Under the pieces are notes generated by a model that worked only from the letters and a program-made list of their open reading frames with translations, had not been told where the DNA came from and did not search any database. DNA of 57,799 nt from Planctomycetota bacterium. Its GTDB lineage: Bacteria; Planctomycetota; B15-G4; JADJEK01. The translations under genes were made by a program, and so were the position numbers. Shown piece after piece: positions 1 to 57,799 of the stretch. How positions within the stretch are numbered: position 1 is the stretch's first letter; each line of letters starts with the position of its first letter. The stretch spans positions 1 to 57,799 of the forward strand of contig JBGAIQ010000034.1 in NCBI GenBank assembly GCA_044225365.1. Direction: 5' to 3'.

Positions 1-2303
1 TACTGCGGAGTGTTCTCGCCGAACGTCACGCGCAGGATCGCGACCGCCATACGCAATTGCTGCTCGGCCTCGTCGAATTGGCCCTGCTCCCGCAACGCGA
101 GCGCGAGATTCGCGCGACTCACCGCCACTTCGTAGTGATTCTCGCCGAGCGACGCGATGCGCCGCGCGAGCGCATCGCGATGCATCGCCGCCGCTCGCGC
201 CATCTCGCCCTTCATCCAGGCGATGTTCGCGATGATGTCGATCGTCATCGCCACGTAGGGATGATCAGGCCGCAGCACGTGTTCGTACATGACCTGAGCG
301 TCGTGTGCGGTGCTCTCGGCCTCGTCGAGGCGGCCGAGATCCTCGAGCGCCGTCGCGACGTTGTAGAGCGCGGTGGCGATCGTCTCGTGTTCGCCCGAAT
401 GGGTCTTACTCAGGATTCCGAGCGCCTCGTTCGCGAGTTCCAACGCCTTCTGGAAATCCGGGCGATGGCTGCGCGCACGGGACTGGTTCTGCAATGTGAC
501 GGCGATCTCGTCGGACAGCGCCGGCAGGGCAGTTCGTTTGATCTCGAGGGCCTGCGCGAACTCGCGCTCGGCGGCGTCGATCTGGCCGAGCCGCGTCTCG
601 ACGAGTCCGACGAGATCGAGCGCCCGCGCCGTATCGAGGCTCTCGCCACCCGTCACCTTGCGCGAGAGGTCGAGCGCGGTGTCGGCGTGGTACTTCGCCT
701 TCGAGAGTTCGCCGAGCGACAGGTAGGCCGTGCCCGCGACGCGATGCAATGCGAGCGCGACGGACGGCTGCGACGCGATCTTCTCCGACCGAGAGGCCGT
801 GAAGTCATCGAGCAACTGCTTGATCGAGTCCTGGCGCATCTTCGCGCCCGAGGGATCCGCGGCGCCGAACATCTCGACGAGGAGGTCGAAACACGCCTGA
901 GCGCGCTCGGCTTCGGCCTTCTTCTCGTCCATCGCTTTCATCGCGGCATCGCGTTCGGTCTTCGCGTCGCGCCAGGCCACGAGGGCGAGCGTCATGCCCG
1001 AGAGGAGTGCGATGAAGATGAGGAGCGTCGCGGCGAGGAACGCGCGATGCCGCCGTGCGAAACGCTGCAGGCGATAGAGCGAGCTGGGAGGTCCCGCTTC
1101 GACGGGATCGTCGCGCAAATAGCGCTCGAGATCCATCGCGAGGCCTTCGACCGAGGCGTAGCGTCGGCTGCGATCCTTCTCGAGGCAGCGCATCACGATC
1201 CAGTCGAGATCGCCCTTCAATTGCCGAGCGAGCAGTCGCTGATGGGCTTCCTGCTGCGCTCCTTGAACCGCCCGCGCCTTCATCTCCTTCGAGATCGAGT
1301 TCTGCTGACTCACCCGGCGACTCGGCGTCGGCGGCTCGATCTCGCGGATGATGCGCTGCACCTCGGCCTGCGAGCACGATGCGAGCTGCTGCTTGTCGAA
1401 GGGCGTGGAGCCAGTGAACAGCTCGTAGAGCATGACGCCGAGCGAATACACGTCGGTTCGTGTGTCGAGGTCGAGTCCGGACATCTCGGCCTGCTCTGGG
1501 CTCATGTAAGCCGGCGTGCCGATGAACTGGCGGAACTGCGTGAACAGCGTCTTGTCGGTGAGCTTGCCATGCAGCGCTTTCGCGATGCCGAAGTCGATGA
1601 CCTTGGGAACGGGCTTGCCGTCATGCAGCGTGACGAGGACGTTGCTCGGCTTCAGATCGCGATGGATGATCCCCTTCTGGTGCGCGTGCTGGACCGCGTA
1701 GCACACCGGGATCATCAGCTCGAGGCGTTCGCGCGTCGAGAGCTTCTCCTTCTCGCAGTACTCCGTGATCGGAATGCCGCGCACGAGATCCATCACGAAG
1801 TACGGACGGCCTTGCTCGTTCGCACCGGCGTCGAGCACGCGCGTGATGTTGGGATGATCCATCATCGCGAGCGCCTGCCGCTCGGCTTCGAAGCGCGCGA
1901 TCACTTGTCGCGTGTCCATGCCGGGCTTCAGGATCTTGAGCGCCACCTTGCGACGCACGGGCTCCATCTGTTCGGCCATGTAGACCGTTCCGAAGCCGCC
2001 TTCCCCGATCTTCTCGAGGAGCTTGTAGCGACCGATCCGCAGCGAATCGCCCGCGGTGAGAACGGCATCAGGAGCGATTCCATCGTCGATCTCGATGCCG
2101 TCGTGGACCTGCCGCATCTTGTCCGAGAGGTCTTCGATCGGGAGTTCGCCGGCATCCCCGCGCAGGAGTTCGCGCACGCCCTTCTCGAGTTCGAGATCGC
2201 CCTTGCAGCGCTTCTTCAGTTCGCGCTCGCGACGTTCGCCATCGAGGTCCTTCACCGCGAGGAAGATCTGTCCGATCGCTTCGAAGCGTGCGGGCGAGGT
2301 CAT
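1..2303 (-). CDS. Hanks-type Ser/Thr protein kinase with probable C-terminal TPR repeats (runs off the left edge of the window)
   Basis: Minus-strand translation from ATG 2303 gives IGEGGFGTVYMAEQ, VALKILK, IIHRDLKPSNVLV, KVIDFGIAK and GTPAYMSPEQ. ATGA overlap with the upstream sigma stop. Absent from the ORF track because its stop lies outside the window. Confidence 0.93.
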   Translation of the reverse strand, partial: MTSPARFEAIGQIFLAVKDLDGERRERELKKRCKGDLELEKGVRELLRGDAGELPIEDLSDKMRQVHDGIEIDDGIAPDAVLTAGDSLRIGRYKLLEKIGEGGFGTVYMAEQMEPVRRKVALKILKPGMDTRQVIARFEAERQALAMMDHPNITRVLDAGANEQGRPYFVMDLVRGIPITEYCEKEKLSTRERLELMIPVCYAVQHAHQKGIIHRDLKPSNVLVTLHDGKPVPKVIDFGIAKALHGKLTDKTLFTQFRQFIGTPAYMSPEQAEMSGLDLDTRTDVYSLGVMLYELFTGSTPFDKQQLASCSQAEVQRIIREIEPPTPSRRVSQQNSISKEMKARAVQGAQQEAHQRLLARQLKGDLDWIVMRCLEKDRSRRYASVEGLAMDLERYLRDDPVEAGPPSSLYRLQRFARRHRAFLAATLLIFIALLSGMTLALVAWRDAKTERDAAMKAMDEKKAEAERAQACFDLLVEMFGAADPSGAKMRQDSIKQLLDDFTASRSEKIASQPSVALALHRVAGTAYLSLGELSKAKYHADTALDLSRKVTGGESLDTARALDLVGLVETRLGQIDAAEREFAQALEIKRTALPALSDEIAVTLQNQSRARSHRPDFQKALELANEALGILSKTHSGEHETIATALYNVATALEDLGRLDEAESTAHDAQVMYEHVLRPDHPYVAMTIDIIANIAWMKGEMARAAAMHRDALARRIASLGENHYEVAVSRANLALALREQGQFDEAEQQLRMAVAILRVTFGENTPQ

Positions 2304-2893
2304 GGCGTTTCCTTTGCCGAACCCGTCCATTGCGAAGTCAGCCAGGCGCGCGCGATCGCCCAATCGGCGGCAACGGTCGAACGCGCGATCTTCAGCCCGT
2401 CCGCGATCTCGTCGAGCGACATCCCGGCGAACAGCTTCCATTCCACGACGCGCGCCTTGCGCGGGTCCATCGATTCGAGCTTGCCGAGCAGATCCTCGAG
2501 CTCGAGGACCTCCATTCCGGCGTCTCGTCCCAGCGCGAATTCGGGCTCGCCGCTCAGCGTCACGCCCGGCTCACGCCTGCCGCGCTTCGCCGCGCTGCGG
2601 CGTCGCGAGTGATCGACGAGGATGTGGCGCATCGCGCTCGCGGCGAGCGCCAGGAACTGCGGGCGATCGAGTTTCCCGCCCACTCCGCTCCCGAGGCGCA
2701 GGTACGCCTCGTGGACGAGCGCGGTCGGCTGGAGCGTATGTTCGACGCGCTCCTTGCGAAGGAACCGCTCGGCGATCCCATGCAGCGCGGAGTAGATCTC
2801 GCCCGTGATGCGCTCGCGCGTCAGCGAGTCGAGATTCGAGGTCTTGTCCTCGACGAACGGCGTGTGTGAATCGCTTGGCTTCGCGTCGGTCAT
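2300..2893 (-). CDS. ECF sigma factor, kinase-associated TIGR02999-like type
   Basis: HTLQPTALVHEAYLRL, AMRHILVDHSRRRSAAKRG and region-4 HTH EIADGLKIARSTVAADW. Start set at ATG 2893 (ATGA overlap with upstream gene). Confidence 0.9.
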   Translation of the reverse strand: MTDAKPSDSHTPFVEDKTSNLDSLTRERITGEIYSALHGIAERFLRKERVEHTLQPTALVHEAYLRLGSGVGGKLDRPQFLALAASAMRHILVDHSRRRSAAKRGRREPGVTLSGEPEFALGRDAGMEVLELEDLLGKLESMDPRKARVVEWKLFAGMSLDEIADGLKIARSTVAADWAIARAWLTSQWTGSAKETP

Positions 2894-3594
2894 GCGGTCG
2901 CGCGGAGGACCGCGGGACGGCGCGCTGTGGACCACGGGGTCCTCGAGGCTCCTCGTTCGCGCGTCGCCAGGATGTCCTCCAGGCGCGAACCGAGTTTGCT
3001 CTCGAGCACACCCTTCAACGCACGCCGTGCCCGGTGAAGGCGAATCTTGACGGCGTTGCGCGTGATCCCCAGCGTCGCAGCGGTTTCCTCCGGCGAGCGC
3101 TGTTGAATGTCGCGGAGTTCGAGGACGATACGGTGCTTCTGCGGAAGTTTCTCGATGGCCCGATGCAGGAGCGTCTTCAGCTCGCTGTCGAGCGTGAGGC
3201 CGTCCGCCGTATCCGACGAGCCGGCCATGAGTTCGAACGCGGAGGACGGATCGCCGCTGGCGCTCTTCAGGTCCTCGGCGAAGACTTCGCGGCGCGAGCG
3301 CCGCGAGCGCATTCGGAGCAGAGCGGTGTTCACCGTGATCCGGTGGATCCAGGTCGAGAGTCGCGCCCCGCCCTCGAACTGCCCGATCTTGCGATACACG
3401 GTGGCAAAGGTATCGGCGACGACCTCCTCCGCCTCGTTCGCATCGTTCAGGAGCCGCTTCGCGACGGCGAGCACGCGCCCGCCCATCTCGCGCACGAGCT
3501 GCTCGTACGCGCCGGCCTCACCGCGCTTCAGGGCGTCGAGGAAGGACTCGTCGGGCGAAATGGCGAGGATGCTGGGGAGGTCGTTCGCGATCAT
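2890..3594 (-). CDS. ECF sigma-70 family sigma factor
   Basis: Region 2 AEEVVADTF..FEGGARLSTWIHRITVNTALLRMR; region 4 ETAATLGITRNAVKIRLHRAR. Start at MIANDL is estimated. Confidence 0.88.
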   Translation of the reverse strand: MIANDLPSILAISPDESFLDALKRGEAGAYEQLVREMGGRVLAVAKRLLNDANEAEEVVADTFATVYRKIGQFEGGARLSTWIHRITVNTALLRMRSRRSRREVFAEDLKSASGDPSSAFELMAGSSDTADGLTLDSELKTLLHRAIEKLPQKHRIVLELRDIQQRSPEETAATLGITRNAVKIRLHRARRALKGVLESKLGSRLEDILATRERGASRTPWSTARRPAVLRATA

Positions 3595-3737
3595 GTTCGG
3601 ACTCCATTCGTCCGCAGGCACGTCGCCCCGGACGAAGGGAGAAGCGCGGACTGCGGGGAAGGAGTCCGATCGATTCCGAGGAAATTGCGAACGCCGCGAG
3701 GATGGCCCGATCGGGCATCGAAACGTAGATTGAGAGC

Positions 3738-4358
3738 ATGGCCGAGGGCGTTCCTCCCAAGCATCCCGTTCTCTCGATGTGGTACGCGCCGCGCTACACG
3801 GTGCGCGCGATCCTCGATACCGATCCGTCGCGCGGCGTCTTGCTGCTCGCGACGCTCTCCGGGATGGCCCTCGTCTTCGTGCTCGCGACCGCTTTTGGCA
3901 TCGTCGCGCGCGACGGAGCGCGCTCGGTCTTGCCCTCGGTCCTGATCGATGGACCCATCGTCGGACTCGTCTCCCTCTTCTTCGTCGCGCGCGCTCTCGC
4001 CTGGTCGGGCCAGTCGTTCCTGTCGGGGAAGGGCACCGATCGCGACCTGCGCGCGGCGCTCGCCTGGTCCGGCTCGTTCGTCCTGTGGGTCGGTCTCGTC
4101 GCCGTCGCGCAGACGTTCGTCGTCGACCGCTTCTTCGCGAGCGACGTGGAGCAGCACCAGAAGCTCTACCTCGCACTCGCGGGCGTCGCGGGGCTCGTGA
4201 CGGTCCTCGGACTCTTCATGTTCTTCAAGGCCGTCGGCGAGGCGCATGGCTTCTCGGCCTGGCGCGCGATCGCCGCCACGGTGATCGCGTTGCTGGCGTT
4301 CGCGATGGTGCTCGCGCTGCCGATCGGCAGCCTCGCGCTGATCCTGCAGTTGTTGTGA
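3738..4358 (+). CDS. YIP1-family membrane protein
   Basis: SMWYAPRYTVRAILD start, about five hydrophobic segments, and a GEAHGFSAWRA motif. Confidence 0.75.
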   Translation: MAEGVPPKHPVLSMWYAPRYTVRAILDTDPSRGVLLLATLSGMALVFVLATAFGIVARDGARSVLPSVLIDGPIVGLVSLFFVARALAWSGQSFLSGKGTDRDLRAALAWSGSFVLWVGLVAVAQTFVVDRFFASDVEQHQKLYLALAGVAGLVTVLGLFMFFKAVGEAHGFSAWRAIAATVIALLAFAMVLALPIGSLALILQLL

Positions 4359-4369
4359 GGGGTGGGGCG

Positions 4370-4810
4370 ATGATCGAAGAAGTCGCATCGCCCGGAATCG
4401 CCCACGTCATCCAGCAGGCGGTCGCGCCCGTCTTCCTGCTGTCCGGCATCGGCGCGATGCTCGCCGTGACGACGAATCGCCTCGCCCGGGTGATGGATCG
4501 AGCGCGCGCCTACGAGGAGCGCCACGCCAAGGCGACGGGCGACGACGCCGACGCGCTTCACGGGGAGATGAAGACGCTGAAGCGTCGCGCCCACTTGATC
4601 AACCGCTGCATCACCCTGTGCACGATCACGGCGCTGCTCGTTTGCACGGTCGTCGCCGCGCTGTTCCTCAGCGAGCTGTTCCGCTTCGACGCGAAAGTGA
4701 TCGTGTCGCTCCTCTTCATCGCGGCGATGGTCTGTTTCTTCGCGGGACTGCTGTCGTTCCTGCGAGAGATCTTCATCGCGACCGCGAATCTGCGGATCGG
4801 GCCGGAGTAG
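4370..4810 (+). CDS. DUF2721-family membrane protein
   Basis: IQQAVAPVFLLSGIGAMLAVTTNRLARVMDRAR and SFLREIFIAT match the family pattern as I recall it. Confidence 0.8.
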   Translation: MIEEVASPGIAHVIQQAVAPVFLLSGIGAMLAVTTNRLARVMDRARAYEERHAKATGDDADALHGEMKTLKRRAHLINRCITLCTITALLVCTVVAALFLSELFRFDAKVIVSLLFIAAMVCFFAGLLSFLREIFIATANLRIGPE

Positions 4811-4867
4811 GGGAGGAGGAGTATCCTGTAGGGCGCAAGACGCAGGACATACGGGACCAAAGCAGCA

Positions 4868-6409
4868 ATGAACGGCGACGATTTGGAACATCCGGGATCA
4901 AGCAACGCCCCCAAGATCGACTCGAACGCGACCTCGGGATACGTCGATCGGCCACCGAAGGGCCCTCGGATTGATTGGGACGAAGCGAAGCGCCTCTATG
5001 AGTCGGAGGGCTGGACGATTGCGCGAATCGCGGATCACTACCATTACCACCCGACCTATGTAGGAAAACGACTCCTCGCGAGCGGCTTGGTGGTCCGAAA
5101 TCGATCGTTGCCAGACGAGCCGGTGGCGAAAAGAGTCCGACGCGTCTGGAATTCTATTCAGTGCCGAATCACTCGTTCTGCGAAGAGTCGCAATACATCC
5201 GATCATCGCTCGGCTCCGCGATTAACGACCGAGTGGCCAAACCTGCGCGCGTTCTTCGATTGGGCGCGACAAGTTGAAATCGGACCGCATCAGACGCTCG
5301 CGCTCGTTGATGGCGCCACGTGCTATGGCCCCGCCACCGTGCGGGTCGTCGAGAAGGCAGACGTGATGAAAGCGGTCGCCAACCGAAATCGACCTCCGCC
5401 CAAAAACGTGGTAACAGCATTTGGAGAGACCAAGGGCGTCGCGGAATGGGCTCGCGATCCGCGTTGTCGCGTTTGCGCGCAACAGCTCAGCTGGCGCATC
5501 CATCAGGGCATCGAGCCGGAGTCCGCAATCACGACCCCGAAGAACGAGACCTTGCGGCGCGGGCGAAATCAAGGCGCGAGAGTCATTCGCCCCAAGAGCA
5601 ACGTCGATTGGGAACGCGCTAGGGAACTCTATTCACTCGATGGGGCTTCGATGCGCAGTGTCGCAGAAGCACTTGGTGTACGACTGCCGACGATCGTCGC
5701 CGGATTTCGACGGCTTGGCATCGCCGGGAAGCGGAAGCCAGGACTGACGCGATCCGAAGCGGGACACCGACTCAACAAAACCTGGCGAAATCTCCTTACT
5801 CGATTGAAGCCGCAGACGACGAACTCTGTTGGTCGACACGGCGCTTGTGACCTCGTCTGTGACGAATGGAAAACGTTCGGAGCATTCCACGACTGGGCCA
5901 TCGCGAATGGCTGGAAACCGGGTCTGTTGCTGGTCCGGATCGAGAAGGATCAACCGTTTTCACCGGCAAATTCTCGCTTCGTCGCACGGAATGATCCCGA
6001 GTGTGCGCGCGGGCCAATGAGGAGCGCAAATCCCTCGATAGTCGTCATCACGGCTTTCGGGGAGACCAAGGGCGCAGCGGAATGGGCCCGCGATCCACGA
6101 TGCATGGTGGAACTCAAATCGCTGGTCAGGCGAATCCGTGGCGGCGAGCATCCTGAGGATGCGATTACGAGACCTCCTGCGAGTGCCGCGGACGGCCGAA
6201 CGCCGACAAGGATCGTCGAAGCCTTCGGCGAAAGCAAATCACTCGCTGACTGGGCGCGCGATCCGCGTTGTCGCGTCGTTCTCTCCTCGTTGTGGAATCG
6301 CCTCGGGCGAGGAATGAGCCCGGAAGAAGCGATCACAAAGCCGTCGCGCTTTCAGACGCGGCGCGACGAAGCAGAAGACGAGGTTTCTTCGAACTCGCCC
6401 GGGTTGTAG
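4868..6409 (+). CDS. Repeat protein: two HTH + degenerate phage-HNH-like units and three 'AFGE(T/S)K..A(E/D)WARDPRC' modules
   Basis: Internal duplication is visible: IDWDEAKRLY / VDWERARELY; EWPNLRAFFDWA / EWKTFGAFHDWA; three AFGE(T/S)K..WARDPRC..AIT.P repeats. Confidence 0.65.
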   Translation: MNGDDLEHPGSSNAPKIDSNATSGYVDRPPKGPRIDWDEAKRLYESEGWTIARIADHYHYHPTYVGKRLLASGLVVRNRSLPDEPVAKRVRRVWNSIQCRITRSAKSRNTSDHRSAPRLTTEWPNLRAFFDWARQVEIGPHQTLALVDGATCYGPATVRVVEKADVMKAVANRNRPPPKNVVTAFGETKGVAEWARDPRCRVCAQQLSWRIHQGIEPESAITTPKNETLRRGRNQGARVIRPKSNVDWERARELYSLDGASMRSVAEALGVRLPTIVAGFRRLGIAGKRKPGLTRSEAGHRLNKTWRNLLTRLKPQTTNSVGRHGACDLVCDEWKTFGAFHDWAIANGWKPGLLLVRIEKDQPFSPANSRFVARNDPECARGPMRSANPSIVVITAFGETKGAAEWARDPRCMVELKSLVRRIRGGEHPEDAITRPPASAADGRTPTRIVEAFGESKSLADWARDPRCRVVLSSLWNRLGRGMSPEEAITKPSRFQTRRDEAEDEVSSNSPGL

Positions 6410-6446
6410 ATTCAGCGACCTCGCGCAGATCTCGCAAAGAACCGAG

Positions 6447-9400
6447 TTGGGACAACGCGCCGTGGCATTTGGACCCGAATCCTGGAAAGAGATCACGCCC
6501 TCGCGGTTTCCCTGGGAGCGCGAGGCGCTCGCGTTCCTCCGTGAACACCTCCCGAGCCACGAGCCCTACCGCGCCTTCACCAACTTCGAGTTCCTCGCCC
6601 GCGACGGCTCGATCAACGAGGTCGACGCACTGATCGTCACGCCGCGAGGCTGCTTCCTCGTCGAGATCAAGAGCTGGCACGGTGAGATCCGTGGCGACTT
6701 CGCCGAATGGATCCGGATCCACGACGGTCAGCGGCGCACCGAAGAGAACCCGCTGCGCCTCGCGAACAAGAAGGCGAAGCGCCTGAAGGAACTGTTCGAG
6801 CACAATTGGCCGCGCGGGGACAAGTCGACGTCCCGTATCCCCTTCATCGCGCCGTTGGTGTTCCTCTCGGCCGAAGGAATCAACAACCGCCTCGAGATGG
6901 CGAGCGCCGGCGACGTCGTGACGCGCAAGGACGTGATCGAACACCTCGTTCACATCCCGGAAGCACAAGCGAATGACCCGCGTTTCCATCGCATCGACAA
7001 ACCGCTCGCCCGACACATCACGCAGGCTCTCGAGAAGATCGGCGTTCGAACTCGCAAACAACGGATCGGCGACTACGAGCTCGGCGCGCTTCTTCACGAC
7101 GGCGACGTATGGCAGGAATGGGAGGCGAAGCCCGCGTCGATCGATGGCGTGCGCAAGCGCCTACGGATCTACAAAGTCGCCGACGTGGCGTCGCCCGAGA
7201 TGCGAGCGACGATTCGGCGCGGCGCAGAGCGCGAGTACGTGGCCCTGCAGACCGCAAACCATCCGGGGCTGCTCCGGGCCGAGCATTTCACGCAATCCGA
7301 GATCGGGCCGGCTGTCGTCTTCGAGCACGATCCGAGCGACGAGCGACTCGACCGTTACGTGTGCTCGCGCGGCGAGAAGATCACATTCTCGCAGCGCCTC
7401 GACTTCCTGCGACAGATCGCCGAGGCCGTAGCCTACGCGCATGGGCAGAAGCTGGTGCATCGCGCTCTCGCCCCATCGAGCGTGCTCATTCGGAAACCCG
7501 ATTCCCCGAAGCGTCACGCGATCGTCTTCAACTGGCAGACGAGCGCGCGGGCGGCGGATAGCGGCACGCACAGCACCACGCGGGGGAGGCTCACCGCAAC
7601 GTCTCATGTGTCGGCATTGCTCGAGGACGGGGCCGCCGCGTATCTCGCCCCGGAGATCCTGACGACGCCGGATACCGACGACCCGCGACTCGATGTGTTC
7701 TCGCTCGGCGCGATCGGCTTCTTCCTCTTCACCGGAACGCCGCCAGCGAGCTCGCTGCTCGAGCTGACCGAGAAAGTGAAGGAAGGCGAGGGGCTCCGCC
7801 TCGAATCCGTGCTCGACGGCGCACCCAAGCCGATCGCCGAGCTCTTGCGCGAAGCGACACACCCGGAAGTGGGCCGACGCATCGAAAGTGCGAAGGAGTT
7901 CCTCGCCTTTCTCGAGGACGCCGAAGAGAAGCTCACACGACCGGATGAACCGGGCGACGGTGGTCCTTCCGCGCTCGACCCGCCAAATGCGAAAGTTGGC
8001 GAGCGACTCGGGGACGAGTACACGGTCAAGTCTCGTCTCGGCTCGGGATCCTCGGCCGTCGCCTATCTCGTCACCCGCGGCGATGACGCGAGTGGCGGAT
8101 CCGAAGTGGTCCTCAAAGTCGCGCTCGATCCCTCCTACAACGAGCGGTTGCGCGGCGAAGGCGAGATCCTCGCGAAACTACGCCATCCGGGCGTCGTTCG
8201 TTATCACGAGACGATCGAGATCGCCGGCCACGCGGCACTGGTACTCGATCGCGCAGGCAAAGAAACTCTGGGCGACCGACTGCGTCGCGACGGGTCCCTT
8301 CAGACCGACCTGCTCGAACGCTTCGGCCGCGATCTTCTCGAAGTGTTGGAGTACCTCGAAGGCGAGGGGATCCTCCATCGCGACATCAAGCCGGAGAATC
8401 TGGGTATCACCGAGCGCGGCAAGAACGACGAGCTGCATCTCGTGTTGCTCGACTTCTCGCTCTCGCGCGCGCCCGCCGACGCGATCTTTGCCGGAACGCG
8501 TTACTACTTGGACCCGTTCCTCCAAACGAGGAAGGCGAAGCGCTTCGACGCGCACGCGGAGCGGTTCGCCGCGGCGATGACCCTGCATGAAATGGCGACA
8601 GGAGTGCTGCCGAAGTGGGGTGATGGCGTCAGCAATCCTTCGGCTCTCGACTGCGAAGCGACGATCGAGGGCGATCGATTTCCAGCAGGGCCGCGCAAAC
8701 GCCTCGCCGAGTTCTTCGTCCGCGCGCTTGCGCGTCGCACGGAAGACCGCTTCGGCAACACGGAGGAGATGCTCACGGCTTGGCGAAAGGCGTTCGCGGT
8801 CAAGGCGAAGAACGACGTCGAGACCAAGCTGGACGAGGCGGAGCAGCGGCAGGCATTGGCGACCGCGACGCTCACGACGACGATCGGTGAGCTCCTGCTC
8901 TCGACGCGCGCCGAGAATGCTCTCGATCGCGCCGGAGTGACGAACGTCCGCGGGTTCGTCGATCTGCCGGAGGGCGAGCTGTGGCGAATGCGCGGAGTTG
9001 GCACGAAGACACGGGATGAACTCACCGCGCTGAAGCGCGAGCTGGGCAAGCGTTTCGGTCCCACGGGTACCGCGCCCGTCGCGAACGCAAAGAAGAGTTC
9101 GAAAGCCTCCGGCGACCACAACGAATCGATCTCCGACAGCTCGGCGTCGGACGCGGACCTCACGATCGATGCGCTGGTCCGCTTGCTCGTGCCGAAGAGG
9201 GGAAACGCCAAGGCGACCTTGAGCTGGCTCCTCGGTTTGGAGCCTCTTCCCGCGCCGATCGTGCCGAAAGCTCCGCTCTGGCCCTCGCTCGTCGAAGTCG
9301 CTCGCGTCGCCGATCTCACACCTGCCGGAGTCGGGGCCACGCTCAACAAGCAGCGCCTCGCCTGGGAAAAGATGCCGGCGATGAAGGCACTCCAGGACGA

Positions 9401-10796
9401 TGTGGTCATGCTGCTCGATCAACTCGGTGAAGTTGCGTTGATCGACGAATTGATCGACAAGCTCGTTCCGTTGCGTGGCTTCTACGAGCGTGATCCGAGC
9501 GTCCGCCGCCGCTACGGCGCGGCGGTGTTGCGGGGAGCGATCGAGACCGAGCGCAAATCGGAGACTCCTCGCCTGACGATCGAACGTCATGCGGAGCGGG
9601 TCTTCGTCGCACGGGAGGGAGAGGGTCGGGACGGCTCGCGTACGATCTCGGCAGTTCGTCAGCTCGGACTCGTCGCCGACGAGATCGCCGCCGATGCCAA
9701 GGACGGTCTGGTTCTCGCGCCAGAGGCCGCGCTCGAAAAGCTGCGCCTTTCCTATCCGGCGCGCAATTTGACAGGGCTTTCACTCCCGCGCCTTGCGCGG
9801 CTTGCTGTTTCGGTTTCATCGAACGCGGCGCTGTCGAGCCGACTCGAGATCTACCCGCGGGGTCTCGCCGTGGACCGCGCTCTTCGCCTCGCGCATGGTG
9901 CGTTTGCGGGCGTCAAAGAGCTCGAAGTCGCCGAGATCCACTCCCGACTCCACGCGCGATACCCCGAATGCGCGCCGCTGCCTCCGCGTCCCGAGCTCGA
10001 CGCCCTGCTCGATCGCGTCGGCTTTCGGTTCGAATTCGATCTGAAGGCGGCGAACGGCAAGGGTGCGTATCGCTCGAAGGACATCGCGCACGGGACGATC
10101 AGCTCGGACACGACGCGCTCGTCGCGTCACGCGACCGTGCACGGCGAGGCCGGCCGAGCGCCGCGTCCTTCCCAATCGGTCGAGGAATCGGAATCGATCG
10201 CGGAAGCGCGTGCGTTCGAAGAGCGCCTCGTGCGCGCGGATCGCGACGGAGCTTTTCTCGTCCTCGCGGCGAGTCCGAGCGATGCGCTTGATGCCGAGCG
10301 AGAGCTGCGACACCGCTTCAAAAGGCTCGTGACGTACTCCTTCGAGTCTCTCCTGATCGACGCGCTCGACGCGAAGGCTCGAGCTCTCGGCGCCGACTGG
10401 AGCGTGGTGCTCGCGGCCGATGCGGCGCCGGCCGACTCCGACGATGGCCGGCGGTTACGCCAGCTCGTGACTTCGGTCCTGCCGGAGATCGAAGCGAGGC
10501 TCTCGACCTGCGAGACGACGATTCTGCTCACGAACCTCGGTCTCCTTGCACGCTACGACCGCATCCATCTGATCGATCGCCTGCGCGATCGCGTCACCGT
10601 ACGGCCGAGCGCGAGCGATCCCGGTCTCTTCGGTCTCTGGCTCCTCGTGCCGTGCGATGGCCTGGCCGAGGCGCCGCGGATCGACGCTCGCGCGGTGCCC
10701 GTCCTCACACCCGCACAGTGGGCGCGAGTTCCACGGGCTTGGATCAAGAACGTCCACCGCGGAAGTACCAACGTCGTCGCGGTTCCTTCCCCCTGA
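6447..10796 (+). CDS. pglW: BREX type 2 Ser/Thr kinase PglW (NERD domain, pseudokinase, kinase, alpha-CTD-like HTH)
   Basis: N-terminal SRFPWEREAL and EVDALIVTPRGCFLVEIKSW (NERD); degenerate HRALAP kinase; second kinase LGSGSSA/HRDIKPEN/LLDFSLS; LSTRAENALDR..MRGVGTKT. Exact start uncertain (TTG 6447 or GTG 6462). Confidence 0.93.
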   Translation: MGQRAVAFGPESWKEITPSRFPWEREALAFLREHLPSHEPYRAFTNFEFLARDGSINEVDALIVTPRGCFLVEIKSWHGEIRGDFAEWIRIHDGQRRTEENPLRLANKKAKRLKELFEHNWPRGDKSTSRIPFIAPLVFLSAEGINNRLEMASAGDVVTRKDVIEHLVHIPEAQANDPRFHRIDKPLARHITQALEKIGVRTRKQRIGDYELGALLHDGDVWQEWEAKPASIDGVRKRLRIYKVADVASPEMRATIRRGAEREYVALQTANHPGLLRAEHFTQSEIGPAVVFEHDPSDERLDRYVCSRGEKITFSQRLDFLRQIAEAVAYAHGQKLVHRALAPSSVLIRKPDSPKRHAIVFNWQTSARAADSGTHSTTRGRLTATSHVSALLEDGAAAYLAPEILTTPDTDDPRLDVFSLGAIGFFLFTGTPPASSLLELTEKVKEGEGLRLESVLDGAPKPIAELLREATHPEVGRRIESAKEFLAFLEDAEEKLTRPDEPGDGGPSALDPPNAKVGERLGDEYTVKSRLGSGSSAVAYLVTRGDDASGGSEVVLKVALDPSYNERLRGEGEILAKLRHPGVVRYHETIEIAGHAALVLDRAGKETLGDRLRRDGSLQTDLLERFGRDLLEVLEYLEGEGILHRDIKPENLGITERGKNDELHLVLLDFSLSRAPADAIFAGTRYYLDPFLQTRKAKRFDAHAERFAAAMTLHEMATGVLPKWGDGVSNPSALDCEATIEGDRFPAGPRKRLAEFFVRALARRTEDRFGNTEEMLTAWRKAFAVKAKNDVETKLDEAEQRQALATATLTTTIGELLLSTRAENALDRAGVTNVRGFVDLPEGELWRMRGVGTKTRDELTALKRELGKRFGPTGTAPVANAKKSSKASGDHNESISDSSASDADLTIDALVRLLVPKRGNAKATLSWLLGLEPLPAPIVPKAPLWPSLVEVARVADLTPAGVGATLNKQRLAWEKMPAMKALQDDVVMLLDQLGEVALIDELIDKLVPLRGFYERDPSVRRRYGAAVLRGAIETERKSETPRLTIERHAERVFVAREGEGRDGSRTISAVRQLGLVADEIAADAKDGLVLAPEAALEKLRLSYPARNLTGLSLPRLARLAVSVSSNAALSSRLEIYPRGLAVDRALRLAHGAFAGVKELEVAEIHSRLHARYPECAPLPPRPELDALLDRVGFRFEFDLKAANGKGAYRSKDIAHGTISSDTTRSSRHATVHGEAGRAPRPSQSVEESESIAEARAFEERLVRADRDGAFLVLAASPSDALDAERELRHRFKRLVTYSFESLLIDALDAKARALGADWSVVLAADAAPADSDDGRRLRQLVTSVLPEIEARLSTCETTILLTNLGLLARYDRIHLIDRLRDRVTVRPSASDPGLFGLWLLVPCDGLAEAPRIDARAVPVLTPAQWARVPRAWIKNVHRGSTNVVAVPSP

Positions 10797-10827
10797 CCCG
10801 ATCTCGAATACCAAGAAGCCCTGACGC

Positions 10828-13800
10828 ATGATCGACCGCAAGGCGTTGCTCGCCGATCTCGAGAAGTTGCTGGAGAAACTCGAGGATGATTTCCGCGCTC
10901 ACCTCGAGGCGGCACCGGAGGCCAACGAAAGAGTCGCGGCGGACTACCTCGCGGCGAAGGCCGCGGGCCGCACCGCGCAAACCGAGAACACCTTTCGCGA
11001 CGAACAGGTCACGCAAGCTGCAGTCGCCTGGATCCTCGCCGCCGTCTTCGTGCGCTTCCTCGAGGACAACGACCTCGTGACGGAATCGCCGGGCGATCCG
11101 TGGCCGCGCATTTCCGGGCCCAACGCGCCGAGCGATCGCTTGCGCCGCGCGAAGGACTCCCAGACGCTGTTCTTCCAGCAGCACCCGAAGGAGAGCGATC
11201 GCGAGTTCCTGCTCGACATTTACAAAGCCGTCGCGCGACTACCCGGAATGTCCGCGCTCATTGACGAGACGACGAACCCGCTGTTTCGCTACGTGCCGAG
11301 CGCCGACGGCGCGACCCTCCTCCTCGAGTTCTTCCGCAAGGTCGATCCCAGCTCGGGGGCGATCGTCCACGACTTCACGGACCCGGAGCTGCGCACTCGC
11401 TTTCTTGGCGACCTCTACCAAGACCTCTCGGCCGTTGCGCGCGACAAGTACGCGTTGCTCCAGACTCCCGACTTCGTTCAGGACTTCCTGCTCGATCGCA
11501 CGCTCGAACCGGCGATCCGTGAATTCGGCCTCGCCGAAGCGACGCTGATCGACCCTACTTGCGGCTCCGGTCACTTCCTGCTCGGGGCGTTCGAGCGGCT
11601 CGTCGAGCAATGGCGTCGCGCGGAGCCAGGCACGAACGTTCGCGAGCTCGTGCGCCGCGCTCTCTCGCAGGTCTCTGGCGTCGACATCAATCCGTTCGCG
11701 ATCGCGATTGCGCGCTTTCGCTTGCTCGTCGCGGCGATTCAGGCATGCGGGATCCGTCGACTCGTCGATGCGCCGGACTTCAAGTTCGATCTCGCGGTCG
11801 GCGACTCGCTGCTTTTCGGAAGGCGTCCACGGCACGGAAGTGGAGTGCAGCGAGATCTCTTCGACGATAAGTTCACGCATCACTACGCGAGCGAGGATCC
11901 GGAAGCCGTACGGCGAATCCTGGAGCGAACCTACTCGGTCGTGGTCGGCAATCCTCCCTACATCATCGCGCGCGATGCCGCGCTGAATGCGGCGTATCGC
12001 GCGCGGTTCGAGAGCTGTCACCGCAAATTCTCGCTTGTCGTTCCGTTCGTTGAGCGGTTCTTCGATCTCGCTCATCACGCCAACTCTGCGAATGAACGAG
12101 CAGGCTATGTCGCGATGATCGCTGCGAATGCGTTCATGAAGCGCGAGTTCGGCAAGAAGCTCGTCGAGTCTTACTTACCCAACTACGACATGACATGTGT
12201 CGTTGACACTTCAGGCGCGTACATTCCCGGCCACGGCACGCCGACCGTCCTGCTCCTGGCGCGCGACCGTTGGCCCGTGGCGAAACACGTTCGGGCAGTG
12301 CTTGGCATCCGCGGTGAGCCGGGTACACCCGAGGATCCCGCGCGCGGACGTGTCTGGTCAGAAATTGTCGAACACATCGAGCAACCAGGATTCGAGGGTT
12401 CGTTCGTCTCGGTCGCGGACATCGCTCGCGAACGATCGAATTCGCATCCGTGGTCGATGGGTGGAGGCGGTGCCGCGGACCTGCGAGAGCAGTTGGACGA
12501 AGACGCGTCGGCCGTGCTCTCGCAATCGGCTGACTCGATTGGCTTCGGAGCGATCCTCGGCGAGGACGACGCGTTCGAGCGGCCGATTGGCTCGCCATCG
12601 TTGCGGCGTCTCCCGGCAGCCAATCGACGCCCGCTGATCGTTGGTGATCATGTTCGGGATTGGTGCGCCGAGTACTCGTCCGAAGTGTTGTTTGCGTATG
12701 ACCAACGAATCGAACTCGTCGATGACCCCGCCATTCGAGCGTGGCTCTGGACGAATCGCACAATCCTTGAAGGCCGCGCAGATTTCTCCAATAGGTCGTA
12801 CCGTGAGGCCGGCCGCCCGTACTGGGAATATCACCAGATCCCAGTCGAACGGAACCGCACGCCGCTCTCGATCACGTTTGGCGAAGTCGCCACTCACAAC
12901 CACTTCGTCCTCGACCGCGGCGGCAAGGTCTTCAAGCAGACCGCGCCCGTCATCAAGCTGCCGGCCGGAGCGAGCGAGGAGGAGCATCTCGGCCTGCTCG
13001 GGATCCTCAACAGCTCGACGGCGTGTTTCTGGTTTCAGCAGGTCTGCCACAACAAGGGCGGTCCTGGTGGCGCGAACTCCAAGGACGAGAAGTGGCACGA
13101 CTTCTACCAGCTCAACGGAACGAAGCTGGAAGTGCTGCCGCTCCCGGTGAGTCGGCCTTACTCGCGCACGGCACGACTCGACGAACTCAGCGCGCGGCGA
13201 GCGAAGTCTGCCCCCGGTTCGATTCGCACGACCGAACTTCCTTCCGCCGCTCGACTTCAAGAAGCGCGGCAAACGTACGACGAGCTGTTCTCGCGGATGA
13301 TCTCCGAGCAAGACGAGCTCGACTGGGAGTGCTACCGGCTCTACGGCCTCGTCGACGAAGACCTTTTCCTGCCACCCGGTGCAGCTCCGCCGCTCCGACT
13401 CGGAGAGCGAGCCTTCGAGATCGTCCTCGCGTGCAGGCTCGCCGCGGGCCAGATCGAGACCAAATGGTTCGAGCGCCATGGCTCGACGCCGATCACCGAA
13501 ATTCCCGCGCACTGGCCAGACGCGTACAAGAAGCTCGTCGCTCGTCGCATCGAAGTGATCGCGAGCAACGCCAACATCCGCCTCATCGAGCAACCCGAGT
13601 ACAAGCGCCGCTGGAACCAGGAATCGTGGGAAGATCAGGAACAGCGCGCGCTGCGCTCCTGGCTCCTCGATCGTCTCGAGGATCCCAAGCTCTGGCCGCG
13701 CGGCCCGAGTGCGAGGAGTGCGACGGGCGGCGAACCTCTGCTTCGGTCGACCTCCGAGCTCGCAGATCTCGTCCGCGCCGACCGCGACTTCCATCAGGTC

Positions 13801-14475
13801 GCCGAGCTCTACGCGGGCCGTCCCGACTTCGACCTCTCCGCCGTCGTTCGTGAGCTGGTCGAATCCGAGGCCGTGCCGTACCTACCCGTGCTGCGCTACA
13901 AGGACTCGGGGCTGCGAAAACGCGTCGATTGGGAGAAGACCTGGGAGTTCCAGCGCAAGGAAGACGCGATCGACGTCCTAGGTCTCTCCGCCGCCGACGC
14001 GAAGGCGAAGAAGAAGTCCGAGATCGGCGACATCGCCGTGCCGCCGAAGTATGGATCGGGGGACTTCCTGAAGGCGACCTACTGGCGCTTGCGCGGCAAG
14101 CTCGACGTCCCGAAGGAGCGCTTCGTCGCGTATCCGTTCGCGTCGAAGGACACCGACCCGTCGCTCGTGATCACGTGGGCCGGCTACGACCATCTCGAGC
14201 AGGGCAAGGCGCTCGCCGCGTGGTACGTCGCCCGCAAGGAATCCGACGGTTGGCCGAAGGAACGTCTACAGCCACTTCTCCTCGGTTTGCTCGATCTCTT
14301 GCCCTGGATCCACCAGTGGCATCCCGAGGTCGACCTGCAGCTCGGCGAGACGATGGGCAAGTACTTCAGCGGGTTCATCGACGAGGAAGCGCGGAGCCTC
14401 GGGTTGACGTTGGAGGAGTTGCGGAAGTGGACGCCGCCGGAAAAGGCGCGTGGCCGGGGGCGCAAGAAGTCATGA
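10828..14475 (+). CDS. pglX: BREX type 2 N6-adenine DNA methyltransferase PglX
   Basis: TRFLGDLYQDLS..YALLQTPDFV, motif I DPTCGSGHFL, motif IV VVGNPPY, AYIPGHGTPT, YWRLRGKLDVPKERF; follows pglW. Confidence 0.95.
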   Translation: MIDRKALLADLEKLLEKLEDDFRAHLEAAPEANERVAADYLAAKAAGRTAQTENTFRDEQVTQAAVAWILAAVFVRFLEDNDLVTESPGDPWPRISGPNAPSDRLRRAKDSQTLFFQQHPKESDREFLLDIYKAVARLPGMSALIDETTNPLFRYVPSADGATLLLEFFRKVDPSSGAIVHDFTDPELRTRFLGDLYQDLSAVARDKYALLQTPDFVQDFLLDRTLEPAIREFGLAEATLIDPTCGSGHFLLGAFERLVEQWRRAEPGTNVRELVRRALSQVSGVDINPFAIAIARFRLLVAAIQACGIRRLVDAPDFKFDLAVGDSLLFGRRPRHGSGVQRDLFDDKFTHHYASEDPEAVRRILERTYSVVVGNPPYIIARDAALNAAYRARFESCHRKFSLVVPFVERFFDLAHHANSANERAGYVAMIAANAFMKREFGKKLVESYLPNYDMTCVVDTSGAYIPGHGTPTVLLLARDRWPVAKHVRAVLGIRGEPGTPEDPARGRVWSEIVEHIEQPGFEGSFVSVADIARERSNSHPWSMGGGGAADLREQLDEDASAVLSQSADSIGFGAILGEDDAFERPIGSPSLRRLPAANRRPLIVGDHVRDWCAEYSSEVLFAYDQRIELVDDPAIRAWLWTNRTILEGRADFSNRSYREAGRPYWEYHQIPVERNRTPLSITFGEVATHNHFVLDRGGKVFKQTAPVIKLPAGASEEEHLGLLGILNSSTACFWFQQVCHNKGGPGGANSKDEKWHDFYQLNGTKLEVLPLPVSRPYSRTARLDELSARRAKSAPGSIRTTELPSAARLQEARQTYDELFSRMISEQDELDWECYRLYGLVDEDLFLPPGAAPPLRLGERAFEIVLACRLAAGQIETKWFERHGSTPITEIPAHWPDAYKKLVARRIEVIASNANIRLIEQPEYKRRWNQESWEDQEQRALRSWLLDRLEDPKLWPRGPSARSATGGEPLLRSTSELADLVRADRDFHQVAELYAGRPDFDLSAVVRELVESEAVPYLPVLRYKDSGLRKRVDWEKTWEFQRKEDAIDVLGLSAADAKAKKKSEIGDIAVPPKYGSGDFLKATYWRLRGKLDVPKERFVAYPFASKDTDPSLVITWAGYDHLEQGKALAAWYVARKESDGWPKERLQPLLLGLLDLLPWIHQWHPEVDLQLGETMGKYFSGFIDEEARSLGLTLEELRKWTPPEKARGRGRKKS

Positions 14476-15314
14476 GCATTGGCGAGTCATCGAACATCGC
14501 CCCCGCAGTCCGGGCGATAGTCGACAATCTCGGCGAAGAGCGCCGTCCCGGCGCAGTGCTCATCTGCGACGCGCTTGGCTTCAAGGGGCTCTGGAAGGGA
14601 CATTATGTGGAGCTCCTCGAAAGCCTAAAGCACGTTCAAGGGGAAGCAGATCGAGTCCTGAAGGGCTTTGCCGATGAGATGGACTGGACCGCGAAGTCTC
14701 AGTTCTTCACGTTCTCAGACACGCTCGCGGGCACTGTTCGCGTGGAAGCCAAGGAATCGGTCACTGACGTGCCACCCGCTACGTTGCATTGGGTTGCCGT
14801 CGAGTACGCAGCGGCCGTCGCGAGCATGATCCAGCATGCTGCTCTGAAGTCGAAGATTCGGCTGAGTTATCGCGGCAGCATCGCGTTCGGTGAATTCATG
14901 TCCGACGACGCGGAACGGATTTTGATCGGTGAGGCGATCGATGAAGCTGCGGCGCATCACGAGCAAGCAGAGGGCGCCTTCGTTCGACTCACGCCGAGCG
15001 CGAGAACGATCGTCGACGCGTACTGTGCACTTGACGGAGTTGGCGGAGCAACCACGACCGTTGGCGAGCCCAAGCTCGCGTTCCTGGTTCGACGAGAAGT
15101 GCCAGTGAAGCAGCTCGGCATGATGGACTCTTGGGTTGTGAACCCGCTCGTCCCGGGAGCCAACTGGGAACTCGACGCTCGCGAATTCACTTCGAGGATG
15201 CGCGCCACCTTCGATCGCGCGGGCGCCGATCCGAAAGTGGAGAAGATGTGGCAGAACACGCGGCGCTTCCTCGAGAGTCTAGATCGTGATGATTCCGTAC
15301 ATCACGACAAGTGA
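14472..15314 (+). CDS. Putative class III nucleotide-cyclase-fold protein (280 aa)
   Basis: ATGA overlap with the pglX stop. Motifs ICDALGFK, FSDT, YRGSIAFGEF and LIGEAIDEAAAHHEQA occur in the order seen in adenylate/guanylate cyclase catalytic domains. Confidence 0.6.
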   Translation: MSIGESSNIAPAVRAIVDNLGEERRPGAVLICDALGFKGLWKGHYVELLESLKHVQGEADRVLKGFADEMDWTAKSQFFTFSDTLAGTVRVEAKESVTDVPPATLHWVAVEYAAAVASMIQHAALKSKIRLSYRGSIAFGEFMSDDAERILIGEAIDEAAAHHEQAEGAFVRLTPSARTIVDAYCALDGVGGATTTVGEPKLAFLVRREVPVKQLGMMDSWVVNPLVPGANWELDAREFTSRMRATFDRAGADPKVEKMWQNTRRFLESLDRDDSVHHDK

Positions 15315-16186
15315 TCGACATCGAGCCTGTCGGAGAGCACGTACTCCGCTGCCGTCATCGCCGGAAGTGATTGCACGATGGCTTCGGCGCGAAACTTTTG
15401 GCTGCCGCCTGAAGCCGGAGCGGTTTCGAGAAGGCGTTGCCAATCTTCGAGCCACTCGTGCCAGGGCCGACCACCGACGACCTCGGGCGCTCCGATCTCG
15501 CGAACGAAGTACACCGTTACGGTCACGTTCGGCGCGTTCCAATCCGGATTCGGTCTTACACGGATCTCGCGCAGATTCGCGATCGCGGCCGCTTCGGGGG
15601 TTTCGCCCGCCACGTTCTCTTTGATCCACGAGCCGAGCGGACCAATGAGCGACACGAACTCGTTCGGAAATGCTGGGCGCCCGTGCTTTCGCATCAGAGC
15701 GAGTTGGAAGCTCCGGACCTCTTCGTCCGTTCGGCATCCTCGAATGCGCTGCGCTGTCCAAAGTGCGAGTACCGGCCGCTCGATCACCATGGTTCGGTCG
15801 AGATCGGCTACCAGCCCGCGATCCTCGAGCGCGGGAACGAACGCGAATCGGTTTTCCTGGCCCTTCTTGATCCAAGCAACGCGTCCTTTGCTCGGCTCCG
15901 CGTAGAGCGCGGCAACCTCGACGAAGGGACGGAGATGGACCTTCTTGCTCGCGAGGTCGCATGTCTGCGTGATCACTGCGAGCCCCGGGACCGTAACTGC
16001 TGCGATGGCCGGGTCGTCGTCAGCGCCCTCCTTCGCCGCGATGACCGCGGCAGGGCTCACCGGCTGTTTCGGATCGAACCGAAAAGTGAGCTCTTGATCC
16101 CCGACGACGCAATCGCCTTGACGCCACGTCTTCAGCGCGGCGTCGACTTCGTTCATCCACGGTTCGCGAACGGCGGTCTCAGGCAC
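15302..16186 (-). CDS. Hypothetical protein with WRQGD...VITQTCD motif (possible PemK/MazF-like toxin fold)
   Basis: 294-aa ORF, GTG start overlapping the upstream stop by 8 bp; WRQGD, ITQTCDL, VADLDR and RKHGRPAFP motifs. Fold is inferred. Confidence 0.55.
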   Translation of the reverse strand: MPETAVREPWMNEVDAALKTWRQGDCVVGDQELTFRFDPKQPVSPAAVIAAKEGADDDPAIAAVTVPGLAVITQTCDLASKKVHLRPFVEVAALYAEPSKGRVAWIKKGQENRFAFVPALEDRGLVADLDRTMVIERPVLALWTAQRIRGCRTDEEVRSFQLALMRKHGRPAFPNEFVSLIGPLGSWIKENVAGETPEAAAIANLREIRVRPNPDWNAPNVTVTVYFVREIGAPEVVGGRPWHEWLEDWQRLLETAPASGGSQKFRAEAIVQSLPAMTAAEYVLSDRLDVDHLS

Positions 16187-16850
16187 GCCCCTTCTTCCTC
16201 TTCAACTGGCTCTTCAACTGGATGCGTCGACCGCGCTCCACTTTGTCGTCGATGGGTTCGTCGCGACCACCGAGCAGATTCTCGGGGCGCGGGGGTCTGT
16301 GAGCGTCGATCAGGGACTTCGAGAACGACGAAGGCGAGATGGCGGGGCGCACGCCATGACCGCGGCCGATGAGTCGCCTTGCGGATTCGTGGTCGCCGTC
16401 GCGCAGGAGTTCGAGCGCACACCTGCCGTCGGCGCCTCTCGAATCGAGGAGTCGTCGGGTCGCTTCTGTATCGCCGCGATCGATGTAGCGAATCGTTGCC
16501 AAGACCGACGCGAGTTGCGCGGCTCGCTCGGTTTCCGGTGCGCGTCCGCTCACCCAGAAGTGCACGGAGCGTCGGTCCACACCAAGCAGGCGACCGATCT
16601 CGTCGTAGGTGAGGCCGGCGCGTATCCGAAGTTCCGCAATGATCTCGGGCACCCGCGGCGCGCGCGCTCGAACGCGCAGGTCTGCGAAGTCCGCTGCCGT
16701 GACGTTCTCCGCGTGATGCGGGAGCCAATCGACGGGTGACGTCATCGGTGAAGCAAACGTGAGGAAGCTGATCAGCGTCCCGCCGATCCGTTCTGTGAAT
16801 GCACTGCCCGCGGTGGTGGAACTCGTGCTCGTAGTGAAGCCACTTTTCAT
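16179..16850 (-). CDS. XRE-type HTH protein with Ser/Thr-rich N-terminal extension
   Basis: ELRIRAGLTYDEIGRLLGVDRRSVHFWVSG HTH; ATG 16850 forms an ATGA overlap with the upstream stop. Confidence 0.75.
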   Translation of the reverse strand: MKSGFTTSTSSTTAGSAFTERIGGTLISFLTFASPMTSPVDWLPHHAENVTAADFADLRVRARAPRVPEIIAELRIRAGLTYDEIGRLLGVDRRSVHFWVSGRAPETERAAQLASVLATIRYIDRGDTEATRRLLDSRGADGRCALELLRDGDHESARRLIGRGHGVRPAISPSSFSKSLIDAHRPPRPENLLGGRDEPIDDKVERGRRIQLKSQLKRKKGRA

Positions 16851-17638
16851 GGCGTACCTCGAAATCGCTCGAGGAACTCGTCGGTCACCGCCCAACGGAA
16901 GAACGTGTAGGTCCGGCCCGCAAAGTTTCCCGTCATCTCGCGCAGTCGTTCAACGTTGAATTCCATTCGTTGATCGGTGAACGTATCGATGTCGAGGATC
17001 CAGCTCGGATGCTCGACAGGCTCGAGAGCGCCGGGATCGATCGTCGAGCCGGATGGCAGAAGCCCGAATCGAGCGTGCATTTGGATCACTTCATGCTTGA
17101 ACCAAGTATCGGTCACGATGGCATTCACGCGCTCGTTGGCGAAGGAAGGCCACGTGCCGCCTACCTCGGGCCGCACCAACTTCAGGATCGAGTCGCGATC
17201 CGTGGCATCGACCCGATCGATGTAGCGGATTCCCAAGCGCGTCGCGACGCGGGGGTCGACGACAGAGTGCGTTGCCGACAGCACCACTTCCCAGCGCCGC
17301 AGGAACTCGGATCTGCTCGTGTAGGCCTTCGACTCGAGGGCGACGAAGTTCGGTGTGAGCGACAAGCGCCAGGATTCGCTGAGGTCGACGAAACGCCAAG
17401 CCTCGGTGGGTCCGACGCTGATGTTCCCAGCTTGATCGACCGCAAGCGTCGACGAACTCTCCGCGGTCAGGATCGGATACGCATCGCGGACGAGTTCCTG
17501 GAACCGTGCAACCTGCCCTGACGAGCCGAGGTTCAGCAGCGGTGGAAATCGAACCTGCGCCAATACGCGCACCAGAGGTGCGTGAGCGAGAGGCACTTCT
17601 TCGGGCTCGGGTGCTGTCAGTGGATCGAAGGTTGTCAC
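16847..17638 (-). CDS. TIGR04255-family protein
   Basis: PLAHAPLVRVLAQVRFP, AYTSRSEFL, RLGIRYIDRV, WILDIDTF and FFRWAVTDEFLERF match family hallmarks as I recall them. Confidence 0.85.
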   Translation of the reverse strand: MTTFDPLTAPEPEEVPLAHAPLVRVLAQVRFPPLLNLGSSGQVARFQELVRDAYPILTAESSSTLAVDQAGNISVGPTEAWRFVDLSESWRLSLTPNFVALESKAYTSRSEFLRRWEVVLSATHSVVDPRVATRLGIRYIDRVDATDRDSILKLVRPEVGGTWPSFANERVNAIVTDTWFKHEVIQMHARFGLLPSGSTIDPGALEPVEHPSWILDIDTFTDQRMEFNVERLREMTGNFAGRTYTFFRWAVTDEFLERFRGTP

Positions 17639-17644
17639 GCACCA

Positions 17645-17687
17645 ATCCTAGCTCGACATCTGTTGCATGTGAACATCGGTGTGAACA
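17645..17687 (-). promoter_or_regulatory. Sigma70-like promoter of the TIGR04255 operon with direct-repeat operator; likely leaderless transcript
   Basis: Minus strand TTCACA (17673-17668)-N17-TAGGAT (17650-17645), then 6 nt to the GTG start at 17638; TGTGAACA repeated at 17668 and 17680. Confidence 0.6.
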
Positions 17688-18030
17688 ATGTATTACTTGA
17701 TTCAAATCATGGCTTTACTGACGCTGCTCGCGGACGCAAGCATCGGGGAATGAATCCACGCCTGGCTCGAGAGCGAGCATTGTGCGGACCCGACACGCCG
17801 CGCGACGGAGAGATTGCCCGTCAACGAGACGCCGAAAACTCTTGCTGGTCGGGAGACCCCTCTCGCGCGTCTCCGCCTTGTCTCTTGTGCTGCTTCGGCT
17901 TAGTCTCGTCACGGGCTCCGCGGAATCGCGTTCGAAGGGAACGGAAGGCGGTGCTTTCGACGAAGCTGGGTTGCCGAGGCGCATTTCGGCGCGTAAAAGA
18001 GTTGCTTTAGAAGTGAACTCGTCGGGGCCG

Positions 18031-18486
18031 ATGACGAAGAAGTGGCGGGAGCTTGGTCATCTCGACGCTCGTGGTCCCCAAGGATGGACCGTCGAGTTCG
18101 CGACGATGCTCGACGGCTCGCGCCCCGCGTTGGACTACATCGATGGAACGGATAAAGCGTCGAACCCGAAGCGACTGTTCCGCGAGAACGACTTCTCGCG
18201 GCTCACCTCGATTCTCGAGCAGATTCGCTTCGGCGGGACTCAGGACTTGCTGGGTTCACCCGTCTTCACGAGTTTCATCGGAGAAGACAAGAAGGACGCG
18301 ATGTGCGAACTTCGGATCAAAGCGGAGCAAGGCCATCGCTTCCTTTGCTTCAAGCGAGATGGGCAGCGTTTCGTGATCGCGTGCGGCTTCTTGAAGCCGC
18401 CGCAGTACGAGACTCCGAAAGAGCAGAAGGTTCGCGCGCGGTCGATCATGGCCGAATACGAGAGCCCGAAGAAACCGAAACGGTGA
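18031..18486 (+). CDS. HigB/RelE-family (Gp49-like) toxin of a TAC module
   Basis: MCELRIK..GHRFLCF..GQRFVIACGFLK..QYETPKEQKVRA; toxin-first order ahead of an HTH gene. Confidence 0.75.
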   Translation: MTKKWRELGHLDARGPQGWTVEFATMLDGSRPALDYIDGTDKASNPKRLFRENDFSRLTSILEQIRFGGTQDLLGSPVFTSFIGEDKKDAMCELRIKAEQGHRFLCFKRDGQRFVIACGFLKPPQYETPKEQKVRARSIMAEYESPKKPKR

Positions 18487-18489
18487 GAA

Positions 18490-18906
18490 GTGATGTACGA
18501 CCCGATCGATGAGCAGGATGTCTACCTCGAGACCCAGCGCCTTGCCGTGATGGCGAGCGTCGGAATCGAGAACGCGATGACCAAGGCCGGCCTCCGTCGG
18601 TCCGATCTCGCCACGAGGCTCGACGTTCCGCGCTCGCGGATCAGTCAGGCGCTCGACGGCGAGACCAACATGACGCTGAAGACGCTCGCGCAGTTCGGAC
18701 TCGCTTGCGGTGTCCGGTGGCAATTCGTGGGAGTCGATGCCGTCGACGCCGCGAAGATCGTCGTGGCACCGCCGTCGCTCGGACTCATTTCCGAATGTGA
18801 GTTCGTCGTCGAACCTGTTGGCGAATTCAGCATGGACTCGGCCGCGCCGAAGATCTCCGCGGTGAGTTCGCCGGCGGACTCCAACAACTACGAACTCGCC
18901 GCATGA
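18490..18906 (+). CDS. HigA-like XRE HTH antitoxin with C-terminal extension ending in an SsrA-like tag
   Basis: GLRRSDLATRLDVPRSRISQALDGETNMTLKTL HTH; about 60-aa tail ending ADSNNYELAA. Confidence 0.8.
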   Translation: MMYDPIDEQDVYLETQRLAVMASVGIENAMTKAGLRRSDLATRLDVPRSRISQALDGETNMTLKTLAQFGLACGVRWQFVGVDAVDAAKIVVAPPSLGLISECEFVVEPVGEFSMDSAAPKISAVSSPADSNNYELAA

Positions 18907-18922
18907 CCGCATCGAGGCCGAG

Positions 18923-19450
18923 ATGATCCGTCGCGAATCCAAGGACGATCTGGCAGCCGCCGCGAGAGTTGCACGCACCCTCGTGCTCCAGAGTGTGACG
19001 TCGACGGCAATCGAAGTCACCCGCCACGTCGCGTCCCGCGACAGGGTTGACGGCGTTCGACTGAACTACAAGCGCACCGACAAGGGTACGGCAGTCCTGA
19101 GCAAGGACGGCGATGTGGTGCTCGCGGCGATCGAGTTCAATCTCGTTGTGACGACCAAAGTCGAACCGGACGATCCGTTGATCTCGATTCGACTCGCGTT
19201 CGAGCTCGAATACCGACGTGTCGCCAAGGACGTTCCGATCGCCGACTCGGACCTGGAGAGATTCGCGCGGATCAACGGCGTGTACAACGCGTGGCCGTAC
19301 ATCCGTGAACTCGTCGCGAGCTCGATCATGCGACTCGGCTATCCGGCACTCACGCTCCCGTCGTTGGTGATTGCGCCGAAGAGCGGGGGCCCGAAGCCAC
19401 CGTCCGAGCCGAGCTCGACGAAGCGATCGAGTCGATCGAAGGCGGAGTAG
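18923..19450 (+). CDS. SecB-like chaperone (TAC chaperone)
   Basis: FARINGVYNAWPYIRELVASSIMRLGYPALTLPSL is the SecB C-terminal helix signature; third gene after toxin and antitoxin. Confidence 0.8.
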   Translation: MIRRESKDDLAAAARVARTLVLQSVTSTAIEVTRHVASRDRVDGVRLNYKRTDKGTAVLSKDGDVVLAAIEFNLVVTTKVEPDDPLISIRLAFELEYRRVAKDVPIADSDLERFARINGVYNAWPYIRELVASSIMRLGYPALTLPSLVIAPKSGGPKPPSEPSSTKRSSRSKAE

Positions 19451-19542
19451 TCGTCGTCGCGGACAGGCGAGATTGATCTCGTGGACGATGAACGCCGCGA
19501 CTCGCGGTACCAGCCTCGAGTTCAATCGAAGAATCGACCGCA

Positions 19543-19576
19543 GTCTGCGTCTAGGTATATATACCTAGACGCAGAC
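19543..19576. promoter_or_regulatory. Perfect 34-bp palindrome, putative AbiEi operator 1
   Basis: GTCTGCGTCTAGGTATA|TATACCTAGACGCAGAC, exact inverted repeat without a loop. Confidence 0.75.
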
Positions 19577-19663
19577 GTAGGAATCCGCCAACGACATCGG
19601 TCGCAAGGCGCTTTTCCAACGTGGTTTGTGTCTTGGAGACGTGCGTGATTGCGCTCGGCAGGC

Positions 19664-19687
19664 AGGCCAGGTATATATACCAGGCCT
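19664..19687. promoter_or_regulatory. 24-bp near-perfect palindrome with the same GGTATATATACC core, putative AbiEi operator 2
   Basis: AGGCCAGGTATA|TATACCAGGCCT (one mismatch), ending 1 nt before the ATG at 19689. Confidence 0.75.
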
Positions 19688-19688
19688 C

Positions 19689-20570
19689 ATGACCATCTCA
19701 AAAGCCGCTCTCACCCGCCTTCTCGCCGGCTTCCAGGGCCTTGGAGACGCCGCGTTCTCGTTCCACGACATCAGCACGCTCTTGAATCAGAATCGTTCGA
19801 ACTGGGGAGTCCCGGGAGATCTCGGAGCCAAACGAACTCTAGCCTTCTTGATGGAGAAGAATCAGATCCGCGAGGTCGCTTTGCCGTCGGTCGGGAAAAA
19901 GAAGAAGTACCCGGCGATCACGCGATACGTTCAAGGCCAGCCCTCGGCATTCGACCTGGCCGTTTCGATTGCTTCGTCCGCTTACCTTTGTCACGCGTCC
20001 GCACTCTACGTCCATGGTCTCACGAACCAGATTCCAGCGACGATCTACGTCAACCGTGAGCAAAGCCCGAAGCCTGATCCGGATGGTGACCTCACGCAGG
20101 CCGCCATCGATCGCGCGTTCAACAGTCCGCAGCGACGAACGAATTACGTCTTCGCGTACGAGGGATTCCAGATCGCGATCCTGTCCGGGAAGAACACGAA
20201 ACGACTCGAGGTGATCGAGATCCCGAACGGCGAATTCCAAGGCCTGCCGGTGACGAGCATCGAGCGCACGCTCATCGACATTGCCGTTCGACCGGATTAC
20301 TCCGGAGGTGTCGCACAAGTGGCCGAGGCGTACGACCGAGCGAAGGGCCGCTTCTCAGTCAATCGGCTCGTGGCGACGTTGAAGAAGCTGGCGTACGTGT
20401 ACCCGTACCACCAGGTGATTGGCTTCTACCTTTCGCGGAGCAACTATCCCGAGAAGAGCCTCGTCGAACTGAGGAAGCTCGGGACCGAATTCAATTTCCA
20501 CCTGGCACACGGACTGAAGACCCGCGTCCTCGACCCCTCATGGCGGGTCTATCGTCCAGAGTGGCTCTAG
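19689..20570 (+). CDS. Type IV TA antitoxin, AbiEi-like
   Basis: AYLCHASALYVHGLTNQIPATIYVN and VTSIERTLIDIAVRPDYSGGVAQV are AbiEi C-terminal domain motifs; wHTH-like N-terminus. Confidence 0.8.
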   Translation: MTISKAALTRLLAGFQGLGDAAFSFHDISTLLNQNRSNWGVPGDLGAKRTLAFLMEKNQIREVALPSVGKKKKYPAITRYVQGQPSAFDLAVSIASSAYLCHASALYVHGLTNQIPATIYVNREQSPKPDPDGDLTQAAIDRAFNSPQRRTNYVFAYEGFQIAILSGKNTKRLEVIEIPNGEFQGLPVTSIERTLIDIAVRPDYSGGVAQVAEAYDRAKGRFSVNRLVATLKKLAYVYPYHQVIGFYLSRSNYPEKSLVELRKLGTEFNFHLAHGLKTRVLDPSWRVYRPEWL

Positions 20571-21470
20571 TCCCGCTGCGTGCTCGACGACGAAGTCGAA
20601 GTACACGTCGTAGGAGAGCAAGGCACCAGAAACGGAGCCCTCGACCTCCGGCCATCCAGCACGATGGAACTCTCGGCCATTCGAGATCCGAGCGAGGAGC
20701 GTCAGCGGGACTTCCTTCACTTCAAAACTTGCCCGGACCAACTCGTGAATGTCCGGATCCCGAAAGTCCACCTCGCCGGCGGACACGATCGCATGAATGT
20801 CGTAGAAATCGCGAGCTCGCGGCGCCTTGTTGCGACGCTTCGAGTACTCCGGCATCTGCTGGCAAAGCGCGCGGAGCTTTTCGACGGCGATCAACTCCGG
20901 CGCGCACACGCGCACCAGCAACCCATCCACGTCGCATTCGTTCATCGTGCCGCAGAACTCGTTCTTGCTGATCTCGATCTCCATCATGCGTCCCTGACCG
21001 GGACTCACCACCTCCGCTTCTGCAGACAGCCGATCGGGTCGCTTTGCGTGGCGTTCGCGGAGATCGCGGGTCGCCAACTTGAACGTCACGATGTAGCCCC
21101 CGGCTCTCGCCACTCCGACGTGTTTCGGTTTGTGCGCGAACTTGTAGTCGACGACATGGAGCTTCAGCCGGAGGAACTCCTGTTCAAGCGCAATCCGAAG
21201 TTGCTCGCGTGCGGCTCCCGCATCCGCGAAATCGGACTCGAGCGAGTAGTCGACGTCCTGGGATGTCCTGGCGCCAAGATCGTGTACGAGCCGCAGGGCG
21301 TTCCCGCCCTTGAGGACGAGCACCTTCGACAGTTCGTCGTCGGCGGCGATCGCGCGAATGACCGCGCGGCGATACTCGACCAGTCGCGGGTCGGTCTGGA
21401 TCCGGCGGCCATCCGATGAGGAATCGAATTGGAGCGAACTTCGGGCAGTGACTCGACGCTTCTTCGCCAT
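20538..21470 (-). CDS. Type IV TA toxin, AbiEii/AbiGii-family nucleotidyltransferase
   Basis: LVLKGGNALRL..RTSQDVDYS (Pol-beta motif), IAVEKLRAL and RARDFYDI. Confidence 0.88.
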   Translation of the reverse strand: MAKKRRVTARSSLQFDSSSDGRRIQTDPRLVEYRRAVIRAIAADDELSKVLVLKGGNALRLVHDLGARTSQDVDYSLESDFADAGAAREQLRIALEQEFLRLKLHVVDYKFAHKPKHVGVARAGGYIVTFKLATRDLRERHAKRPDRLSAEAEVVSPGQGRMMEIEISKNEFCGTMNECDVDGLLVRVCAPELIAVEKLRALCQQMPEYSKRRNKAPRARDFYDIHAIVSAGEVDFRDPDIHELVRASFEVKEVPLTLLARISNGREFHRAGWPEVEGSVSGALLSYDVYFDFVVEHAAGLEPLWTIDPP

Positions 21471-21577
21471 GGCACGAAGTCGTACCACGAACTCGGTCAG
21501 CGTTCGAGACCGCTCGCCACGCGGATCTCGCTCGTCCGGACTGGGTCGCCTTCGTCCGGCGCGGTAGTGCGCGAGGC

Positions 21578-21611
21578 TCTCTGATATCGGAGAATTCTCC
21601 CATATGAGAGA
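21578..21611. promoter_or_regulatory. Two tandem 16-bp palindromes TCTCnnATATnnGAGA in the abiEii/pglY divergent region
   Basis: TCTCTGATATCGGAGA (21578-21593) and TCTCCCATATGAGAGA (21596-21611), 18-bp period. Confidence 0.65.
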
Positions 21612-21856
21612 ATCAGCTCTCGTGCTGATGCTCGTTGCCAGCGGCTCGAAGCACCGGAGGGGACTTCGGGCGGTACACGCGACGCTCCTGTCGGTGCATT
21701 GCGGGTGAACGAAGCTGTCGACGCTTCCGCTGCGAGATAAGATTGCGCCGAACTGGAGATGGCCCGAACGAACTGGCGCGACGCTTCGACCTGAACGGGA
21801 TTGACCCCGGCGATGGAGTATGGGAAAACCGCGACCTCCGACAAGGGAACGAATCG

Positions 21857-24800
21857 ATGACCGAAACGCTGCTCCGTGACCTGATCGCGATCCCCGAGCG
21901 AGTGCACAAGGGCGACTTCGTCCTGAAGCTCACCGAGGGTGTCGCGCACGGCGACGAGACCGTGCGCGAGTACGTCGTCACGGAACCGCTCGCCAAGAAT
22001 TTCGACCAGGCGCTTGGGCTCATTCGCTCGGCGGTCGAGAACCGGACGAGCAAAGCGGCTTACCTGCACGGCAGCTTTGGCAGCGGCAAGAGTCACTTCA
22101 TGGCGATGCTGCATCTTTTGTTGCAGCACGATGCAGGAGCGCGCGCGGTTCCCGAACTCGCCGGAGTGGTATCGACCCACTCGGGCTGGCTGCAGGGCAA
22201 GCGGTTTCTCCTCGTGCCCTACCACATGATCGGGGCGCGAAGTTTCGAGCAGGCGCTGGTCGACGGCTACTTGCGCACGATCGAAGTGAAGCACCCTGAT
22301 GCACAGTCTCCGGCAGTGTTCCGCGCCGAAGCACTGTTCAAGGACGCCGCGGGACTCCGCTCGACGCTCGGTGACGCTGCGTTCTTCGCAAAGTTGAATG
22401 CGCGTGCCGCAGCGTCGAGTGCGTCGAAAGCAGGCGGTTGGGGCGCGCTGGATCAGGGTTGGGATGTCGCCACCTACGCCGCGGCGGTTTCGGCCGGTCC
22501 TCATGCCGACGAACGCCGGCGGCTCACACGTGACCTGGTTTCACAGTTCTTCCCCTCGTACGCGAAGGCGAGTGGCGACGACTCCTACCTCGACATGGAC
22601 GACGTCTTGCTCGAGCTGTCGCGCCATGCGAAGTCTCTCGGCTACGACGCGCTCATACTCTTCCTCGACGAGTTGATTCTCTGGCTCGCGAGTCACGTCG
22701 CCGACAGCGCGTTCATCGGACGCGAGGCGCAGAAGGTCGCGAAGTTCGTCGAGTCCGGCACGACGATGCGGGCCTGCGCAGTGATCTCGTTCATCGCGCG
22801 ACAGCGCGATCTGCGCGAACTGATCGGCGAGCATGTTCCAGGAGCGGAGAAACTCGGCTTCACGGACGTTTTGGACTATGCGCGTGGCCGGTTCGACACG
22901 ATCAAGCTCGAGGATCGAAACCTCGCGGCGATCGTCGAGAAGCGCTTGCTGAAGCCGAAAGATGCAGCCGCACGGGAAGCGATCGATCGCGCGTTCGAGC
23001 GAGTCGAGAAGGTCCGTGACACGGTGCTCACGGCGTTGCTTACCCGTGACGGTGATCGAGCGACATTCCGTCGGGTGTACCCGTTCAGTCCGGCGCTCGT
23101 ACAGGTCCTTGTCGCCGTCTCTTCTGCGTTGCAGCGCGAGCGAACGGCGCTCCGCGTCATGCTTCAGTTGCTCGTCGATCAACGCGATCGGCTCGAACTC
23201 GGTCAACTCGTGGCTGTCGGCGACCTCTTCGACGTGATCGCCGAAGGCGACGAGCCCTTCACCGACCAGCTTCGCTCCCAATTCGAGAACACGAAGAAGC
23301 TGTGGCGCACGAAGCTGCTGCCGATGCTCGAGGATTTGCATGGCATTCGGTACGAGGCGGCCAGGATCGCTCCCGCTGACGACGCGAAGGCACGCGCCTT
23401 CCGCGGGGACGAGAGGTTGCTGAAGACGCTTCTCCTCGCGGCGCTCGTTCCCGAGGAAGAGTCGCTCAAGAATCTCACCGCGGGCCGCCTGCACGCTCTG
23501 AATCACGGCACGATCGTGACGCCCGTCGCAGGGCGCGAGACGCAAGCCGTACTCGCCAAGATGCGCGAGTTCGCATCGCGCGTCGGCGAGATCAAGATCG
23601 GCGAGGGATCCGATCCGACGCTGGCAGTTCAAGTCACCGGGGTCGATATCGAGCCGATCCTGGAGCGTGCGGCGTCCGAAGACACCAAAGCGGATCGGCT
23701 GCGGAGAATTCGCGACACGATCTACAAGCGAGTCGGGGTATCGCCTGGGGAGTTATTCAATGCCTCGTTCCCCTGGGAATGGCGAGGAACAGCTCGAACG
23801 GTCGATGTCGTCTTCGGAAACGTGCGGGAGCTTTCGACGGACGCATTTCGCGTCGACGGCGATCGATGGAAGATCGTCATCGACTATCCCTTCGACGAGA
23901 TGGGTCACTCCGCACAGGACGACATCTCGCGCATCGATGACCTGCGCGGTCACGAAGTTCGCGACCGCACCGTCTGCTGGATTCCGAGCTTCTTCTCGAA
24001 CGAGATGCTTACGGATCTCGGTCGGCTGGTGAGGGCGGAACGAATCCTCACGGGAGAACGATTCCGGACCTTCACCGAAGCGCTGTCGGACGTGGATCGG
24101 CAAGCTGCAAAGCTCTTGCTCGAAAACCTGCGCTCCCAGCTCGACAACAAGCTGCTGGTCGCGATCGAGGCTGCGTACGGCTTGCGTGAACCACCGCCGC
24201 GGTTGCTCGACGAACCACTCGATCCGACTCTCCATCTGCACGTCCTGTGTCCTGGTGTCTCGCTGCGACCGCCGGTAGGCGCGGACCTCAAATCCGCGTT
24301 CCTCCAGCTCCTCGATCAGTTGATGTCGTGGCAGTACTCAGCGCATCCCGAGTTCAAGCGGCTGGTCAAGACGAGCGAGTTAAAGAAGATCCTCGAAGTT
24401 GCGCACGCCACGAACGCCGACCCTCAACATCGCAGCACGCCAGAGGCGTCGTTTCGGCCGATCCTGCGCGATATCGCGGGACCCTTGGGTCTGGGCGAGC
24501 AACACGAAGCGGCGTTCCTGTTGAGTGACCAATGGAGAACGAAGCTCTTGAAGAAGGCCGCCGCCGATGAGGGAAGCCTTACCGTTAGAAAGCTGCGTGA
24601 GTTCATCGATGACCCGAAACCCATGGGTCTGCCGCGCGAGGTGCAAAACCTACTCATTCTCGTGTTTGCCGAGCAGACCGGGAAAGCGTTGGTCGGACTT
24701 CGGGCCGACGGGGCGTCGATCGAGCAGATCGATGACGACTTGGAACTCCGCGATCAGAAGCTCCCATCACAATCCGCGTGGAAAGCGGCGCGAGACCGCG

Positions 24801-25558
24801 CCGCAAAGCTGTTCGGCATCGCTCTTGGCCGCGACTTCGTGAGCGCGCACAATGTTGCAAGCCTTGCGGCGGAACTTGGAGAGAAAGCTCGTCAGCATCG
24901 CGAGGATGCGAATCTGCTTCTTCCGGAGCTGAAGAAGCGATCCGAACTCCTAGGTTGGAACCAGAGTAGTGCACGCTTGAAAACGGCGGCGGAAGCACTT
25001 CGTGTGGTCGAACAGCTCCTGGATTCGCCGGACTCGGACCGCCTCGACGCGCTCGCGGGATTTTCGTTTGCGGTCCCGCTTGAGTCGATCGGTACTAGTC
25101 TCAGTAGGGCCGGCAGCGTTCGCGCCGTACTGAAGGAACCGAACAGTTGGGATTTCGTCGACCTGGTTCGCGGCCTTGAAGACGGCCGACACGATCAAGC
25201 CATGAAGGCGATCGAATCGCTTCGCAGCGCATTCGAAGGCGACGAGTACGTTCTGCCACTCGAAGGGGCATTCCGCGAATTCACTCGCGTTGCGATGGGA
25301 CTCGTCAAACAGGCAGTGAGACACCCCGATCCTCCAGTGATTGAAAAGGGGCCGATTCCACCCCCACAGCAGGGACTCGCGGGCCGAATCCTGGAGAAGG
25401 GTGCGAAACAAGGGCTCTCGTTATCGGAGGCCGAAGAGCTGTTCCGTCGATTGACACGAGCGCTGGGCGAAGGCCAAAGCAAACTCGACATCGAATGGAC
25501 CGTTCGCGAAAGGGCCGTTGAAAAGGCAAAGGATCGCCCCGGGGAGAAGGGGCAATGA
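21857..25558 (+). CDS. pglY: BREX type 2 ATPase PglY
   Basis: MTETLLRDLIAIPERVHKGDFVLKL, Walker A YLHGSFGSGKSHF, Walker B LILFLDELILWL, SFIARQRDL and VYPFSPAL. Confidence 0.93.
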   Translation: MTETLLRDLIAIPERVHKGDFVLKLTEGVAHGDETVREYVVTEPLAKNFDQALGLIRSAVENRTSKAAYLHGSFGSGKSHFMAMLHLLLQHDAGARAVPELAGVVSTHSGWLQGKRFLLVPYHMIGARSFEQALVDGYLRTIEVKHPDAQSPAVFRAEALFKDAAGLRSTLGDAAFFAKLNARAAASSASKAGGWGALDQGWDVATYAAAVSAGPHADERRRLTRDLVSQFFPSYAKASGDDSYLDMDDVLLELSRHAKSLGYDALILFLDELILWLASHVADSAFIGREAQKVAKFVESGTTMRACAVISFIARQRDLRELIGEHVPGAEKLGFTDVLDYARGRFDTIKLEDRNLAAIVEKRLLKPKDAAAREAIDRAFERVEKVRDTVLTALLTRDGDRATFRRVYPFSPALVQVLVAVSSALQRERTALRVMLQLLVDQRDRLELGQLVAVGDLFDVIAEGDEPFTDQLRSQFENTKKLWRTKLLPMLEDLHGIRYEAARIAPADDAKARAFRGDERLLKTLLLAALVPEEESLKNLTAGRLHALNHGTIVTPVAGRETQAVLAKMREFASRVGEIKIGEGSDPTLAVQVTGVDIEPILERAASEDTKADRLRRIRDTIYKRVGVSPGELFNASFPWEWRGTARTVDVVFGNVRELSTDAFRVDGDRWKIVIDYPFDEMGHSAQDDISRIDDLRGHEVRDRTVCWIPSFFSNEMLTDLGRLVRAERILTGERFRTFTEALSDVDRQAAKLLLENLRSQLDNKLLVAIEAAYGLREPPPRLLDEPLDPTLHLHVLCPGVSLRPPVGADLKSAFLQLLDQLMSWQYSAHPEFKRLVKTSELKKILEVAHATNADPQHRSTPEASFRPILRDIAGPLGLGEQHEAAFLLSDQWRTKLLKKAAADEGSLTVRKLREFIDDPKPMGLPREVQNLLILVFAEQTGKALVGLRADGASIEQIDDDLELRDQKLPSQSAWKAARDRAAKLFGIALGRDFVSAHNVASLAAELGEKARQHREDANLLLPELKKRSELLGWNQSSARLKTAAEALRVVEQLLDSPDSDRLDALAGFSFAVPLESIGTSLSRAGSVRAVLKEPNSWDFVDLVRGLEDGRHDQAMKAIESLRSAFEGDEYVLPLEGAFREFTRVAMGLVKQAVRHPDPPVIEKGPIPPPQQGLAGRILEKGAKQGLSLSEAEELFRRLTRALGEGQSKLDIEWTVRERAVEKAKDRPGEKGQ

Positions 25559-28218
25559 CGGTCACACCGCTGCGCGAAGCCGAATTACGAGGCTGGCTGC
25601 GGTCCGTGGTCGAAAAGAACCTTCGTGGGAAGCGCTTCGTAGCGATTCGGCACCCAGGTCCATGGCTTGGCCCGCCCGAGCTTCGGATTGGGGATCAGAC
25701 CTACGACGTCGCGGTAACTCGCTCTGCTCTAGAAGTGCGACAAGAACTCGCCCGTGCTCGACCCGCGGATCGGGGTGTCGTAGTTCTTACCGACCGATCG
25801 GATACCGACCTTGGACAGGACGTACTCGTACGACTCGCGAAGGAGCGAGTGAATACTCTGGTTCCGTGGGAATCGGTGAAGCAATTGTTCAAGGCTCACT
25901 CGATCGATCCCGCAATTCAAGGTCGCGATAGTGAATGGATGGCTCGCGAACTTCTCGAGGCCGCACCGGTCGACGGTTTCGATCCCGTCGCAAGCGGCAT
26001 GCTCGACGAAGACACGGCATGGCAGGCGATAGCAAAACACCGCATTCGATTTGCCGAGCGACGTCTGTCATTGTCGACGTTGCTGCAATGGACGACCCAG
26101 CCCGGAGTCGGACCTCTCTTCGCCGCGGCGTCACCACCGTTCAGAAGGGCGTTTCTCGCACGTTGCGAGAGAGTGCTCGGTGGCGGTGGACGCTTGCTCG
26201 CGGTGATTCTCGATGCGGGCCGGGTTGCGGAGTCGGTGGCGATCGGACTCGCGTGCGACGTGATCTTCAGCGAGGGCTTCGTCGGTCTTGCACCTCGAGA
26301 AATCGCAGTGGCGCGTCTTGAAGCGAGCCTCGGTAATACGACGGTTGATCCTATGGCGGGGCGCCGCCTTGCGGCGGCTTCAATCGATGTCGTGCGAGTG
26401 CTTCGCGCAACTCCCAACGCGATCGTTGAGCCGATTCTTGCGTCGGCCGAGGAATGGCTCGACAAGCTCAAGATCCGCGATCACGCGTGGCGTAGTAGTG
26501 TCCTCCCAGCTGGATTCGATCAGCGCCGCGAGCGACTTGGTGAGGAGATCGTTTCGCTTCTCGCGGGCGACTCTCAGATCGATGCTGTCGATCGAGCAGC
26601 AGAACTATGTTGCGAGCATGATCGCGCCGGACAGCGAACATCCGACCGCGAGGCCATCTTGATGGCAGGAAGATTGACGCGCTTCGTCGGTGCGACTCGT
26701 AAGGCAGAGCCAACGGGACTGATCGACCTGGCGCGGCGATACGCGAATGAGAGCCTATTCGTCGATCTCGCGCGCGACTCGCTCCGAAGATCGGTCTCGC
26801 AACCGAAGCGGTGGGTGAATGCGGCGGTCGAACTGCTCGCCGGCGCAGATCGGTACCGGGGAGAGGAGAACCAGCGGTTCGCTACCGCGTTGGCTGAGGT
26901 CGAGCGAACGTCGACGTCGCTAGCCGCGGGAGTCCTTCGCATCGAGAATGTGCTCGACGCTGTCGTGGTTCCCATCGCTTCGTTGCGGCCGGTACTGATG
27001 CTCGTCGTCGACGGGATGAGTCTCCCTGTACTCGAACAACTCGCGCGGGGAATGCGCGGCTACGGGCTGCACGAACTGCGGGCGGAAAGTACGCCCGGGC
27101 GATTGCTCGCTCTCGCGGCGTACCCGACCACGACGGAGTGCAGTCGAGCGAGTCTGCTATCGGGCGCACTTGAGTGCGGTGGCGAGGATCTCGAGCGATC
27201 TCGGTTCGAGTCGCATCCAGGTCTCACCGCGACCTGCAAAAAAAGTCTCGCGCCTCGTCTCATCCACAAGAATGGACTCAAGGGAGAGTCCGGCGTCGGT
27301 CTCGCAGGATCGGTTCGCGAGGAGATCGCGAATGGCGGACGTCGCGTCTTGGGCATCGTGCTGAACGCTGTGGATGACGATCTGGCGAAGGGTGATCAGA
27401 TGCGAGAAGAGTGGCGCATCGACACGATCACGTCGCTTCCCGAAATCCTCGACGCGGCGCGTGAGGGTGGACGGGTCGTGATCATGACATCCGACCACGG
27501 CCATGTCCTCGAGCACGGGCAGACGCAGCGAACCCCGGCGGATGGCGGCGCGCGTTGGCGCCCTGGAACAGGAAAACTGGCGGAGGGAGAAATCCTTCTC
27601 CAAGGTCCCCGCGTGGCGAAGAAGTTCGGCGGCGCGGTGATCTTGCCGTGGAGCGAAAACCTGCGATATGGCCAGAGGCAGAACGGCTACCACGGCGGCT
27701 GCTCGACGCAGGAAGTAATCGTTCCCATCGCCGTCTTCACGACGCTGGATGTAGAACCAGACTTGAAGGCGATTGGCTGGTCGTTGGCGCCGCCGAATAC
27801 TCCGTCTTGGTGGGAGTCGACGGAGATCCCTGTCGTAACTGGGGAGGAGCCACAGGAAATCGTCGAGAAAAGTCCACCGAAGGGGTCGCTCTTCGACAAT
27901 CGCATGCCAAGCGGCTCGCTATCCGATCGACTGATTGCCTCCGAACTGTACGCCAGGCAGAAACAGCTCGTCTCACGCGCCGCGCTGTCGGACGAAATGG
28001 TGAAGGCGATCGTCGATGCGCTGATGGCGCACGGCGGCACGATGACACGCACGGCGCTCGCACGGAAGTTGAACCTGGCCGAGGTCCGCGTAAACGGGTA
28101 TCTCGCGATCGTCACTCGTGTCCTAAACGTCGACGGCTTCGACATTCTTGGTTCCGATGCAGGAGGCGATGGGGTGCGGTTGAACCACGAGGCCCTCGAA
28201 GCCCAGTTCCAAGTTTGA
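25555..28218 (+). CDS. pglZ: BREX type 2 alkaline-phosphatase-superfamily protein PglZ
   Basis: LVVDGMS, YPTTTECSRASL, IMTSDHGHV and GYHGGCSTQEVIVP; ATGA overlap with pglY. Confidence 0.93.
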   Translation: MTVTPLREAELRGWLRSVVEKNLRGKRFVAIRHPGPWLGPPELRIGDQTYDVAVTRSALEVRQELARARPADRGVVVLTDRSDTDLGQDVLVRLAKERVNTLVPWESVKQLFKAHSIDPAIQGRDSEWMARELLEAAPVDGFDPVASGMLDEDTAWQAIAKHRIRFAERRLSLSTLLQWTTQPGVGPLFAAASPPFRRAFLARCERVLGGGGRLLAVILDAGRVAESVAIGLACDVIFSEGFVGLAPREIAVARLEASLGNTTVDPMAGRRLAAASIDVVRVLRATPNAIVEPILASAEEWLDKLKIRDHAWRSSVLPAGFDQRRERLGEEIVSLLAGDSQIDAVDRAAELCCEHDRAGQRTSDREAILMAGRLTRFVGATRKAEPTGLIDLARRYANESLFVDLARDSLRRSVSQPKRWVNAAVELLAGADRYRGEENQRFATALAEVERTSTSLAAGVLRIENVLDAVVVPIASLRPVLMLVVDGMSLPVLEQLARGMRGYGLHELRAESTPGRLLALAAYPTTTECSRASLLSGALECGGEDLERSRFESHPGLTATCKKSLAPRLIHKNGLKGESGVGLAGSVREEIANGGRRVLGIVLNAVDDDLAKGDQMREEWRIDTITSLPEILDAAREGGRVVIMTSDHGHVLEHGQTQRTPADGGARWRPGTGKLAEGEILLQGPRVAKKFGGAVILPWSENLRYGQRQNGYHGGCSTQEVIVPIAVFTTLDVEPDLKAIGWSLAPPNTPSWWESTEIPVVTGEEPQEIVEKSPPKGSLFDNRMPSGSLSDRLIASELYARQKQLVSRAALSDEMVKAIVDALMAHGGTMTRTALARKLNLAEVRVNGYLAIVTRVLNVDGFDILGSDAGGDGVRLNHEALEAQFQV

Positions 28219-28240
28219 TTGCCTCGCCCGCAAGGAACTC

Positions 28241-29977
28241 ATGACGAACTATGAATCTCCGCAGGATCCGCACGCTCCGGTGGGGCTGTTCGACGCACCG
28301 CTCGACTTGGATCGAATCGTCGCGTATTGGCGGCAGCTTCCGGAGTCGGCGAGCGACGCCGACGAAGAGGCGAATATGCGCGAGATCGAGCGCGAGGGTC
28401 GGCGAATCTTCGACGCCGTTCGATTAGGAGCGTCCTCGATCGAGAACCTCGCGGACGATTTCGAGTACTTCGCGCAGGAACTAGCGAACATTCAGAGTCT
28501 CGAACCTGACGCGTTCGAGTTGTTCCGAAAGGACCTCCTGAGCCTCGAGGCGGATCCCGATCACGGCCGAACCTACGCGGTGAGTCTTGGTGGCGACCTC
28601 GAGCACTACGCTGAAGAATTGCTCTGGCTCCTCCGATGCTCGCGTGCGGATGCATTCCTTCCGACCGCGCGCTCGATCGGTGCGCACGCTATGGTCTGCG
28701 ATGCGAGAACGGATCCTGGCTTGGTAATCGCGATAGGAAACGCGCGAATCAAGAGTGCGTGCGAGCGCGCCGGGCTCAGCGTCGATCAAGCGTGGGACTT
28801 CGCGATGTGGCTCAGCCGCCACGAACAACTGCTGATTGGCGTCGACGATTCGCCTGGAGATCGCGCGGCGAAGGACTTGCTCTGGCAGCTCATGGCTCCG
28901 ACGGGGACTCGTCCCGATGTCGTGATCGATCGCGGAGGAGCCTCCGTGTTCGTCGAGCCCGGCATCGAGTTCGCAGACGACGTCGCCAAAGATCCCTACG
29001 ACATGCTCTCGAGTCAGTCAGCGCCGTGTCTAATCATTCGCGGCCGCGGCGAACGAGTTCGGGCTCGTTTCATGCTTGCGGCTGCAAACTGGGCGTGGGA
29101 CGAAAAAGACTTCTTCAAGAGCGGGTTCGGGCATGCGGTGGTGTGCGGCACCCTCTCACCACTGATGCATGCGTACGTACTCCAGATAAAACTGAGAAGG
29201 CTGATTCCAGATCGAGTGCCCGCTCGAATCACCGTGAAGCATCGACCCGTTTGGTTGAAACGAGATGGTCGGAACGAAGAGCGCAAGCACGCTTGGCACG
29301 ACGCCATGAAAGCGCTCGGCATCCCGATCGTCGACGGCGCCGTCGTTCACGGGAATTTCGTGCCGGCGACTAGAACCTTTGCGGAACCTCGGCTCGTGGT
29401 GCGAAACAGCATTGTCCTCGAGCTGCTGGCTCGCACGGCATTCGAAGACTTCGCATATCTGGAGCTACTCGAGGAACTCTGCCCGGATGCGGGAAAGAAG
29501 ATTCGACATCACGGTGCGGAACCGGATGACCACGGACTCGAGATGGATGATGACGACGAAGACTGGGATGACGCGAGCGACGGCGACGAGTGCGAGATCG
29601 AGGCCGACGAGCCAGTGGCGACCATGGTCGAGATCGATGTCGCGCCGCGAATCGTGACGCCGCCAGCAATGACGGAACGGGTGCGCCGGCTTCTTTCTTC
29701 GAATGTTCTCTTACGCCAACGCGCGTTGCCTCCCCGTGCCACGCTCTCCGACGATCAGGTAAGCATGATTGTAGCGCTATTGGAGGACGGCGGAGGCTCG
29801 CTGACCATTCCGGCTCTCGAACGCCAAAGTGGCATCCCCAACACGCGCCTTCACGGGATGCTGGCTCTGCTTCGTCGCCTGTTGAACGTCGACGGGTCAA
29901 CGGTGCTGCGCATCGATGAGGAATCGTCCACGGTCGTCATCGACCTACGCCTCCTGGACGAACTGTTCACCGAATGA
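28241..29977 (+). CDS. Hypothetical protein with acidic linker and a C-terminal PglZ-CTD-like domain
   Basis: 578-aa ORF inside the operon; the last ~100 aa align by eye with the PglZ C-terminus; the N-terminal ~420 aa are unrecognised. Confidence 0.7.
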   Translation: MTNYESPQDPHAPVGLFDAPLDLDRIVAYWRQLPESASDADEEANMREIEREGRRIFDAVRLGASSIENLADDFEYFAQELANIQSLEPDAFELFRKDLLSLEADPDHGRTYAVSLGGDLEHYAEELLWLLRCSRADAFLPTARSIGAHAMVCDARTDPGLVIAIGNARIKSACERAGLSVDQAWDFAMWLSRHEQLLIGVDDSPGDRAAKDLLWQLMAPTGTRPDVVIDRGGASVFVEPGIEFADDVAKDPYDMLSSQSAPCLIIRGRGERVRARFMLAAANWAWDEKDFFKSGFGHAVVCGTLSPLMHAYVLQIKLRRLIPDRVPARITVKHRPVWLKRDGRNEERKHAWHDAMKALGIPIVDGAVVHGNFVPATRTFAEPRLVVRNSIVLELLARTAFEDFAYLELLEELCPDAGKKIRHHGAEPDDHGLEMDDDDEDWDDASDGDECEIEADEPVATMVEIDVAPRIVTPPAMTERVRRLLSSNVLLRQRALPPRATLSDDQVSMIVALLEDGGGSLTIPALERQSGIPNTRLHGMLALLRRLLNVDGSTVLRIDEESSTVVIDLRLLDELFTE

Positions 29978-29984
29978 GGGAGTG

Positions 29985-31304
29985 ATGCTCAGTAGTCAAC
30001 GTCGTCGTGAGATCGTCGATGCCCTGCGAAGGGGCACGGTTCCTTCCCGCAGTCTGGATACGTTTGCCGTCGGGCTCGAGCGTTTCGCTCCGGCGATTGA
30101 AGACGAACTCGATCAAGTCTCCCGCGGATCTGCTGTATTCAAGGCAGTACGCGGCGACTACGGAAGCGGCAAGACCTTTTTCGCGAGGTGGATCCAGGAA
30201 ACCGCAAAGCGACGAGGATTCGTGACTTCCGAAGTGCAGATCTCCGACACCGAAACGCCGTTGCATCGGCTCGAAACGGTGTATCGAAGGCTCATCGAAC
30301 GACTAGGTACAACCGATCAATTACAGGGTGCATTTCGATCGATCATCGACGGCTGGTTCTTCACGCTCGAGCAAGACGTGCTCGCAGAAGGGACGATCGC
30401 CGAGACGGACACCGGAAAGCTCGTTCGTCGTGCGAACGAGTTGATGGAGAAACGACTCGGCTCGATCACTCGGACCGCTCCGGCGTTTGCTTCCGTTCTA
30501 CGCGGATACCGCGAGTGTCTAGAAGCTCGCGATACCGTCACGGCCGAGAGCTTGATTGCATGGCTCGCGGGACAACCGAATGTCGCCGCTGCTGCGAAGC
30601 GCATTGCGGGAGTGAAGGGCGAGATCGACCACTTCGGTGCGTTCTCGTTCCTCCAAGGTTTGCTCGTCGTGCTGCGAGACTCCGGACAGTCCGGACTGCT
30701 CCTCGTTCTCGACGAGGTAGAAACCATACAGCGCCAGCGGACGGATGTGCGTGACCGCGGTCTCAACGCGCTACGTCAGATCATCGATGAGGTCGACTCC
30801 GGTCGATTTCCTGGTCTGTACGTGATGGTCACGGGCACACCGGCGTTCTTCGACGGAACGCTCGGTGTGCAGCGTTCGCAGCCGCTCGCGCAGCGACTGC
30901 ACGTCGATTTTTCGACGGACTCCCGCTTCGACAATCCAAGGGCCGTGCAGATTCGGCTCGGGGGATTCGACATCGAGAGGTTGGGTCTCGTCGGTCGGAA
31001 GATCCGCGACATCTATGCGGATGGGAGCAACTCATCCGAGCGAATCCGAGGCGTCGTGGACGATGCGTACATCGACAAGCTCGCGATCGCCGTGACCGGC
31101 GCTCTTGGTGGCAAAGTGGGGATTGCGCCAAGGCTCTTCTTGAAGAAGCTGGTTGCCGATGTACTCGATCGCGTGGATCAGTTTGCCGATTTCGATCCAC
31201 GGCGAGACTACGCGCTCACGATGGCCGAATCCGAGCTGACCGACGAAGAGCGAGGAGCCCGAGAGCCGAAGAGTGCCGATGATATTCCATTGGACTTGAC
31301 GTGA
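29985..31304 (+). CDS. brxD: BREX system ATP-binding protein BrxD
   Basis: IVDALRRGTVP, Walker A VRGDYGSGKTFF, SEVQIS.TETPLHRLETVYRR and Walker B LLLVLDEVET. Confidence 0.92.
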   Translation: MLSSQRRREIVDALRRGTVPSRSLDTFAVGLERFAPAIEDELDQVSRGSAVFKAVRGDYGSGKTFFARWIQETAKRRGFVTSEVQISDTETPLHRLETVYRRLIERLGTTDQLQGAFRSIIDGWFFTLEQDVLAEGTIAETDTGKLVRRANELMEKRLGSITRTAPAFASVLRGYRECLEARDTVTAESLIAWLAGQPNVAAAAKRIAGVKGEIDHFGAFSFLQGLLVVLRDSGQSGLLLVLDEVETIQRQRTDVRDRGLNALRQIIDEVDSGRFPGLYVMVTGTPAFFDGTLGVQRSQPLAQRLHVDFSTDSRFDNPRAVQIRLGGFDIERLGLVGRKIRDIYADGSNSSERIRGVVDDAYIDKLAIAVTGALGGKVGIAPRLFLKKLVADVLDRVDQFADFDPRRDYALTMAESELTDEERGAREPKSADDIPLDLT

Positions 31305-33400
31305 CCGCCTTCGAGAGCCTTCACCCGGCCATTCAGTATCACATCGTGAATTCGCTCGGTTGGGCATCGCTCCGGCCGATGCAAGAGCGCTCGATCGAAC
31401 CGCTCGTCGCGGGAAGGCACGCGCTGATCATTGCGCCGACGGCGGGCGGGAAGACCGAAGCCGCGTTCTTCCCAATCCTCTCGAAGATGCTTGCGGAGGA
31501 ATGGAACGGAACGACAGTGCTGTACGTGTGTCCGTTGAAAGCGCTGCTCAACGACCTCGAGCACAGACTCTCGCGATACGCGGGGTACGTCGGTCGCCGG
31601 GTTCAACTGTGGCACGGCGACGTTTCGAATTCTGTGAAGGCTCGAGTTCCGTCCGAGCGCCCCGATGTGATTCTCACGACCCCTGAGTCCCTCGAGGTGA
31701 TGCTCGTTTCGCGAGACCCGGCACGGCGAGAGATGCTGCGAGACGTTCGAGTGGTGATCGTCGACGAACTGCACGCCTTTGCCGGGGACGATCGCGGATG
31801 GCATCTCCTCGCCGTTCTCGAGCGGATTGCACGTCTGTCCGGCCGCACGCTCCAACGAATTGGACTCTCGGCAACGATTGGCAATCCAAAAGACCTGCTC
31901 GCCTGGCTGATCGGAAGTAACGGCGGAGAAGGAGACGTAATTGCTCCTCTCGACGCCTCCGCCGTCGACGCAGACGTGGAGATCGACTACGTCGGAAACC
32001 TGGAGAACGCCGCGCTTGTGATCTCGAAGCTCCATCGCGGAGAGAAACGACTCGTTTTCTGCGACAGTCGAGCTCGAGTCGAAGAACTCGCAGCGCGCGT
32101 CCGAAATCTCGGCATCAGTACATTCGTGTCGCACGGCTCCCTCGCGCTCGAGGAGCGTCAACAGGCCGAGCAAGCGTTCGCGGAGGCACGCAATTGCGTG
32201 ATCGTCGCTACCAGCACCCTCGAGCTGGGTGTCGACGTTGGTGATCTCGATCGAGTCATCCAGATCGACGCACCGGCGACCGTGGCTTCGTTCCTTCAAC
32301 GCTCCGGCCGAACGGGAAGGCGACCTGGATCACGAAGGAACATGCTCCTCCTGACAACGACACCGGACGCGATGCTCCGTGCGGCCGCACTCGTTCGGCT
32401 CTGGAGGGGCGGCTACACCGAGCCGCTCGTGCCGCCGCCGCTTCCGTTTCATCTCTTTGCCCAGCAGACCCTCGCGCTCATTCTTCAATTCGGCCGAATC
32501 GGCCGCTCCGCCATCAAGGGTGCGATGGGCGGGGTTCCGCTTGCGGGTGGCATCTCCAATTCCGATCAGGACGCGATTCTCGAGCACATGATCGAGTCAG
32601 CGATATTGGTCGAAGACGCCGGCCTACTTCTGATGGGGCCGAACGGAGAAGAAACCTATGGCCACCGCAACTTCGTCGACGTCTTCGCAATCTTCTCGAG
32701 CCCGCCATTCTTCACAGTGATGCACGGTCGTGCCGAAATCGGCCAGGTCCACGAGCAGTCGCTTTTCACGAGCCGCGAAGGTGCGCCGATCGTTCTGACC
32801 TTGGCCGGTCGCCACTGGAAAGTCGAAGCGATCGAGTGGGATCGTCGAACGATTTCCGTCTCGCCGGCGCAAGAAGTCGGGCGATCGCGTTGGCTTGGGC
32901 TCGGTATGCCATCCCGTTTCGAGCACGCACAATCGGCAGCGGCGGTATTGGCTGGAGAGGATCCAGACTGCCGACTCACTCGAAGAGCGGGCGAATCCTT
33001 GGCCGAAGCACGTCGGGAGCATCCGTTCGTTCGCCCGGGACAGACGACCATTGTAATGAACGAGCGAGGAGTGCTGTGGTGGACGTTTGCGGGAATCCGC
33101 GCGAATACCCAGCTCGCGGGTCTTCAAGAAGCTGCGAGCTGCCCGTGGAAGGGCGAAGGCAATCACGTCGTGGTACTCTCCGAGCCCGCCGATGCGGAAG
33201 TGATCGATGATCGACTGCGCGAAGCTGGCGTGGAGTCTGTGCCAATCGCCGTCGATTCTCGAATCCGTGATGGAGTGAAGTTCAGCGAGTGCGTTCCCCC
33301 ACAGTTGATCGATCGGATGTTGCAGGCTCGGTGGCGCGATCCCCCTGCGCTCCGTTGGGTAGAATCGGCTCCGCGGAATGTCGTGATCGAACGCGAGTGA
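31301..33400 (+). CDS. brxHI: BREX type 2 Lhr-like SF2 helicase BrxHI
   Basis: APTAGGKTEAA, VIVDELH, IGLSAT, ATSTLELGVDVGD and QRSGRTGR; GTGA overlap with brxD. Confidence 0.9.
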   Translation: MTAFESLHPAIQYHIVNSLGWASLRPMQERSIEPLVAGRHALIIAPTAGGKTEAAFFPILSKMLAEEWNGTTVLYVCPLKALLNDLEHRLSRYAGYVGRRVQLWHGDVSNSVKARVPSERPDVILTTPESLEVMLVSRDPARREMLRDVRVVIVDELHAFAGDDRGWHLLAVLERIARLSGRTLQRIGLSATIGNPKDLLAWLIGSNGGEGDVIAPLDASAVDADVEIDYVGNLENAALVISKLHRGEKRLVFCDSRARVEELAARVRNLGISTFVSHGSLALEERQQAEQAFAEARNCVIVATSTLELGVDVGDLDRVIQIDAPATVASFLQRSGRTGRRPGSRRNMLLLTTTPDAMLRAAALVRLWRGGYTEPLVPPPLPFHLFAQQTLALILQFGRIGRSAIKGAMGGVPLAGGISNSDQDAILEHMIESAILVEDAGLLLMGPNGEETYGHRNFVDVFAIFSSPPFFTVMHGRAEIGQVHEQSLFTSREGAPIVLTLAGRHWKVEAIEWDRRTISVSPAQEVGRSRWLGLGMPSRFEHAQSAAAVLAGEDPDCRLTRRAGESLAEARREHPFVRPGQTTIVMNERGVLWWTFAGIRANTQLAGLQEAASCPWKGEGNHVVVLSEPADAEVIDDRLREAGVESVPIAVDSRIRDGVKFSECVPPQLIDRMLQARWRDPPALRWVESAPRNVVIERE

Positions 33401-33412
33401 TGACCAAACAGA

Positions 33413-34042
33413 TTGCGTGCTCGCCCTGCTGTTCGCCCCGAAGAGTTAGAAACCGATCTGAGGACCGCCATGATCTCCAAATTCGTCCGGCGCTGGCTGA
33501 TGGAAGAACGACGCCGCCGTCGCTTCGAAGCCCGTCCCTTCCCGCTCTGGGTCTACGGCGACGCTGAGCACCGCGACGAGTTCCTCGCCGCGCTGATCCG
33601 CCGCGCGCCGCACACCGTCGTGATCCATGCAGCACCGCCGGCGGACGACTCGCGAAGCCTGTCCCTCGGCTCGCGCAACCCGCAAACCGCCGCGATCACC
33701 GCCATCGTTCTCGAGCCCGACGATTTGCGGGACACGAAGGTCGCGTGGCGCATCGATCCGTTGGTCAACGCGCGCTACACGGCCGGCCGCACGACGGTCA
33801 TCCTGTCGTCGATCGCCGCCTCCTCGGCGTATGATTACTTCGTCCCCGGGCTCGACGAGTACATCCTGCCTCGCATCGTCGGGCGGATCCTCGAAGATGG
33901 CGACTGCGTGGGGCTCGCAGCCGATGGAGCCTTCGTAGCCGAGCATTCGTTCACGCATCGCGCGAGCGGTGACTATCGAATCGAGCTGCTTCGCCGTCGC
34001 ACCGGACGAGTCAGGATCGAAGACGCACGCAGGGGGTGGTGA
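33413..34042 (+). CDS. Degenerate DnaC/IstB-like AAA+ domain protein (Walker A lost)
   Basis: LWVYGDAEHRDEFLAALI at the P-loop position, IVLEPDDL, LVNARYTAGRTTVILSS and PRIVGRILE. Start uncertain (TTG 33413 or ATG 33470). Confidence 0.45.
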   Translation: MRARPAVRPEELETDLRTAMISKFVRRWLMEERRRRRFEARPFPLWVYGDAEHRDEFLAALIRRAPHTVVIHAAPPADDSRSLSLGSRNPQTAAITAIVLEPDDLRDTKVAWRIDPLVNARYTAGRTTVILSSIAASSAYDYFVPGLDEYILPRIVGRILEDGDCVGLAADGAFVAEHSFTHRASGDYRIELLRRRTGRVRIEDARRGW

Positions 34043-34170
34043 AGCGCAGACCGAGTGCCGCTCCGCCTCGAGACTCCCACGGCGCAGCACGCAGCGACCG
34101 GACCGGAACCCAGCACCGCGAGCTGCCGCGCAACGGGCTGAATTCCGATCCAAGTGCACTGACCGTGACA

Positions 34171-35817
34171 TCAGCCGGAAGCCGCGTGCTGCTGCATCCC
34201 TCGCAGGTGCAGCCGATACACGCCCGTTCGCGCGGTGAGCAGAAGCGTCGAGGTGTCCGCGTCGGCGAACACGAAGTTCGCGGGCAGCTCCGGGAACACG
34301 AGCTTGCCGAGCTTCTTGCCCGTGGGATCGAACACGTACACGCCGCCCGGGCCGGAGACGAACACGTTGCCGGACTTGTCGACCTCGAGGCCGTCGAGGG
34401 CTTCGTCGCCCTTCTCGCCCGTCAGGTCGGCGAACGGCTTCGTCTCCGACACGTGGCCGTCCCGATCGATCGCGTAGCGGGTGATCGTCTTCTTCTTGTC
34501 GTCCCAGTTCGACACGTAGAGGAACTTCTCGTCGGGTGAGAAGTCGAGCCCGTTCGGGCCCGCGAGCGTCTTGTCGACGACGAAGAGCTTGCCGTCCTTC
34601 AGGCCGAAGACTCCGGTGAAGTCGAGTTCGCGCCGGGGGTCGGCGTGGAACTTCGGGAGTCCGAAGGGCGGGTCGGTGAAGAAGAGCGCGCCGTCGCTCC
34701 TGTAGGTGAGATCGTTCGGGCTGTTGAGGCGCTTGCCCTCGAAGCGGTCGGCGAGGACGGTGAGGACGCCGTTCTTCTCGAGCCGCGTGACGCGGCGATT
34801 GCCGTGCTCGCAGATCGTGACGCGGCCCTCGGGATCGAGCGCGAGTCCGTTGCTGCCCGGCTGGTGATAGAGCCCGATGTCGACGCCGGTGTAGCCGCTC
34901 TTCGTGCGATACACCGTGACGCCGTCGTCCTCGGACCAATGGTAGATGACGTTGCGATTGGGATCGGAGAACAGCAGCGTTCCGTCGGGCAGCAGCGCGG
35001 GACCCTCGGTGAACTGGAAGCCGGTCGCGAGGCGTTCGAGATGCGCATCCTTCGCGACGATGGAATCGAGCGCGGGATCGTTCTTCACCACTTCGAGCCG
35101 GGCGTCCTCGCCGCGGCGCCACCGGTCCTTCGCGTAGAAGTCGAGGGTAGCGGAACGGAACCAGACGTAGTTCTGCGGCGGTGAGGAGAGCGGGCCGTTC
35201 TGCGCGAGGATCGCGATCGTGAACTGCTGGCCCGGAACGGCGTGATTCGTGAGAACGACGCGCTGCGGGGTGTTCCAGCCCGCGATCGTGCCGGGCGTTC
35301 CTCCGAGAAGGACGGGCAACTTGCCGTCGATGGTGATCTCGGCGTAATCGTCGACCGTCACTTCGAGCAATACGACCGCGTCCGTCACGTCGAGCGCGCC
35401 GACCGTTTTCGGGAGCGTGAGGCGCAGGCGATACCATTCGCCGGCGTACTCACCCGAGGAACGGCGCGTCTCGAGCGTGTCCGCCGAGATCACTTCCCAT
35501 TTCGAATCGTCGAAATCCGCCGCGCCGGCTTTGTTACCGACGTCGCGCGTCGCGACCTTCATGCCCGTCGGCTTGTGGTTCGCGTCGGGCTCGTTGAACT
35601 CGACGTCGACGAGCTCGAGAGGGTGTACGCGCCACTGCGCGGACACCAGCCGTGCGGTCTCGCTACTGCGAAGATCGACGATCGCATCCGGATTGTTACG
35701 CACGAGAGAATTGACGATGGGGCCGTTCCCGGCCTCCTGTGCGCTCGCGATCGCAAGGCAGGCGAAGACCGCACTGAGGAAGAGGAGGGCTGCAGTGAAT
35801 CGGTGCGTTCTCATCAT
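34171..35817 (-). CDS. SMP-30/gluconolactonase-family protein with signal peptide and N-terminal sugar-binding-like domain
   Basis: GFQFTEGP, GSNGLALD, RLNSPNDL, FFTDPPFG, GPNGLDFSPDEK and LDGLEVD. Confidence 0.88.
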   Translation of the reverse strand: MMRTHRFTAALLFLSAVFACLAIASAQEAGNGPIVNSLVRNNPDAIVDLRSSETARLVSAQWRVHPLELVDVEFNEPDANHKPTGMKVATRDVGNKAGAADFDDSKWEVISADTLETRRSSGEYAGEWYRLRLTLPKTVGALDVTDAVVLLEVTVDDYAEITIDGKLPVLLGGTPGTIAGWNTPQRVVLTNHAVPGQQFTIAILAQNGPLSSPPQNYVWFRSATLDFYAKDRWRRGEDARLEVVKNDPALDSIVAKDAHLERLATGFQFTEGPALLPDGTLLFSDPNRNVIYHWSEDDGVTVYRTKSGYTGVDIGLYHQPGSNGLALDPEGRVTICEHGNRRVTRLEKNGVLTVLADRFEGKRLNSPNDLTYRSDGALFFTDPPFGLPKFHADPRRELDFTGVFGLKDGKLFVVDKTLAGPNGLDFSPDEKFLYVSNWDDKKKTITRYAIDRDGHVSETKPFADLTGEKGDEALDGLEVDKSGNVFVSGPGGVYVFDPTGKKLGKLVFPELPANFVFADADTSTLLLTARTGVYRLHLRGMQQHAASG

Positions 35818-36698
35818 CAGCTCCCGTGGTTCTCGACGAGACCCGGCCAGTTCTGCTCGGCCTTCACGTAGTTCGTCTTTGCATCCTCGTTGAACAGCTT
35901 GTAAGCCTCCGTCGTGTGCTGGAGGACGAGACGGTCGTTGATGATCTGGAACAGGTTGACGTCGACGGGCGAGACCTTGTTGATCGAGGCCGCGTAGCCG
36001 CAGAACCCGCCGAATGCCGGGGCGTATTTATTGGGATTGCTCTCGAACGTGGCGCGATTCTCCTTCGAGACGAAGTAATAAATGGCACCGTTGTAGATCG
36101 CCTGATTCATGGGATCGCCCTTCGCCGGCTTGCCGAGCGTGAAGTACGCGACGGGATCGTGGCCTTCGAGCGCGACGCCCATCTTGTCGACGTTGACGAG
36201 GACCTTCTCCGGTTGCGCGTTCTCCTTCACGAGGCCCGGCCAGTTGACGTCGGCCTTCGCGAGGTTGCCCTTCACGTCCTCGTTCCACAGCTTCCACGCC
36301 TTCTCGTTGTGCTGGAGCACGAGGCGGCCATCGAGGATCTGGAAGAAGTGCGGATCGATCGGCGACAGGCGGTCGATCGAGACCGCGTAGCCGCACCACC
36401 CGCCGAACGCCGGGGCGTACTTCTCCGGCATCGCGTCGAACGCGTTCTTGTGGTCGAGCGACGCGAATTGATACCACGCGCCCTGATACTTCGAGCGAAT
36501 CTCCGTCGTCCCCTCGATGGGTTTACCATCGGTGAAGTAAGCGACAGGATCGTAGCCAGAGAGCGCGAGACCGTCCGAATCACGATTGACGAGGAACTTC
36601 GGCTCGTGAGAGCGATCGACCGGCGTCTCGTACTTCGTGGCGCAGGCGGAGAGGGAAAGAGCGAGGATGGAAAGGGCGACGGGGAAGAACTTGTTCAT
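35817..36698 (-). CDS. Lipoprotein with two tandem YHS-like domains
   Basis: Lipobox LSAC; G(Y/H)DPVAYFT..KYAPAFGG(W/F)CGYA..NWPGLV occurs twice. Confidence 0.85.
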   Translation of the reverse strand: MNKFFPVALSILALSLSACATKYETPVDRSHEPKFLVNRDSDGLALSGYDPVAYFTDGKPIEGTTEIRSKYQGAWYQFASLDHKNAFDAMPEKYAPAFGGWCGYAVSIDRLSPIDPHFFQILDGRLVLQHNEKAWKLWNEDVKGNLAKADVNWPGLVKENAQPEKVLVNVDKMGVALEGHDPVAYFTLGKPAKGDPMNQAIYNGAIYYFVSKENRATFESNPNKYAPAFGGFCGYAASINKVSPVDVNLFQIINDRLVLQHTTEAYKLFNEDAKTNYVKAEQNWPGLVENHGS

Positions 36699-36739
36699 AT
36701 GGATCTCCGTTGGGAAATGGGGGACATCGAGAAAAGAAA

Positions 36740-37252
36740 TCACTGACCTGCCGAACACGCTTGGGTGAGGGCTGCGGCGCCGACCGCGGCGAGCTCTTCG
36801 TCCTGATCGGCGCTCATCGCGCCCGAGACACCGATGCCGCCGACGACGACGTCGCCGACCTTCAGCGGAATGCCGCCCTTGAGTGGCGTGAACGCGGTGA
36901 CGCCGTCGACCGCGAGCATCGCGGTCCGGCCGTTCTTGATGATGTCCTCGAAGTTCGCGGTCGGTTTCTCGAAGAGCGCCGCGGTGCGCGCCTTCCCGAT
37001 CGCGACGTCCGAGCTCGCGGGGAAGCTGCCATCGACGCGAAAGAACGCGACGAGCTGGCCGCCGGCATCGACGACGGCGATCGAGCCCGTCGTGTGGAGC
37101 GACGTGGCTTTTTCATAAGCCGCGTCGAGCGCGACCTTCGCGCCGTCGAGAGTGAGAGTCGGCTTCTGCTTCACGAGGGGGTTCGTGAAGACCGTGGAAA
37201 GGACGAGGACGGAAGCGAGCGCCTTGGCGCTCACGGTAAGAAACGTCGACAT
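36740..37252 (-). CDS. GlcG/HbpS-family heme-binding protein
   Basis: IAVVDAGGQLVAFFRVDG, AIGKARTAALF and GGIPL..VGGIGVSGA. Confidence 0.88.
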   Translation of the reverse strand: MSTFLTVSAKALASVLVLSTVFTNPLVKQKPTLTLDGAKVALDAAYEKATSLHTTGSIAVVDAGGQLVAFFRVDGSFPASSDVAIGKARTAALFEKPTANFEDIIKNGRTAMLAVDGVTAFTPLKGGIPLKVGDVVVGGIGVSGAMSADQDEELAAVGAAALTQACSAGQ

Positions 37253-37269
37253 GGGGTTTTCCTGAATGC

Positions 37270-37317
37270 GTAGGGGCACACGGCTGTGTGCCCGTGTTCC
37301 AAGGGAATCGCCCCTAC
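37270..37317. repeat. REP-like palindrome (GTAG type) with truncated inverted partner
   Basis: GTAGGGGCACACGGCTGTGTGCCC (37270-37293) and GCCCCTAC (37310-37317); same family as the copy at 45619. Confidence 0.7.
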
Positions 37318-37414
37318 GATGCCCGGCCCACTGCGCGGTTTCCGCGAACGACGAAACTGCGCACGCCATGCGTCATCGAATCCCCATGCTCGCAGCATCG
37401 CGAGCGCGGAGGCC

Positions 37415-38443
37415 ATGAACATGACGCGGACGATCGTGCTCGAAGTTCTCTATCCCGTAGCCAAGGGCTCGATCGTCCTGCGGACGGATCTCGACTGGGA
37501 GCGCGATCTCCTGCCCGTGCATCGCGACGGCGATCTTCACCGCTTCGAGTTCGAGGCGACGGCGCCCTTCCATTACTACAAGCCACTGCTTCGCGATGAC
37601 GGCGGCGTGCGCTGGGCGCGCGGCGAGAACTATCTGATCGCGCGCGGCGAGAGTGGTCGCGTCGTCTATCCGCACTTCGACGACGCCCAGCCATGCGGCG
37701 AATGCGTGCTCAAGCACTTGCCCTCCTCGCTCGCAGCCGCTGGCGTACGCATCCGAGTCTTCGAGCCGCGCGGATATCGCGAGAATCCGCTCGTGCGCTA
37801 CCCCGTCCTCTACATGCAGGACGGGCAGAACCTGTTCTTCGATCACGAGGCGTTCCAGGGTCGCAGTTGGCGAGTGCAGGACGCGATCGAGTCGCTCACG
37901 GGCATGAGCCTGATCGAACCGGCGATCGTCGTCGGTGTGTATCCCGACGATCGAATGCGCCAATACGTGAATCCCGGCTACGGCGATTACGGTCGCGTGC
38001 TCACGGAAGAGCTCGTCCCATTCATCGATTCGAATTATCGAACGAAGACGGGACCTTTGAACACGAGCGTGATCGGCTCCTCGCTCGGCGGGGTCGTTTC
38101 GTTCTACCTCGCATGGCAATTCCCGGAAGTGTTCGGCGCCGCGGCGTGCCTTTCGAGCACCTTCGGCCACGAGAACGACTTGATGGAGCGCGTCGCGCGG
38201 GAGACGAAGCGCGACGCTCGCTTCTATCTCGATTCGGGATGGCCGCACGACAACTACGAAGTCACGCTCGCGATGCGCAACGAGCTGATGAAGCGCGGCT
38301 ACGTCGCCGGTCTCGACCTCCTCCACTTCGCATTTCCCGGCGCGCGGCATGACGAACAGGCTTGGAGTTCGCGGCTCCACCTGCCCCTCCAGTTCCTCCT
38401 GTCGCGTCGTCCTGCGGATTCCTCGTTACCGAAAGTTGCGTGA
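37415..38443 (+). CDS. Alpha/beta-hydrolase esterase (IroE/Fes-like)
   Basis: YPVLYMQDGQNLF, nucleophile GSSLGG and HDEQAWSSRL; GGAGG RBS. Confidence 0.85.
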   Translation: MNMTRTIVLEVLYPVAKGSIVLRTDLDWERDLLPVHRDGDLHRFEFEATAPFHYYKPLLRDDGGVRWARGENYLIARGESGRVVYPHFDDAQPCGECVLKHLPSSLAAAGVRIRVFEPRGYRENPLVRYPVLYMQDGQNLFFDHEAFQGRSWRVQDAIESLTGMSLIEPAIVVGVYPDDRMRQYVNPGYGDYGRVLTEELVPFIDSNYRTKTGPLNTSVIGSSLGGVVSFYLAWQFPEVFGAAACLSSTFGHENDLMERVARETKRDARFYLDSGWPHDNYEVTLAMRNELMKRGYVAGLDLLHFAFPGARHDEQAWSSRLHLPLQFLLSRRPADSSLPKVA

Positions 38444-38521
38444 ACCATCGGACTCGAGTCGGCGCGATTGCGCCTTACGGATTGGATACACCGTCACGCG
38501 AAGCAGAACAGGAACGAATCC

Positions 38522-39631
38522 ATGAAGGCCATCGCCGTCACCCCCGCGAAGAAGACCGTGAACCTCGTCGAGAGAACGATCCCGGCGATCGTGAATCCGA
38601 ACGACGTGCTGCTTCGCATCAAGAACGTCGGAGTGTGCGGAACCGACCGCGAGATCTGTCAGTTCGACTACGGAACTCCACCCTCCGACGAATCGCAGCT
38701 CGTCATCGGCCACGAGGCCGTGGGCGAAGTGGTCGCGGTCGGCAAGAACGTGCGACGCGTTCGGAAGGGCGACATCGTCGTCCCGATGGTCCGGAGGCCG
38801 TGTAAGCACGCTCATTGCGTTCCCTGCCAATCGGGCCGCCAGGACTTCTGCGTGACGGGCGAATTCACGGAGCGCGGCATCAGCGGCGCGCACGGCTTCA
38901 TGACCGAGTTCATCGTCGAGGACGAGAGCTATCTTCGCCTCGTGCCGAGCGAGCTTTTGGAGGTCGCGGTCCTCGTCGAGCCGCTCACGATCGCCGAGAA
39001 GGCGCTGATCCAGCTCCATCATCTCCAGATGCGATTGCCGTGGTCCTGCCAGGTCGGCGGCAACGACGGCCGTCACTACTGTCACACCGCGCTCGTCCTC
39101 GGCGCCGGCCCCGTGGGCCTGCTCGGCGCGATGGCGTTCATGGTCGCCGGTTATCGCACGCTCGTCTACTCGAAGGAGAGCCACTCGAGCGAGAAGGCGA
39201 AGATCGTGAATGCGATCGGGGCCACCTACGTGTGCGCCGACGACATCGCTCCGGGCGCGCTCGCTGCGGAGTACGGGATGATCGACGTGATCTACGAGGC
39301 CGTGGGCGCATCGACCCTCGCCTTCAAGGCGATCGACAGCCTCGGCACGAACGGCGTCTTCATCTTCACCGGTGTGCCGGGTCGCAAGGCGCCGATCGAG
39401 GTCGACACCGACCGCCTGATGCGCAATCTCGTGCTCAAGAACCAGGTGATGCTCGGCACGGTCAACGCGGACAAGGATGCGTTCGACGCCGCCGTCCGCG
39501 ACCTCGGCAACTTCATGGAACGTTGGCCGGAGACCGTGAAGAAGCTGATCACGCGCCACGACATCGCTTCCTACGAAAGCCTGCTCCTCCACGGCGCGGC
39601 GGGCATCAAGAACGTCATCGCGTTCGAGTGA
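38522..39631 (+). CDS. Zn-dependent glucose 1-dehydrogenase (MDR family)
   Basis: GVCGTDREI, IGHEAVGEV, VVPMVRRPC..C..C..C, GAGPVGLL and LGTVNA. Confidence 0.85.
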   Translation: MKAIAVTPAKKTVNLVERTIPAIVNPNDVLLRIKNVGVCGTDREICQFDYGTPPSDESQLVIGHEAVGEVVAVGKNVRRVRKGDIVVPMVRRPCKHAHCVPCQSGRQDFCVTGEFTERGISGAHGFMTEFIVEDESYLRLVPSELLEVAVLVEPLTIAEKALIQLHHLQMRLPWSCQVGGNDGRHYCHTALVLGAGPVGLLGAMAFMVAGYRTLVYSKESHSSEKAKIVNAIGATYVCADDIAPGALAAEYGMIDVIYEAVGASTLAFKAIDSLGTNGVFIFTGVPGRKAPIEVDTDRLMRNLVLKNQVMLGTVNADKDAFDAAVRDLGNFMERWPETVKKLITRHDIASYESLLLHGAAGIKNVIAFE

Positions 39632-39642
39632 GGGAGGACATC

Positions 39643-39939
39643 GTGAAGCTCCATCCTTCCAGCTCCAAGGAATGGCTCCTCGAACGAGCCGTCCACCTCG
39701 ACTCCAGCGGGATCGTCGATCTCGTCCGCCGACGCAGCCAGTTGCTCCTGTTCGCCTCCGCGATGCGCAAGGAGCAGTCGCGATTCGGCGCGAAGCCCTA
39801 CGAAGGCGACCCGGCTCAGCGCGCCGCGGAGAGCGCTCGCGACGAGTTGCTCGCGGCGTGGGCGATCGCGGAGTCGACCCGGCGACGGAACGACGGGATC
39901 ACGGCGCTCGACGTTCACATCGTGGGCGCGTCGCAATGA
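39643..39939 (+). CDS. Hypothetical protein (98 aa)
   Basis: GGAGGA RBS, GTG start, fills the operon gap, ATGA overlap with the aquaporin. Confidence 0.5.
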   Translation: MKLHPSSSKEWLLERAVHLDSSGIVDLVRRRSQLLLFASAMRKEQSRFGAKPYEGDPAQRAAESARDELLAAWAIAESTRRRNDGITALDVHIVGASQ

Positions 39940-40748
39940 AAGCGCTCGCGACGATTCGCGCGCACTGGCCGGAGTACGCCATCGAGGCCGCGTGCATCGG
40001 CCTGTTCATGGTGAGCGCCGTCACCTTTTCGGTGGTGCTCTTCCACGATGCGTCGCCGATCGCTCGCTCGCTCGAGGACCCGTTCATGAGACGCGCGGCG
40101 ATGGGCGCGCTGATGGCGCTCACCGCAATCGCATTGATCTACTCGCCGTTCGGAAAACGATCGGGCGCGCACATGAACCCTTCGGTGACGCTCACCTTCT
40201 GGCGCCTCGAGAAGATCTCCTCGATCGATGCGCTCGGCTACGTGCTCTCGCAGATCGTGGGCGCGATCCTGGGAGTGCTCCTGACTCGCGCCGTCCTCGG
40301 CGCCCTCGTCGTTGGAAGGCCCGTCGATCACGCGATGACGCGACCGGGCGATAGCGGCGTCGCAGTCGCCTTCATCGCGGAGGTCGCGATCTCGTTCTTA
40401 CTCATGGCGACCGTTCTCTACGCCTCGAACCACGTGCGCCTGCAGACGAAGACGGGCGCCCTCGCGGCGACTCTCGTCTTCCTCTACATCACGTTCGAAG
40501 CGCCGCTCTCCGGCATGAGCATGAACCCCGCGCGCTCGCTCGGCTCCGCACTCGTCGCGGGCGATCTCACCGATCTGTGGATCTACTTCGTCGCGCCGCC
40601 GCTCGGGATGCTCCTCGCCGGCGAAGCGATGCTGCGACTGCTTCCCAAGGGCGCGATCCTCTGCGCCAAACTCCATCATAAGAACCGCGAACGCTGCATC
40701 TTCCTCTGTCGGTTCGACGCGACGAAGCTGCTCGGGAGCGTGAGGTGA
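39936..40748 (+). CDS. MIP/aquaporin-family channel with Cys/His-rich C-terminal tail
   Basis: SGAHMNPSVT and SMNPARSLG; tail CAKLHHKNRERCIFLC. Confidence 0.9.
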   Translation: MKALATIRAHWPEYAIEAACIGLFMVSAVTFSVVLFHDASPIARSLEDPFMRRAAMGALMALTAIALIYSPFGKRSGAHMNPSVTLTFWRLEKISSIDALGYVLSQIVGAILGVLLTRAVLGALVVGRPVDHAMTRPGDSGVAVAFIAEVAISFLLMATVLYASNHVRLQTKTGALAATLVFLYITFEAPLSGMSMNPARSLGSALVAGDLTDLWIYFVAPPLGMLLAGEAMLRLLPKGAILCAKLHHKNRERCIFLCRFDATKLLGSVR

Positions 40749-40752
40749 AACC

Positions 40753-41781
40753 ATGAAGGCTCTCCATTCGTCGCTCCTCTTGCTCGTCCTCGGATCCTTC
40801 TCGCTCGCGGCGCATGCCGACGACGTGAAGAAGCCGCCGCCCATCGACGCGGTGCTTGGCGTCGCGATCACGGTGTCGGACCTCGACCGCGCCGTCGAGT
40901 TCTACACCAAGGTCCTGCCCTTCGAGATCGAAGCGATCGAGGAGCGCTCGGGCGAAGCGATCGAGCATCTCGTCGGCGTCTTCGGTGCGCGGATGCGCGT
41001 GGCGAAGCTGCGCCTCGGCAAGGAGGTCGTCGAGCTCGACGACTACATCGCCGCGGAGGGCAGGCCGTTTCCGCCGGAGTCGAAGGGAAACGACCTCTGG
41101 TTCCAGCACATCGCGATCGTCGTCTCCGACATGCAGAAGGCTTACGCGATCCTCGAAGCCCATCACGTGGTACACGCTTCGACTGCGCCGCAGCGCCTTC
41201 CCGACTGGAACCAGAATGCCGCCGGCATCGAGGCTTATTATTTTCGCGATCCCGATTCGCATTGGCTCGAGCTCATTCATTTCCCGAGCGGCAAGGGCGA
41301 TCCTCGCTGGCAGAAGGAAACGGACGCGGTGTTCCTCGGCATCGATCACACGGCGATCGTCGTCGACGACACGGAGAAAGCGCTCGCGTTCTGGCGCGAC
41401 CAGCTCGGCCTACGCGTCCTGGGCGGGAGCGAGAATTACGGAGTGGAGCAGGAGCACTTGAACGGCGTGTTCAACGCTCACCTGAAGATCACGACTCTGC
41501 ACGCGAGGGCCGGCATCGGCGTCGAGTTGCTCGATTACCTGAGCCCCGCCGACGGCCTGCGAACGCCTCTCGACGTGCGCGCGTCCGATCTGCAGCACTG
41601 GTGGACGATGCTCGAGACCGAATCGCCCGAGGCGATCGTCGAGGTGACGCGAGCGAACTCGCCGCGCTGGGTGTCGCCGGGCGTCGTCACGCTCGAGGCG
41701 GGAGGGTCGAAGAGCCCGCGCAGCGCCATCGCGCTGCGTGATCCGGATGGCCACGGAGTTCTCGCCGAGTCCGTGAGGTAG
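40753..41781 (+). CDS. Exported two-domain VOC/glyoxalase-family protein
   Basis: Signal peptide; ITVSDLDRAVEFY, FQHIAIVVSD, YFRDPDSHWLELI, GIDHTAIVV and RDPDGH. Confidence 0.85.
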   Translation: MKALHSSLLLLVLGSFSLAAHADDVKKPPPIDAVLGVAITVSDLDRAVEFYTKVLPFEIEAIEERSGEAIEHLVGVFGARMRVAKLRLGKEVVELDDYIAAEGRPFPPESKGNDLWFQHIAIVVSDMQKAYAILEAHHVVHASTAPQRLPDWNQNAAGIEAYYFRDPDSHWLELIHFPSGKGDPRWQKETDAVFLGIDHTAIVVDDTEKALAFWRDQLGLRVLGGSENYGVEQEHLNGVFNAHLKITTLHARAGIGVELLDYLSPADGLRTPLDVRASDLQHWWTMLETESPEAIVEVTRANSPRWVSPGVVTLEAGGSKSPRSAIALRDPDGHGVLAESVR

Positions 41782-41844
41782 GATTTCGCGACGATTCGGG
41801 GTCGACGACTCCGGCGCACGAAAGGTCCCATCTCAGGAATCGCG

Positions 41845-43911
41845 ATGGCGTCGAGGATCAGCACGCCCACGACGAGTGAGTCACGTGAATCGCCACGTCG
41901 AGATCGCTGCGTTGCGTGGATGCTCGCGGTCGTCGCGCTCGTCGTGCTGGCGTACTCGAACAGTCTTCGCGGTCCCTTCGTGTTCGACGACCTTCCGTCG
42001 ATCGCGGAGAACGAGTCGATCCGGCACCTGTCGCCGCCCGACTGGATGCGTCCGCCGGGATCGCGCGGTGAAACGGTCGGCGGTCGGCCCCTTCTCAATC
42101 TGACGTTCGCGATCGACCATGCGATCGGGGGACTCGACGTCGCTTCCTATCACCGGACGAATCTCCTGATCCACGCGCTCGCTGCGCTCGTCGCTTTTCT
42201 GCTGGTTCGCCGCGTCGTGGTCATCCAGACGGTCTCGATCCGCCTACGCGGTGCCGCGAATCCGCTCGCGGCGGCGACCGCGATGCTCTTCGCGTTGCAT
42301 CCGATGCAGACGGCGGCGGTGACGTACGTCGTGCAGCGCGCCGAATCCCTCGCCGGACTCTTCTATCTGGTGACCTTGTACGCCTACGTGCGGTCGACGG
42401 AGTCGGAGCACCCGCGGCGCTACGCTTTCGCCGCGGTGATCGCGTGCTTCCTCGGAGTGCTCACGAAGGAGACGGCCGCCACGGCGCCGATCGTCGCGCT
42501 GCTGCTCGATGTCGTATTCCTCGCGGGCTCGCTGCGCGGGGCGCTCATCGAACGTGGGAGGTTGCTCCTCCTTCTCGCTTCGAGCTGGATCGTCCTCGGA
42601 GCACTCGTCCACGCGAACTCCGGCCGCGGCGGATCCGCAGGCTTCTCGGCCGACGTCTCGCCGCTCGCGTACTTCTGGACGCAGTGTGGAGGAATCGTCT
42701 CGTACCTCCTCGCGATCGTTCTGCCGAGTCGTCTCGTGTTCGATCACGGTAAGGACTTGGCGAACGGGCCGCTCGCGGTCCTGCCCGAGATCGGATTCGT
42801 CGCGATCGTTCTCGGGGCTTCGCTCTTCCTCCTGATGAAGAAGCGCGGCGCGGCTAGGGCGTGCGGGTTCCTCGGTGTCATGTTCTTCGTCGCCCTCGCG
42901 CCGAGCTCGTCGATCGTTCCGGTCGCCACGCAAACGCTCGCCGAGCACCGCATGTATCTCGCGATCCTTCCGCTCGCCGCGGGAACAGCGCTCGCGTTGA
43001 ACCAGTTCCTGAATCGCGTGGGCATCGGCATCGCGATGATCGTCGCGATCGCGCTTGGGGGCGCGACATGGAGTCGAAACGAGACCTATCGCTCCGAATT
43101 GGCGCTGTGGCAGGACACCATTTCGAAGCGACCGACGAACGCGCGGGCCCACAACAACGCCGGGCGCGTCCTGCTGGAGCAGGGGCGACCGGACCTCGCG
43201 GTCGTGGAGCTGCGGAAGGCGCTCGAGCTCGAGCCCGACTTGCTATCGGCGCAGAGTAATTTCGGCAACGCGTTACGAGCGGTAGGCAAGGCGGAGGAAG
43301 CGGTGAAGCTCCTCGATCCGTGGGTCCTCGCGCATCCGACGTACGTACCGAATCGGCTCGCGCTCGGGAACGCGCTCGCCGTGCTGCATCAGCTCGATGC
43401 AGCGATCGCGGAGTATCGCGAGGCGCGCAAACTCGATCCCGCGGCGGTTGACGTCCGCACGAATCTCGCCGCGCTTCTCATCGAGAAGGGCAGCGTCGAA
43501 GAGGCGATCGCGTTGTTGAAGGAAGTCGTCGCGCAGAACCCTTCGATCGCCGAAGTGCGTTTCCATCTCGGGCGAGCGTTGCTCGCTACGGGGCAGATCG
43601 CCGGAGGCTTCGAAGAACTGCAGCAGGCAGCGAGGCTACGGCCCGGTCTGCCGAACGTTCACCTCGCAATCGGCGAAGCGTGCGAGCGGAAGCAGGATCT
43701 CGAAGGGGCGATCGCGGAGTACCGACGCGAGCTGGCGATCGTCTCGGGATCGGTTCCTGTACGCAACAGCCTCGCGAATGCGCTCGTGCGCGCGGGGCGC
43801 TACAGCGAAGCGATTCACGAGTACGAGGCGGCGTTGCGCATCGAGCCGGGAAACGCCGCCGTTTCGCAGAATCTGGAGAAGGCGCGCCAGCTCGCCGCGC
43901 GGCCGCGTTGA
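41845..43911 (+). CDS. TMTC-like membrane protein (GT-C O-mannosyltransferase-like) with TPR repeats
   Basis: FVFDD, RPLLNLTFA, LFALHP.QT.AV.YVVQR, TKE and EHRMYL, followed by multiple TPRs. Confidence 0.82.
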   Translation: MASRISTPTTSESRESPRRDRCVAWMLAVVALVVLAYSNSLRGPFVFDDLPSIAENESIRHLSPPDWMRPPGSRGETVGGRPLLNLTFAIDHAIGGLDVASYHRTNLLIHALAALVAFLLVRRVVVIQTVSIRLRGAANPLAAATAMLFALHPMQTAAVTYVVQRAESLAGLFYLVTLYAYVRSTESEHPRRYAFAAVIACFLGVLTKETAATAPIVALLLDVVFLAGSLRGALIERGRLLLLLASSWIVLGALVHANSGRGGSAGFSADVSPLAYFWTQCGGIVSYLLAIVLPSRLVFDHGKDLANGPLAVLPEIGFVAIVLGASLFLLMKKRGAARACGFLGVMFFVALAPSSSIVPVATQTLAEHRMYLAILPLAAGTALALNQFLNRVGIGIAMIVAIALGGATWSRNETYRSELALWQDTISKRPTNARAHNNAGRVLLEQGRPDLAVVELRKALELEPDLLSAQSNFGNALRAVGKAEEAVKLLDPWVLAHPTYVPNRLALGNALAVLHQLDAAIAEYREARKLDPAAVDVRTNLAALLIEKGSVEEAIALLKEVVAQNPSIAEVRFHLGRALLATGQIAGGFEELQQAARLRPGLPNVHLAIGEACERKQDLEGAIAEYRRELAIVSGSVPVRNSLANALVRAGRYSEAIHEYEAALRIEPGNAAVSQNLEKARQLAARPR

Positions 43912-43925
43912 ACCGGCAGCGTCGA

Positions 43926-44165
43926 TCAAGTCTTCGCGAACCAGGACATCAGCTCGTCCTTGCGGAAGCCGATCATCACCTTGTCGCCATACTTGATGGT
44001 GGGCGTGCTTCGCGATCCGATCGCGATCAGTTCGTCGATGGCCTGCGGATCCTCCGTGACGTCCTTCGCGACGTAGGGGATTCCGGCCCGATCGAGGAAT
44101 TCCTTCGCGGCGGTGCACGGCGGGCAACCAGGCTGGCTGTAGACGATCAATTCGGGTTGGGTCAT
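43926..44165 (-). CDS. Glutaredoxin (NrdH-like)
   Basis: VYSQPGCPPCTAAKEFL, cis-Pro STP and IGF. Confidence 0.85.
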   Translation of the reverse strand: MTQPELIVYSQPGCPPCTAAKEFLDRAGIPYVAKDVTEDPQAIDELIAIGSRSTPTIKYGDKVMIGFRKDELMSWFAKT

Positions 44166-44367
44166 AACGGCCTCATTTCACGGAATGTCATGATGACTCG
44201 GATCGAAGTCGCGGTGATCCGCACTTGCGGTGCCGAGCGGAGCGAAGGGGTCGCAAGTCCCGACGAATAAGGGGCTCGGCATCGCAAGAGGCGCAGCATA
44301 GCCCGGATCAAGGGCGATGCCAACGTGACGCACGGCGCACCCCGTCGCTTTGGTACTGTTCTCCGCC

Positions 44368-45591
44368 ATGAGCTTCGTCACTCACCTCGAAGGCGCGATC
44401 GATGGCGCGCACCTCCCCGCCCGCACTCTGCAATCGACTCACGAGGGGCGGCCCATCGTCGTCCGCTACGACCTCGAGAAGATCAAGCGCGCGATCGACC
44501 GGGATGCGCTCGCGGCGCGTGCGAGTGGGATGTGGCGTTATCGCGAATTGCTTCCGCTCGCGGAAACCGATGAGCGCGTGAGCCTCGGAGAGGCGGAGAC
44601 GCCGCTTCTCGACTGCCCGCGCCTGGCGGCGGCGATGGGGGTCGAACGACTCCTCGTGAAGGACGAATCACACCTCCCGACGGGCTCGTTCAAGTCGCGA
44701 GGGATGGCGGTCGCGATCAGCATGGCGAAAGCCCTCGGCGTGAAAGCGGTCGCGGCGCCCACGGCAGGCAATGCCGGCGGCGCGATGGCGGCGTACGCGG
44801 CGCGGGCGGGATTGCGTTCGTACGTCTTCATGCCCGAGGACACGCCCATCGTGAATCGCTACGAAGCGAGCCTCTACGGCGCGAAGGCATTCCTCGTCGA
44901 CGGGCTCATCCATCATTGCGGCGCGATCGTCGGCGAAGGCAAACAGCGAGTCGGCTGGTTCGACATGTCGACGTTGAAGGAGCCGTATCGCCTCGAAGGC
45001 AAGAAGACGATGGGGCTCGAGCTCGCGCAGCAGATGAACTGGTCGCTACCCGACGTCATCTTGTATCCCACGGGCGGCGGTACTGGACTCATCGGGATGT
45101 GGAAGGCGTTCGACGAACTCACTGCGCTGGGATGGATGAACACGTCGGCGCGACCGCGGATGGTCGTCTGTCAGTCTTCGGGCTGCGCGCCGATCGTCCG
45201 CGCCTTCGAGAAGGGCGAGCGATTCGCTTCCGAATTCGAGAACGCCGCGACGATCGCATCCGGGCTTCGAGTGCCCAAGGCGGTCGGTGACTTCATGATC
45301 CTCGACGCGGTGAAGCAGAGCGGCGGCTTCGCGCGCGCGGCCGAAGAGTCGAGGATCCTGGACGACATGGCGCTGGCTAGCGCTTGCGAGGGCATCGCAT
45401 TGTGTCCGGAATCGGCGGCGTGCCTCGGCGTGCTGCGAACGGCGCTCGCCGACGGCTCCATCCGGAGGGACGAGTCGATCATCCTGTTCAATACGGGGGC
45501 GGTGCAGAAATACGTCGAGGCGATGACGCGGGAGCTCCCGCGGATCCGGCGCGCCGCGGTCGATTGGGAGTTGGTGGGGGCGCCGGGCTGA
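44368..45591 (+). CDS. thrC: Threonine synthase
   Basis: MWRYRELLP, PLP lysine PTGSFKSRG, TAGNAG, EGKKTMGLE and YPTGGGTG. Confidence 0.88.
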   Translation: MSFVTHLEGAIDGAHLPARTLQSTHEGRPIVVRYDLEKIKRAIDRDALAARASGMWRYRELLPLAETDERVSLGEAETPLLDCPRLAAAMGVERLLVKDESHLPTGSFKSRGMAVAISMAKALGVKAVAAPTAGNAGGAMAAYAARAGLRSYVFMPEDTPIVNRYEASLYGAKAFLVDGLIHHCGAIVGEGKQRVGWFDMSTLKEPYRLEGKKTMGLELAQQMNWSLPDVILYPTGGGTGLIGMWKAFDELTALGWMNTSARPRMVVCQSSGCAPIVRAFEKGERFASEFENAATIASGLRVPKAVGDFMILDAVKQSGGFARAAEESRILDDMALASACEGIALCPESAACLGVLRTALADGSIRRDESIILFNTGAVQKYVEAMTRELPRIRRAAVDWELVGAPG

Positions 45592-45618
45592 GCGCTCGAT
45601 CGTCGAGGCGTTTTGCCC

Positions 45619-45695
45619 GTAGGGGCGCACGGCTGTGCGCCCGATTCGTCGCAAACCGAAAATGCAACGCCGGGCAGACAGCCGTCTGCCCCTAC
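45619..45695. repeat. Inverted REP-like pair (BIME/REPIN-like)
   Basis: GTAGGGGCGCACGGCTGTGCGCCC (45619-45642) and inverted GGGCAGACAGCCGTCTGCCCCTAC (45672-45695). Confidence 0.8.
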
Positions 45696-45781
45696 GAGAT
45701 TCTTGCTCGACACCGGAACGCCGCTCGCGCATCGAACGTACGTCACCCCCAGGTTCACCCTCATCGGGACGAAGCAAGATC

Positions 45782-48514
45782 ATGGCGCGACCGAACTCGA
45801 TCGAACCCACGCAGAGCGCCGAGCGAGCGCGGCTCGCCGAAGATCGCGCACGCATCAAGAACTGGAAGCGTTTTGGACCTTATCTCTCCGAACGCCAATG
45901 GGGCACGGTTCGCGAGGACTACTCGAACGACGGCACGTGCTGGGACTACTTCCCGCACGATCATGCACGGAGTCGGGTCTATCGCTTCGGCGAGGATGGG
46001 CTCCTGGGCTTCACCGATCGCGAATGCCGTCTGTGTTTCTCCTGGGGCCTGTGGAACGGTCGTGATCCAATCCTGAAGGAGCGTCTCTTCGGGCTTACCG
46101 GCCCGCAGGGCAATCACGGCGAGGACGTGAAGGAGTGTTATTACTATCTCGACTCCACGCCGACGCATTCCTACACGAAGGCTCTCTACAAATATCCTCA
46201 AGCGGAATATCCCTACGCCCGGCTGCTCGAGGAGAGTCGACGTCGAGGCAAGCACGAGCGCGAGTTCGAGCTCGAGGACACAGGCGTGTTCGACGAGGGT
46301 CGTTACTTCGATGTCGTCGCCGAGACGGCGAAGCGAGGGCCCGACGACATCGTGATCCGCCTCATGGTGAGCAACCGCGGCCCCGACGACGCTCCGATCA
46401 CGCTCGTCCCGCAGCTCTGGTTCAGGAATACGTGGGCTTGGGGCCGAACGAGCGATGGCTACGCGCCGAAGGGGAAGATCGAGCCGGAAGGAGATTGCGC
46501 CGTTGTGGCGAGCCATGCGACGCTCGGTTCGTACGTCCTCTCGTTCGCGCCTCCTGAATGGAAGGGTGCGAAGCGCCTGTTCACCGAGAACGAGACCAAC
46601 AACGAGCGCCTATTCGGCGCGACGAGCGTCTCGCATCATCGCAAGGACGCATTCCACGATTACGTTGTGAATGGGATCCACGATGCGGTGAACCCGAATC
46701 CGACGGGCACGAAGTTCGGCCTCGCGCAGCGTTTCATCGTTCCCGCCGGCAAATCGATCGTCGTGCGCCTGCGCCTCGCGAGCGCCGTTGACTCGAAGAC
46801 GCCGCTCGATTCCGCCGCGATCGACCGCGTCTTCACCGAGCGCATCGCCGAAGCCGACGAGTTCTACGGCACGATCCTCCCGAAGGGAGCAACGCGGGAC
46901 GAGAACAACGTCCAGCGCCAGGCCTACGCCGGTCTGCTGTTCAGCAAGCAGTTCTATCACTACGTCGTCGAGCAGTGGCTCGAAGGCGATCCGTCGCAGC
47001 CGAAGCCTCCCGAGGGGCATCGCCACGGCCGCAACAAGGAATGGCAACACGCGTTCATGCGCGACGTCATTTCGATGCCCGACAAGTGGGAATATCCGTG
47101 GTTTGCGAGCTGGGACCTGGCATTTCATATGATTCCGATGGCGGAGGTAGATCCCGACTTCGCAAAGGAGCAATTACTACTCTTCCTTCGCGAATGGTAC
47201 ATGCATCCGAATGGCCAGATCCCCGCCTATGAATTCGCATTCTCCGACGTGAATCCCCCGGTCCACGCGTGGGCGGCTTGGCGCGTCTACAAGATGAGCG
47301 GGCCAAGGGGCGCTCGCGACCGAGTCTTCCTGCGCCGCGTCTTCCAGAAACTCCTGCTCAATTTCACGTGGTGGGTGAATCGCAAGGACGTCCACGGCCG
47401 CAATCTGTTCGCCGGCGGGTTCCTGGGGCTCGACAACATCGGCATCTTCGATCGCTCGCAGCCGTTGCCGACCGGTGGTCACCTCGAACAGGCCGATGGC
47501 ACGGCGTGGATGGCGTTCTATTGCGCGACGATGCTGTCGATGGCGCTCGAACTCGCGCAGGACGATCCCGCTGCCGAGGATCTCGCGAGCAAGTTCCTCG
47601 AACACTTCGTTTCGATCATCGACGCGATGAATCATCTCGAGGGACGCGGACTCTGGGACGAGGTCGACGGGTTCTATTACGACCATCTGCACGTCGACGG
47701 GATCTCGACTCCGTTGAAGGTGCGATCGATGGTGGGGCTCATCCCGTTGTTTGCGGCGGAGATCATCGAGGAAGACGTCATCGCGAAGCTCCCGGGCTTC
47801 AAGAAGCGCTTCGACTGGTTCCGCCACAACCGACCCGAGCTCGGAAGGCACATCGCTTATTCGAAGGGCGATGGCTCGCACGGGGGCGGTCATTATCTCC
47901 TCGCCGTCCCGCCGAAGGATCGACTCGAACGCGTCCTGAAAGTCCTCCTCGACGAGAACGAATTCCTGTCTCCCTACGGCATTCGTTCCGTGTCGAAACG
48001 CCACGAGATGGAGCCGTTCGTCTTCCACGTCGAAGGGCGCGAATACAAGGTCGCTTACGTACCCGCCGAGTCCGACACCGGACTCTTCGGCGGCAACTCG
48101 AACTGGCGTGGGCCGATCTGGTTCCCCGTCATCTATCTGCTGCTCGAAGCGCTCGAACGCTACGAGCATTTCTACGGCGACTCCGTCGTCGTCGAATATC
48201 CCACGGGTTCGAACGAGCGGTTGGATCTCGCAAGGGTCGCGCATTCGATCGCGACGCGGATCACCTCCATCTTCCTCGCCGGCAAGGATGGTCATCGTCC
48301 GGTTCACGACGGCGCCGAACGCTACGCCCGCGACCCCCATTGGAAGGACCTCGTGCTCTTCTACGAGTACTTCCACGGCGACAGCGGCCGTGGCGTCGGT
48401 GCCTCGCACCAGACCGGATGGACCGCGCTCGTAACGCGCTGGCTGCGTGACCGCGTGCGCCGTCGCTCAGGCGACAATCGCAAGACCGCCGAGGCGGGAA
48501 TGCGATTGGGATAG
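45782..48514 (+). CDS. GH63-like glucosidase
   Basis: GPYLSERQWGTVREDYS, SMPDKWEYPWFASWDLAF, NSNWRGPIWFP and EYFHGDSGRGVGASHQTGWT. Confidence 0.88.
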   Translation: MARPNSIEPTQSAERARLAEDRARIKNWKRFGPYLSERQWGTVREDYSNDGTCWDYFPHDHARSRVYRFGEDGLLGFTDRECRLCFSWGLWNGRDPILKERLFGLTGPQGNHGEDVKECYYYLDSTPTHSYTKALYKYPQAEYPYARLLEESRRRGKHEREFELEDTGVFDEGRYFDVVAETAKRGPDDIVIRLMVSNRGPDDAPITLVPQLWFRNTWAWGRTSDGYAPKGKIEPEGDCAVVASHATLGSYVLSFAPPEWKGAKRLFTENETNNERLFGATSVSHHRKDAFHDYVVNGIHDAVNPNPTGTKFGLAQRFIVPAGKSIVVRLRLASAVDSKTPLDSAAIDRVFTERIAEADEFYGTILPKGATRDENNVQRQAYAGLLFSKQFYHYVVEQWLEGDPSQPKPPEGHRHGRNKEWQHAFMRDVISMPDKWEYPWFASWDLAFHMIPMAEVDPDFAKEQLLLFLREWYMHPNGQIPAYEFAFSDVNPPVHAWAAWRVYKMSGPRGARDRVFLRRVFQKLLLNFTWWVNRKDVHGRNLFAGGFLGLDNIGIFDRSQPLPTGGHLEQADGTAWMAFYCATMLSMALELAQDDPAAEDLASKFLEHFVSIIDAMNHLEGRGLWDEVDGFYYDHLHVDGISTPLKVRSMVGLIPLFAAEIIEEDVIAKLPGFKKRFDWFRHNRPELGRHIAYSKGDGSHGGGHYLLAVPPKDRLERVLKVLLDENEFLSPYGIRSVSKRHEMEPFVFHVEGREYKVAYVPAESDTGLFGGNSNWRGPIWFPVIYLLLEALERYEHFYGDSVVVEYPTGSNERLDLARVAHSIATRITSIFLAGKDGHRPVHDGAERYARDPHWKDLVLFYEYFHGDSGRGVGASHQTGWTALVTRWLRDRVRRRSGDNRKTAEAGMRLG

Positions 48515-48572
48515 AATCGCGGAGAACCCGTAGCGCCGCAACGCGCGATGAACGTCGAAACGGAGGTCGATC

Positions 48573-49631
48573 ATGGCCGAGCTGAACCCGGACAAGTTCC
48601 AGCAGTTCATGGGGCAAGCTCTGCAAGAAGCCGGCGCGGCGTTCCACGCGGCGCTCGTCATCGTCGGCGACAAGCTCGGGCTCTACAAGGCGCTCGCCGG
48701 AACACCTGGACTCACCTCGAACGAGCTCGCGGAGAACACGGGAACCGCCGAACGTTACGTGCGGGAATGGCTCGCGGCGCAGGCCGCGGGCGGATACCTG
48801 ACGTACGACGCGAAGACGCTGCGCTACGCGATGACGCCCGAAGCCGAATTCGCTCTGACCGACCCCACGGGTCCCGATCTCCCCGGACTCTTCCTCGTCG
48901 CGTCCTCGGTGCATCGCTCCGAGGAAAAGATCACGGCCGCATTCAAGTCAGGCGACGGCGTCGGCTGGCATGAGCAGCATCACATGCTCTTCCACGGCAC
49001 CGAGCGCTTCTTCCGTCCGGGCTACGCGATGAACCTCGTGAATTCGTGGCTCCCCGCGCTCGAGGGCGTCGTGGCGAAACTGCACAGCGGCGCGCGTGTC
49101 GCGGACGTCGGCTGCGGTCACGGCGCCACGACGATCATCATGGCGAAGGCGTTTCCTAATTCGGAGTTCATCGGATTCGACTATCACGAAGGTTCGGTCG
49201 TTCGCGCGCGCGAGGCCGCCAAGAAGTCCGGCGTCGACTCCCGCGTGAAGTTCGAGACCGCCGCCGCGAAGAAGTACCCCGGTGAAGGCTACGACCTCGT
49301 GACGTTCTTCGATTGTCTCCACGACATGGGCGACCCCGTTGGGGCGGGACAGCACGTCCTGACATCGTTGAAGAAAGACGGGACGTGGATGATCGTCGAG
49401 CCGTTCGCGAACGACGAGACGCACGACAACATGAACCCCGTCGGGCGCTTGTTCTACGGCGCATCGACGATGATCTGCACTCCGGCGTCGTTGTCGCAGG
49501 AGGTCGGACTCGCGCTCGGCGCGCAAGCGGGCGAGAGGCGTATTCGCGATGTGGTGACGAAGGCGGGCTTCACGCGCTTCCGCCGCGCGACGGAAACGCC
49601 CTTCAATCTGATCTTCGAAGCTCGGCCTTGA
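48573..49631 (+). CDS. Class I SAM-dependent methyltransferase with N-terminal wHTH (Rv2258c-like)
   Basis: GDKLGLYKAL, ERYVREWL, VADVGCGHG and FDCLHDMGDP. Confidence 0.88.
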   Translation: MAELNPDKFQQFMGQALQEAGAAFHAALVIVGDKLGLYKALAGTPGLTSNELAENTGTAERYVREWLAAQAAGGYLTYDAKTLRYAMTPEAEFALTDPTGPDLPGLFLVASSVHRSEEKITAAFKSGDGVGWHEQHHMLFHGTERFFRPGYAMNLVNSWLPALEGVVAKLHSGARVADVGCGHGATTIIMAKAFPNSEFIGFDYHEGSVVRAREAAKKSGVDSRVKFETAAAKKYPGEGYDLVTFFDCLHDMGDPVGAGQHVLTSLKKDGTWMIVEPFANDETHDNMNPVGRLFYGASTMICTPASLSQEVGLALGAQAGERRIRDVVTKAGFTRFRRATETPFNLIFEARP

Positions 49632-49810
49632 TCCGGGTTGGCCTCTTGGCCGCCGTTCGTGGGTGAACACCCAAGTTCCAAGACGAGTCGTTCTTTGGGA
49701 GTGACACCCCGACCTCGACTCGACGCCCTTCGTAGGCTTCTTCGCTTGCCAGGTTTCGCTTCATCGTCTTGGATGCTCGACCTCGCATTCCAAAGTCCGA
49801 AGACGAAGCC

Positions 49811-50797
49811 ATGCCCGACATCGAAAACATCGTCACACTGCAGTCGCACATCCTCGCCGAGGAGGCGAAGTACCCGAATGCCTCCGGCACGTTCTCGTGG
49901 ATCCTCTCCGCGCTCTCGCTGTCGGCCAAGGTGATCGCTTCGAAGATCAAGCGCGCGCGGCTCGAGGACGTTCTCGGCGCGCTCGACGCGGAGAACGTGC
50001 AGGGCGAGCGGCAGCAGAAGCTCGACGTCATCGCGAACGATGCGCTGCTCAAGTTCCTCGGCGGTCGCGCGGGCGTGGCGATCGTCGCGTCGGAGGAGAA
50101 CGAGGAACCGATCATCCTGCGCAAGGACAGCGGCGGCGAGCGTCCCTACGTCGTCCTCTTCGATCCGCTCGACGGCTCGTCGAACCTCGACATCTGCGGC
50201 AGCGTCGGCACGATCTTCTCGATCCTGCGGCACGACCGCCGCGCGAGCCCGCCCGAGCGATCGGTGCTGCAGCGCGGCGTCCAGCAGGTCGCGGCCGGCT
50301 ACATCCTCTACGGGTCGTCGGTCGTCTTCGTCCTCACGACCGGCAACGGCGTGCATATGTTCGTGCTCGATCCTTCGATCGGCGCGTTCCTCCGCGTCGC
50401 GGAGAACCTGAAGATCCCCAAGGCCGGCAAGTCGTACTCGGTGAACGAGGGCAATCGTCGCACGTTCCCCGAGGGGTATCAGCGCTACCTCGACTTCTCC
50501 CAGGAGAACGGATACCAGAGCCGCTACACCGGCGCGATGGTCGCCGACGTCCATCGCATCCTGCTGAAAGGTGGCGTCTTCCTCTATCCGCCGACGAAGA
50601 AGAACCCCGAGGGCAAGCTCCGACTGATGTACGAGGCGAACCCGATGGGGATGATCGTGGAGCAAGCGGGGGGCAAGGCGATGGCGGGGAGCCAGCGCAT
50701 CCTCGAGATCGAGCCGACGACCGTCCACCAGCGCACGAGTGTGATCCTCGGCAGTCCGGACGAGGTGGACCACGTGCTGCGTCACGTTGCGCTGTGA
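49811..50797 (+). CDS. fbp: Class 1 fructose-1,6-bisphosphatase
   Basis: NVQGERQQKLDVIAN, ASEE, FDPLDGSSN, RYTGAMVADVHR and GKLRLMYEANP. Confidence 0.95.
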   Translation: MPDIENIVTLQSHILAEEAKYPNASGTFSWILSALSLSAKVIASKIKRARLEDVLGALDAENVQGERQQKLDVIANDALLKFLGGRAGVAIVASEENEEPIILRKDSGGERPYVVLFDPLDGSSNLDICGSVGTIFSILRHDRRASPPERSVLQRGVQQVAAGYILYGSSVVFVLTTGNGVHMFVLDPSIGAFLRVAENLKIPKAGKSYSVNEGNRRTFPEGYQRYLDFSQENGYQSRYTGAMVADVHRILLKGGVFLYPPTKKNPEGKLRLMYEANPMGMIVEQAGGKAMAGSQRILEIEPTTVHQRTSVILGSPDEVDHVLRHVAL

Positions 50798-50893
50798 GGT
50801 CGAGGACCCCTCGCAAGCGAGTGGGGGTCCGTGCTAAAATCCCGGGCTCGACCGCCTCGACCACGACGAAAAGCCCCACAGCGGAACGAATCC

Positions 50894-52069
50894 ATGAGCG
50901 CAACCGAATACCGCGGCATCGACTTCTACAACCTCGATGAGTTGTTCTCCGACGAGGAGAAACTGATCCGCGACACGGTGCGATCGTTCGTCTCCGAACA
51001 CGTGGTGCCGGTGATCGCGGAGCATGCGCGCAACGGCACGTTCCCGATGAACATCGTGCCGATGATGGGCGAGCTGCAGCTCTTCGGCGCGACCTTGCCG
51101 GAAGAATACGGTTGCGCGGGCATCAACAACGTCGCGTACGGCCTCGTGATGCAGGAGCTCGAGCGCGGCGATTCCGGCGTCCGCTCCTTCGCGTCGGTGC
51201 AGAGCGGCCTCGTGATGTTCCCGATCTACCGCTACGGCTCCGAAGAGCAGAAGAAGAAGTGGTTGCCCCAGCTCGCGAAGGGCACCAAGATCGGCTGCTT
51301 CGGCCTCACGGAACCCGATCACGGTTCCGATCCGGGCGGAATGAAGACGAAGGCCACGAAGATCAGCGGCGGCTGGCGCATCCACGGCAACAAGATGTGG
51401 ATCACGAACGGCACGCTCGCCGACGTCGCGGTCGTCTGGGCGGCGACCGACGACGGCATCCGCGGCTTCCTCGTCGAGAAGGGCACGAAGGGTTTCAGTG
51501 CGCCGGAGATGAAGGGCAAGCTCTCGCTCCGCGCCTCGGTCACTTCGGAACTCGTGCTCGACCACGTCGAGGTGCCCGATTCCGCGCAGCTTCCCGGCGC
51601 AAAGGGCCTGTCGGGTCCGTTGTCCTGCCTGAATCAGGCGCGCTACGGCATCGCCTGGGGCGCGGTCGGCGCGGCTCAGGGTTGCTTCGAAGAAGCGATC
51701 CGCTACGCGAAGTCCCGCACGCAGTTCGGCAAGCCGATCGCGGGCTTCCAGCTCACCCAGCAGAAGTTCGCGGACATCCTCTCCGAGATCACCAAGGCGC
51801 AGCTCCTCTGCTGGCGCCTCGGTCGATTGAAGGACGCTGGTACGTTCACGGCGCAGCAGGTCTCGCTCGCAAAGCGCAACAACGTCGCGATGGCGCTCGA
51901 GACCGCCCGCACCTGTCGCGGGATCCTCGGCGCGAACGGCATCCTCGACGAATACTCGGCGATGCGCCACGCCGCCAACCTCGAATCGGTTCACACGTAC
52001 GAAGGCACGTACGAGATCCACACTCTCATCCTCGGCGCCGCGGTCACCGGAATCGACGCTTATCGTTGA
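50894..52069 (+). CDS. Acyl-CoA dehydrogenase, glutaryl-CoA dehydrogenase-like
   Basis: ELERGDSGVRS, FGLTEPDHGSDPG, KMWITNG, KLSLRASVT and NLESVHTYEGT. Confidence 0.88.
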   Translation: MSATEYRGIDFYNLDELFSDEEKLIRDTVRSFVSEHVVPVIAEHARNGTFPMNIVPMMGELQLFGATLPEEYGCAGINNVAYGLVMQELERGDSGVRSFASVQSGLVMFPIYRYGSEEQKKKWLPQLAKGTKIGCFGLTEPDHGSDPGGMKTKATKISGGWRIHGNKMWITNGTLADVAVVWAATDDGIRGFLVEKGTKGFSAPEMKGKLSLRASVTSELVLDHVEVPDSAQLPGAKGLSGPLSCLNQARYGIAWGAVGAAQGCFEEAIRYAKSRTQFGKPIAGFQLTQQKFADILSEITKAQLLCWRLGRLKDAGTFTAQQVSLAKRNNVAMALETARTCRGILGANGILDEYSAMRHAANLESVHTYEGTYEIHTLILGAAVTGIDAYR

Positions 52070-52105
52070 TCGGACCGACCCGGGTCGTCAGACTGCGTGA
52101 CCTTC

Positions 52106-52870
52106 ATGTCGAAACGCACCCTCCTGCCCTGCGTCTTCCCCGTCGTTGCGTCCGCGTTCGTGGGCTGCGGCTCCTTCGGTAAGGACCGCGCGCTCGACTT
52201 CGCGCAGACGTTCGACGTCGCCGGCGGATTCTCCGAAGGCCTCGACCTCAATCTGCGCGCCACGAAAGCGGTGCAGATCGGACTTGGCGGCTATCGCGGC
52301 GTGCACTGGTACGGGCTCAAGGACGGCGTCTTCGACGACTGGATGGAAGAGCGCTCCGAACTCGGGATCGGGCCGTTCTATCAACTCGAAGTCTTCCGCG
52401 ATCGCGGGAGCAAGCTCCTCGACATCGAGCACCCCTTGTTCGGCGACGCCGGATTCCGTGAACGCTCGTGGGACATCCAGCACTACACCGATCGCGGCTG
52501 GTTCGATTTCGGGATCACGATGAATGCGGCGCTGATCGGCGTCGACTTCGCGTTCAAGGGCGAAGAGTTCGCCGACTTCTGCGCCGGCTTCTTCGGCAAG
52601 GACTTCCTGAACGACGACGTGTACGAGCCCGACCTCGACACGATCGTGAATCGCATGAACTCCGACGACGCTCGCATCCGCGCGGGCGGCGCGCGCGCGC
52701 TCCTCCTGCGCACGGGCGACGACTACGGCTACGCGATCTACACGGCTCCTCTCGAGTTTCCGCTGCGCCAGCAGATGGCGGTGAAGAAGATCCGCGAGGA
52801 ACTCGGCGGCAAGACCGCGCCGCCGCCGGCCGTCGAGACTTCGAGCACGTCCGGCGACAGCAAACCCTGA
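52106..52870 (+). CDS. Hypothetical lipoprotein
   Basis: Signal peptide with FVGC lipobox; codon usage like neighbouring genes. Confidence 0.6.
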   Translation: MSKRTLLPCVFPVVASAFVGCGSFGKDRALDFAQTFDVAGGFSEGLDLNLRATKAVQIGLGGYRGVHWYGLKDGVFDDWMEERSELGIGPFYQLEVFRDRGSKLLDIEHPLFGDAGFRERSWDIQHYTDRGWFDFGITMNAALIGVDFAFKGEEFADFCAGFFGKDFLNDDVYEPDLDTIVNRMNSDDARIRAGGARALLLRTGDDYGYAIYTAPLEFPLRQQMAVKKIREELGGKTAPPPAVETSSTSGDSKP

Positions 52871-52894
52871 GGATCGAAGCGGGAAGGATCGGTC

Positions 52895-52919
52895 GCTCGG
52901 CGCTGCCGTGCGGTTTTTT
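52895..52919 (+). terminator. Possible intrinsic terminator
   Basis: Imperfect stem CGCTCGGC-GCT-GCCGTGCG followed by GTTTTTT, downstream of the lipoprotein gene. Confidence 0.4.
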
Positions 52920-53010
52920 CTGAAAAGGAGTGGGCCGGTCGGCGGCCGCATCGGGATCCATCGGGTGCCGCGCAATTCGCGCAGCCATCCGAATCCTCAA
53001 GGAGCCCGTC

Positions 53011-54630
53011 ATGCGCAACGCCACGTTCACCCTCGCGTCCGCTTCCTTCGTCTCCCTGTCCCTCGTCTCCGCCCTCCATGCCGGCGACACCATCTATTCG
53101 ATCGATGGACCCGCCGTGAACTCCCAGTTCGGCACCACGCTCGCGGTCGGCAATCTCGACAACGACGGCATCGACGACTTCATCGTCGGCGCCCCGAGCA
53201 TGCAGACGCTCCACGGCATCACGACGGCCTACTCGGGCCGCACCGGCGCGCAGCTCTTCCAGCTCTCGTTCGCCCAGAACTCGGGCGTGAGCGTGGCGAG
53301 CGGCGGCGACGTCGATGGCGACGGCATCGACGACGTGGTGATCACGGGCGACGGCGTGACGCGCGTCCGCTCGGGCGCGACGGGAACCCAGCTCTGGAAC
53401 GCGCCGTTCGGCGGCGTCGACGACAAGGTGCTGATCCTCGGTGACATCGACCAGGACACCTATGCCGACGTGGTCGTCGCCTCCCCGAAGGAGACGGTCC
53501 AGGGCGCGATCGAGACCGGCGTCATCCGCCTCTACTCGGGCAAGACCGGGTCGCTCATCACGTTGCTCTATGGCGGCGGGCTGAATCAGCGCTTCGGCAC
53601 CGAGATCGTGAATGCGGGCGACGTGAACAACGACAATCGTCCGGACTTCCTCGCGCTCTCGAAGGTGCACATCACGGGCAAGCCCGCCGTCAGCGTGGTC
53701 GCGGGCGTATGGAACGACGTGCTCCACACGATCCAGGCCCCGGCCGACGCTTCCTCGTACTACGGCACGGCTCTCGCCGGCGGCGCGGACTTCGACAACG
53801 ACGGCTTCGACGACATCGTCATCGGTGACCTCGGATACGGCACGGGTGGCTCGTTCTCGAACGGTCGCGTGATCGTGTACTCGGGCAAGACCTACCTGCC
53901 GATCATGACGCTCGTCGGCGCGGCCAGCTCGCAGTTCGGTACGTCGGTCGCCTGCATCGGGGACTTCAACAACGACGGAACCCGCGACATCGCGGTCGGC
54001 GCACCGAACTACATCAGCACGTTCGGCGGCCAGGTGTTCAAGGGCCGCGTCACGGTGTTCTCCGGCAAGACGGGCGCCGCGCTCAAGAACTTCGATGGAC
54101 CGAATTCGACGGGCGTGTCCTTCGGCCAGGAACTCTGCGGCATGAAGGCCGATTTCGACGCGCAGGCCGACCTCCTGGTCGGTGATCCGGCCGCGACGAC
54201 GGCGGGCGGCGCGACCGGTCGTGTCACGCTCTACTCGGGCGACGCGAAGGTCGGCGGCTGGAGCAACTACGGCACGGGCTTCGCCGGCGCGCTCGGCGTG
54301 CCCTCCCTCACCGCGACGGGCACGCTCGCGATCTGCGAGCAGAACACGCTGATGCTCGCGAACAGCAACGGCGCCAACCTCCTCCAGGGCCTGTTCTTCA
54401 TCGGCAGCTCGATGATCGACTTCCAGACGGCTTACGGCGGCAAGCTCCTCGTGGTGCCGGTCACGGTCGTCCCGGTCGCGATCCCGACGAGCGGCCTGAA
54501 CGTCCCGTTCACGATCTGCGACACCGCCCTCGCCGGCGCGCAGTTCCGCCTCCAGGCGGTCGAGTTCGACCCGATGGCCACGAAGGGTGTCTCCTTCTCC
54601 CGCGGTATGACGATCACGCTCGGACTGTGA
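53011..54630 (+). CDS. Secreted FG-GAP (integrin-alpha-like beta-propeller) repeat protein
   Basis: AAGGAG RBS, signal peptide, and repeated FG..GD.D.DG..D..VGAP..YSGKTG units. Confidence 0.9.
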   Translation: MRNATFTLASASFVSLSLVSALHAGDTIYSIDGPAVNSQFGTTLAVGNLDNDGIDDFIVGAPSMQTLHGITTAYSGRTGAQLFQLSFAQNSGVSVASGGDVDGDGIDDVVITGDGVTRVRSGATGTQLWNAPFGGVDDKVLILGDIDQDTYADVVVASPKETVQGAIETGVIRLYSGKTGSLITLLYGGGLNQRFGTEIVNAGDVNNDNRPDFLALSKVHITGKPAVSVVAGVWNDVLHTIQAPADASSYYGTALAGGADFDNDGFDDIVIGDLGYGTGGSFSNGRVIVYSGKTYLPIMTLVGAASSQFGTSVACIGDFNNDGTRDIAVGAPNYISTFGGQVFKGRVTVFSGKTGAALKNFDGPNSTGVSFGQELCGMKADFDAQADLLVGDPAATTAGGATGRVTLYSGDAKVGGWSNYGTGFAGALGVPSLTATGTLAICEQNTLMLANSNGANLLQGLFFIGSSMIDFQTAYGGKLLVVPVTVVPVAIPTSGLNVPFTICDTALAGAQFRLQAVEFDPMATKGVSFSRGMTITLGL

Positions 54631-54667
54631 TCGCGAGGGCGTCTCGGCGAGAGCATCGTCGATTCAG

Positions 54668-54720
54668 CCTGACCGAAAGCGCTGCCTCCTGCCTGGGTAA
54701 CTCCTGGGCAGGGGGCAGCG
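54668..54720. repeat. GC-rich hairpin element, copy 1 of 2
   Basis: CCTGACC-N5-CGCTGCCTCCTGCCTGGG..CCTGGGCAGGGGGCAGCG; related copy at 57378. Confidence 0.5.
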
Positions 54721-54901
54721 GAGTTGGGTATGCCCAAAAACCAGAAACTGTTCCCGCACTCCCCGCACTCTAGGAGAGGCATCATGGTGAAGATGGCGTC
54801 GTCGCCGCGCGCCACGACATTCTCCAGTTTTGGCGACGAGTGCTCGACACGTCCCGGCGAATCTGCGCGCGCTCGATGGCCTCGTGAGCGATGATCCGGC
54901 G

Positions 54902-55036
54902 ATGGCTCGAGTCCAACGGTCCTACGATCACCAATTCCGCGATCTCGTCCGCGACACCGGCGACGTGACGATCGCGACGAGGCTCGGCGTTCCGCGCTCA
55001 ACGGCGGCGGGCTGGCTCCGCGTGCTATCCGAATAA
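54902..55036 (+). pseudogene. Truncated N-terminal HTH fragment of a transposase
   Basis: MARVQRSYDHQFRDLVRDTGDVTIATRLGVPRSTAAGWLR then a stop; resembles the N-terminus of rve-type transposases. Confidence 0.5.
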
Positions 55037-55232
55037 TGAGCCGGCAGCGAGTCGCCGGTCGCGAGACGCCCGTGGCTCGATTTGCGATTTCGCCATGGCG
55101 GAATTGAGCCGGCGGAAGGTCCATTATCCGGATTCCGCGGTGCCCAAGTGCTGAAACCGACCCCGTGGCCGTGGTCTCTCCGCGATCGAGAACATGCTTC
55201 TCCATCAATCTCGCGTTCGATCCATGGTCAGT

Positions 55233-56321
55233 TCACACCGCGGCGCGATGGTAATAACGAAGGATTTCGCCGAGCCGGTCGCGCCGTTCGATCTTCCCCG
55301 TCTCGCGACCGACTTCGGCGCCAGGCTCGAGGATTTCGTTATCGAACGATGGATGCGAACGCTCTTGATGATAATGCGCGACAAACTCTCTCACGGCGCT
55401 GCGCAGCATGGCCTCGCCGAGGAAGATCATTCGATCGAGAAGCTCGCGCCGAAGCGTGCCGACGAATCGCTCCGCGGTCGCATTGCAGTTGGGCGACCTT
55501 GGAGGCGTGAGCTTGATCTTCACACCGGCGTTCTCGAGAAACGCCTTGAACGCGGGCGCGAACTTCGAGACTCGGTCGATCAGTAAATGCGTCACGCCGT
55601 TCATCGACTTCGCGTCCGGATCGACGAGGCTCCTCGCGGCGTTCGTCGCGAACTCGTGATCGAACTTGTCGGTGACGCCGAGGATCTCGACCTTGCGCGT
55701 GTTCAATCGAATCGCGAACAGAACAACGACGGTGCCCAGGCCGCGGAGCGTCCAGACCTCGACGTTCAGGAAGTCGGCCGCGGCGAGGCCGTCGAAGTGC
55801 GCTTTCAGGAACGTCGCGCATGACGTCTTGCGATCGGAATAAGGCGCGATTCCATTGCGCTCGAGGATTGCCGAGATCGTCGAGCGCGCGACCGTGTGGC
55901 CGACCGCTTTCAGCGCGCCCTGGATTCGTTTCAGCCCCCACGTCGCGTTCTCGCGCGCCATCTTCACGACGAGCTGTTCGATCGCAATCATCACCCGCGG
56001 CAGGCCGCGACGCTTCTCGCCGCCGTTCGCGTAGGTCCATTTCAACGCGACGAGCCGCCGGTGCCAGCGGAGGATCGTTTCGGTCGAGACGATGCTCGCG
56101 AACCGATCGAGCAGGTCGCGCCCGAGCGCCTTGCCGAGGATCGCGAACCGACGCCGCTGGTCGTCCGTGACCCGGACCCGCTTGTCGCCGAGCGCGGCCT
56201 TGAGGATCTTGTTCTCTTCGACGAGGAACTCGATGACGAGCTGCTGGTGGCGGTTCACGATGCCGGCGAAGAGGGCGAGGAGGAACTGAAGATGGGCGGT
56301 TTGCCCAATCGAGAGCATCAT
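55233..56321 (-). mobile_element. Integrase-core (rve, DDE) transposase, possibly decaying
   Basis: VSTETILRWHRRL, MARENATWGLKRIQGAL, AADFLNVE, LIDRVSKF and PNCNATAERFVGTLRRE. Confidence 0.85.
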
Positions 56322-56515
56322 GTTCTCCCGCGGAGTTGCTGCGTGACGACAAGTCGACCGTCTATCGCGTCAAAATTCCGATCGATCCTCCCGGAAGCAA
56401 GCGCACAACGAACCTGCGGTGGAGCGCGGCCTCGAGGCGCTGGGGCATCGTCAAGAACCGCGAGCTGTCCGGCTTGAGTGCTTCCGCGGCGAGCGAGTTG
56501 GAGCCGATCGAAAGC

Positions 56516-56854
56516 TCATTCCTCCGATTCGGCGAGACTACGCCGAAGCTCCTCCGGCGATGCGGGTTGCCTCGCTGCGTTTCGGACGTGAACGATGGAC
56601 ACGATGCGTCCTCGAATCGTGAAAAGGATTCGATATTCGCCGACGATTCGTTGGCGGATCTCGGCCTCCGCAAACTGTTCGTTCTCGAGAGCGATTGGAC
56701 ATCGCTCGGGAAACGCGCTCAGCGAGTCCATCGCGTCCATGACGTCCCAGTACCAGTCTTCGGCGCTGCGGGGCGCACCTTGGGCTCGAATCCACTCGAA
56801 GACTGCGGCGACGTCTCCGAGAGCCGAGTCTGTGACGCGGACCCGGAAGTTCAC
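56516..56854 (-). CDS. Type II toxin, RelE/ParE family
   Basis: FRVRVTDSALGDV, SLSAFPERCP and YRILFTI..VSIVHVRNAAR; GTGA overlap with the antitoxin. Confidence 0.88.
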   Translation of the reverse strand: MNFRVRVTDSALGDVAAVFEWIRAQGAPRSAEDWYWDVMDAMDSLSAFPERCPIALENEQFAEAEIRQRIVGEYRILFTIRGRIVSIVHVRNAARQPASPEELRRSLAESEE

Positions 56855-57159
56855 TTCTTCCGCTCGCGACGGTTCTTCAGCGTCGGGAACCGGGCTCGCA
56901 TTGCGTCGGCGAATTCATCGAGACTCATGTCGCGACCGGCAGCGAGATCCGCGAGTCCGCGCCGGATACCTTCGATCGCGTCCGTTCGATCGGCGAGTTC
57001 GGCGAGTCGCTCGTACGCTTCGACGCCGAGCACGACGACCTTGGGCCGCCCTTCGACGGTCAGGACCTGCGGTCGACCCGTGGACTCGAGCTGCTCGATG
57101 TGCGTGGTCGAATTGCGCTTGAAGTCGGTGAGCGTGTGAATGTCGCTGGGATGGATCAT
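56851..57159 (-). CDS. Type II antitoxin, Phd/YefM family
   Basis: DIHTLTDFKRN..TGRPQVLTVEGRPKVVV..GIRRGLAD; AGGAG RBS. Confidence 0.88.
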   Translation of the reverse strand: MIHPSDIHTLTDFKRNSTTHIEQLESTGRPQVLTVEGRPKVVVLGVEAYERLAELADRTDAIEGIRRGLADLAAGRDMSLDEFADAMRARFPTLKNRRERKK

Positions 57160-57192
57160 GGCGAAGACTCCTGCGGCGCTGAGCACCACCAA

Positions 57193-57234
57193 AGCATCAC
57201 AGGTGATGCTAGACGATCTTTCGGCAGATGCCAA
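57193..57234 (-). promoter_or_regulatory. TA promoter with palindromic operator overlapping the -10
   Basis: Minus strand TTGGCA (57234-57229)-N17-TAGCAT (57211-57206); palindrome AGCATCAC-AG-GTGATGCT at 57193-57210. Confidence 0.7.
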
Positions 57235-57284
57235 GGCGAACTGGAACCGAGGTGTTGAAGTCAGCATCTCCTATGACTTCCGAA

Positions 57285-57324
57285 TTCGCACCGGCTCGCA
57301 CTGGCTCGCAGGGACTCGCACCGC
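57285..57324. repeat. Four 10-bp-phased YTCGCA repeats
   Basis: TTCGCACCGG CTCGCACTGG CTCGCAGGGA CTCGCACCGC. Confidence 0.6.
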
Positions 57325-57377
57325 GTACACATCGACCCCGAGTGCTGCGGGTCTCAACGAAATACTTTCCGCTATGA

Positions 57378-57434
57378 CCTGACCTAGCACGCCGCCTCCC
57401 AGCGGTCCGGGCACCCCCCGGACAGGAGGCAGCG
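57378..57434. repeat. GC-rich hairpin element, copy 2 of 2
   Basis: CCTGACC-N5-CGCCGCCTCC..GTCCGGG-CACC-CCCGGACAGGAGGCAGCG. Confidence 0.5.
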
Positions 57435-57799
57435 ATGACGTTTCGAAGAAGCAAGAAAGACCGAGGTCGGCCCCCCGTGCACGAGGGCGACCCGGAGGAC
57501 GACTTCGGCGAGCAGGTGTGAGGTGCGGAAATCCCGCCGACGCCGAATCACTGGCTCGAGGTCATTTTGGATGGCGGAATCCAGAACGACGCTGGCGAAA
57601 TTCGGTCGGCCGCCGGTGACGTCGGTCGGCGGAGGCGGGCTGCTCGGGCGGCAAATCGACCGAGGGAACGCCGCTCTTCGGCCGAGAGACGTGGTGTCCC
57701 CGCGCCGTGATTGCGACCCGGCGTCTACGATGAGTGCATCGACCGCGATCTCAGGCAGCGACGCGACGGTAGTAACGCAGCAGTCCGCCGAGCCGATCG

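Follow-up and report, generated by a model that had tools for sequence, protein, structure and literature searches.

The described proteins that come closest to the one analysed here are the class III nucleotide cyclases (PF00211), in which a pair of metal-binding aspartates and the arginine of an RxGxxxG motif are combined with a transition-state Asn/Arg pair (the GxxxN..AxR motif) and a substrate lysine, the latter three residues being invariant in 15 canonical cyclases that we compared. Pycsar places a cyclase of this kind, PycC, in a defence locus together with an adjacent effector (TM, TIR or similar) that binds, and is activated by, a cNMP. Panoptes comprises mCpol, a minimal Cas10-like palm enzyme (Cas10/GGDEF-like), and an obligatory adjacent membrane effector. 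BREX loci, in turn, often hold embedded genes, more than half of which have no known role (bioRxiv 10.1101/2024.01.29.577857), and Schlafen and OLD/TOPRIM backup effectors have been reported inside them (PMC12839542), a pattern of "guilt by embedding" that both sources describe.

The gene considered here, located in the pglX-pglY interval of a type 2 BREX locus, resembles each of these systems in part. With the class III cyclases its product shares the fold, the order of motifs, the metal Asp pair and the RxGxxxG arginine, and in its family the KG-motif lysine is probably kept as well; however, the Asn is replaced by Asp, conservation of the Arg and the substrate Lys is lost, a regulatory domain is missing, an extra C-terminal helical pair is present, and the protein falls below the Pfam gathering threshold. 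Like PycC it is a cyclase-fold protein in a defence locus, but it has no adjacent effector, neither here nor in 103 homolog loci, it is not matched by PADLOC, and structurally it is nearer to signalling cyclases than to PycC. Like mCpol of Panoptes it would be a defence-related nucleotide enzyme of small size with a stand-alone palm fold, but its structure is nearer to that of class III cyclases (Z 14.5) than to that of GGDEF domains (Z 10.1), and it has neither a partner gene nor a Pfam match. As in the case of BrxU, the PARIS-like ABC ATPases and the Schlafen RNases embedded in BREX, it lies between core genes on the same strand, but it is a putative cyclase-fold enzyme rather than a nuclease or an ATPase, and outside this locus its family was not found in BREX. 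An initial annotation had proposed that the gene forms a second-messenger arm of BREX, with the cyclase making and PglZ removing a signal that would control neighbouring toxins or the gene at 28241, a logic that by analogy resembles the guard principle of Panoptes.

The window, i.e. the whole stretch of 57,799 nucleotides that was analysed, contains a complete type 2 BREX (Pgl) locus with PglW, PglX, PglY, PglZ, BrxD and BrxHI, all encoded on the + strand:

6447..10796, + strand: pglW (NERD and kinase domains), PADLOC PglW 1396 bits; first gene of the pglW-pglX-target run
10828..14475, + strand: pglX, BREX-2 adenine methyltransferase of 1215 aa; DUF7008 2.3e-158, Eco57I; PADLOC PglX 1598 bits
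14427..14429, + strand: alternative in-frame GTG start of the target gene, used in the protein on record (P0002, 295 aa)
14472..15314, + strand: target gene, solitary protein with a divergent class III cyclase-homology fold; key residues D33, D83, R134, D157 and K213
15302..16186, - strand: ORF of 294 aa without family match, convergent; GC1/2/3 0.70/0.47/0.72
16179-16895, - strand: HTH protein (HTH_3 1.1e-6)
16847-17638, - strand: TIGR04255-family protein (TIGR04255 3.7e-40)
17782..18906 (including the HTH_3 ORF), + strand: Gp49-like (HigB-type) ORF (Gp49 3.8e-4, below the cut-off)
18490-18906, + strand: HTH_3 ORF of 138 aa (HTH_3 2.4e-4), likely to form a type II toxin-antitoxin pair with the Gp49-like ORF
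19626-20570, + strand: AbiEi (PADLOC 7.6e-19), slot cargo
20538-21488, - strand: AbiEii (PADLOC 1.7e-18), slot cargo
21635..25558, + strand: pglY (BrxC-type ATPase), PADLOC 1399.7 bits, matched from residue 77 of the longest ORF onwards; closes the variable slot
25555-28218, + strand: pglZ (family and PADLOC matches)
28241-29977, + strand: ORF of 578 aa with a PglZ C-terminal-like domain (family match)
29916-31304, + strand: brxD (family and PADLOC matches)
31301-33400, + strand: brxHI (family and PADLOC matches)

The target gene is a real ORF of 280 aa (P0001), which starts with the ATG at 14472 and ends with the stop codon at 15312-15314. Together with the TGA of pglX (14473-14475) its ATG forms the 4-nt ATGA overlap that had already been seen in the sequence (...aagaagtcATGAgc...), the C-terminus of PglX reading ...WTPPEKARGRGRKKS*. 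Its GC1/GC2/GC3 values of 0.65/0.44/0.69, compared with 0.67/0.45/0.78 for pglX, indicate that it codes like its neighbours. The GTG at 14427 is located 15 codons upstream of the ATG, with a GGAGGAG about 10 nt before it, and would extend the overlap with pglX to 49 nt, so that either start overlaps pglX; we favour the ATG because the Met-Ser that it opens is common to the closest homolog (P0003), while the preceding 15 residues are unlike. A spurious ORF was also considered, and was ruled out by the homologs, the codon-position GC and the confidence of the AF2 model. No promoter-like site was found between pglX and the target, and one at 17673-17645 lies at the minus-strand HTH/TIGR04255 genes. 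The target is probably coupled translationally to pglW-pglX and, in our best explanation, would be co-transcribed with them. Downstream, the 294-aa ORF is the last of a three-gene minus-strand run, and its 3' end overlaps that of the target by 13 nt.

An AF2 model of the target protein (pLDDT 88.5, pTM 0.86) has the palm fold of a cyclase homology domain. All top Foldseek matches are class III cyclases (best 5oyh_M, E 5.7e-8), and a VIA-align comparison that covered 48,161 chains returned guanylate and adenylate cyclases as the best matches, 3et6_B with Z 14.5 (rmsd 3.9, 175 residues aligned), 3uvj_A with 14.5 and 1cs4_A with 14.1, the rmsd values for cyclases ranging from 3.2 to 3.9 over 171-175 residues. 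At the level of sequence profiles, hhalign aligned the family with the 15 canonical cyclases over 143 columns with a probability of 92.3% and E 5.6e-7, and the family profile matched the cyclase 3mr7 at E 0.0053. Against a single cyclase the hhalign score was non-significant (E 0.1), with D33 still paired with a metal Asp, and phmmer with the single sequence gave only chance matches in the PDB. The class III assignment of the initial annotation is thereby upheld by the predicted structure and the profile comparison. The Pycsar cyclases were matched more weakly (8jsf Z 11.4, 7r65 11.3, 8jsz 10.8) than the signalling cyclases (Z 12-14.5), with the best GGDEF domain at Z 10.1. Among proteins of viruses, a BFVD fold search retrieved only those with generic cyclase or GGDEF domains, and a search of the ESM Atlas led first to clusters without a name, followed by a cyclase-domain cluster (0.91) as the closest with a name, which is a lead only. 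Prediction of the protein in two copies as a homodimer scored 0.39, 0.26 and 0.39, with the mark at 0.42 and controls at 0.00.

The motifs that had been picked out by eye are all present in the protein (CDALGFK 32-38, FSDT 81-84, RGSIAFG 134-140 and GEAIDEA 153-159), and the two candidate metal-binding aspartates are well chosen: hhalign pairs D33 and D83 with the invariant metal Asp residues that cyclases have on β1 and in the β2-β3 hairpin, and they are retained in 102/103 and 103/103 aligned relatives. R134, the β4 Arg, which is paired with the RxGxxxG arginine, is present in 103/103 and K213 in 92/103. At three of the six catalytic positions, however, the family departs from the canonical residue. 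D157 pairs with the transition-state Asn, in a column with D in 98 and N in 3 of the 103 sequences; A161 pairs with the transition-state Arg, in a column occupied by E36/A21/S19/Q8/D4; and the column of the substrate Lys, which precedes the hairpin Asp in cyclases, holds T20/R19/A16/S13, with F in the target protein. A further conserved feature is the extra C-terminal helical pair (residues ~236-277), which carries a K..QNT motif. One column has Met in the target protein and P0003 alone and Lys in 99/103 sequences; therefore this subclade may have changed function. Since the protein has neither the Asn/Arg pair of the transition state nor the substrate Lys, synthesis of a cNMP, as assumed in the second-messenger proposal, is not a safe reading of the sequence. 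It is from conservation only that we infer catalysis, which would proceed as follows. The protein would bind an NTP by means of two divalent metals coordinated by D33 and D83, R134 and probably also K213 would hold the triphosphate, and D157 (with E158) would act in place of the Asn/Arg pair in a nucleotidyl-transfer or pyrophosphate-releasing reaction, which may yield something other than a canonical 3',5'-cNMP.

The family is sizeable, solitary and sporadic. An exhaustive HMMER search yielded 663 representative proteins (clusters) at E<=1e-3, 176 of them at E<=1e-10, and the family is very divergent, with a median terminal branch of 1.02 changes per site. We found no model for it in Pfam, NCBIfam or PADLOC. 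The target protein matches no Pfam family at E<=0.01, PF00211 included; among its relatives PF00211 gives weak matches in 4/103 (best E 0.032), and in the whole genome it matches one other gene and not the target. PADLOC v2 models, including the candidate families (PDC) and presumably a PycC model, gave no match at E<=0.01, and in PHROGs all matches had E>0.01. The family was not matched in plasmids or cultured phages, one locus was matched in IMG/VR, and a metagenome scan with the alignment of the target protein and P0003 produced 289 pattern matches and no relatives. A search for fused forms, which covered the 7,999 candidates of 588-2000 aa with the best word sharing, gave no match at E<=1e-5; this is weak evidence against their existence.

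No neighbour is conserved in the 103 homolog loci, and among 406 ORFs around 84 homologs no neighbour cluster is common beyond near-duplicate loci. PglX, PglY, PglZ and BrxD were found in 0/103 of these loci. In a sample of 400 genomes of the phylum the family occurs in 7 and PglX in 12, with no overlap, i.e. 0/12 other PglX-bearing genomes have a family member. The proposed second-messenger arm of BREX finds no support in these counts. The defence scan took in 150 of the 296 non-redundant homolog neighbours (the other 146 lay outside it), and PADLOC matched 7/150 at E<=1e-8, some of these matches being generic. Because homologs show no clear enrichment of defence genes around them, the description of the target as an embedded defence module rests on one locus.

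Comparison of BREX-2 loci identified the pglX-pglY junction as a variable slot. In 5 of 13 loci pglY directly follows pglX, while the other eight have inserts of 1.9-7.2 kb, which contain Schlafen-HATPase proteins (four loci), AAA_15/AAA_21 ABC ATPases (three) or the cargo of the window (one). The two most similar BREX-2 loci (G005 and G020, with PglX 60% and 57% identical) both lack the target gene, and in one of them pglX abuts pglY. The target thus lies between core genes of a complete system, at a junction that varies among related loci, as is characteristic of BREX-embedded cargo; presence in most loci at a fixed position, which would mark a core BREX-2 component, was not observed.

The explanation that we place first, at about an even chance of being right in full, is that the target is a stand-alone divergent protein of the class III cyclase superfamily, which was captured as the first cargo gene between pglX and pglY and forms an embedded accessory or independent module. 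We regard it as cargo in a defence locus and not as a BREX signalling arm, because half of its catalytic residues are missing and its relatives are solitary and not tied to BREX. Its role would be comparable to that of the Schlafen and ABC-ATPase modules found in the same slot elsewhere, and it would be neither a core BREX part nor a generator of a signal controlled by PglZ.

A closer tie to BREX, which we consider unlikely, though the likeliest of the alternatives, is suggested by P0003, the single close homolog (51% identity). Its N-terminal extension fits the C-terminus of PglX in the +1 frame (W-[IT]-..-[KR]x3-..-stop at +15), and the same W-[IT]..stop spacing is seen in PglX of the window and of G005 and is given by only 1/103 family members. 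Judged from the P0003 protein only, its gene probably also overlaps the 3' end of a pglX, which speaks in part for the initial annotation. The target protein and P0003 form a clade with 99% SH-aLRT support, nested in the family, which points to a single capture followed by retention to ~50% identity; if the coupling to pglX is indeed conserved in this subclade, a functional tie is favoured over chance cargo. Proteins of this subclade might then be genuine BREX-2 accessories that work with PglX (or PglW) and make or consume a nucleotide by which methylation or restriction is adjusted, or BREX is protected from inhibition. Besides the clade and the P0003 extension, this reading draws on the 4-nt overlap with pglX and on the intact metal-site residues. 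It is weakened by the fact that the genomic context of P0003 is deduced from its protein, by the other PglX-bearing genomes of the phylum and the two most similar loci, all devoid of the gene, and by the locus itself, where neither a receptor nor an effector domain was found. Among the 120 listed of 7,552 matches to the C-terminal region of PglX, no candidate for a PglX upstream of P0003 stood out. The BREX census (PMC12839542) does not, moreover, use the word "cyclase" in its main text, and our literature search for a cyclase with BREX or pglX, or for an orphan class III cyclase with Pycsar, did not retrieve a description of this arrangement.

Somewhat less probable still is an inactive pseudo-cyclase that only binds nucleotides and serves as a sensor or scaffold. 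The non-canonical half of the catalytic positions would be explained in this way, and a precedent is provided by 6yii, a solved structure titled class III adenylyl cyclase-like ATP-binding protein, which is among the structural matches of the target (Z 12.2). However, the metal Asp pair, the β4 Arg and D157 are kept in 98-103/103 very divergent sequences, as would be expected of an active site rather than a degenerate one.

A Pycsar-type system with its effector elsewhere in the genome is very improbable: Pycsar cyclase structures are matched, but signalling cyclases are matched better, the PADLOC search was negative, and no adjacent gene is conserved in the homolog loci. The lack of a recognizable cNMP-binding effector, noted at the outset, is borne out, as the next gene is convergent and PF00027 is absent from the scanned ORFs of the window (20 ORFs in 3-33400 and further ORFs in 18490-39592); the only PF00027 match in the genome is on another contig (C21). 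Equally improbable, and unsupported, is the model of a cyclase-made cNMP that is hydrolysed by PglZ and, once BREX is lost, triggers AbiE, the Gp49-like toxin or the 28241 gene, for which only the cyclase fold and the nearby toxin-antitoxin genes speak: beyond the missing catalytic residues and cNMP-binding domain, AbiEi/AbiEii and the HigB-like/HTH genes are ordinary self-contained pairs that the further BREX-2 loci we examined do not have, the 28241 protein is not effector-like, carries a PglZ C-terminal-like domain at its end and has a counterpart at the corresponding position of G005, and no link of PglZ to a nucleotide signal was found, PglZ being described in the text of the census as a DNA-nicking nuclease (PMC12839542).

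An enzyme that makes nucleotides and is coupled to pglX would, if confirmed, add a new type of accessory to BREX. The boldest version, which we hold to be a long shot, is that the subclade of the target and P0003 is an unrecognised BREX-2 accessory, a minimal cyclase-fold enzyme, coupled translationally to PglX, which would make or consume a nucleotide-derived signal that reports on, or controls, the methyltransferase/kinase module, and that the ~660-cluster family is a new enzyme class of the cyclase superfamily; if so, BREX would for the first time be linked to nucleotide signalling, and the family would be a class of enzymes in which Asp replaces the Asn/Arg pair and the product is non-canonical. 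The link to BREX is rare, with one locus certain and a second that we infer. Irrespective of this link, the target points to a sizeable and so far unannotated family of minimal proteins with a cyclase fold, in which the metal site is kept and the transition-state residues are lost. Embedded genes have proved fruitful for finding new defence systems, and the present value of the target lies not in a new signalling pathway but in its being a candidate for biochemistry and phage challenge.

The type 2 BREX (Pgl) system of the window is complete according to Pfam and PADLOC, with all its genes on the + strand, and its pglX-pglY gap of ~7.2 kb begins with the gene analyzed here (hereafter the target). 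The features of the locus are:

4868-6409, +, 513-aa ORF immediately upstream of pglW
6447-10796, +, PglW
10828-14475, +, PglX
14472-15314, +, target ORF, 280 codons
15302-17638, -, three-gene run: TIGR04255-family protein, HTH protein, 294-aa protein of no known family
between pglX and pglY, Gp49-like ORF and HTH ORF
between pglX and pglY, 175-aa ORF of no family
19626-21488, AbiEi (+) and AbiEii (-)
21635-25558, +, PglY/BrxC
25555-28218, +, PglZ
28241-29977, +, 578-aa ORF between pglZ and brxD, with a PglZ C-terminal-like domain at its end
29916-31304, +, BrxD
31301-33400, +, BrxHI

The minus-strand run, with a promoter-like site at 17673-17645, is convergent with the target, and their 3' ends overlap by 13 nt. 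AbiEi and AbiEii are also convergent, overlapping by ~30 nt, whereas such pairs are usually co-directional; a + strand ORF in the AbiEii stretch (20580-21419) has similar codon-position GC, but only the minus frame matches Pfam and PADLOC. The 513-aa ORF, with weak N-terminal HTH matches and a sub-threshold TnsD-like match (E 2.6e-4), could be regulatory or a relic of a mobile element.

The target ORF is open throughout, and its codon-position GC (0.65/0.44/0.69) is like that of the flanking genes. The sequence confirms the ATGA overlap described in the initial annotation, in which the target ATG and the stop TGA of the 1215-codon pglX ORF have three bases in common, as well as all the quoted motifs: CDALGFK (32-38), FSDT (81-84), RGSIAFG (134-140) and GEAIDEA (153-159). 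The protein on record uses an alternative start, GTG 14427, 15 codons upstream and preceded by GGAGGAG. We favour ATG 14472, because P0003, the closest homolog (51% identity), has the same Met-Ser but unlike residues ahead of it. Whichever start applies, the target overlaps pglX, and a search for sigma-70-like promoters between them found none.

Neither Pfam nor NCBIfam nor PADLOC has a model that matches the target protein. A word-indexed search retrieved six proteins, and an exhaustive HMMER search 663 representative clusters at E<=1e-3, of which 176 reached E<=1e-10 and just two E<=1e-30, namely the target itself and P0003; ten relatives checked for names were unnamed or "hypothetical protein". 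From the 150 listed HMMER hits and the word-indexed hits, with full-length matches preferred, we built an alignment of 103 sequences, which yielded an AlphaFold2 model with pLDDT 88.5 and pTM 0.86. In Foldseek, every top match of this model was a class III cyclase (5oyh_M, E 5.7e-8; 161 matches at E<=0.001). In a VIA-align comparison with 48,161 chains, guanylate and adenylate cyclases ranked first (3et6_B, Z 14.5, rmsd 3.9, 175 aligned; 3uvj_A, 14.5; 1cs4_A, 14.1), followed by Pycsar cyclases (8jsf, 11.4; 7r65, 11.3; 8jsz, 10.8) and, lowest of the three groups, GGDEF domains (best 10.1). At the sequence level, the family profile matched the cyclase 3mr7 with E 0.0053, PF00211 matched 4 of 103 members weakly (best 0.032), and profile-profile comparison by hhalign with a canonical set of 15 cyclase domains from related genomes gave 92.3% probability (E 5.6e-7, 143 columns). 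Structure and profile comparisons together make the class III cyclase fold, predicted from the model, a sound claim, and bear out the cyclase-like identity proposed at the outset.

The active site was audited from the hhalign alignment and column counts over 103 relatives; in the 15 canonical domains the D, K, D, N and R positions are invariant.

Active-site positions of the target protein and their occupancy among 103 relatives
D33, metal Asp 1 of canonical cyclases: D in 102
D83, metal Asp 2 of canonical cyclases: D in 103
R134, Arg of RxGxxxG: R in 103
D157, transition-state Asn position: D in 98, N in 3
A161, transition-state Arg position: E in 36, A in 21, S in 19; Arg not preferred
F79, substrate-specifying Lys position: T in 20, R in 19, A in 16

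The column of E158 holds E or D in 88 of 103. K213, within a VPxK motif (K in 92/103), may be the counterpart of the KG-motif Lys, in a stretch that lies outside the alignment with canonical cyclases. The modelled C-terminal helical pair (~236-277) carries a conserved K..QNT, whose Lys column is K in 99/103 and Met in the target and P0003 only. By these residue-by-residue counts, the predicted metal- and triphosphate-binding half of the cyclase site is strictly kept, while the conserved acidic pair D157/E158 takes the place of the ribose, base and transition-state half. Since these residues persist although terminal branches have a median length of 1.02 changes per site (quick tree), conservation over such divergent sequences points to an active enzyme. 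The two candidate metal aspartates of the initial annotation thus stand, but with the Asn, Arg and Lys positions changed the target cannot safely be assigned as a 3',5'-cyclase.

A second-messenger arm of BREX, also proposed initially, is not supported by the distribution of the family. Among 103 homolog loci (23 from species genomes, namely Myxococcota, Binatia, Acidobacteriota and Planctomycetes MAGs, and the best 80 of 126 from metagenomes; at least 3 kb of upstream sequence in 43), tblastn with the window's BREX proteins detected PglX, PglY, PglZ or BrxD in none, the only matches being generic kinases and helicases. Clustering of 406 ORFs around the 84 homologs placeable by a simple ORF caller revealed no neighbour family that loci other than near-duplicates have in common. 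Immediate neighbours with a Pfam match (18/66) mix mobile, restriction-like and housekeeping families, and 7 of 150 neighbours match PADLOC at E<=1e-8, some generically (RecQ, kinase). In 60 relatives of the window's genome there were two BREX-2 PglX proteins (60% and 57% identity) and no family members; in 400 genomes sampled evenly across the phylum, the family occurred in 7 and PglX in 12, with no overlap. Viral contigs yielded almost no family members (one locus), and plasmid and phage collections none. Four loci (L009, L043, L071, L094) contain tandem or nearby paralogs, and a single MAG may carry up to three separate loci (e.g. L006, L014 and L015 of one Binatia MAG). The one marginal family hit among the 60 relatives, in G001, coincides with a PF00211 cyclase.

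The full circuit, in which the target would make a cNMP, PglZ remove it and toxins act as effectors, is supported by nothing except the fold. Nor is the 578-aa ORF, suggested as an effector, an obvious one: over its last ~110 residues it is similar to the PglZ C-terminal domain (PADLOC PglZ, 2.1e-18; NCBIfam BREX_PglZ_2, 1.4e-17; Atlas PglZ_C clusters, 0.77, a lead only), and a 29% identical counterpart occupies the same position in G005, a genome of the same family as the window's, with none in the G020 locus. The protein is BREX-affiliated. In locus L156 (G312:C3:771813-777686), a further PglX-like gene of that BREX-2 locus, more divergent at 37-43% identity, takes up this position between pglZ and brxD.

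The pglX-pglY junction was compared in 13 BREX-2 loci (the window and 12 others, leaving out G312's second PglX-like copy and, in G343, a contig-split fragment). In five (G020, G165, G093, G318, G109) pglY follows pglX by ~30-160 nt, and eight have inserts of ~1.9-7.2 kb. Four inserts (L158-L160 and L163, from G370, G178, G196 and G343) encode a ~565-aa protein that combines Schlafen AlbA_2 and HATPase_c_4 domains, preceded in three by a ~330-aa protein of no known family, both co-directional with BREX-2. Three others encode AAA_15/AAA_21 ABC ATPases (L110 16314-19738, G005; L161 8082-9931, G223; L162 6570-9232, G312), partnered by DUF4276, DUF3696 or proteins of no known family. Both kinds are of the auxiliary or backup effector type reported within BREX loci in the main text of PMC12839542, and of the embedded type described in that of bioRxiv 10.1101/2024.01.29.577857; the word "cyclase" is absent from both main texts (supplements aside). 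Given these variable inserts and the literature on embedded genes, the target heads a recognised cargo slot. Among the compared loci, G005 has a 474-aa ORF of no known family directly after pglX, the PglX match of L147 (G093) contains one in-frame TGA, and the 1830-aa open frame around pglX in L146 (G165), longer than any other, may be a fusion or read-through.

The best-supported reading is that the target is a solitary, divergent cyclase-fold nucleotidyltransferase, which the pglX-pglY slot would have acquired in a single capture and which would be expressed together with pglWX. It may now serve BREX, or it may be an independent module merely riding in the island. P0003 bears on this choice. 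It forms a clade with the target (99% SH-aLRT, quick tree) nested within ordinary family members, and its recorded N-terminus likewise has a 15-residue extension before Met-Ser. With all codons enumerated, the +1 frame of this extension reads W, then [IT], [LPQR], [HLPQR] ... [KR][KR][KR] ..., with a stop possible at +15. The PglX C-termini are WTPPEKARGRGRKKS in the window and WVPPAGGKRGRLKKA in G005, and 69 of the best 120 PglX homologs listed show W[TAV]PP with a basic tail; among 103 family members, only P0003 displays the PglX-like +1 pattern. Judged from the protein, not DNA, it is suggestive and rather probable that the P0003 gene, too, overlaps the 3' end of a pglX, which would speak for a genuine tie of the target to BREX.

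What the first reader, a model, noticed from the sequence alone, without database searches (positions are those of the whole stretch)
28241..29977. Extra BREX-2 gene carrying a second copy of the PglZ C-terminal domain: a possible plug-in subunit
Seen: the gene sits in the operon between pglZ and brxD. After an acidic linker (EMDDDDEDWDDASDGDECEIE), its last ~100 aa (RRLLSSNVLLRQRALPPRATLSDDQVSMIVALLEDGGGSLTIPAL..RLHGMLALLRRLLNVDGSTVL..LDELF) align with the PglZ C-terminus (DRLIASELYARQKQLVSRAALSDEMVKAIVDALMAHGGTMTRTAL..RVNGYLAIVTRVLNVDGFDIL..LEAQF). The two copies are well diverged and the ORF is intact, which argues against a recent duplication scar. Known: canonical type 2 BREX has pglZ directly followed by brxD. 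Inference: the PglZ C-terminal domain is a docking module, and this protein uses it to bring an unknown N-terminal domain into the BREX complex, or acts as a decoy for phage inhibitors that target PglZ.
Basis: partly seen in the sequence, partly recalled or inferred. Interest (0 to 1): 0.85.

Follow-up and report, generated by a model that had tools for sequence, protein, structure and literature searches.

The report
BREX-2 accessory protein borrowing PglZ's tail
An extra gene inside a type 2 BREX phage-defence operon joins a very rare domain of unknown fold to a copy of the small C-terminal domain of PglZ, and modelling suggests that this copied domain is a plug that attaches proteins to the BrxD ATPase.

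Summary
ORF 28241-29977 (578 aa) lies between pglZ and brxD in a complete BREX-2 locus. Its last ~100 aa match the PglZ C-terminus (38% identity, E 2e-13; PglZ profiles E 2e-18 and 1e-17). That shared domain is a winged helix (wHTH).

Residues 1-430 form a confidently modelled α+β unit (pTM 0.89) with no family or fold match. Only 7 proteins matched it among 1.84 billion representatives.

Relatives in two kin genomes occupy the same slot without the wHTH. Two other kinds of BREX-2 accessory protein, with N-terminal parts not matched by this family's profile, carry their own copies of the wHTH. A tree of 38 wHTH domains needs at least 3 separate origins, two of them placed with PglZ of the same family or phylum.

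One complex prediction of this protein with BrxD scored ipSAE 0.70 (best control 0.00). All confident contacts lie in the wHTH.

Best reading (about 0.5): the PglZ-type wHTH is a BrxD-docking plug, and this protein uses it to tether a new, probably non-enzymatic domain to the BrxD-BrxHI module. This is in silico only. A DNA-binding role and a competitor or decoy role remain open.

The parts
6447..10796 (+). pglW (NERD-kinase protein of BREX-2)
   Evidence: PADLOC PglW PDLC02512, E 0, 1396 bits, residues 12-1440
10828..14475 (+). pglX (BREX-2 adenine methyltransferase)
   Evidence: NCBIfam BREX_2_MTaseX, 1599 bits against a cut-off of 400; PADLOC PglX
21635..25558 (+). pglY / brxC ATPase
   Evidence: PADLOC BrxC-PglY PDLC02488, E 0; NCBIfam BREXATPasePglY, 1023 bits, below its 1700-bit cut-off
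25555..28218 (+). pglZ (887 aa). Its C-terminal wHTH is about residues 780-887, coordinates 27892-28215.
   Evidence: NCBIfam BREX_PglZ_2, 717 bits against a cut-off of 200; PADLOC PglZ, E 1.5e-222
28241..29515 (+). X, N-terminal domain (residues 1-425): an α+β unit with no family or fold match
   Evidence: AlphaFold2 on a 9-row alignment of residues 1-430: pLDDT 88.3, pTM 0.89. No Pfam, PADLOC or NCBIfam match, and only weak PHROGs hits (E 0.023 and 0.18). Foldseek PDB and BFVD gave 0 matches at E <= 0.001. VIA-align over 48,161 chains gave a best Z of 4.8.
29516..29662 (+). X, acidic disordered linker (residues 426-474, net charge -20)
   Evidence: pLDDT below 50 over residues 430-474; charge count; P0003 has an acidic linker of net charge -28 at the same place
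29663..29977 (+). X, C-terminal winged helix (residues 475-578) plus stop codon; a paralogue of the PglZ tail
   Evidence: sequence. VIA-align Z 7.6-6.4 to many wHTH proteins over residues 476-578. Precomputed label PF25863.1, shared with ~900-aa PglZ proteins. Predicted BrxD interface residues 496-500, 524, 533-553 (part), 558, 560, 563, 571.
29985..31304 (+). brxD (AAA+ ATPase), probable start ATG 29985
   Evidence: NCBIfam BREX_BrxD, 644 bits against a cut-off of 350; Pfam BrxC_BrxD, E 5.5e-138; start read
31301..33400 (+). brxHI helicase
   Evidence: PADLOC BrxHI PDLC02503, E 4e-273; Pfam DEAD and Helicase_C

Best explanation
X (28241-29977) is an accessory protein of a type 2 BREX system with three parts:
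1. a ~425-residue α+β domain of a very rare family with no recognisable fold or catalytic motif;
2. a ~50-residue strongly acidic, disordered tether;
3. a paralogue of the three-stranded winged helix that ends BREX-2 PglZ.

Proposed mechanism: the PglZ-type winged helix is a protein-docking plug. Through its third helix and wing it sits on the AAA+ ATPase BrxD, in the stretch between the Walker A and Walker B motifs. PglZ probably uses the same socket. X would then hang its N-terminal domain on the BrxD-BrxHI module, most likely as an added sensor or adaptor and not as an enzyme.

Shown here: the architecture, the paralogy, the rarity, the operon position and the repeated capture of the tail by other accessory proteins.

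Predicted by one model with controls: the X tail-BrxD contact.

Inferred only: that PglZ's own tail uses the same site, and what the N-domain does.
For: 1. Complete BREX-2 locus, with X tightly packed between pglZ and brxD.

2. The tail is a PglZ-type wHTH. PMC12839542 (passages and section 22 read) says the C-terminus of Type-2 PglZ is a three-stranded wHTH, and that BrxD is an ORC/Cdc6-type AAA+ ATPase without a DNA-binding domain.

3. The fusion is conserved in P0003: 55% identity, same order of N-domain, acidic linker and tail.

4. Capture is recurrent. In a search of 401 genomes of the phylum, two genomes (G343, G196) have a 293/285-aa ORF in the same slot with a weak DUF3427 match (E 2.5e-4, below the cut-off) followed by the same tail. 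Cellulomonas endophytica has a tail-bearing ORF upstream of pglW-pglX.

5. In the tree of 38 tails, the accessory tails need at least 3 origins on well-supported branches. The tree places the G343/G196 pair beside PglZ of their own family (98/99) and the Cellulomonas copy inside the actinomycete PglZ clade (100/98).

6. Complex prediction of X 12-578 with BrxD 1-431: ipSAE 0.70, 0.71, 0.70; best of 3 controls 0.00. That mark was reached by 116 of 157 solved complexes and 2 of 215 mismatched pairs (only roughly applicable, because own alignments were used). The runs share at least 46% of contacts, and the partner's pLDDT is at least 73. All confident contacts on X lie in residues 496-571.

7. 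The predicted interface positions of the tail are more conserved across the 38 tails than the other positions (mean entropy 1.34 against 1.75; 124 of 10,000 permutations as low). They include the invariant R499, L548 and N549.

8. Accessory tails are more like the own-locus or closest PglZ tail at interface positions (44-63%) than elsewhere (32-45%) in 7 of 7 pairs.
Against: - No experiment. Only one modelled pair. The pass could reflect likeness to the winged-helix/AAA+ arrangement of ORC/Cdc6 proteins (my inference, not tested).
- The BrxD side of the predicted interface is less conserved than the rest of BrxD (mean entropy 1.28 against 0.86). Core and surface could not be separated.
- Homologues of the N-domain in G006 and G008 sit in the same slot without any tail, so docking by the tail is not needed for the family.
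- A paralogue lies outside BREX, next to a P-loop protein that I read as McrB-like.
- The tail's fold is the common DNA-binding winged helix.
- X's tail is not nearest to its own PglZ tail (35% identity, rank 13 of 37), so a lineage match is not shown for this particular copy.
- The slot is an insertion hot spot in this phylum. Of 16 loci, 10 carry cargo and only 3 of those 10 carry the tail.
Confidence: 0.5

Rival explanations
1. The shared winged helix binds DNA and not BrxD. X would then be a DNA-associated sensor or regulator that reads the same DNA feature as PglZ's tail, or regulates the operon. The predicted BrxD contact would be an artefact.
For: The tail superposes on MarR, ArsR, IclR, Fur and TFE-type DNA-binding winged helices at Z 7.6-6.4. 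[quoted passage not shown] One other accessory joins the tail to a weak DUF3427 match, a domain described as a putative modification-sensing domain of restriction enzymes (PMC6765204, abstract in the search listing).
Against: The complex model buries the third helix against BrxD, with controls at 0.00. The tails are near neutral (net charge -4 to +4; X's is -2), and X's tail follows a linker of net charge -20. The Z values are in the range the tool calls common. Z of about 7 to a ubiquitous fold says nothing about the ligand.
Confidence: 0.2
2. X docks on BrxD but acts as a competitor or decoy. Its tail would occupy the socket that PglZ uses and so restrain or time PglZ action, or it would bait phage proteins that target the PglZ tail.
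For: The same predicted interface residues are shared with PglZ's tail: R536, G539, L541, A542, R546, L548, N549, D551 and G552 are identical in the window's two copies. X is very acidic overall (net -39). In S. coelicolor Pgl the components behave like a toxin/antitoxin set (PMC4365076, abstract in the search listing).
Against: BrxD is expected to form oligomers (PMC12839542, section 22), so several sockets may exist and competition is not required. No phage inhibitor of the PglZ tail is known to me. Acidity is not conserved in the family (P0007 has net +2). Nothing here separates 'adds a function' from 'blocks a function'.
Confidence: 0.15
3. X's N-domain is a self-standing defence or cargo gene that landed in an insertion hot spot. 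The tail would be a by-product of local recombination with the 3' end of pglZ, with little functional meaning for BREX.
For: 10 of 16 loci in this phylum carry varied cargo in the slot. Tail-less homologues occur in the slot. A paralogue sits in another defence island.
Against: The fusion, with its linker, is kept across 45% sequence divergence. The tail is conserved at the same positions as PglZ tails. Tail capture recurred at least 3 times, once next to pglW and not pglZ. The tail is an old paralogue and not a recent copy.
Confidence: 0.1
4. X is a decayed duplicate of pglZ, that is, a pseudogene remnant.
For: Only the shared tail.
Against: Residues 1-430 show no similarity to PglZ: the next BLASTP segment has E 0.37, and there is no PglZ domain hit. 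The frame is intact and a confident fold is predicted. Homologues are conserved.
Confidence: 0.02

Closest known systems
C-terminal three-stranded winged helix of BREX-2 PglZ (PMC12839542; precomputed label PF25863.1, whose name I did not see)
   Same: X residues ~475-578 are a paralogue: 38% identity to the window's PglZ tail, matches to the PglZ profiles, the same secondary structure, and the same conserved RRLLNVDG-type motif.
   Different: In X the domain is not attached to a phosphatase. It follows an unrelated 425-residue domain and an acidic linker. The paper (passages and section 22 read; supplements unreadable here) proposes sensing and DNA or macromolecule binding for PglZ's terminal domains. 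It does not mention BrxD docking or accessory proteins carrying this domain.
Auxiliary genes embedded in BREX loci (catalogued in PMC12839542, section 35 passages: nucleases, HEPN, Schlafen, GmrSD-type enzymes)
   Same: An extra gene inside a BREX operon, in a slot that also holds other cargo in related genomes.
   Different: Those auxiliaries are recognisable effectors that are taken to act on their own. X has no recognisable effector domain, and it carries a copy of a core subunit's domain.
ORC/Cdc6-type AAA+ ATPases with a C-terminal winged helix in the same chain (recalled; the paper classifies BrxD in this clade and notes that it lacks extra domains)
   Same: A winged helix packed against an AAA+ module of this clade is what the complex model shows for X's tail and BrxD.
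   Different: Here the winged helix would be supplied in trans by PglZ or X. No structural comparison with ORC/Cdc6 was made.
Modification-dependent restriction enzymes built from a reader domain (PUA, DUF3427) plus a nuclease (PMC6765204, abstract in the search listing)
   Same: The sister accessory proteins P0016 and P0017 join a weak DUF3427 match to the PglZ-type tail. This suggests 'reader plus adaptor' proteins.
   Different: No nuclease domain was found. X's own N-domain is not DUF3427-like. The DUF3427 match is below Pfam's cut-off (20.8 bits against 27.7).

Membership tests
Type 2 BREX (Pgl) locus | PglW, PglX, PglY/BrxC, PglZ, BrxD and BrxHI all encoded together | tested here: met
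   All six were found on the + strand between 6447 and 33400. The PglY score is below NCBIfam's own cut-off, but PADLOC gives E 0.
PglZ (alkaline-phosphatase-like BREX protein) | PglZ phosphatase domain (PF08665) and the N-terminal PglZ regions | tested here: not met
   No PF08665 hit even at E 10. The PglZ profiles match only the last ~110 residues; NCBIfam gives 63 bits against a cut-off of 200. X is not a PglZ.
BREX-2 PglZ C-terminal domain (PF25863 by precomputed label) | Sequence match to the last ~110 positions of BREX-2 PglZ profiles, and a winged-helix fold | tested here: met
   sequence; fold: Z 7.6, rmsd 2.9, 84 residues aligned to 2d1h_B, and many other wHTH proteins. PF25863 itself is not in the local Pfam copy.
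MarR/ArsR/IclR-type transcription regulators | Family-level sequence match and the dimerisation elements of those families | tested here: inconclusive
   Fold likeness of the wHTH only. No Pfam match to any regulator family. Dimer elements were not examined.
Any described family for residues 1-430 | Significant sequence or fold match | tested here: inconclusive
   No match in Pfam, NCBIfam, PADLOC or PDB sequences, and only weak PHROGs hits. No match in Foldseek PDB or BFVD. VIA-align gave a best Z of 4.8, with rmsd 3.4 over 85 residues. The ESM Atlas gave no usable hit. A missing match does not prove a new fold.
BrxD-binding partner | Physical association with BrxD | not testable with these tools
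   Only a model: ipSAE 0.70, best control 0.00; mark reached by 116 of 157 solved complexes and 2 of 215 mismatched pairs.

The most novel reading that the evidence does not exclude
The C-terminal winged helix of BREX-2 PglZ is the plug that couples PglZ to a socket on the BrxD AAA+ ring. Accessory proteins have copied this plug at least three separate times to attach new sensor or adaptor domains to the BrxD-BrxHI motor. Those domains include a 430-residue domain with no detectable structural relative, a DUF3427-like putative reader of modified DNA, and a small helical domain. BREX-2 would then have a modular 'socket' for extending what it recognises.
Probability: 0.35. Interest if true: 0.8.

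Novelty: new variant of a known kind. Interest (0 to 1): 0.66.

Why it matters
How the parts of BREX systems assemble and signal is still unsettled, and type 2 BREX is the least studied. This locus gives a concrete, testable contact: the PglZ-type winged helix on BrxD, with named residues on both sides.

It also suggests a design rule. Accessory proteins join the system by carrying a copy of a core subunit's docking domain.

If true, the finding links the PglZ effector to the BrxD-BrxHI ATPase-helicase pair. It also explains why the tail is so conserved, and shows how BREX-2 can gain new inputs.

The N-terminal domain is a confidently modelled unit with no detectable relative. It occurs in two different defence contexts, so it is a candidate new defence-associated fold.

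Tried and rejected
**Family and fold searches on residues 1-430 that gave nothing**
- Pfam, NCBIfam and PADLOC.
- PHROGs: only E 0.023 and 0.18.
- PDB sequences with a profile: best E 0.59.
- Foldseek against PDB, on the whole model and on the N-domain model: 0 matches at E <= 0.001. BFVD gave 0.
- VIA-align wide on the N-domain: 0 of 48,161 chains at Z >= 5. The α+β half gave only Z 3.2-3.8 to frataxin and secretion-chaperone-like sandwiches. I do not take these as relatives.
- ESM Atlas: no usable hit for X 1-430, and scores of 0.79 for P0010.

**Homologue hunting that failed or added nothing**
- The word-based search with a 9-row alignment found only the same 3 proteins.
- Genome contigs with the single protein found no relative.
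- Two metagenome scans found no relative.
- The class-level search added no genome beyond the family level.

**Calls that returned errors or could not be completed**
- PF25863 is not in the local library.
- Two alignments were too diverse for pattern scans. A 3-row alignment replaced them.
- Supplements of PMC12839542 cannot be read here. Its neighbourhood tables could already list such accessory genes.
- An earlier-findings look-up returned nothing.

**Ideas considered and set aside**
- X as a broken PglZ: no similarity outside the tail.
- X as a general DNA mimic because of its acidity: acidity is not conserved in the family.
- Co-occurrence of the tail with BrxD as evidence for binding: 15 of 16 tail-positive genomes have BrxD over the cut-off. 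Both are simply parts of BREX-2, so this adds nothing.
- The complex model gave no confident contact between the N-domain and BrxD. I draw no conclusion from that.

**Literature**
Three searches for a published PglZ-tail/BrxD contact or such accessory proteins, plus passages and section 22 of PMC12839542, found none in the held library.
Full report
**1. What is in the window**

All six genes of a type 2 BREX (Pgl) system lie on the + strand:
- pglW, 6447-10796
- pglX, 10828-14475
- pglY/brxC, 21635-25558
- pglZ, 25555-28218
- brxD, from the list's 29916; the probable true start is ATG 29985 behind a GGGAG
- brxHI, 31301-33400

About 7 kb of other genes separate pglX from pglY. They include an AbiEi match on the + strand and an AbiEii match on the - strand.

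The ORF of the finding, here called X, runs from 28241 to 29977 (578 aa). It starts 22 nt after the pglZ stop, behind an AAGGA, and ends 7 nt before the probable brxD start.

**2.

- X 483-576 aligns with PglZ 792-885 without gaps: 36 of 94 identical, E 2e-13.
- Two independent PglZ profiles match only the last ~110 residues of X: PADLOC E 2.1e-18 and NCBIfam E 1.4e-17. The NCBIfam score of 63 bits is far below the 200-bit whole-protein cut-off.
- The quoted acidic stretch is at residues 434-454.
- The rest of X has no similarity to PglZ.
- In X's own genome the only other match is the PglZ tail.

I found 23 loci in other species with a tail profile. Of these, 21 hold both the PglZ tail and brxD, and in all 21 the frames abut or overlap. 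Some of those loci are near-identical to each other.

**3. What the shared domain is**

The AlphaFold2 model of full-length X used 9 aligned sequences and gave pLDDT 80.1 and pTM 0.70. It shows a helix-rich start, an α+β core, a disordered stretch at 430-474, and a compact C-terminal unit at 479-577 with the helix and strand order of a winged helix.

A search over 48,161 solved chains matched residues 476-578 to many winged-helix proteins at Z 7.6-6.4. The best match was 2d1h_B (Z 7.6, rmsd 2.9, 84 residues aligned). The tool warns that such Z values are common, so this shows the fold class only.

The protein collection's precomputed label PF25863.1 is carried by X, by P0003 and by ~900-aa PglZ proteins that also carry PF08665. 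That family is not in the local Pfam copy, so I did not see its name.

**4. The N-terminal 430 residues**

Modelled alone, this part gives pLDDT 88.3 and pTM 0.89. It is therefore one compact unit:
- helices up to about residue 218;
- then a sheet of about nine strands with flanking helices.

No library or structure search gave a match; section Tried and rejected lists them all.

Across nine family members only 17 columns are invariant, and they form no recognisable catalytic motif. That reading is my own.

The family is very rare:
- 3 proteins including X in the 5.8-billion word-indexed collection;
- 7 proteins at E <= 0.001 in a full profile scan of 1.84 billion representatives, one of them a 62-residue fragment.

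Among whole genomes it was found in:
- 3 of 12 in the family;
- 3 of 42 in the class;
- 3 of 401 sampled in the phylum.

These are always the same three genomes: G000, G006 and G008. Every homologue that a source names is called 'hypothetical protein'.

**5. Context of the relatives**

- In G006 and G008 (about 30% identity) the homologue sits in the same slot, pglZ-X-brxD, with 4-nt overlaps. It is only ~430 aa and has no tail, while their PglZ keeps its own tail.
- P0003 (55% identity) has the same three-part layout as X, including an acidic linker of net charge -28.
- P0004 (47% identity) has no tail, but its contig is short.
- G008 has a second, 20%-identical paralogue at a contig start. 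It is followed by a long frame whose C-terminal ~800 residues carry a Walker A motif GISGTGKT. I read its other motifs as McrB-like from memory. PADLOC gives PDC-M26A, E 4e-28. Helicase, HNH, methylase and restriction genes lie beside it.

The N-domain family therefore occurs in two defence contexts, both times just upstream of a P-loop ATPase gene.

**6. The tail is copied onto other accessory proteins**

A tail-only profile (alignment A5) searched over 401 genomes of the phylum hit 16 genomes. Besides X, it found second copies just downstream of pglZ in G343 and G196. These are ORFs of 293 and 285 aa (P0016, P0017) between pglZ and brxD. Each has the PglZ-type tail (PADLOC E 6e-23 for P0016) and an N-terminal part with a weak DUF3427 match (E 2.5e-4, 20.8 bits, below the 27.7-bit cut-off).

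DUF3427 is described as a putative modification-sensing domain of restriction enzymes (PMC6765204, abstract seen in the listing).

In Cellulomonas endophytica a tail-bearing ORF (PADLOC PglZ E 2.2e-19, residues 255-376) lies just upstream of pglW-pglX. Its true start is uncertain.

In G178 a 117-aa tail ORF overlaps a shortened pglZ. I read this as a frameshift or split, not an accessory gene.

A maximum-likelihood tree of 38 tails shows that the accessory label needs at least 3 changes on well-supported branches:
- X with P0003 (100/98);
- P0016 with P0017, next to the PglZ tails of their own family (98/99);
- the Cellulomonas copy inside the actinomycete PglZ tails (100/98).

X's own tail is not closest to the PglZ beside it (35% identity, rank 13 of 37). 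Long branches make its exact origin unsure.

**7. Is the slot special?**

I combined the match coordinates and found 16 loci of this phylum with the PglZ tail and brxD on one contig.
- In 6 loci the two matches lie within 30 nt of each other: G038, G109, G178, G223, G242 and G318:C90.
- In 10 loci 0.6-3.8 kb lie between them.

The cargo in those 10 loci is:
- the X family in G000, G006 and G008;
- the DUF3427-like proteins in G343 and G196;
- a RelA/SpoT-like gene plus a glycine-zipper gene in G318:C465 (Pfam);
- an NPPY methyltransferase, apparently a split pglX, in G312;
- a P-loop ATPase with a small partner in G093;
- a protein with a YVDD motif that looks like a reverse transcriptase in G399;
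- a 163-aa unknown in G165.

Only 3 of the 10 cargoes carry the tail. Position in the slot therefore does not prove membership of the BREX machine. The tail is what marks X and the DUF3427-like proteins out.

**8. Test of docking**

- Verdict: the model supports binding but does not show it.
- ipSAE was 0.70, 0.71 and 0.70. The best of 3 controls was 0.00.
- That mark was reached by 116 of 157 solved complexes and by 2 of 215 mismatched pairs. These counts hold only roughly here, because my own alignments were used.
- The runs agree in at least 46% of contacts, and the partner's pLDDT is at least 73.

Every confident contact on X lies in the tail: 496-500, 524, 533-536, 538-543, 545-546, 548-549, 551-553, 558, 560, 563 and 571. 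That is the third helix and the start of the wing.

On BrxD the contacts are 5-6, 22, 78, 109-130 (part), 143-188 (part) and 233-236. These lie between Walker A (G57-T64) and Walker B (D243-E246). The paper places the ORC/Cdc6-type insert in this part of BrxD; that mapping is mine and was not tested.

**9. Cross-checks of the predicted interface**

- Tail interface positions are more conserved than the others across the 38 tails (mean entropy 1.34 against 1.75; 124 of 10,000 permutations as low). R499, L548 and N549 are invariant. R546 and D551 are at 92%; R536 and G539 at 84%.
- Accessory tails resemble the own-locus or closest PglZ tails more at these positions (44-63%) than elsewhere (32-45%) in 7 of 7 pairs. 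The G343/G196 tails share with their own PglZ a lineage-specific LNL(D/E)GY in place of LNVDG. The numbers are small.
- Against the model, the BrxD interface positions are less conserved than the rest of BrxD (1.28 against 0.86). They do include the invariant R6, T109, R118, D122 and W124. I could not separate surface from core.

**10. Reading**

The simplest account is that the PglZ-type winged helix is a docking plug for BrxD. PglZ carries it as its last domain, and accessory proteins have repeatedly copied it. X uses it, on a long acidic tether, to bring a new domain to the BrxD-BrxHI module.

What that domain does is unknown. It lacks a catalytic signature, it occurs without the tail in relatives, and it sits next to another ATPase elsewhere. 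I therefore favour a sensor or adaptor role.

Rivals that stay open:
- The tail binds DNA.
- X competes with PglZ for BrxD, or serves as a decoy.
- X is independent cargo whose tail matters little.

A pseudogene reading is excluded.

**11. Novelty**

BREX-2 and the wHTH tail of its PglZ are described. Three things are not in the text I could search (passages and section 22 of PMC12839542):
- an accessory gene in the pglZ-brxD slot that carries a second copy of that tail;
- the repeated capture of the tail by different accessory proteins;
- a predicted tail-BrxD contact.

The paper's supplementary neighbourhood tables could not be read and may list such genes. I rate this a new variant of a known kind, with interest 0.66.

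Noticed in passing
window 14475-21635: About 7 kb of other genes split the BREX-2 locus between pglX and pglY. They include a weak Gp49-like match (17782-18486), an AbiEi match on the + strand (19626-20570) and an AbiEii match on the - strand (20538-21488). The AbiEi and AbiEii matches are convergent and overlap by 33 nt. By my recollection AbiE pairs usually lie on the same strand, so this layout is odd.
   Followed up: partly
L014 (G008:C230) 46-1329 and 1574-5473: A 20%-identical paralogue of X's N-domain lies outside BREX. It sits just upstream of a P-loop protein (Walker A GISGTGKT; McrB-like motifs by my reading; PADLOC PDC-M26A E 4e-28). The surrounding island holds HNH, UvrD-like, SNF2, N6_N4 methylase and ResIII genes. 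The first ~480 residues of the long frame look like non-coding read-through.
   Followed up: partly
L015 8034-8915 (-) and L016 8049-8906 (-): These are 293- and 285-aa proteins in the pglZ-brxD slot of two genomes of another family. Each has a weak DUF3427 match, a proline-rich linker and a PglZ-type tail. They may be a reader of modified DNA attached to BREX-2.
   Followed up: partly
L040 (Cellulomonas endophytica contig) 7161-8321: A tail-bearing ORF lies directly upstream of pglW-pglX and not next to pglZ. Its N-terminal ~100 residues are Arg/Pro-rich, so the true start is probably later. A Z1-domain protein and a UvrD-like helicase lie upstream.
   Followed up: partly
L018 (G318:C465) 1374-2894: A RelA/SpoT-like gene (Pfam E 3.5e-11) and a glycine-zipper gene sit between pglZ and brxD, without a PglZ-type tail.
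   Followed up: no
L045-L048 (G312, G093, G399, G165): Further cargo lies between pglZ and brxD in the same phylum: an NPPY methyltransferase that looks like a split pglX, a P-loop ATPase with a small partner, a reverse-transcriptase-like protein with a YVDD motif, and a 163-aa unknown. All were read by eye only. In this phylum 10 of 16 loci carry cargo in the slot, against 0 of 21 loci from other phyla.
   Followed up: partly
L017 (G178:C230) 8337-11073 (-): pglZ is 839 aa, and its tail lies in a separate, overlapping 117-aa frame. This is either a frameshift in the assembly or a naturally split PglZ.
   Followed up: no
L043 (G127:C36) 5068-8543 (-): A BrxD-BrxHI pair has no PglZ, PglY or PglZ-type tail within the 19 kb fetched. 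The dyad therefore also occurs outside a recognisable BREX-2 locus.
   Followed up: no
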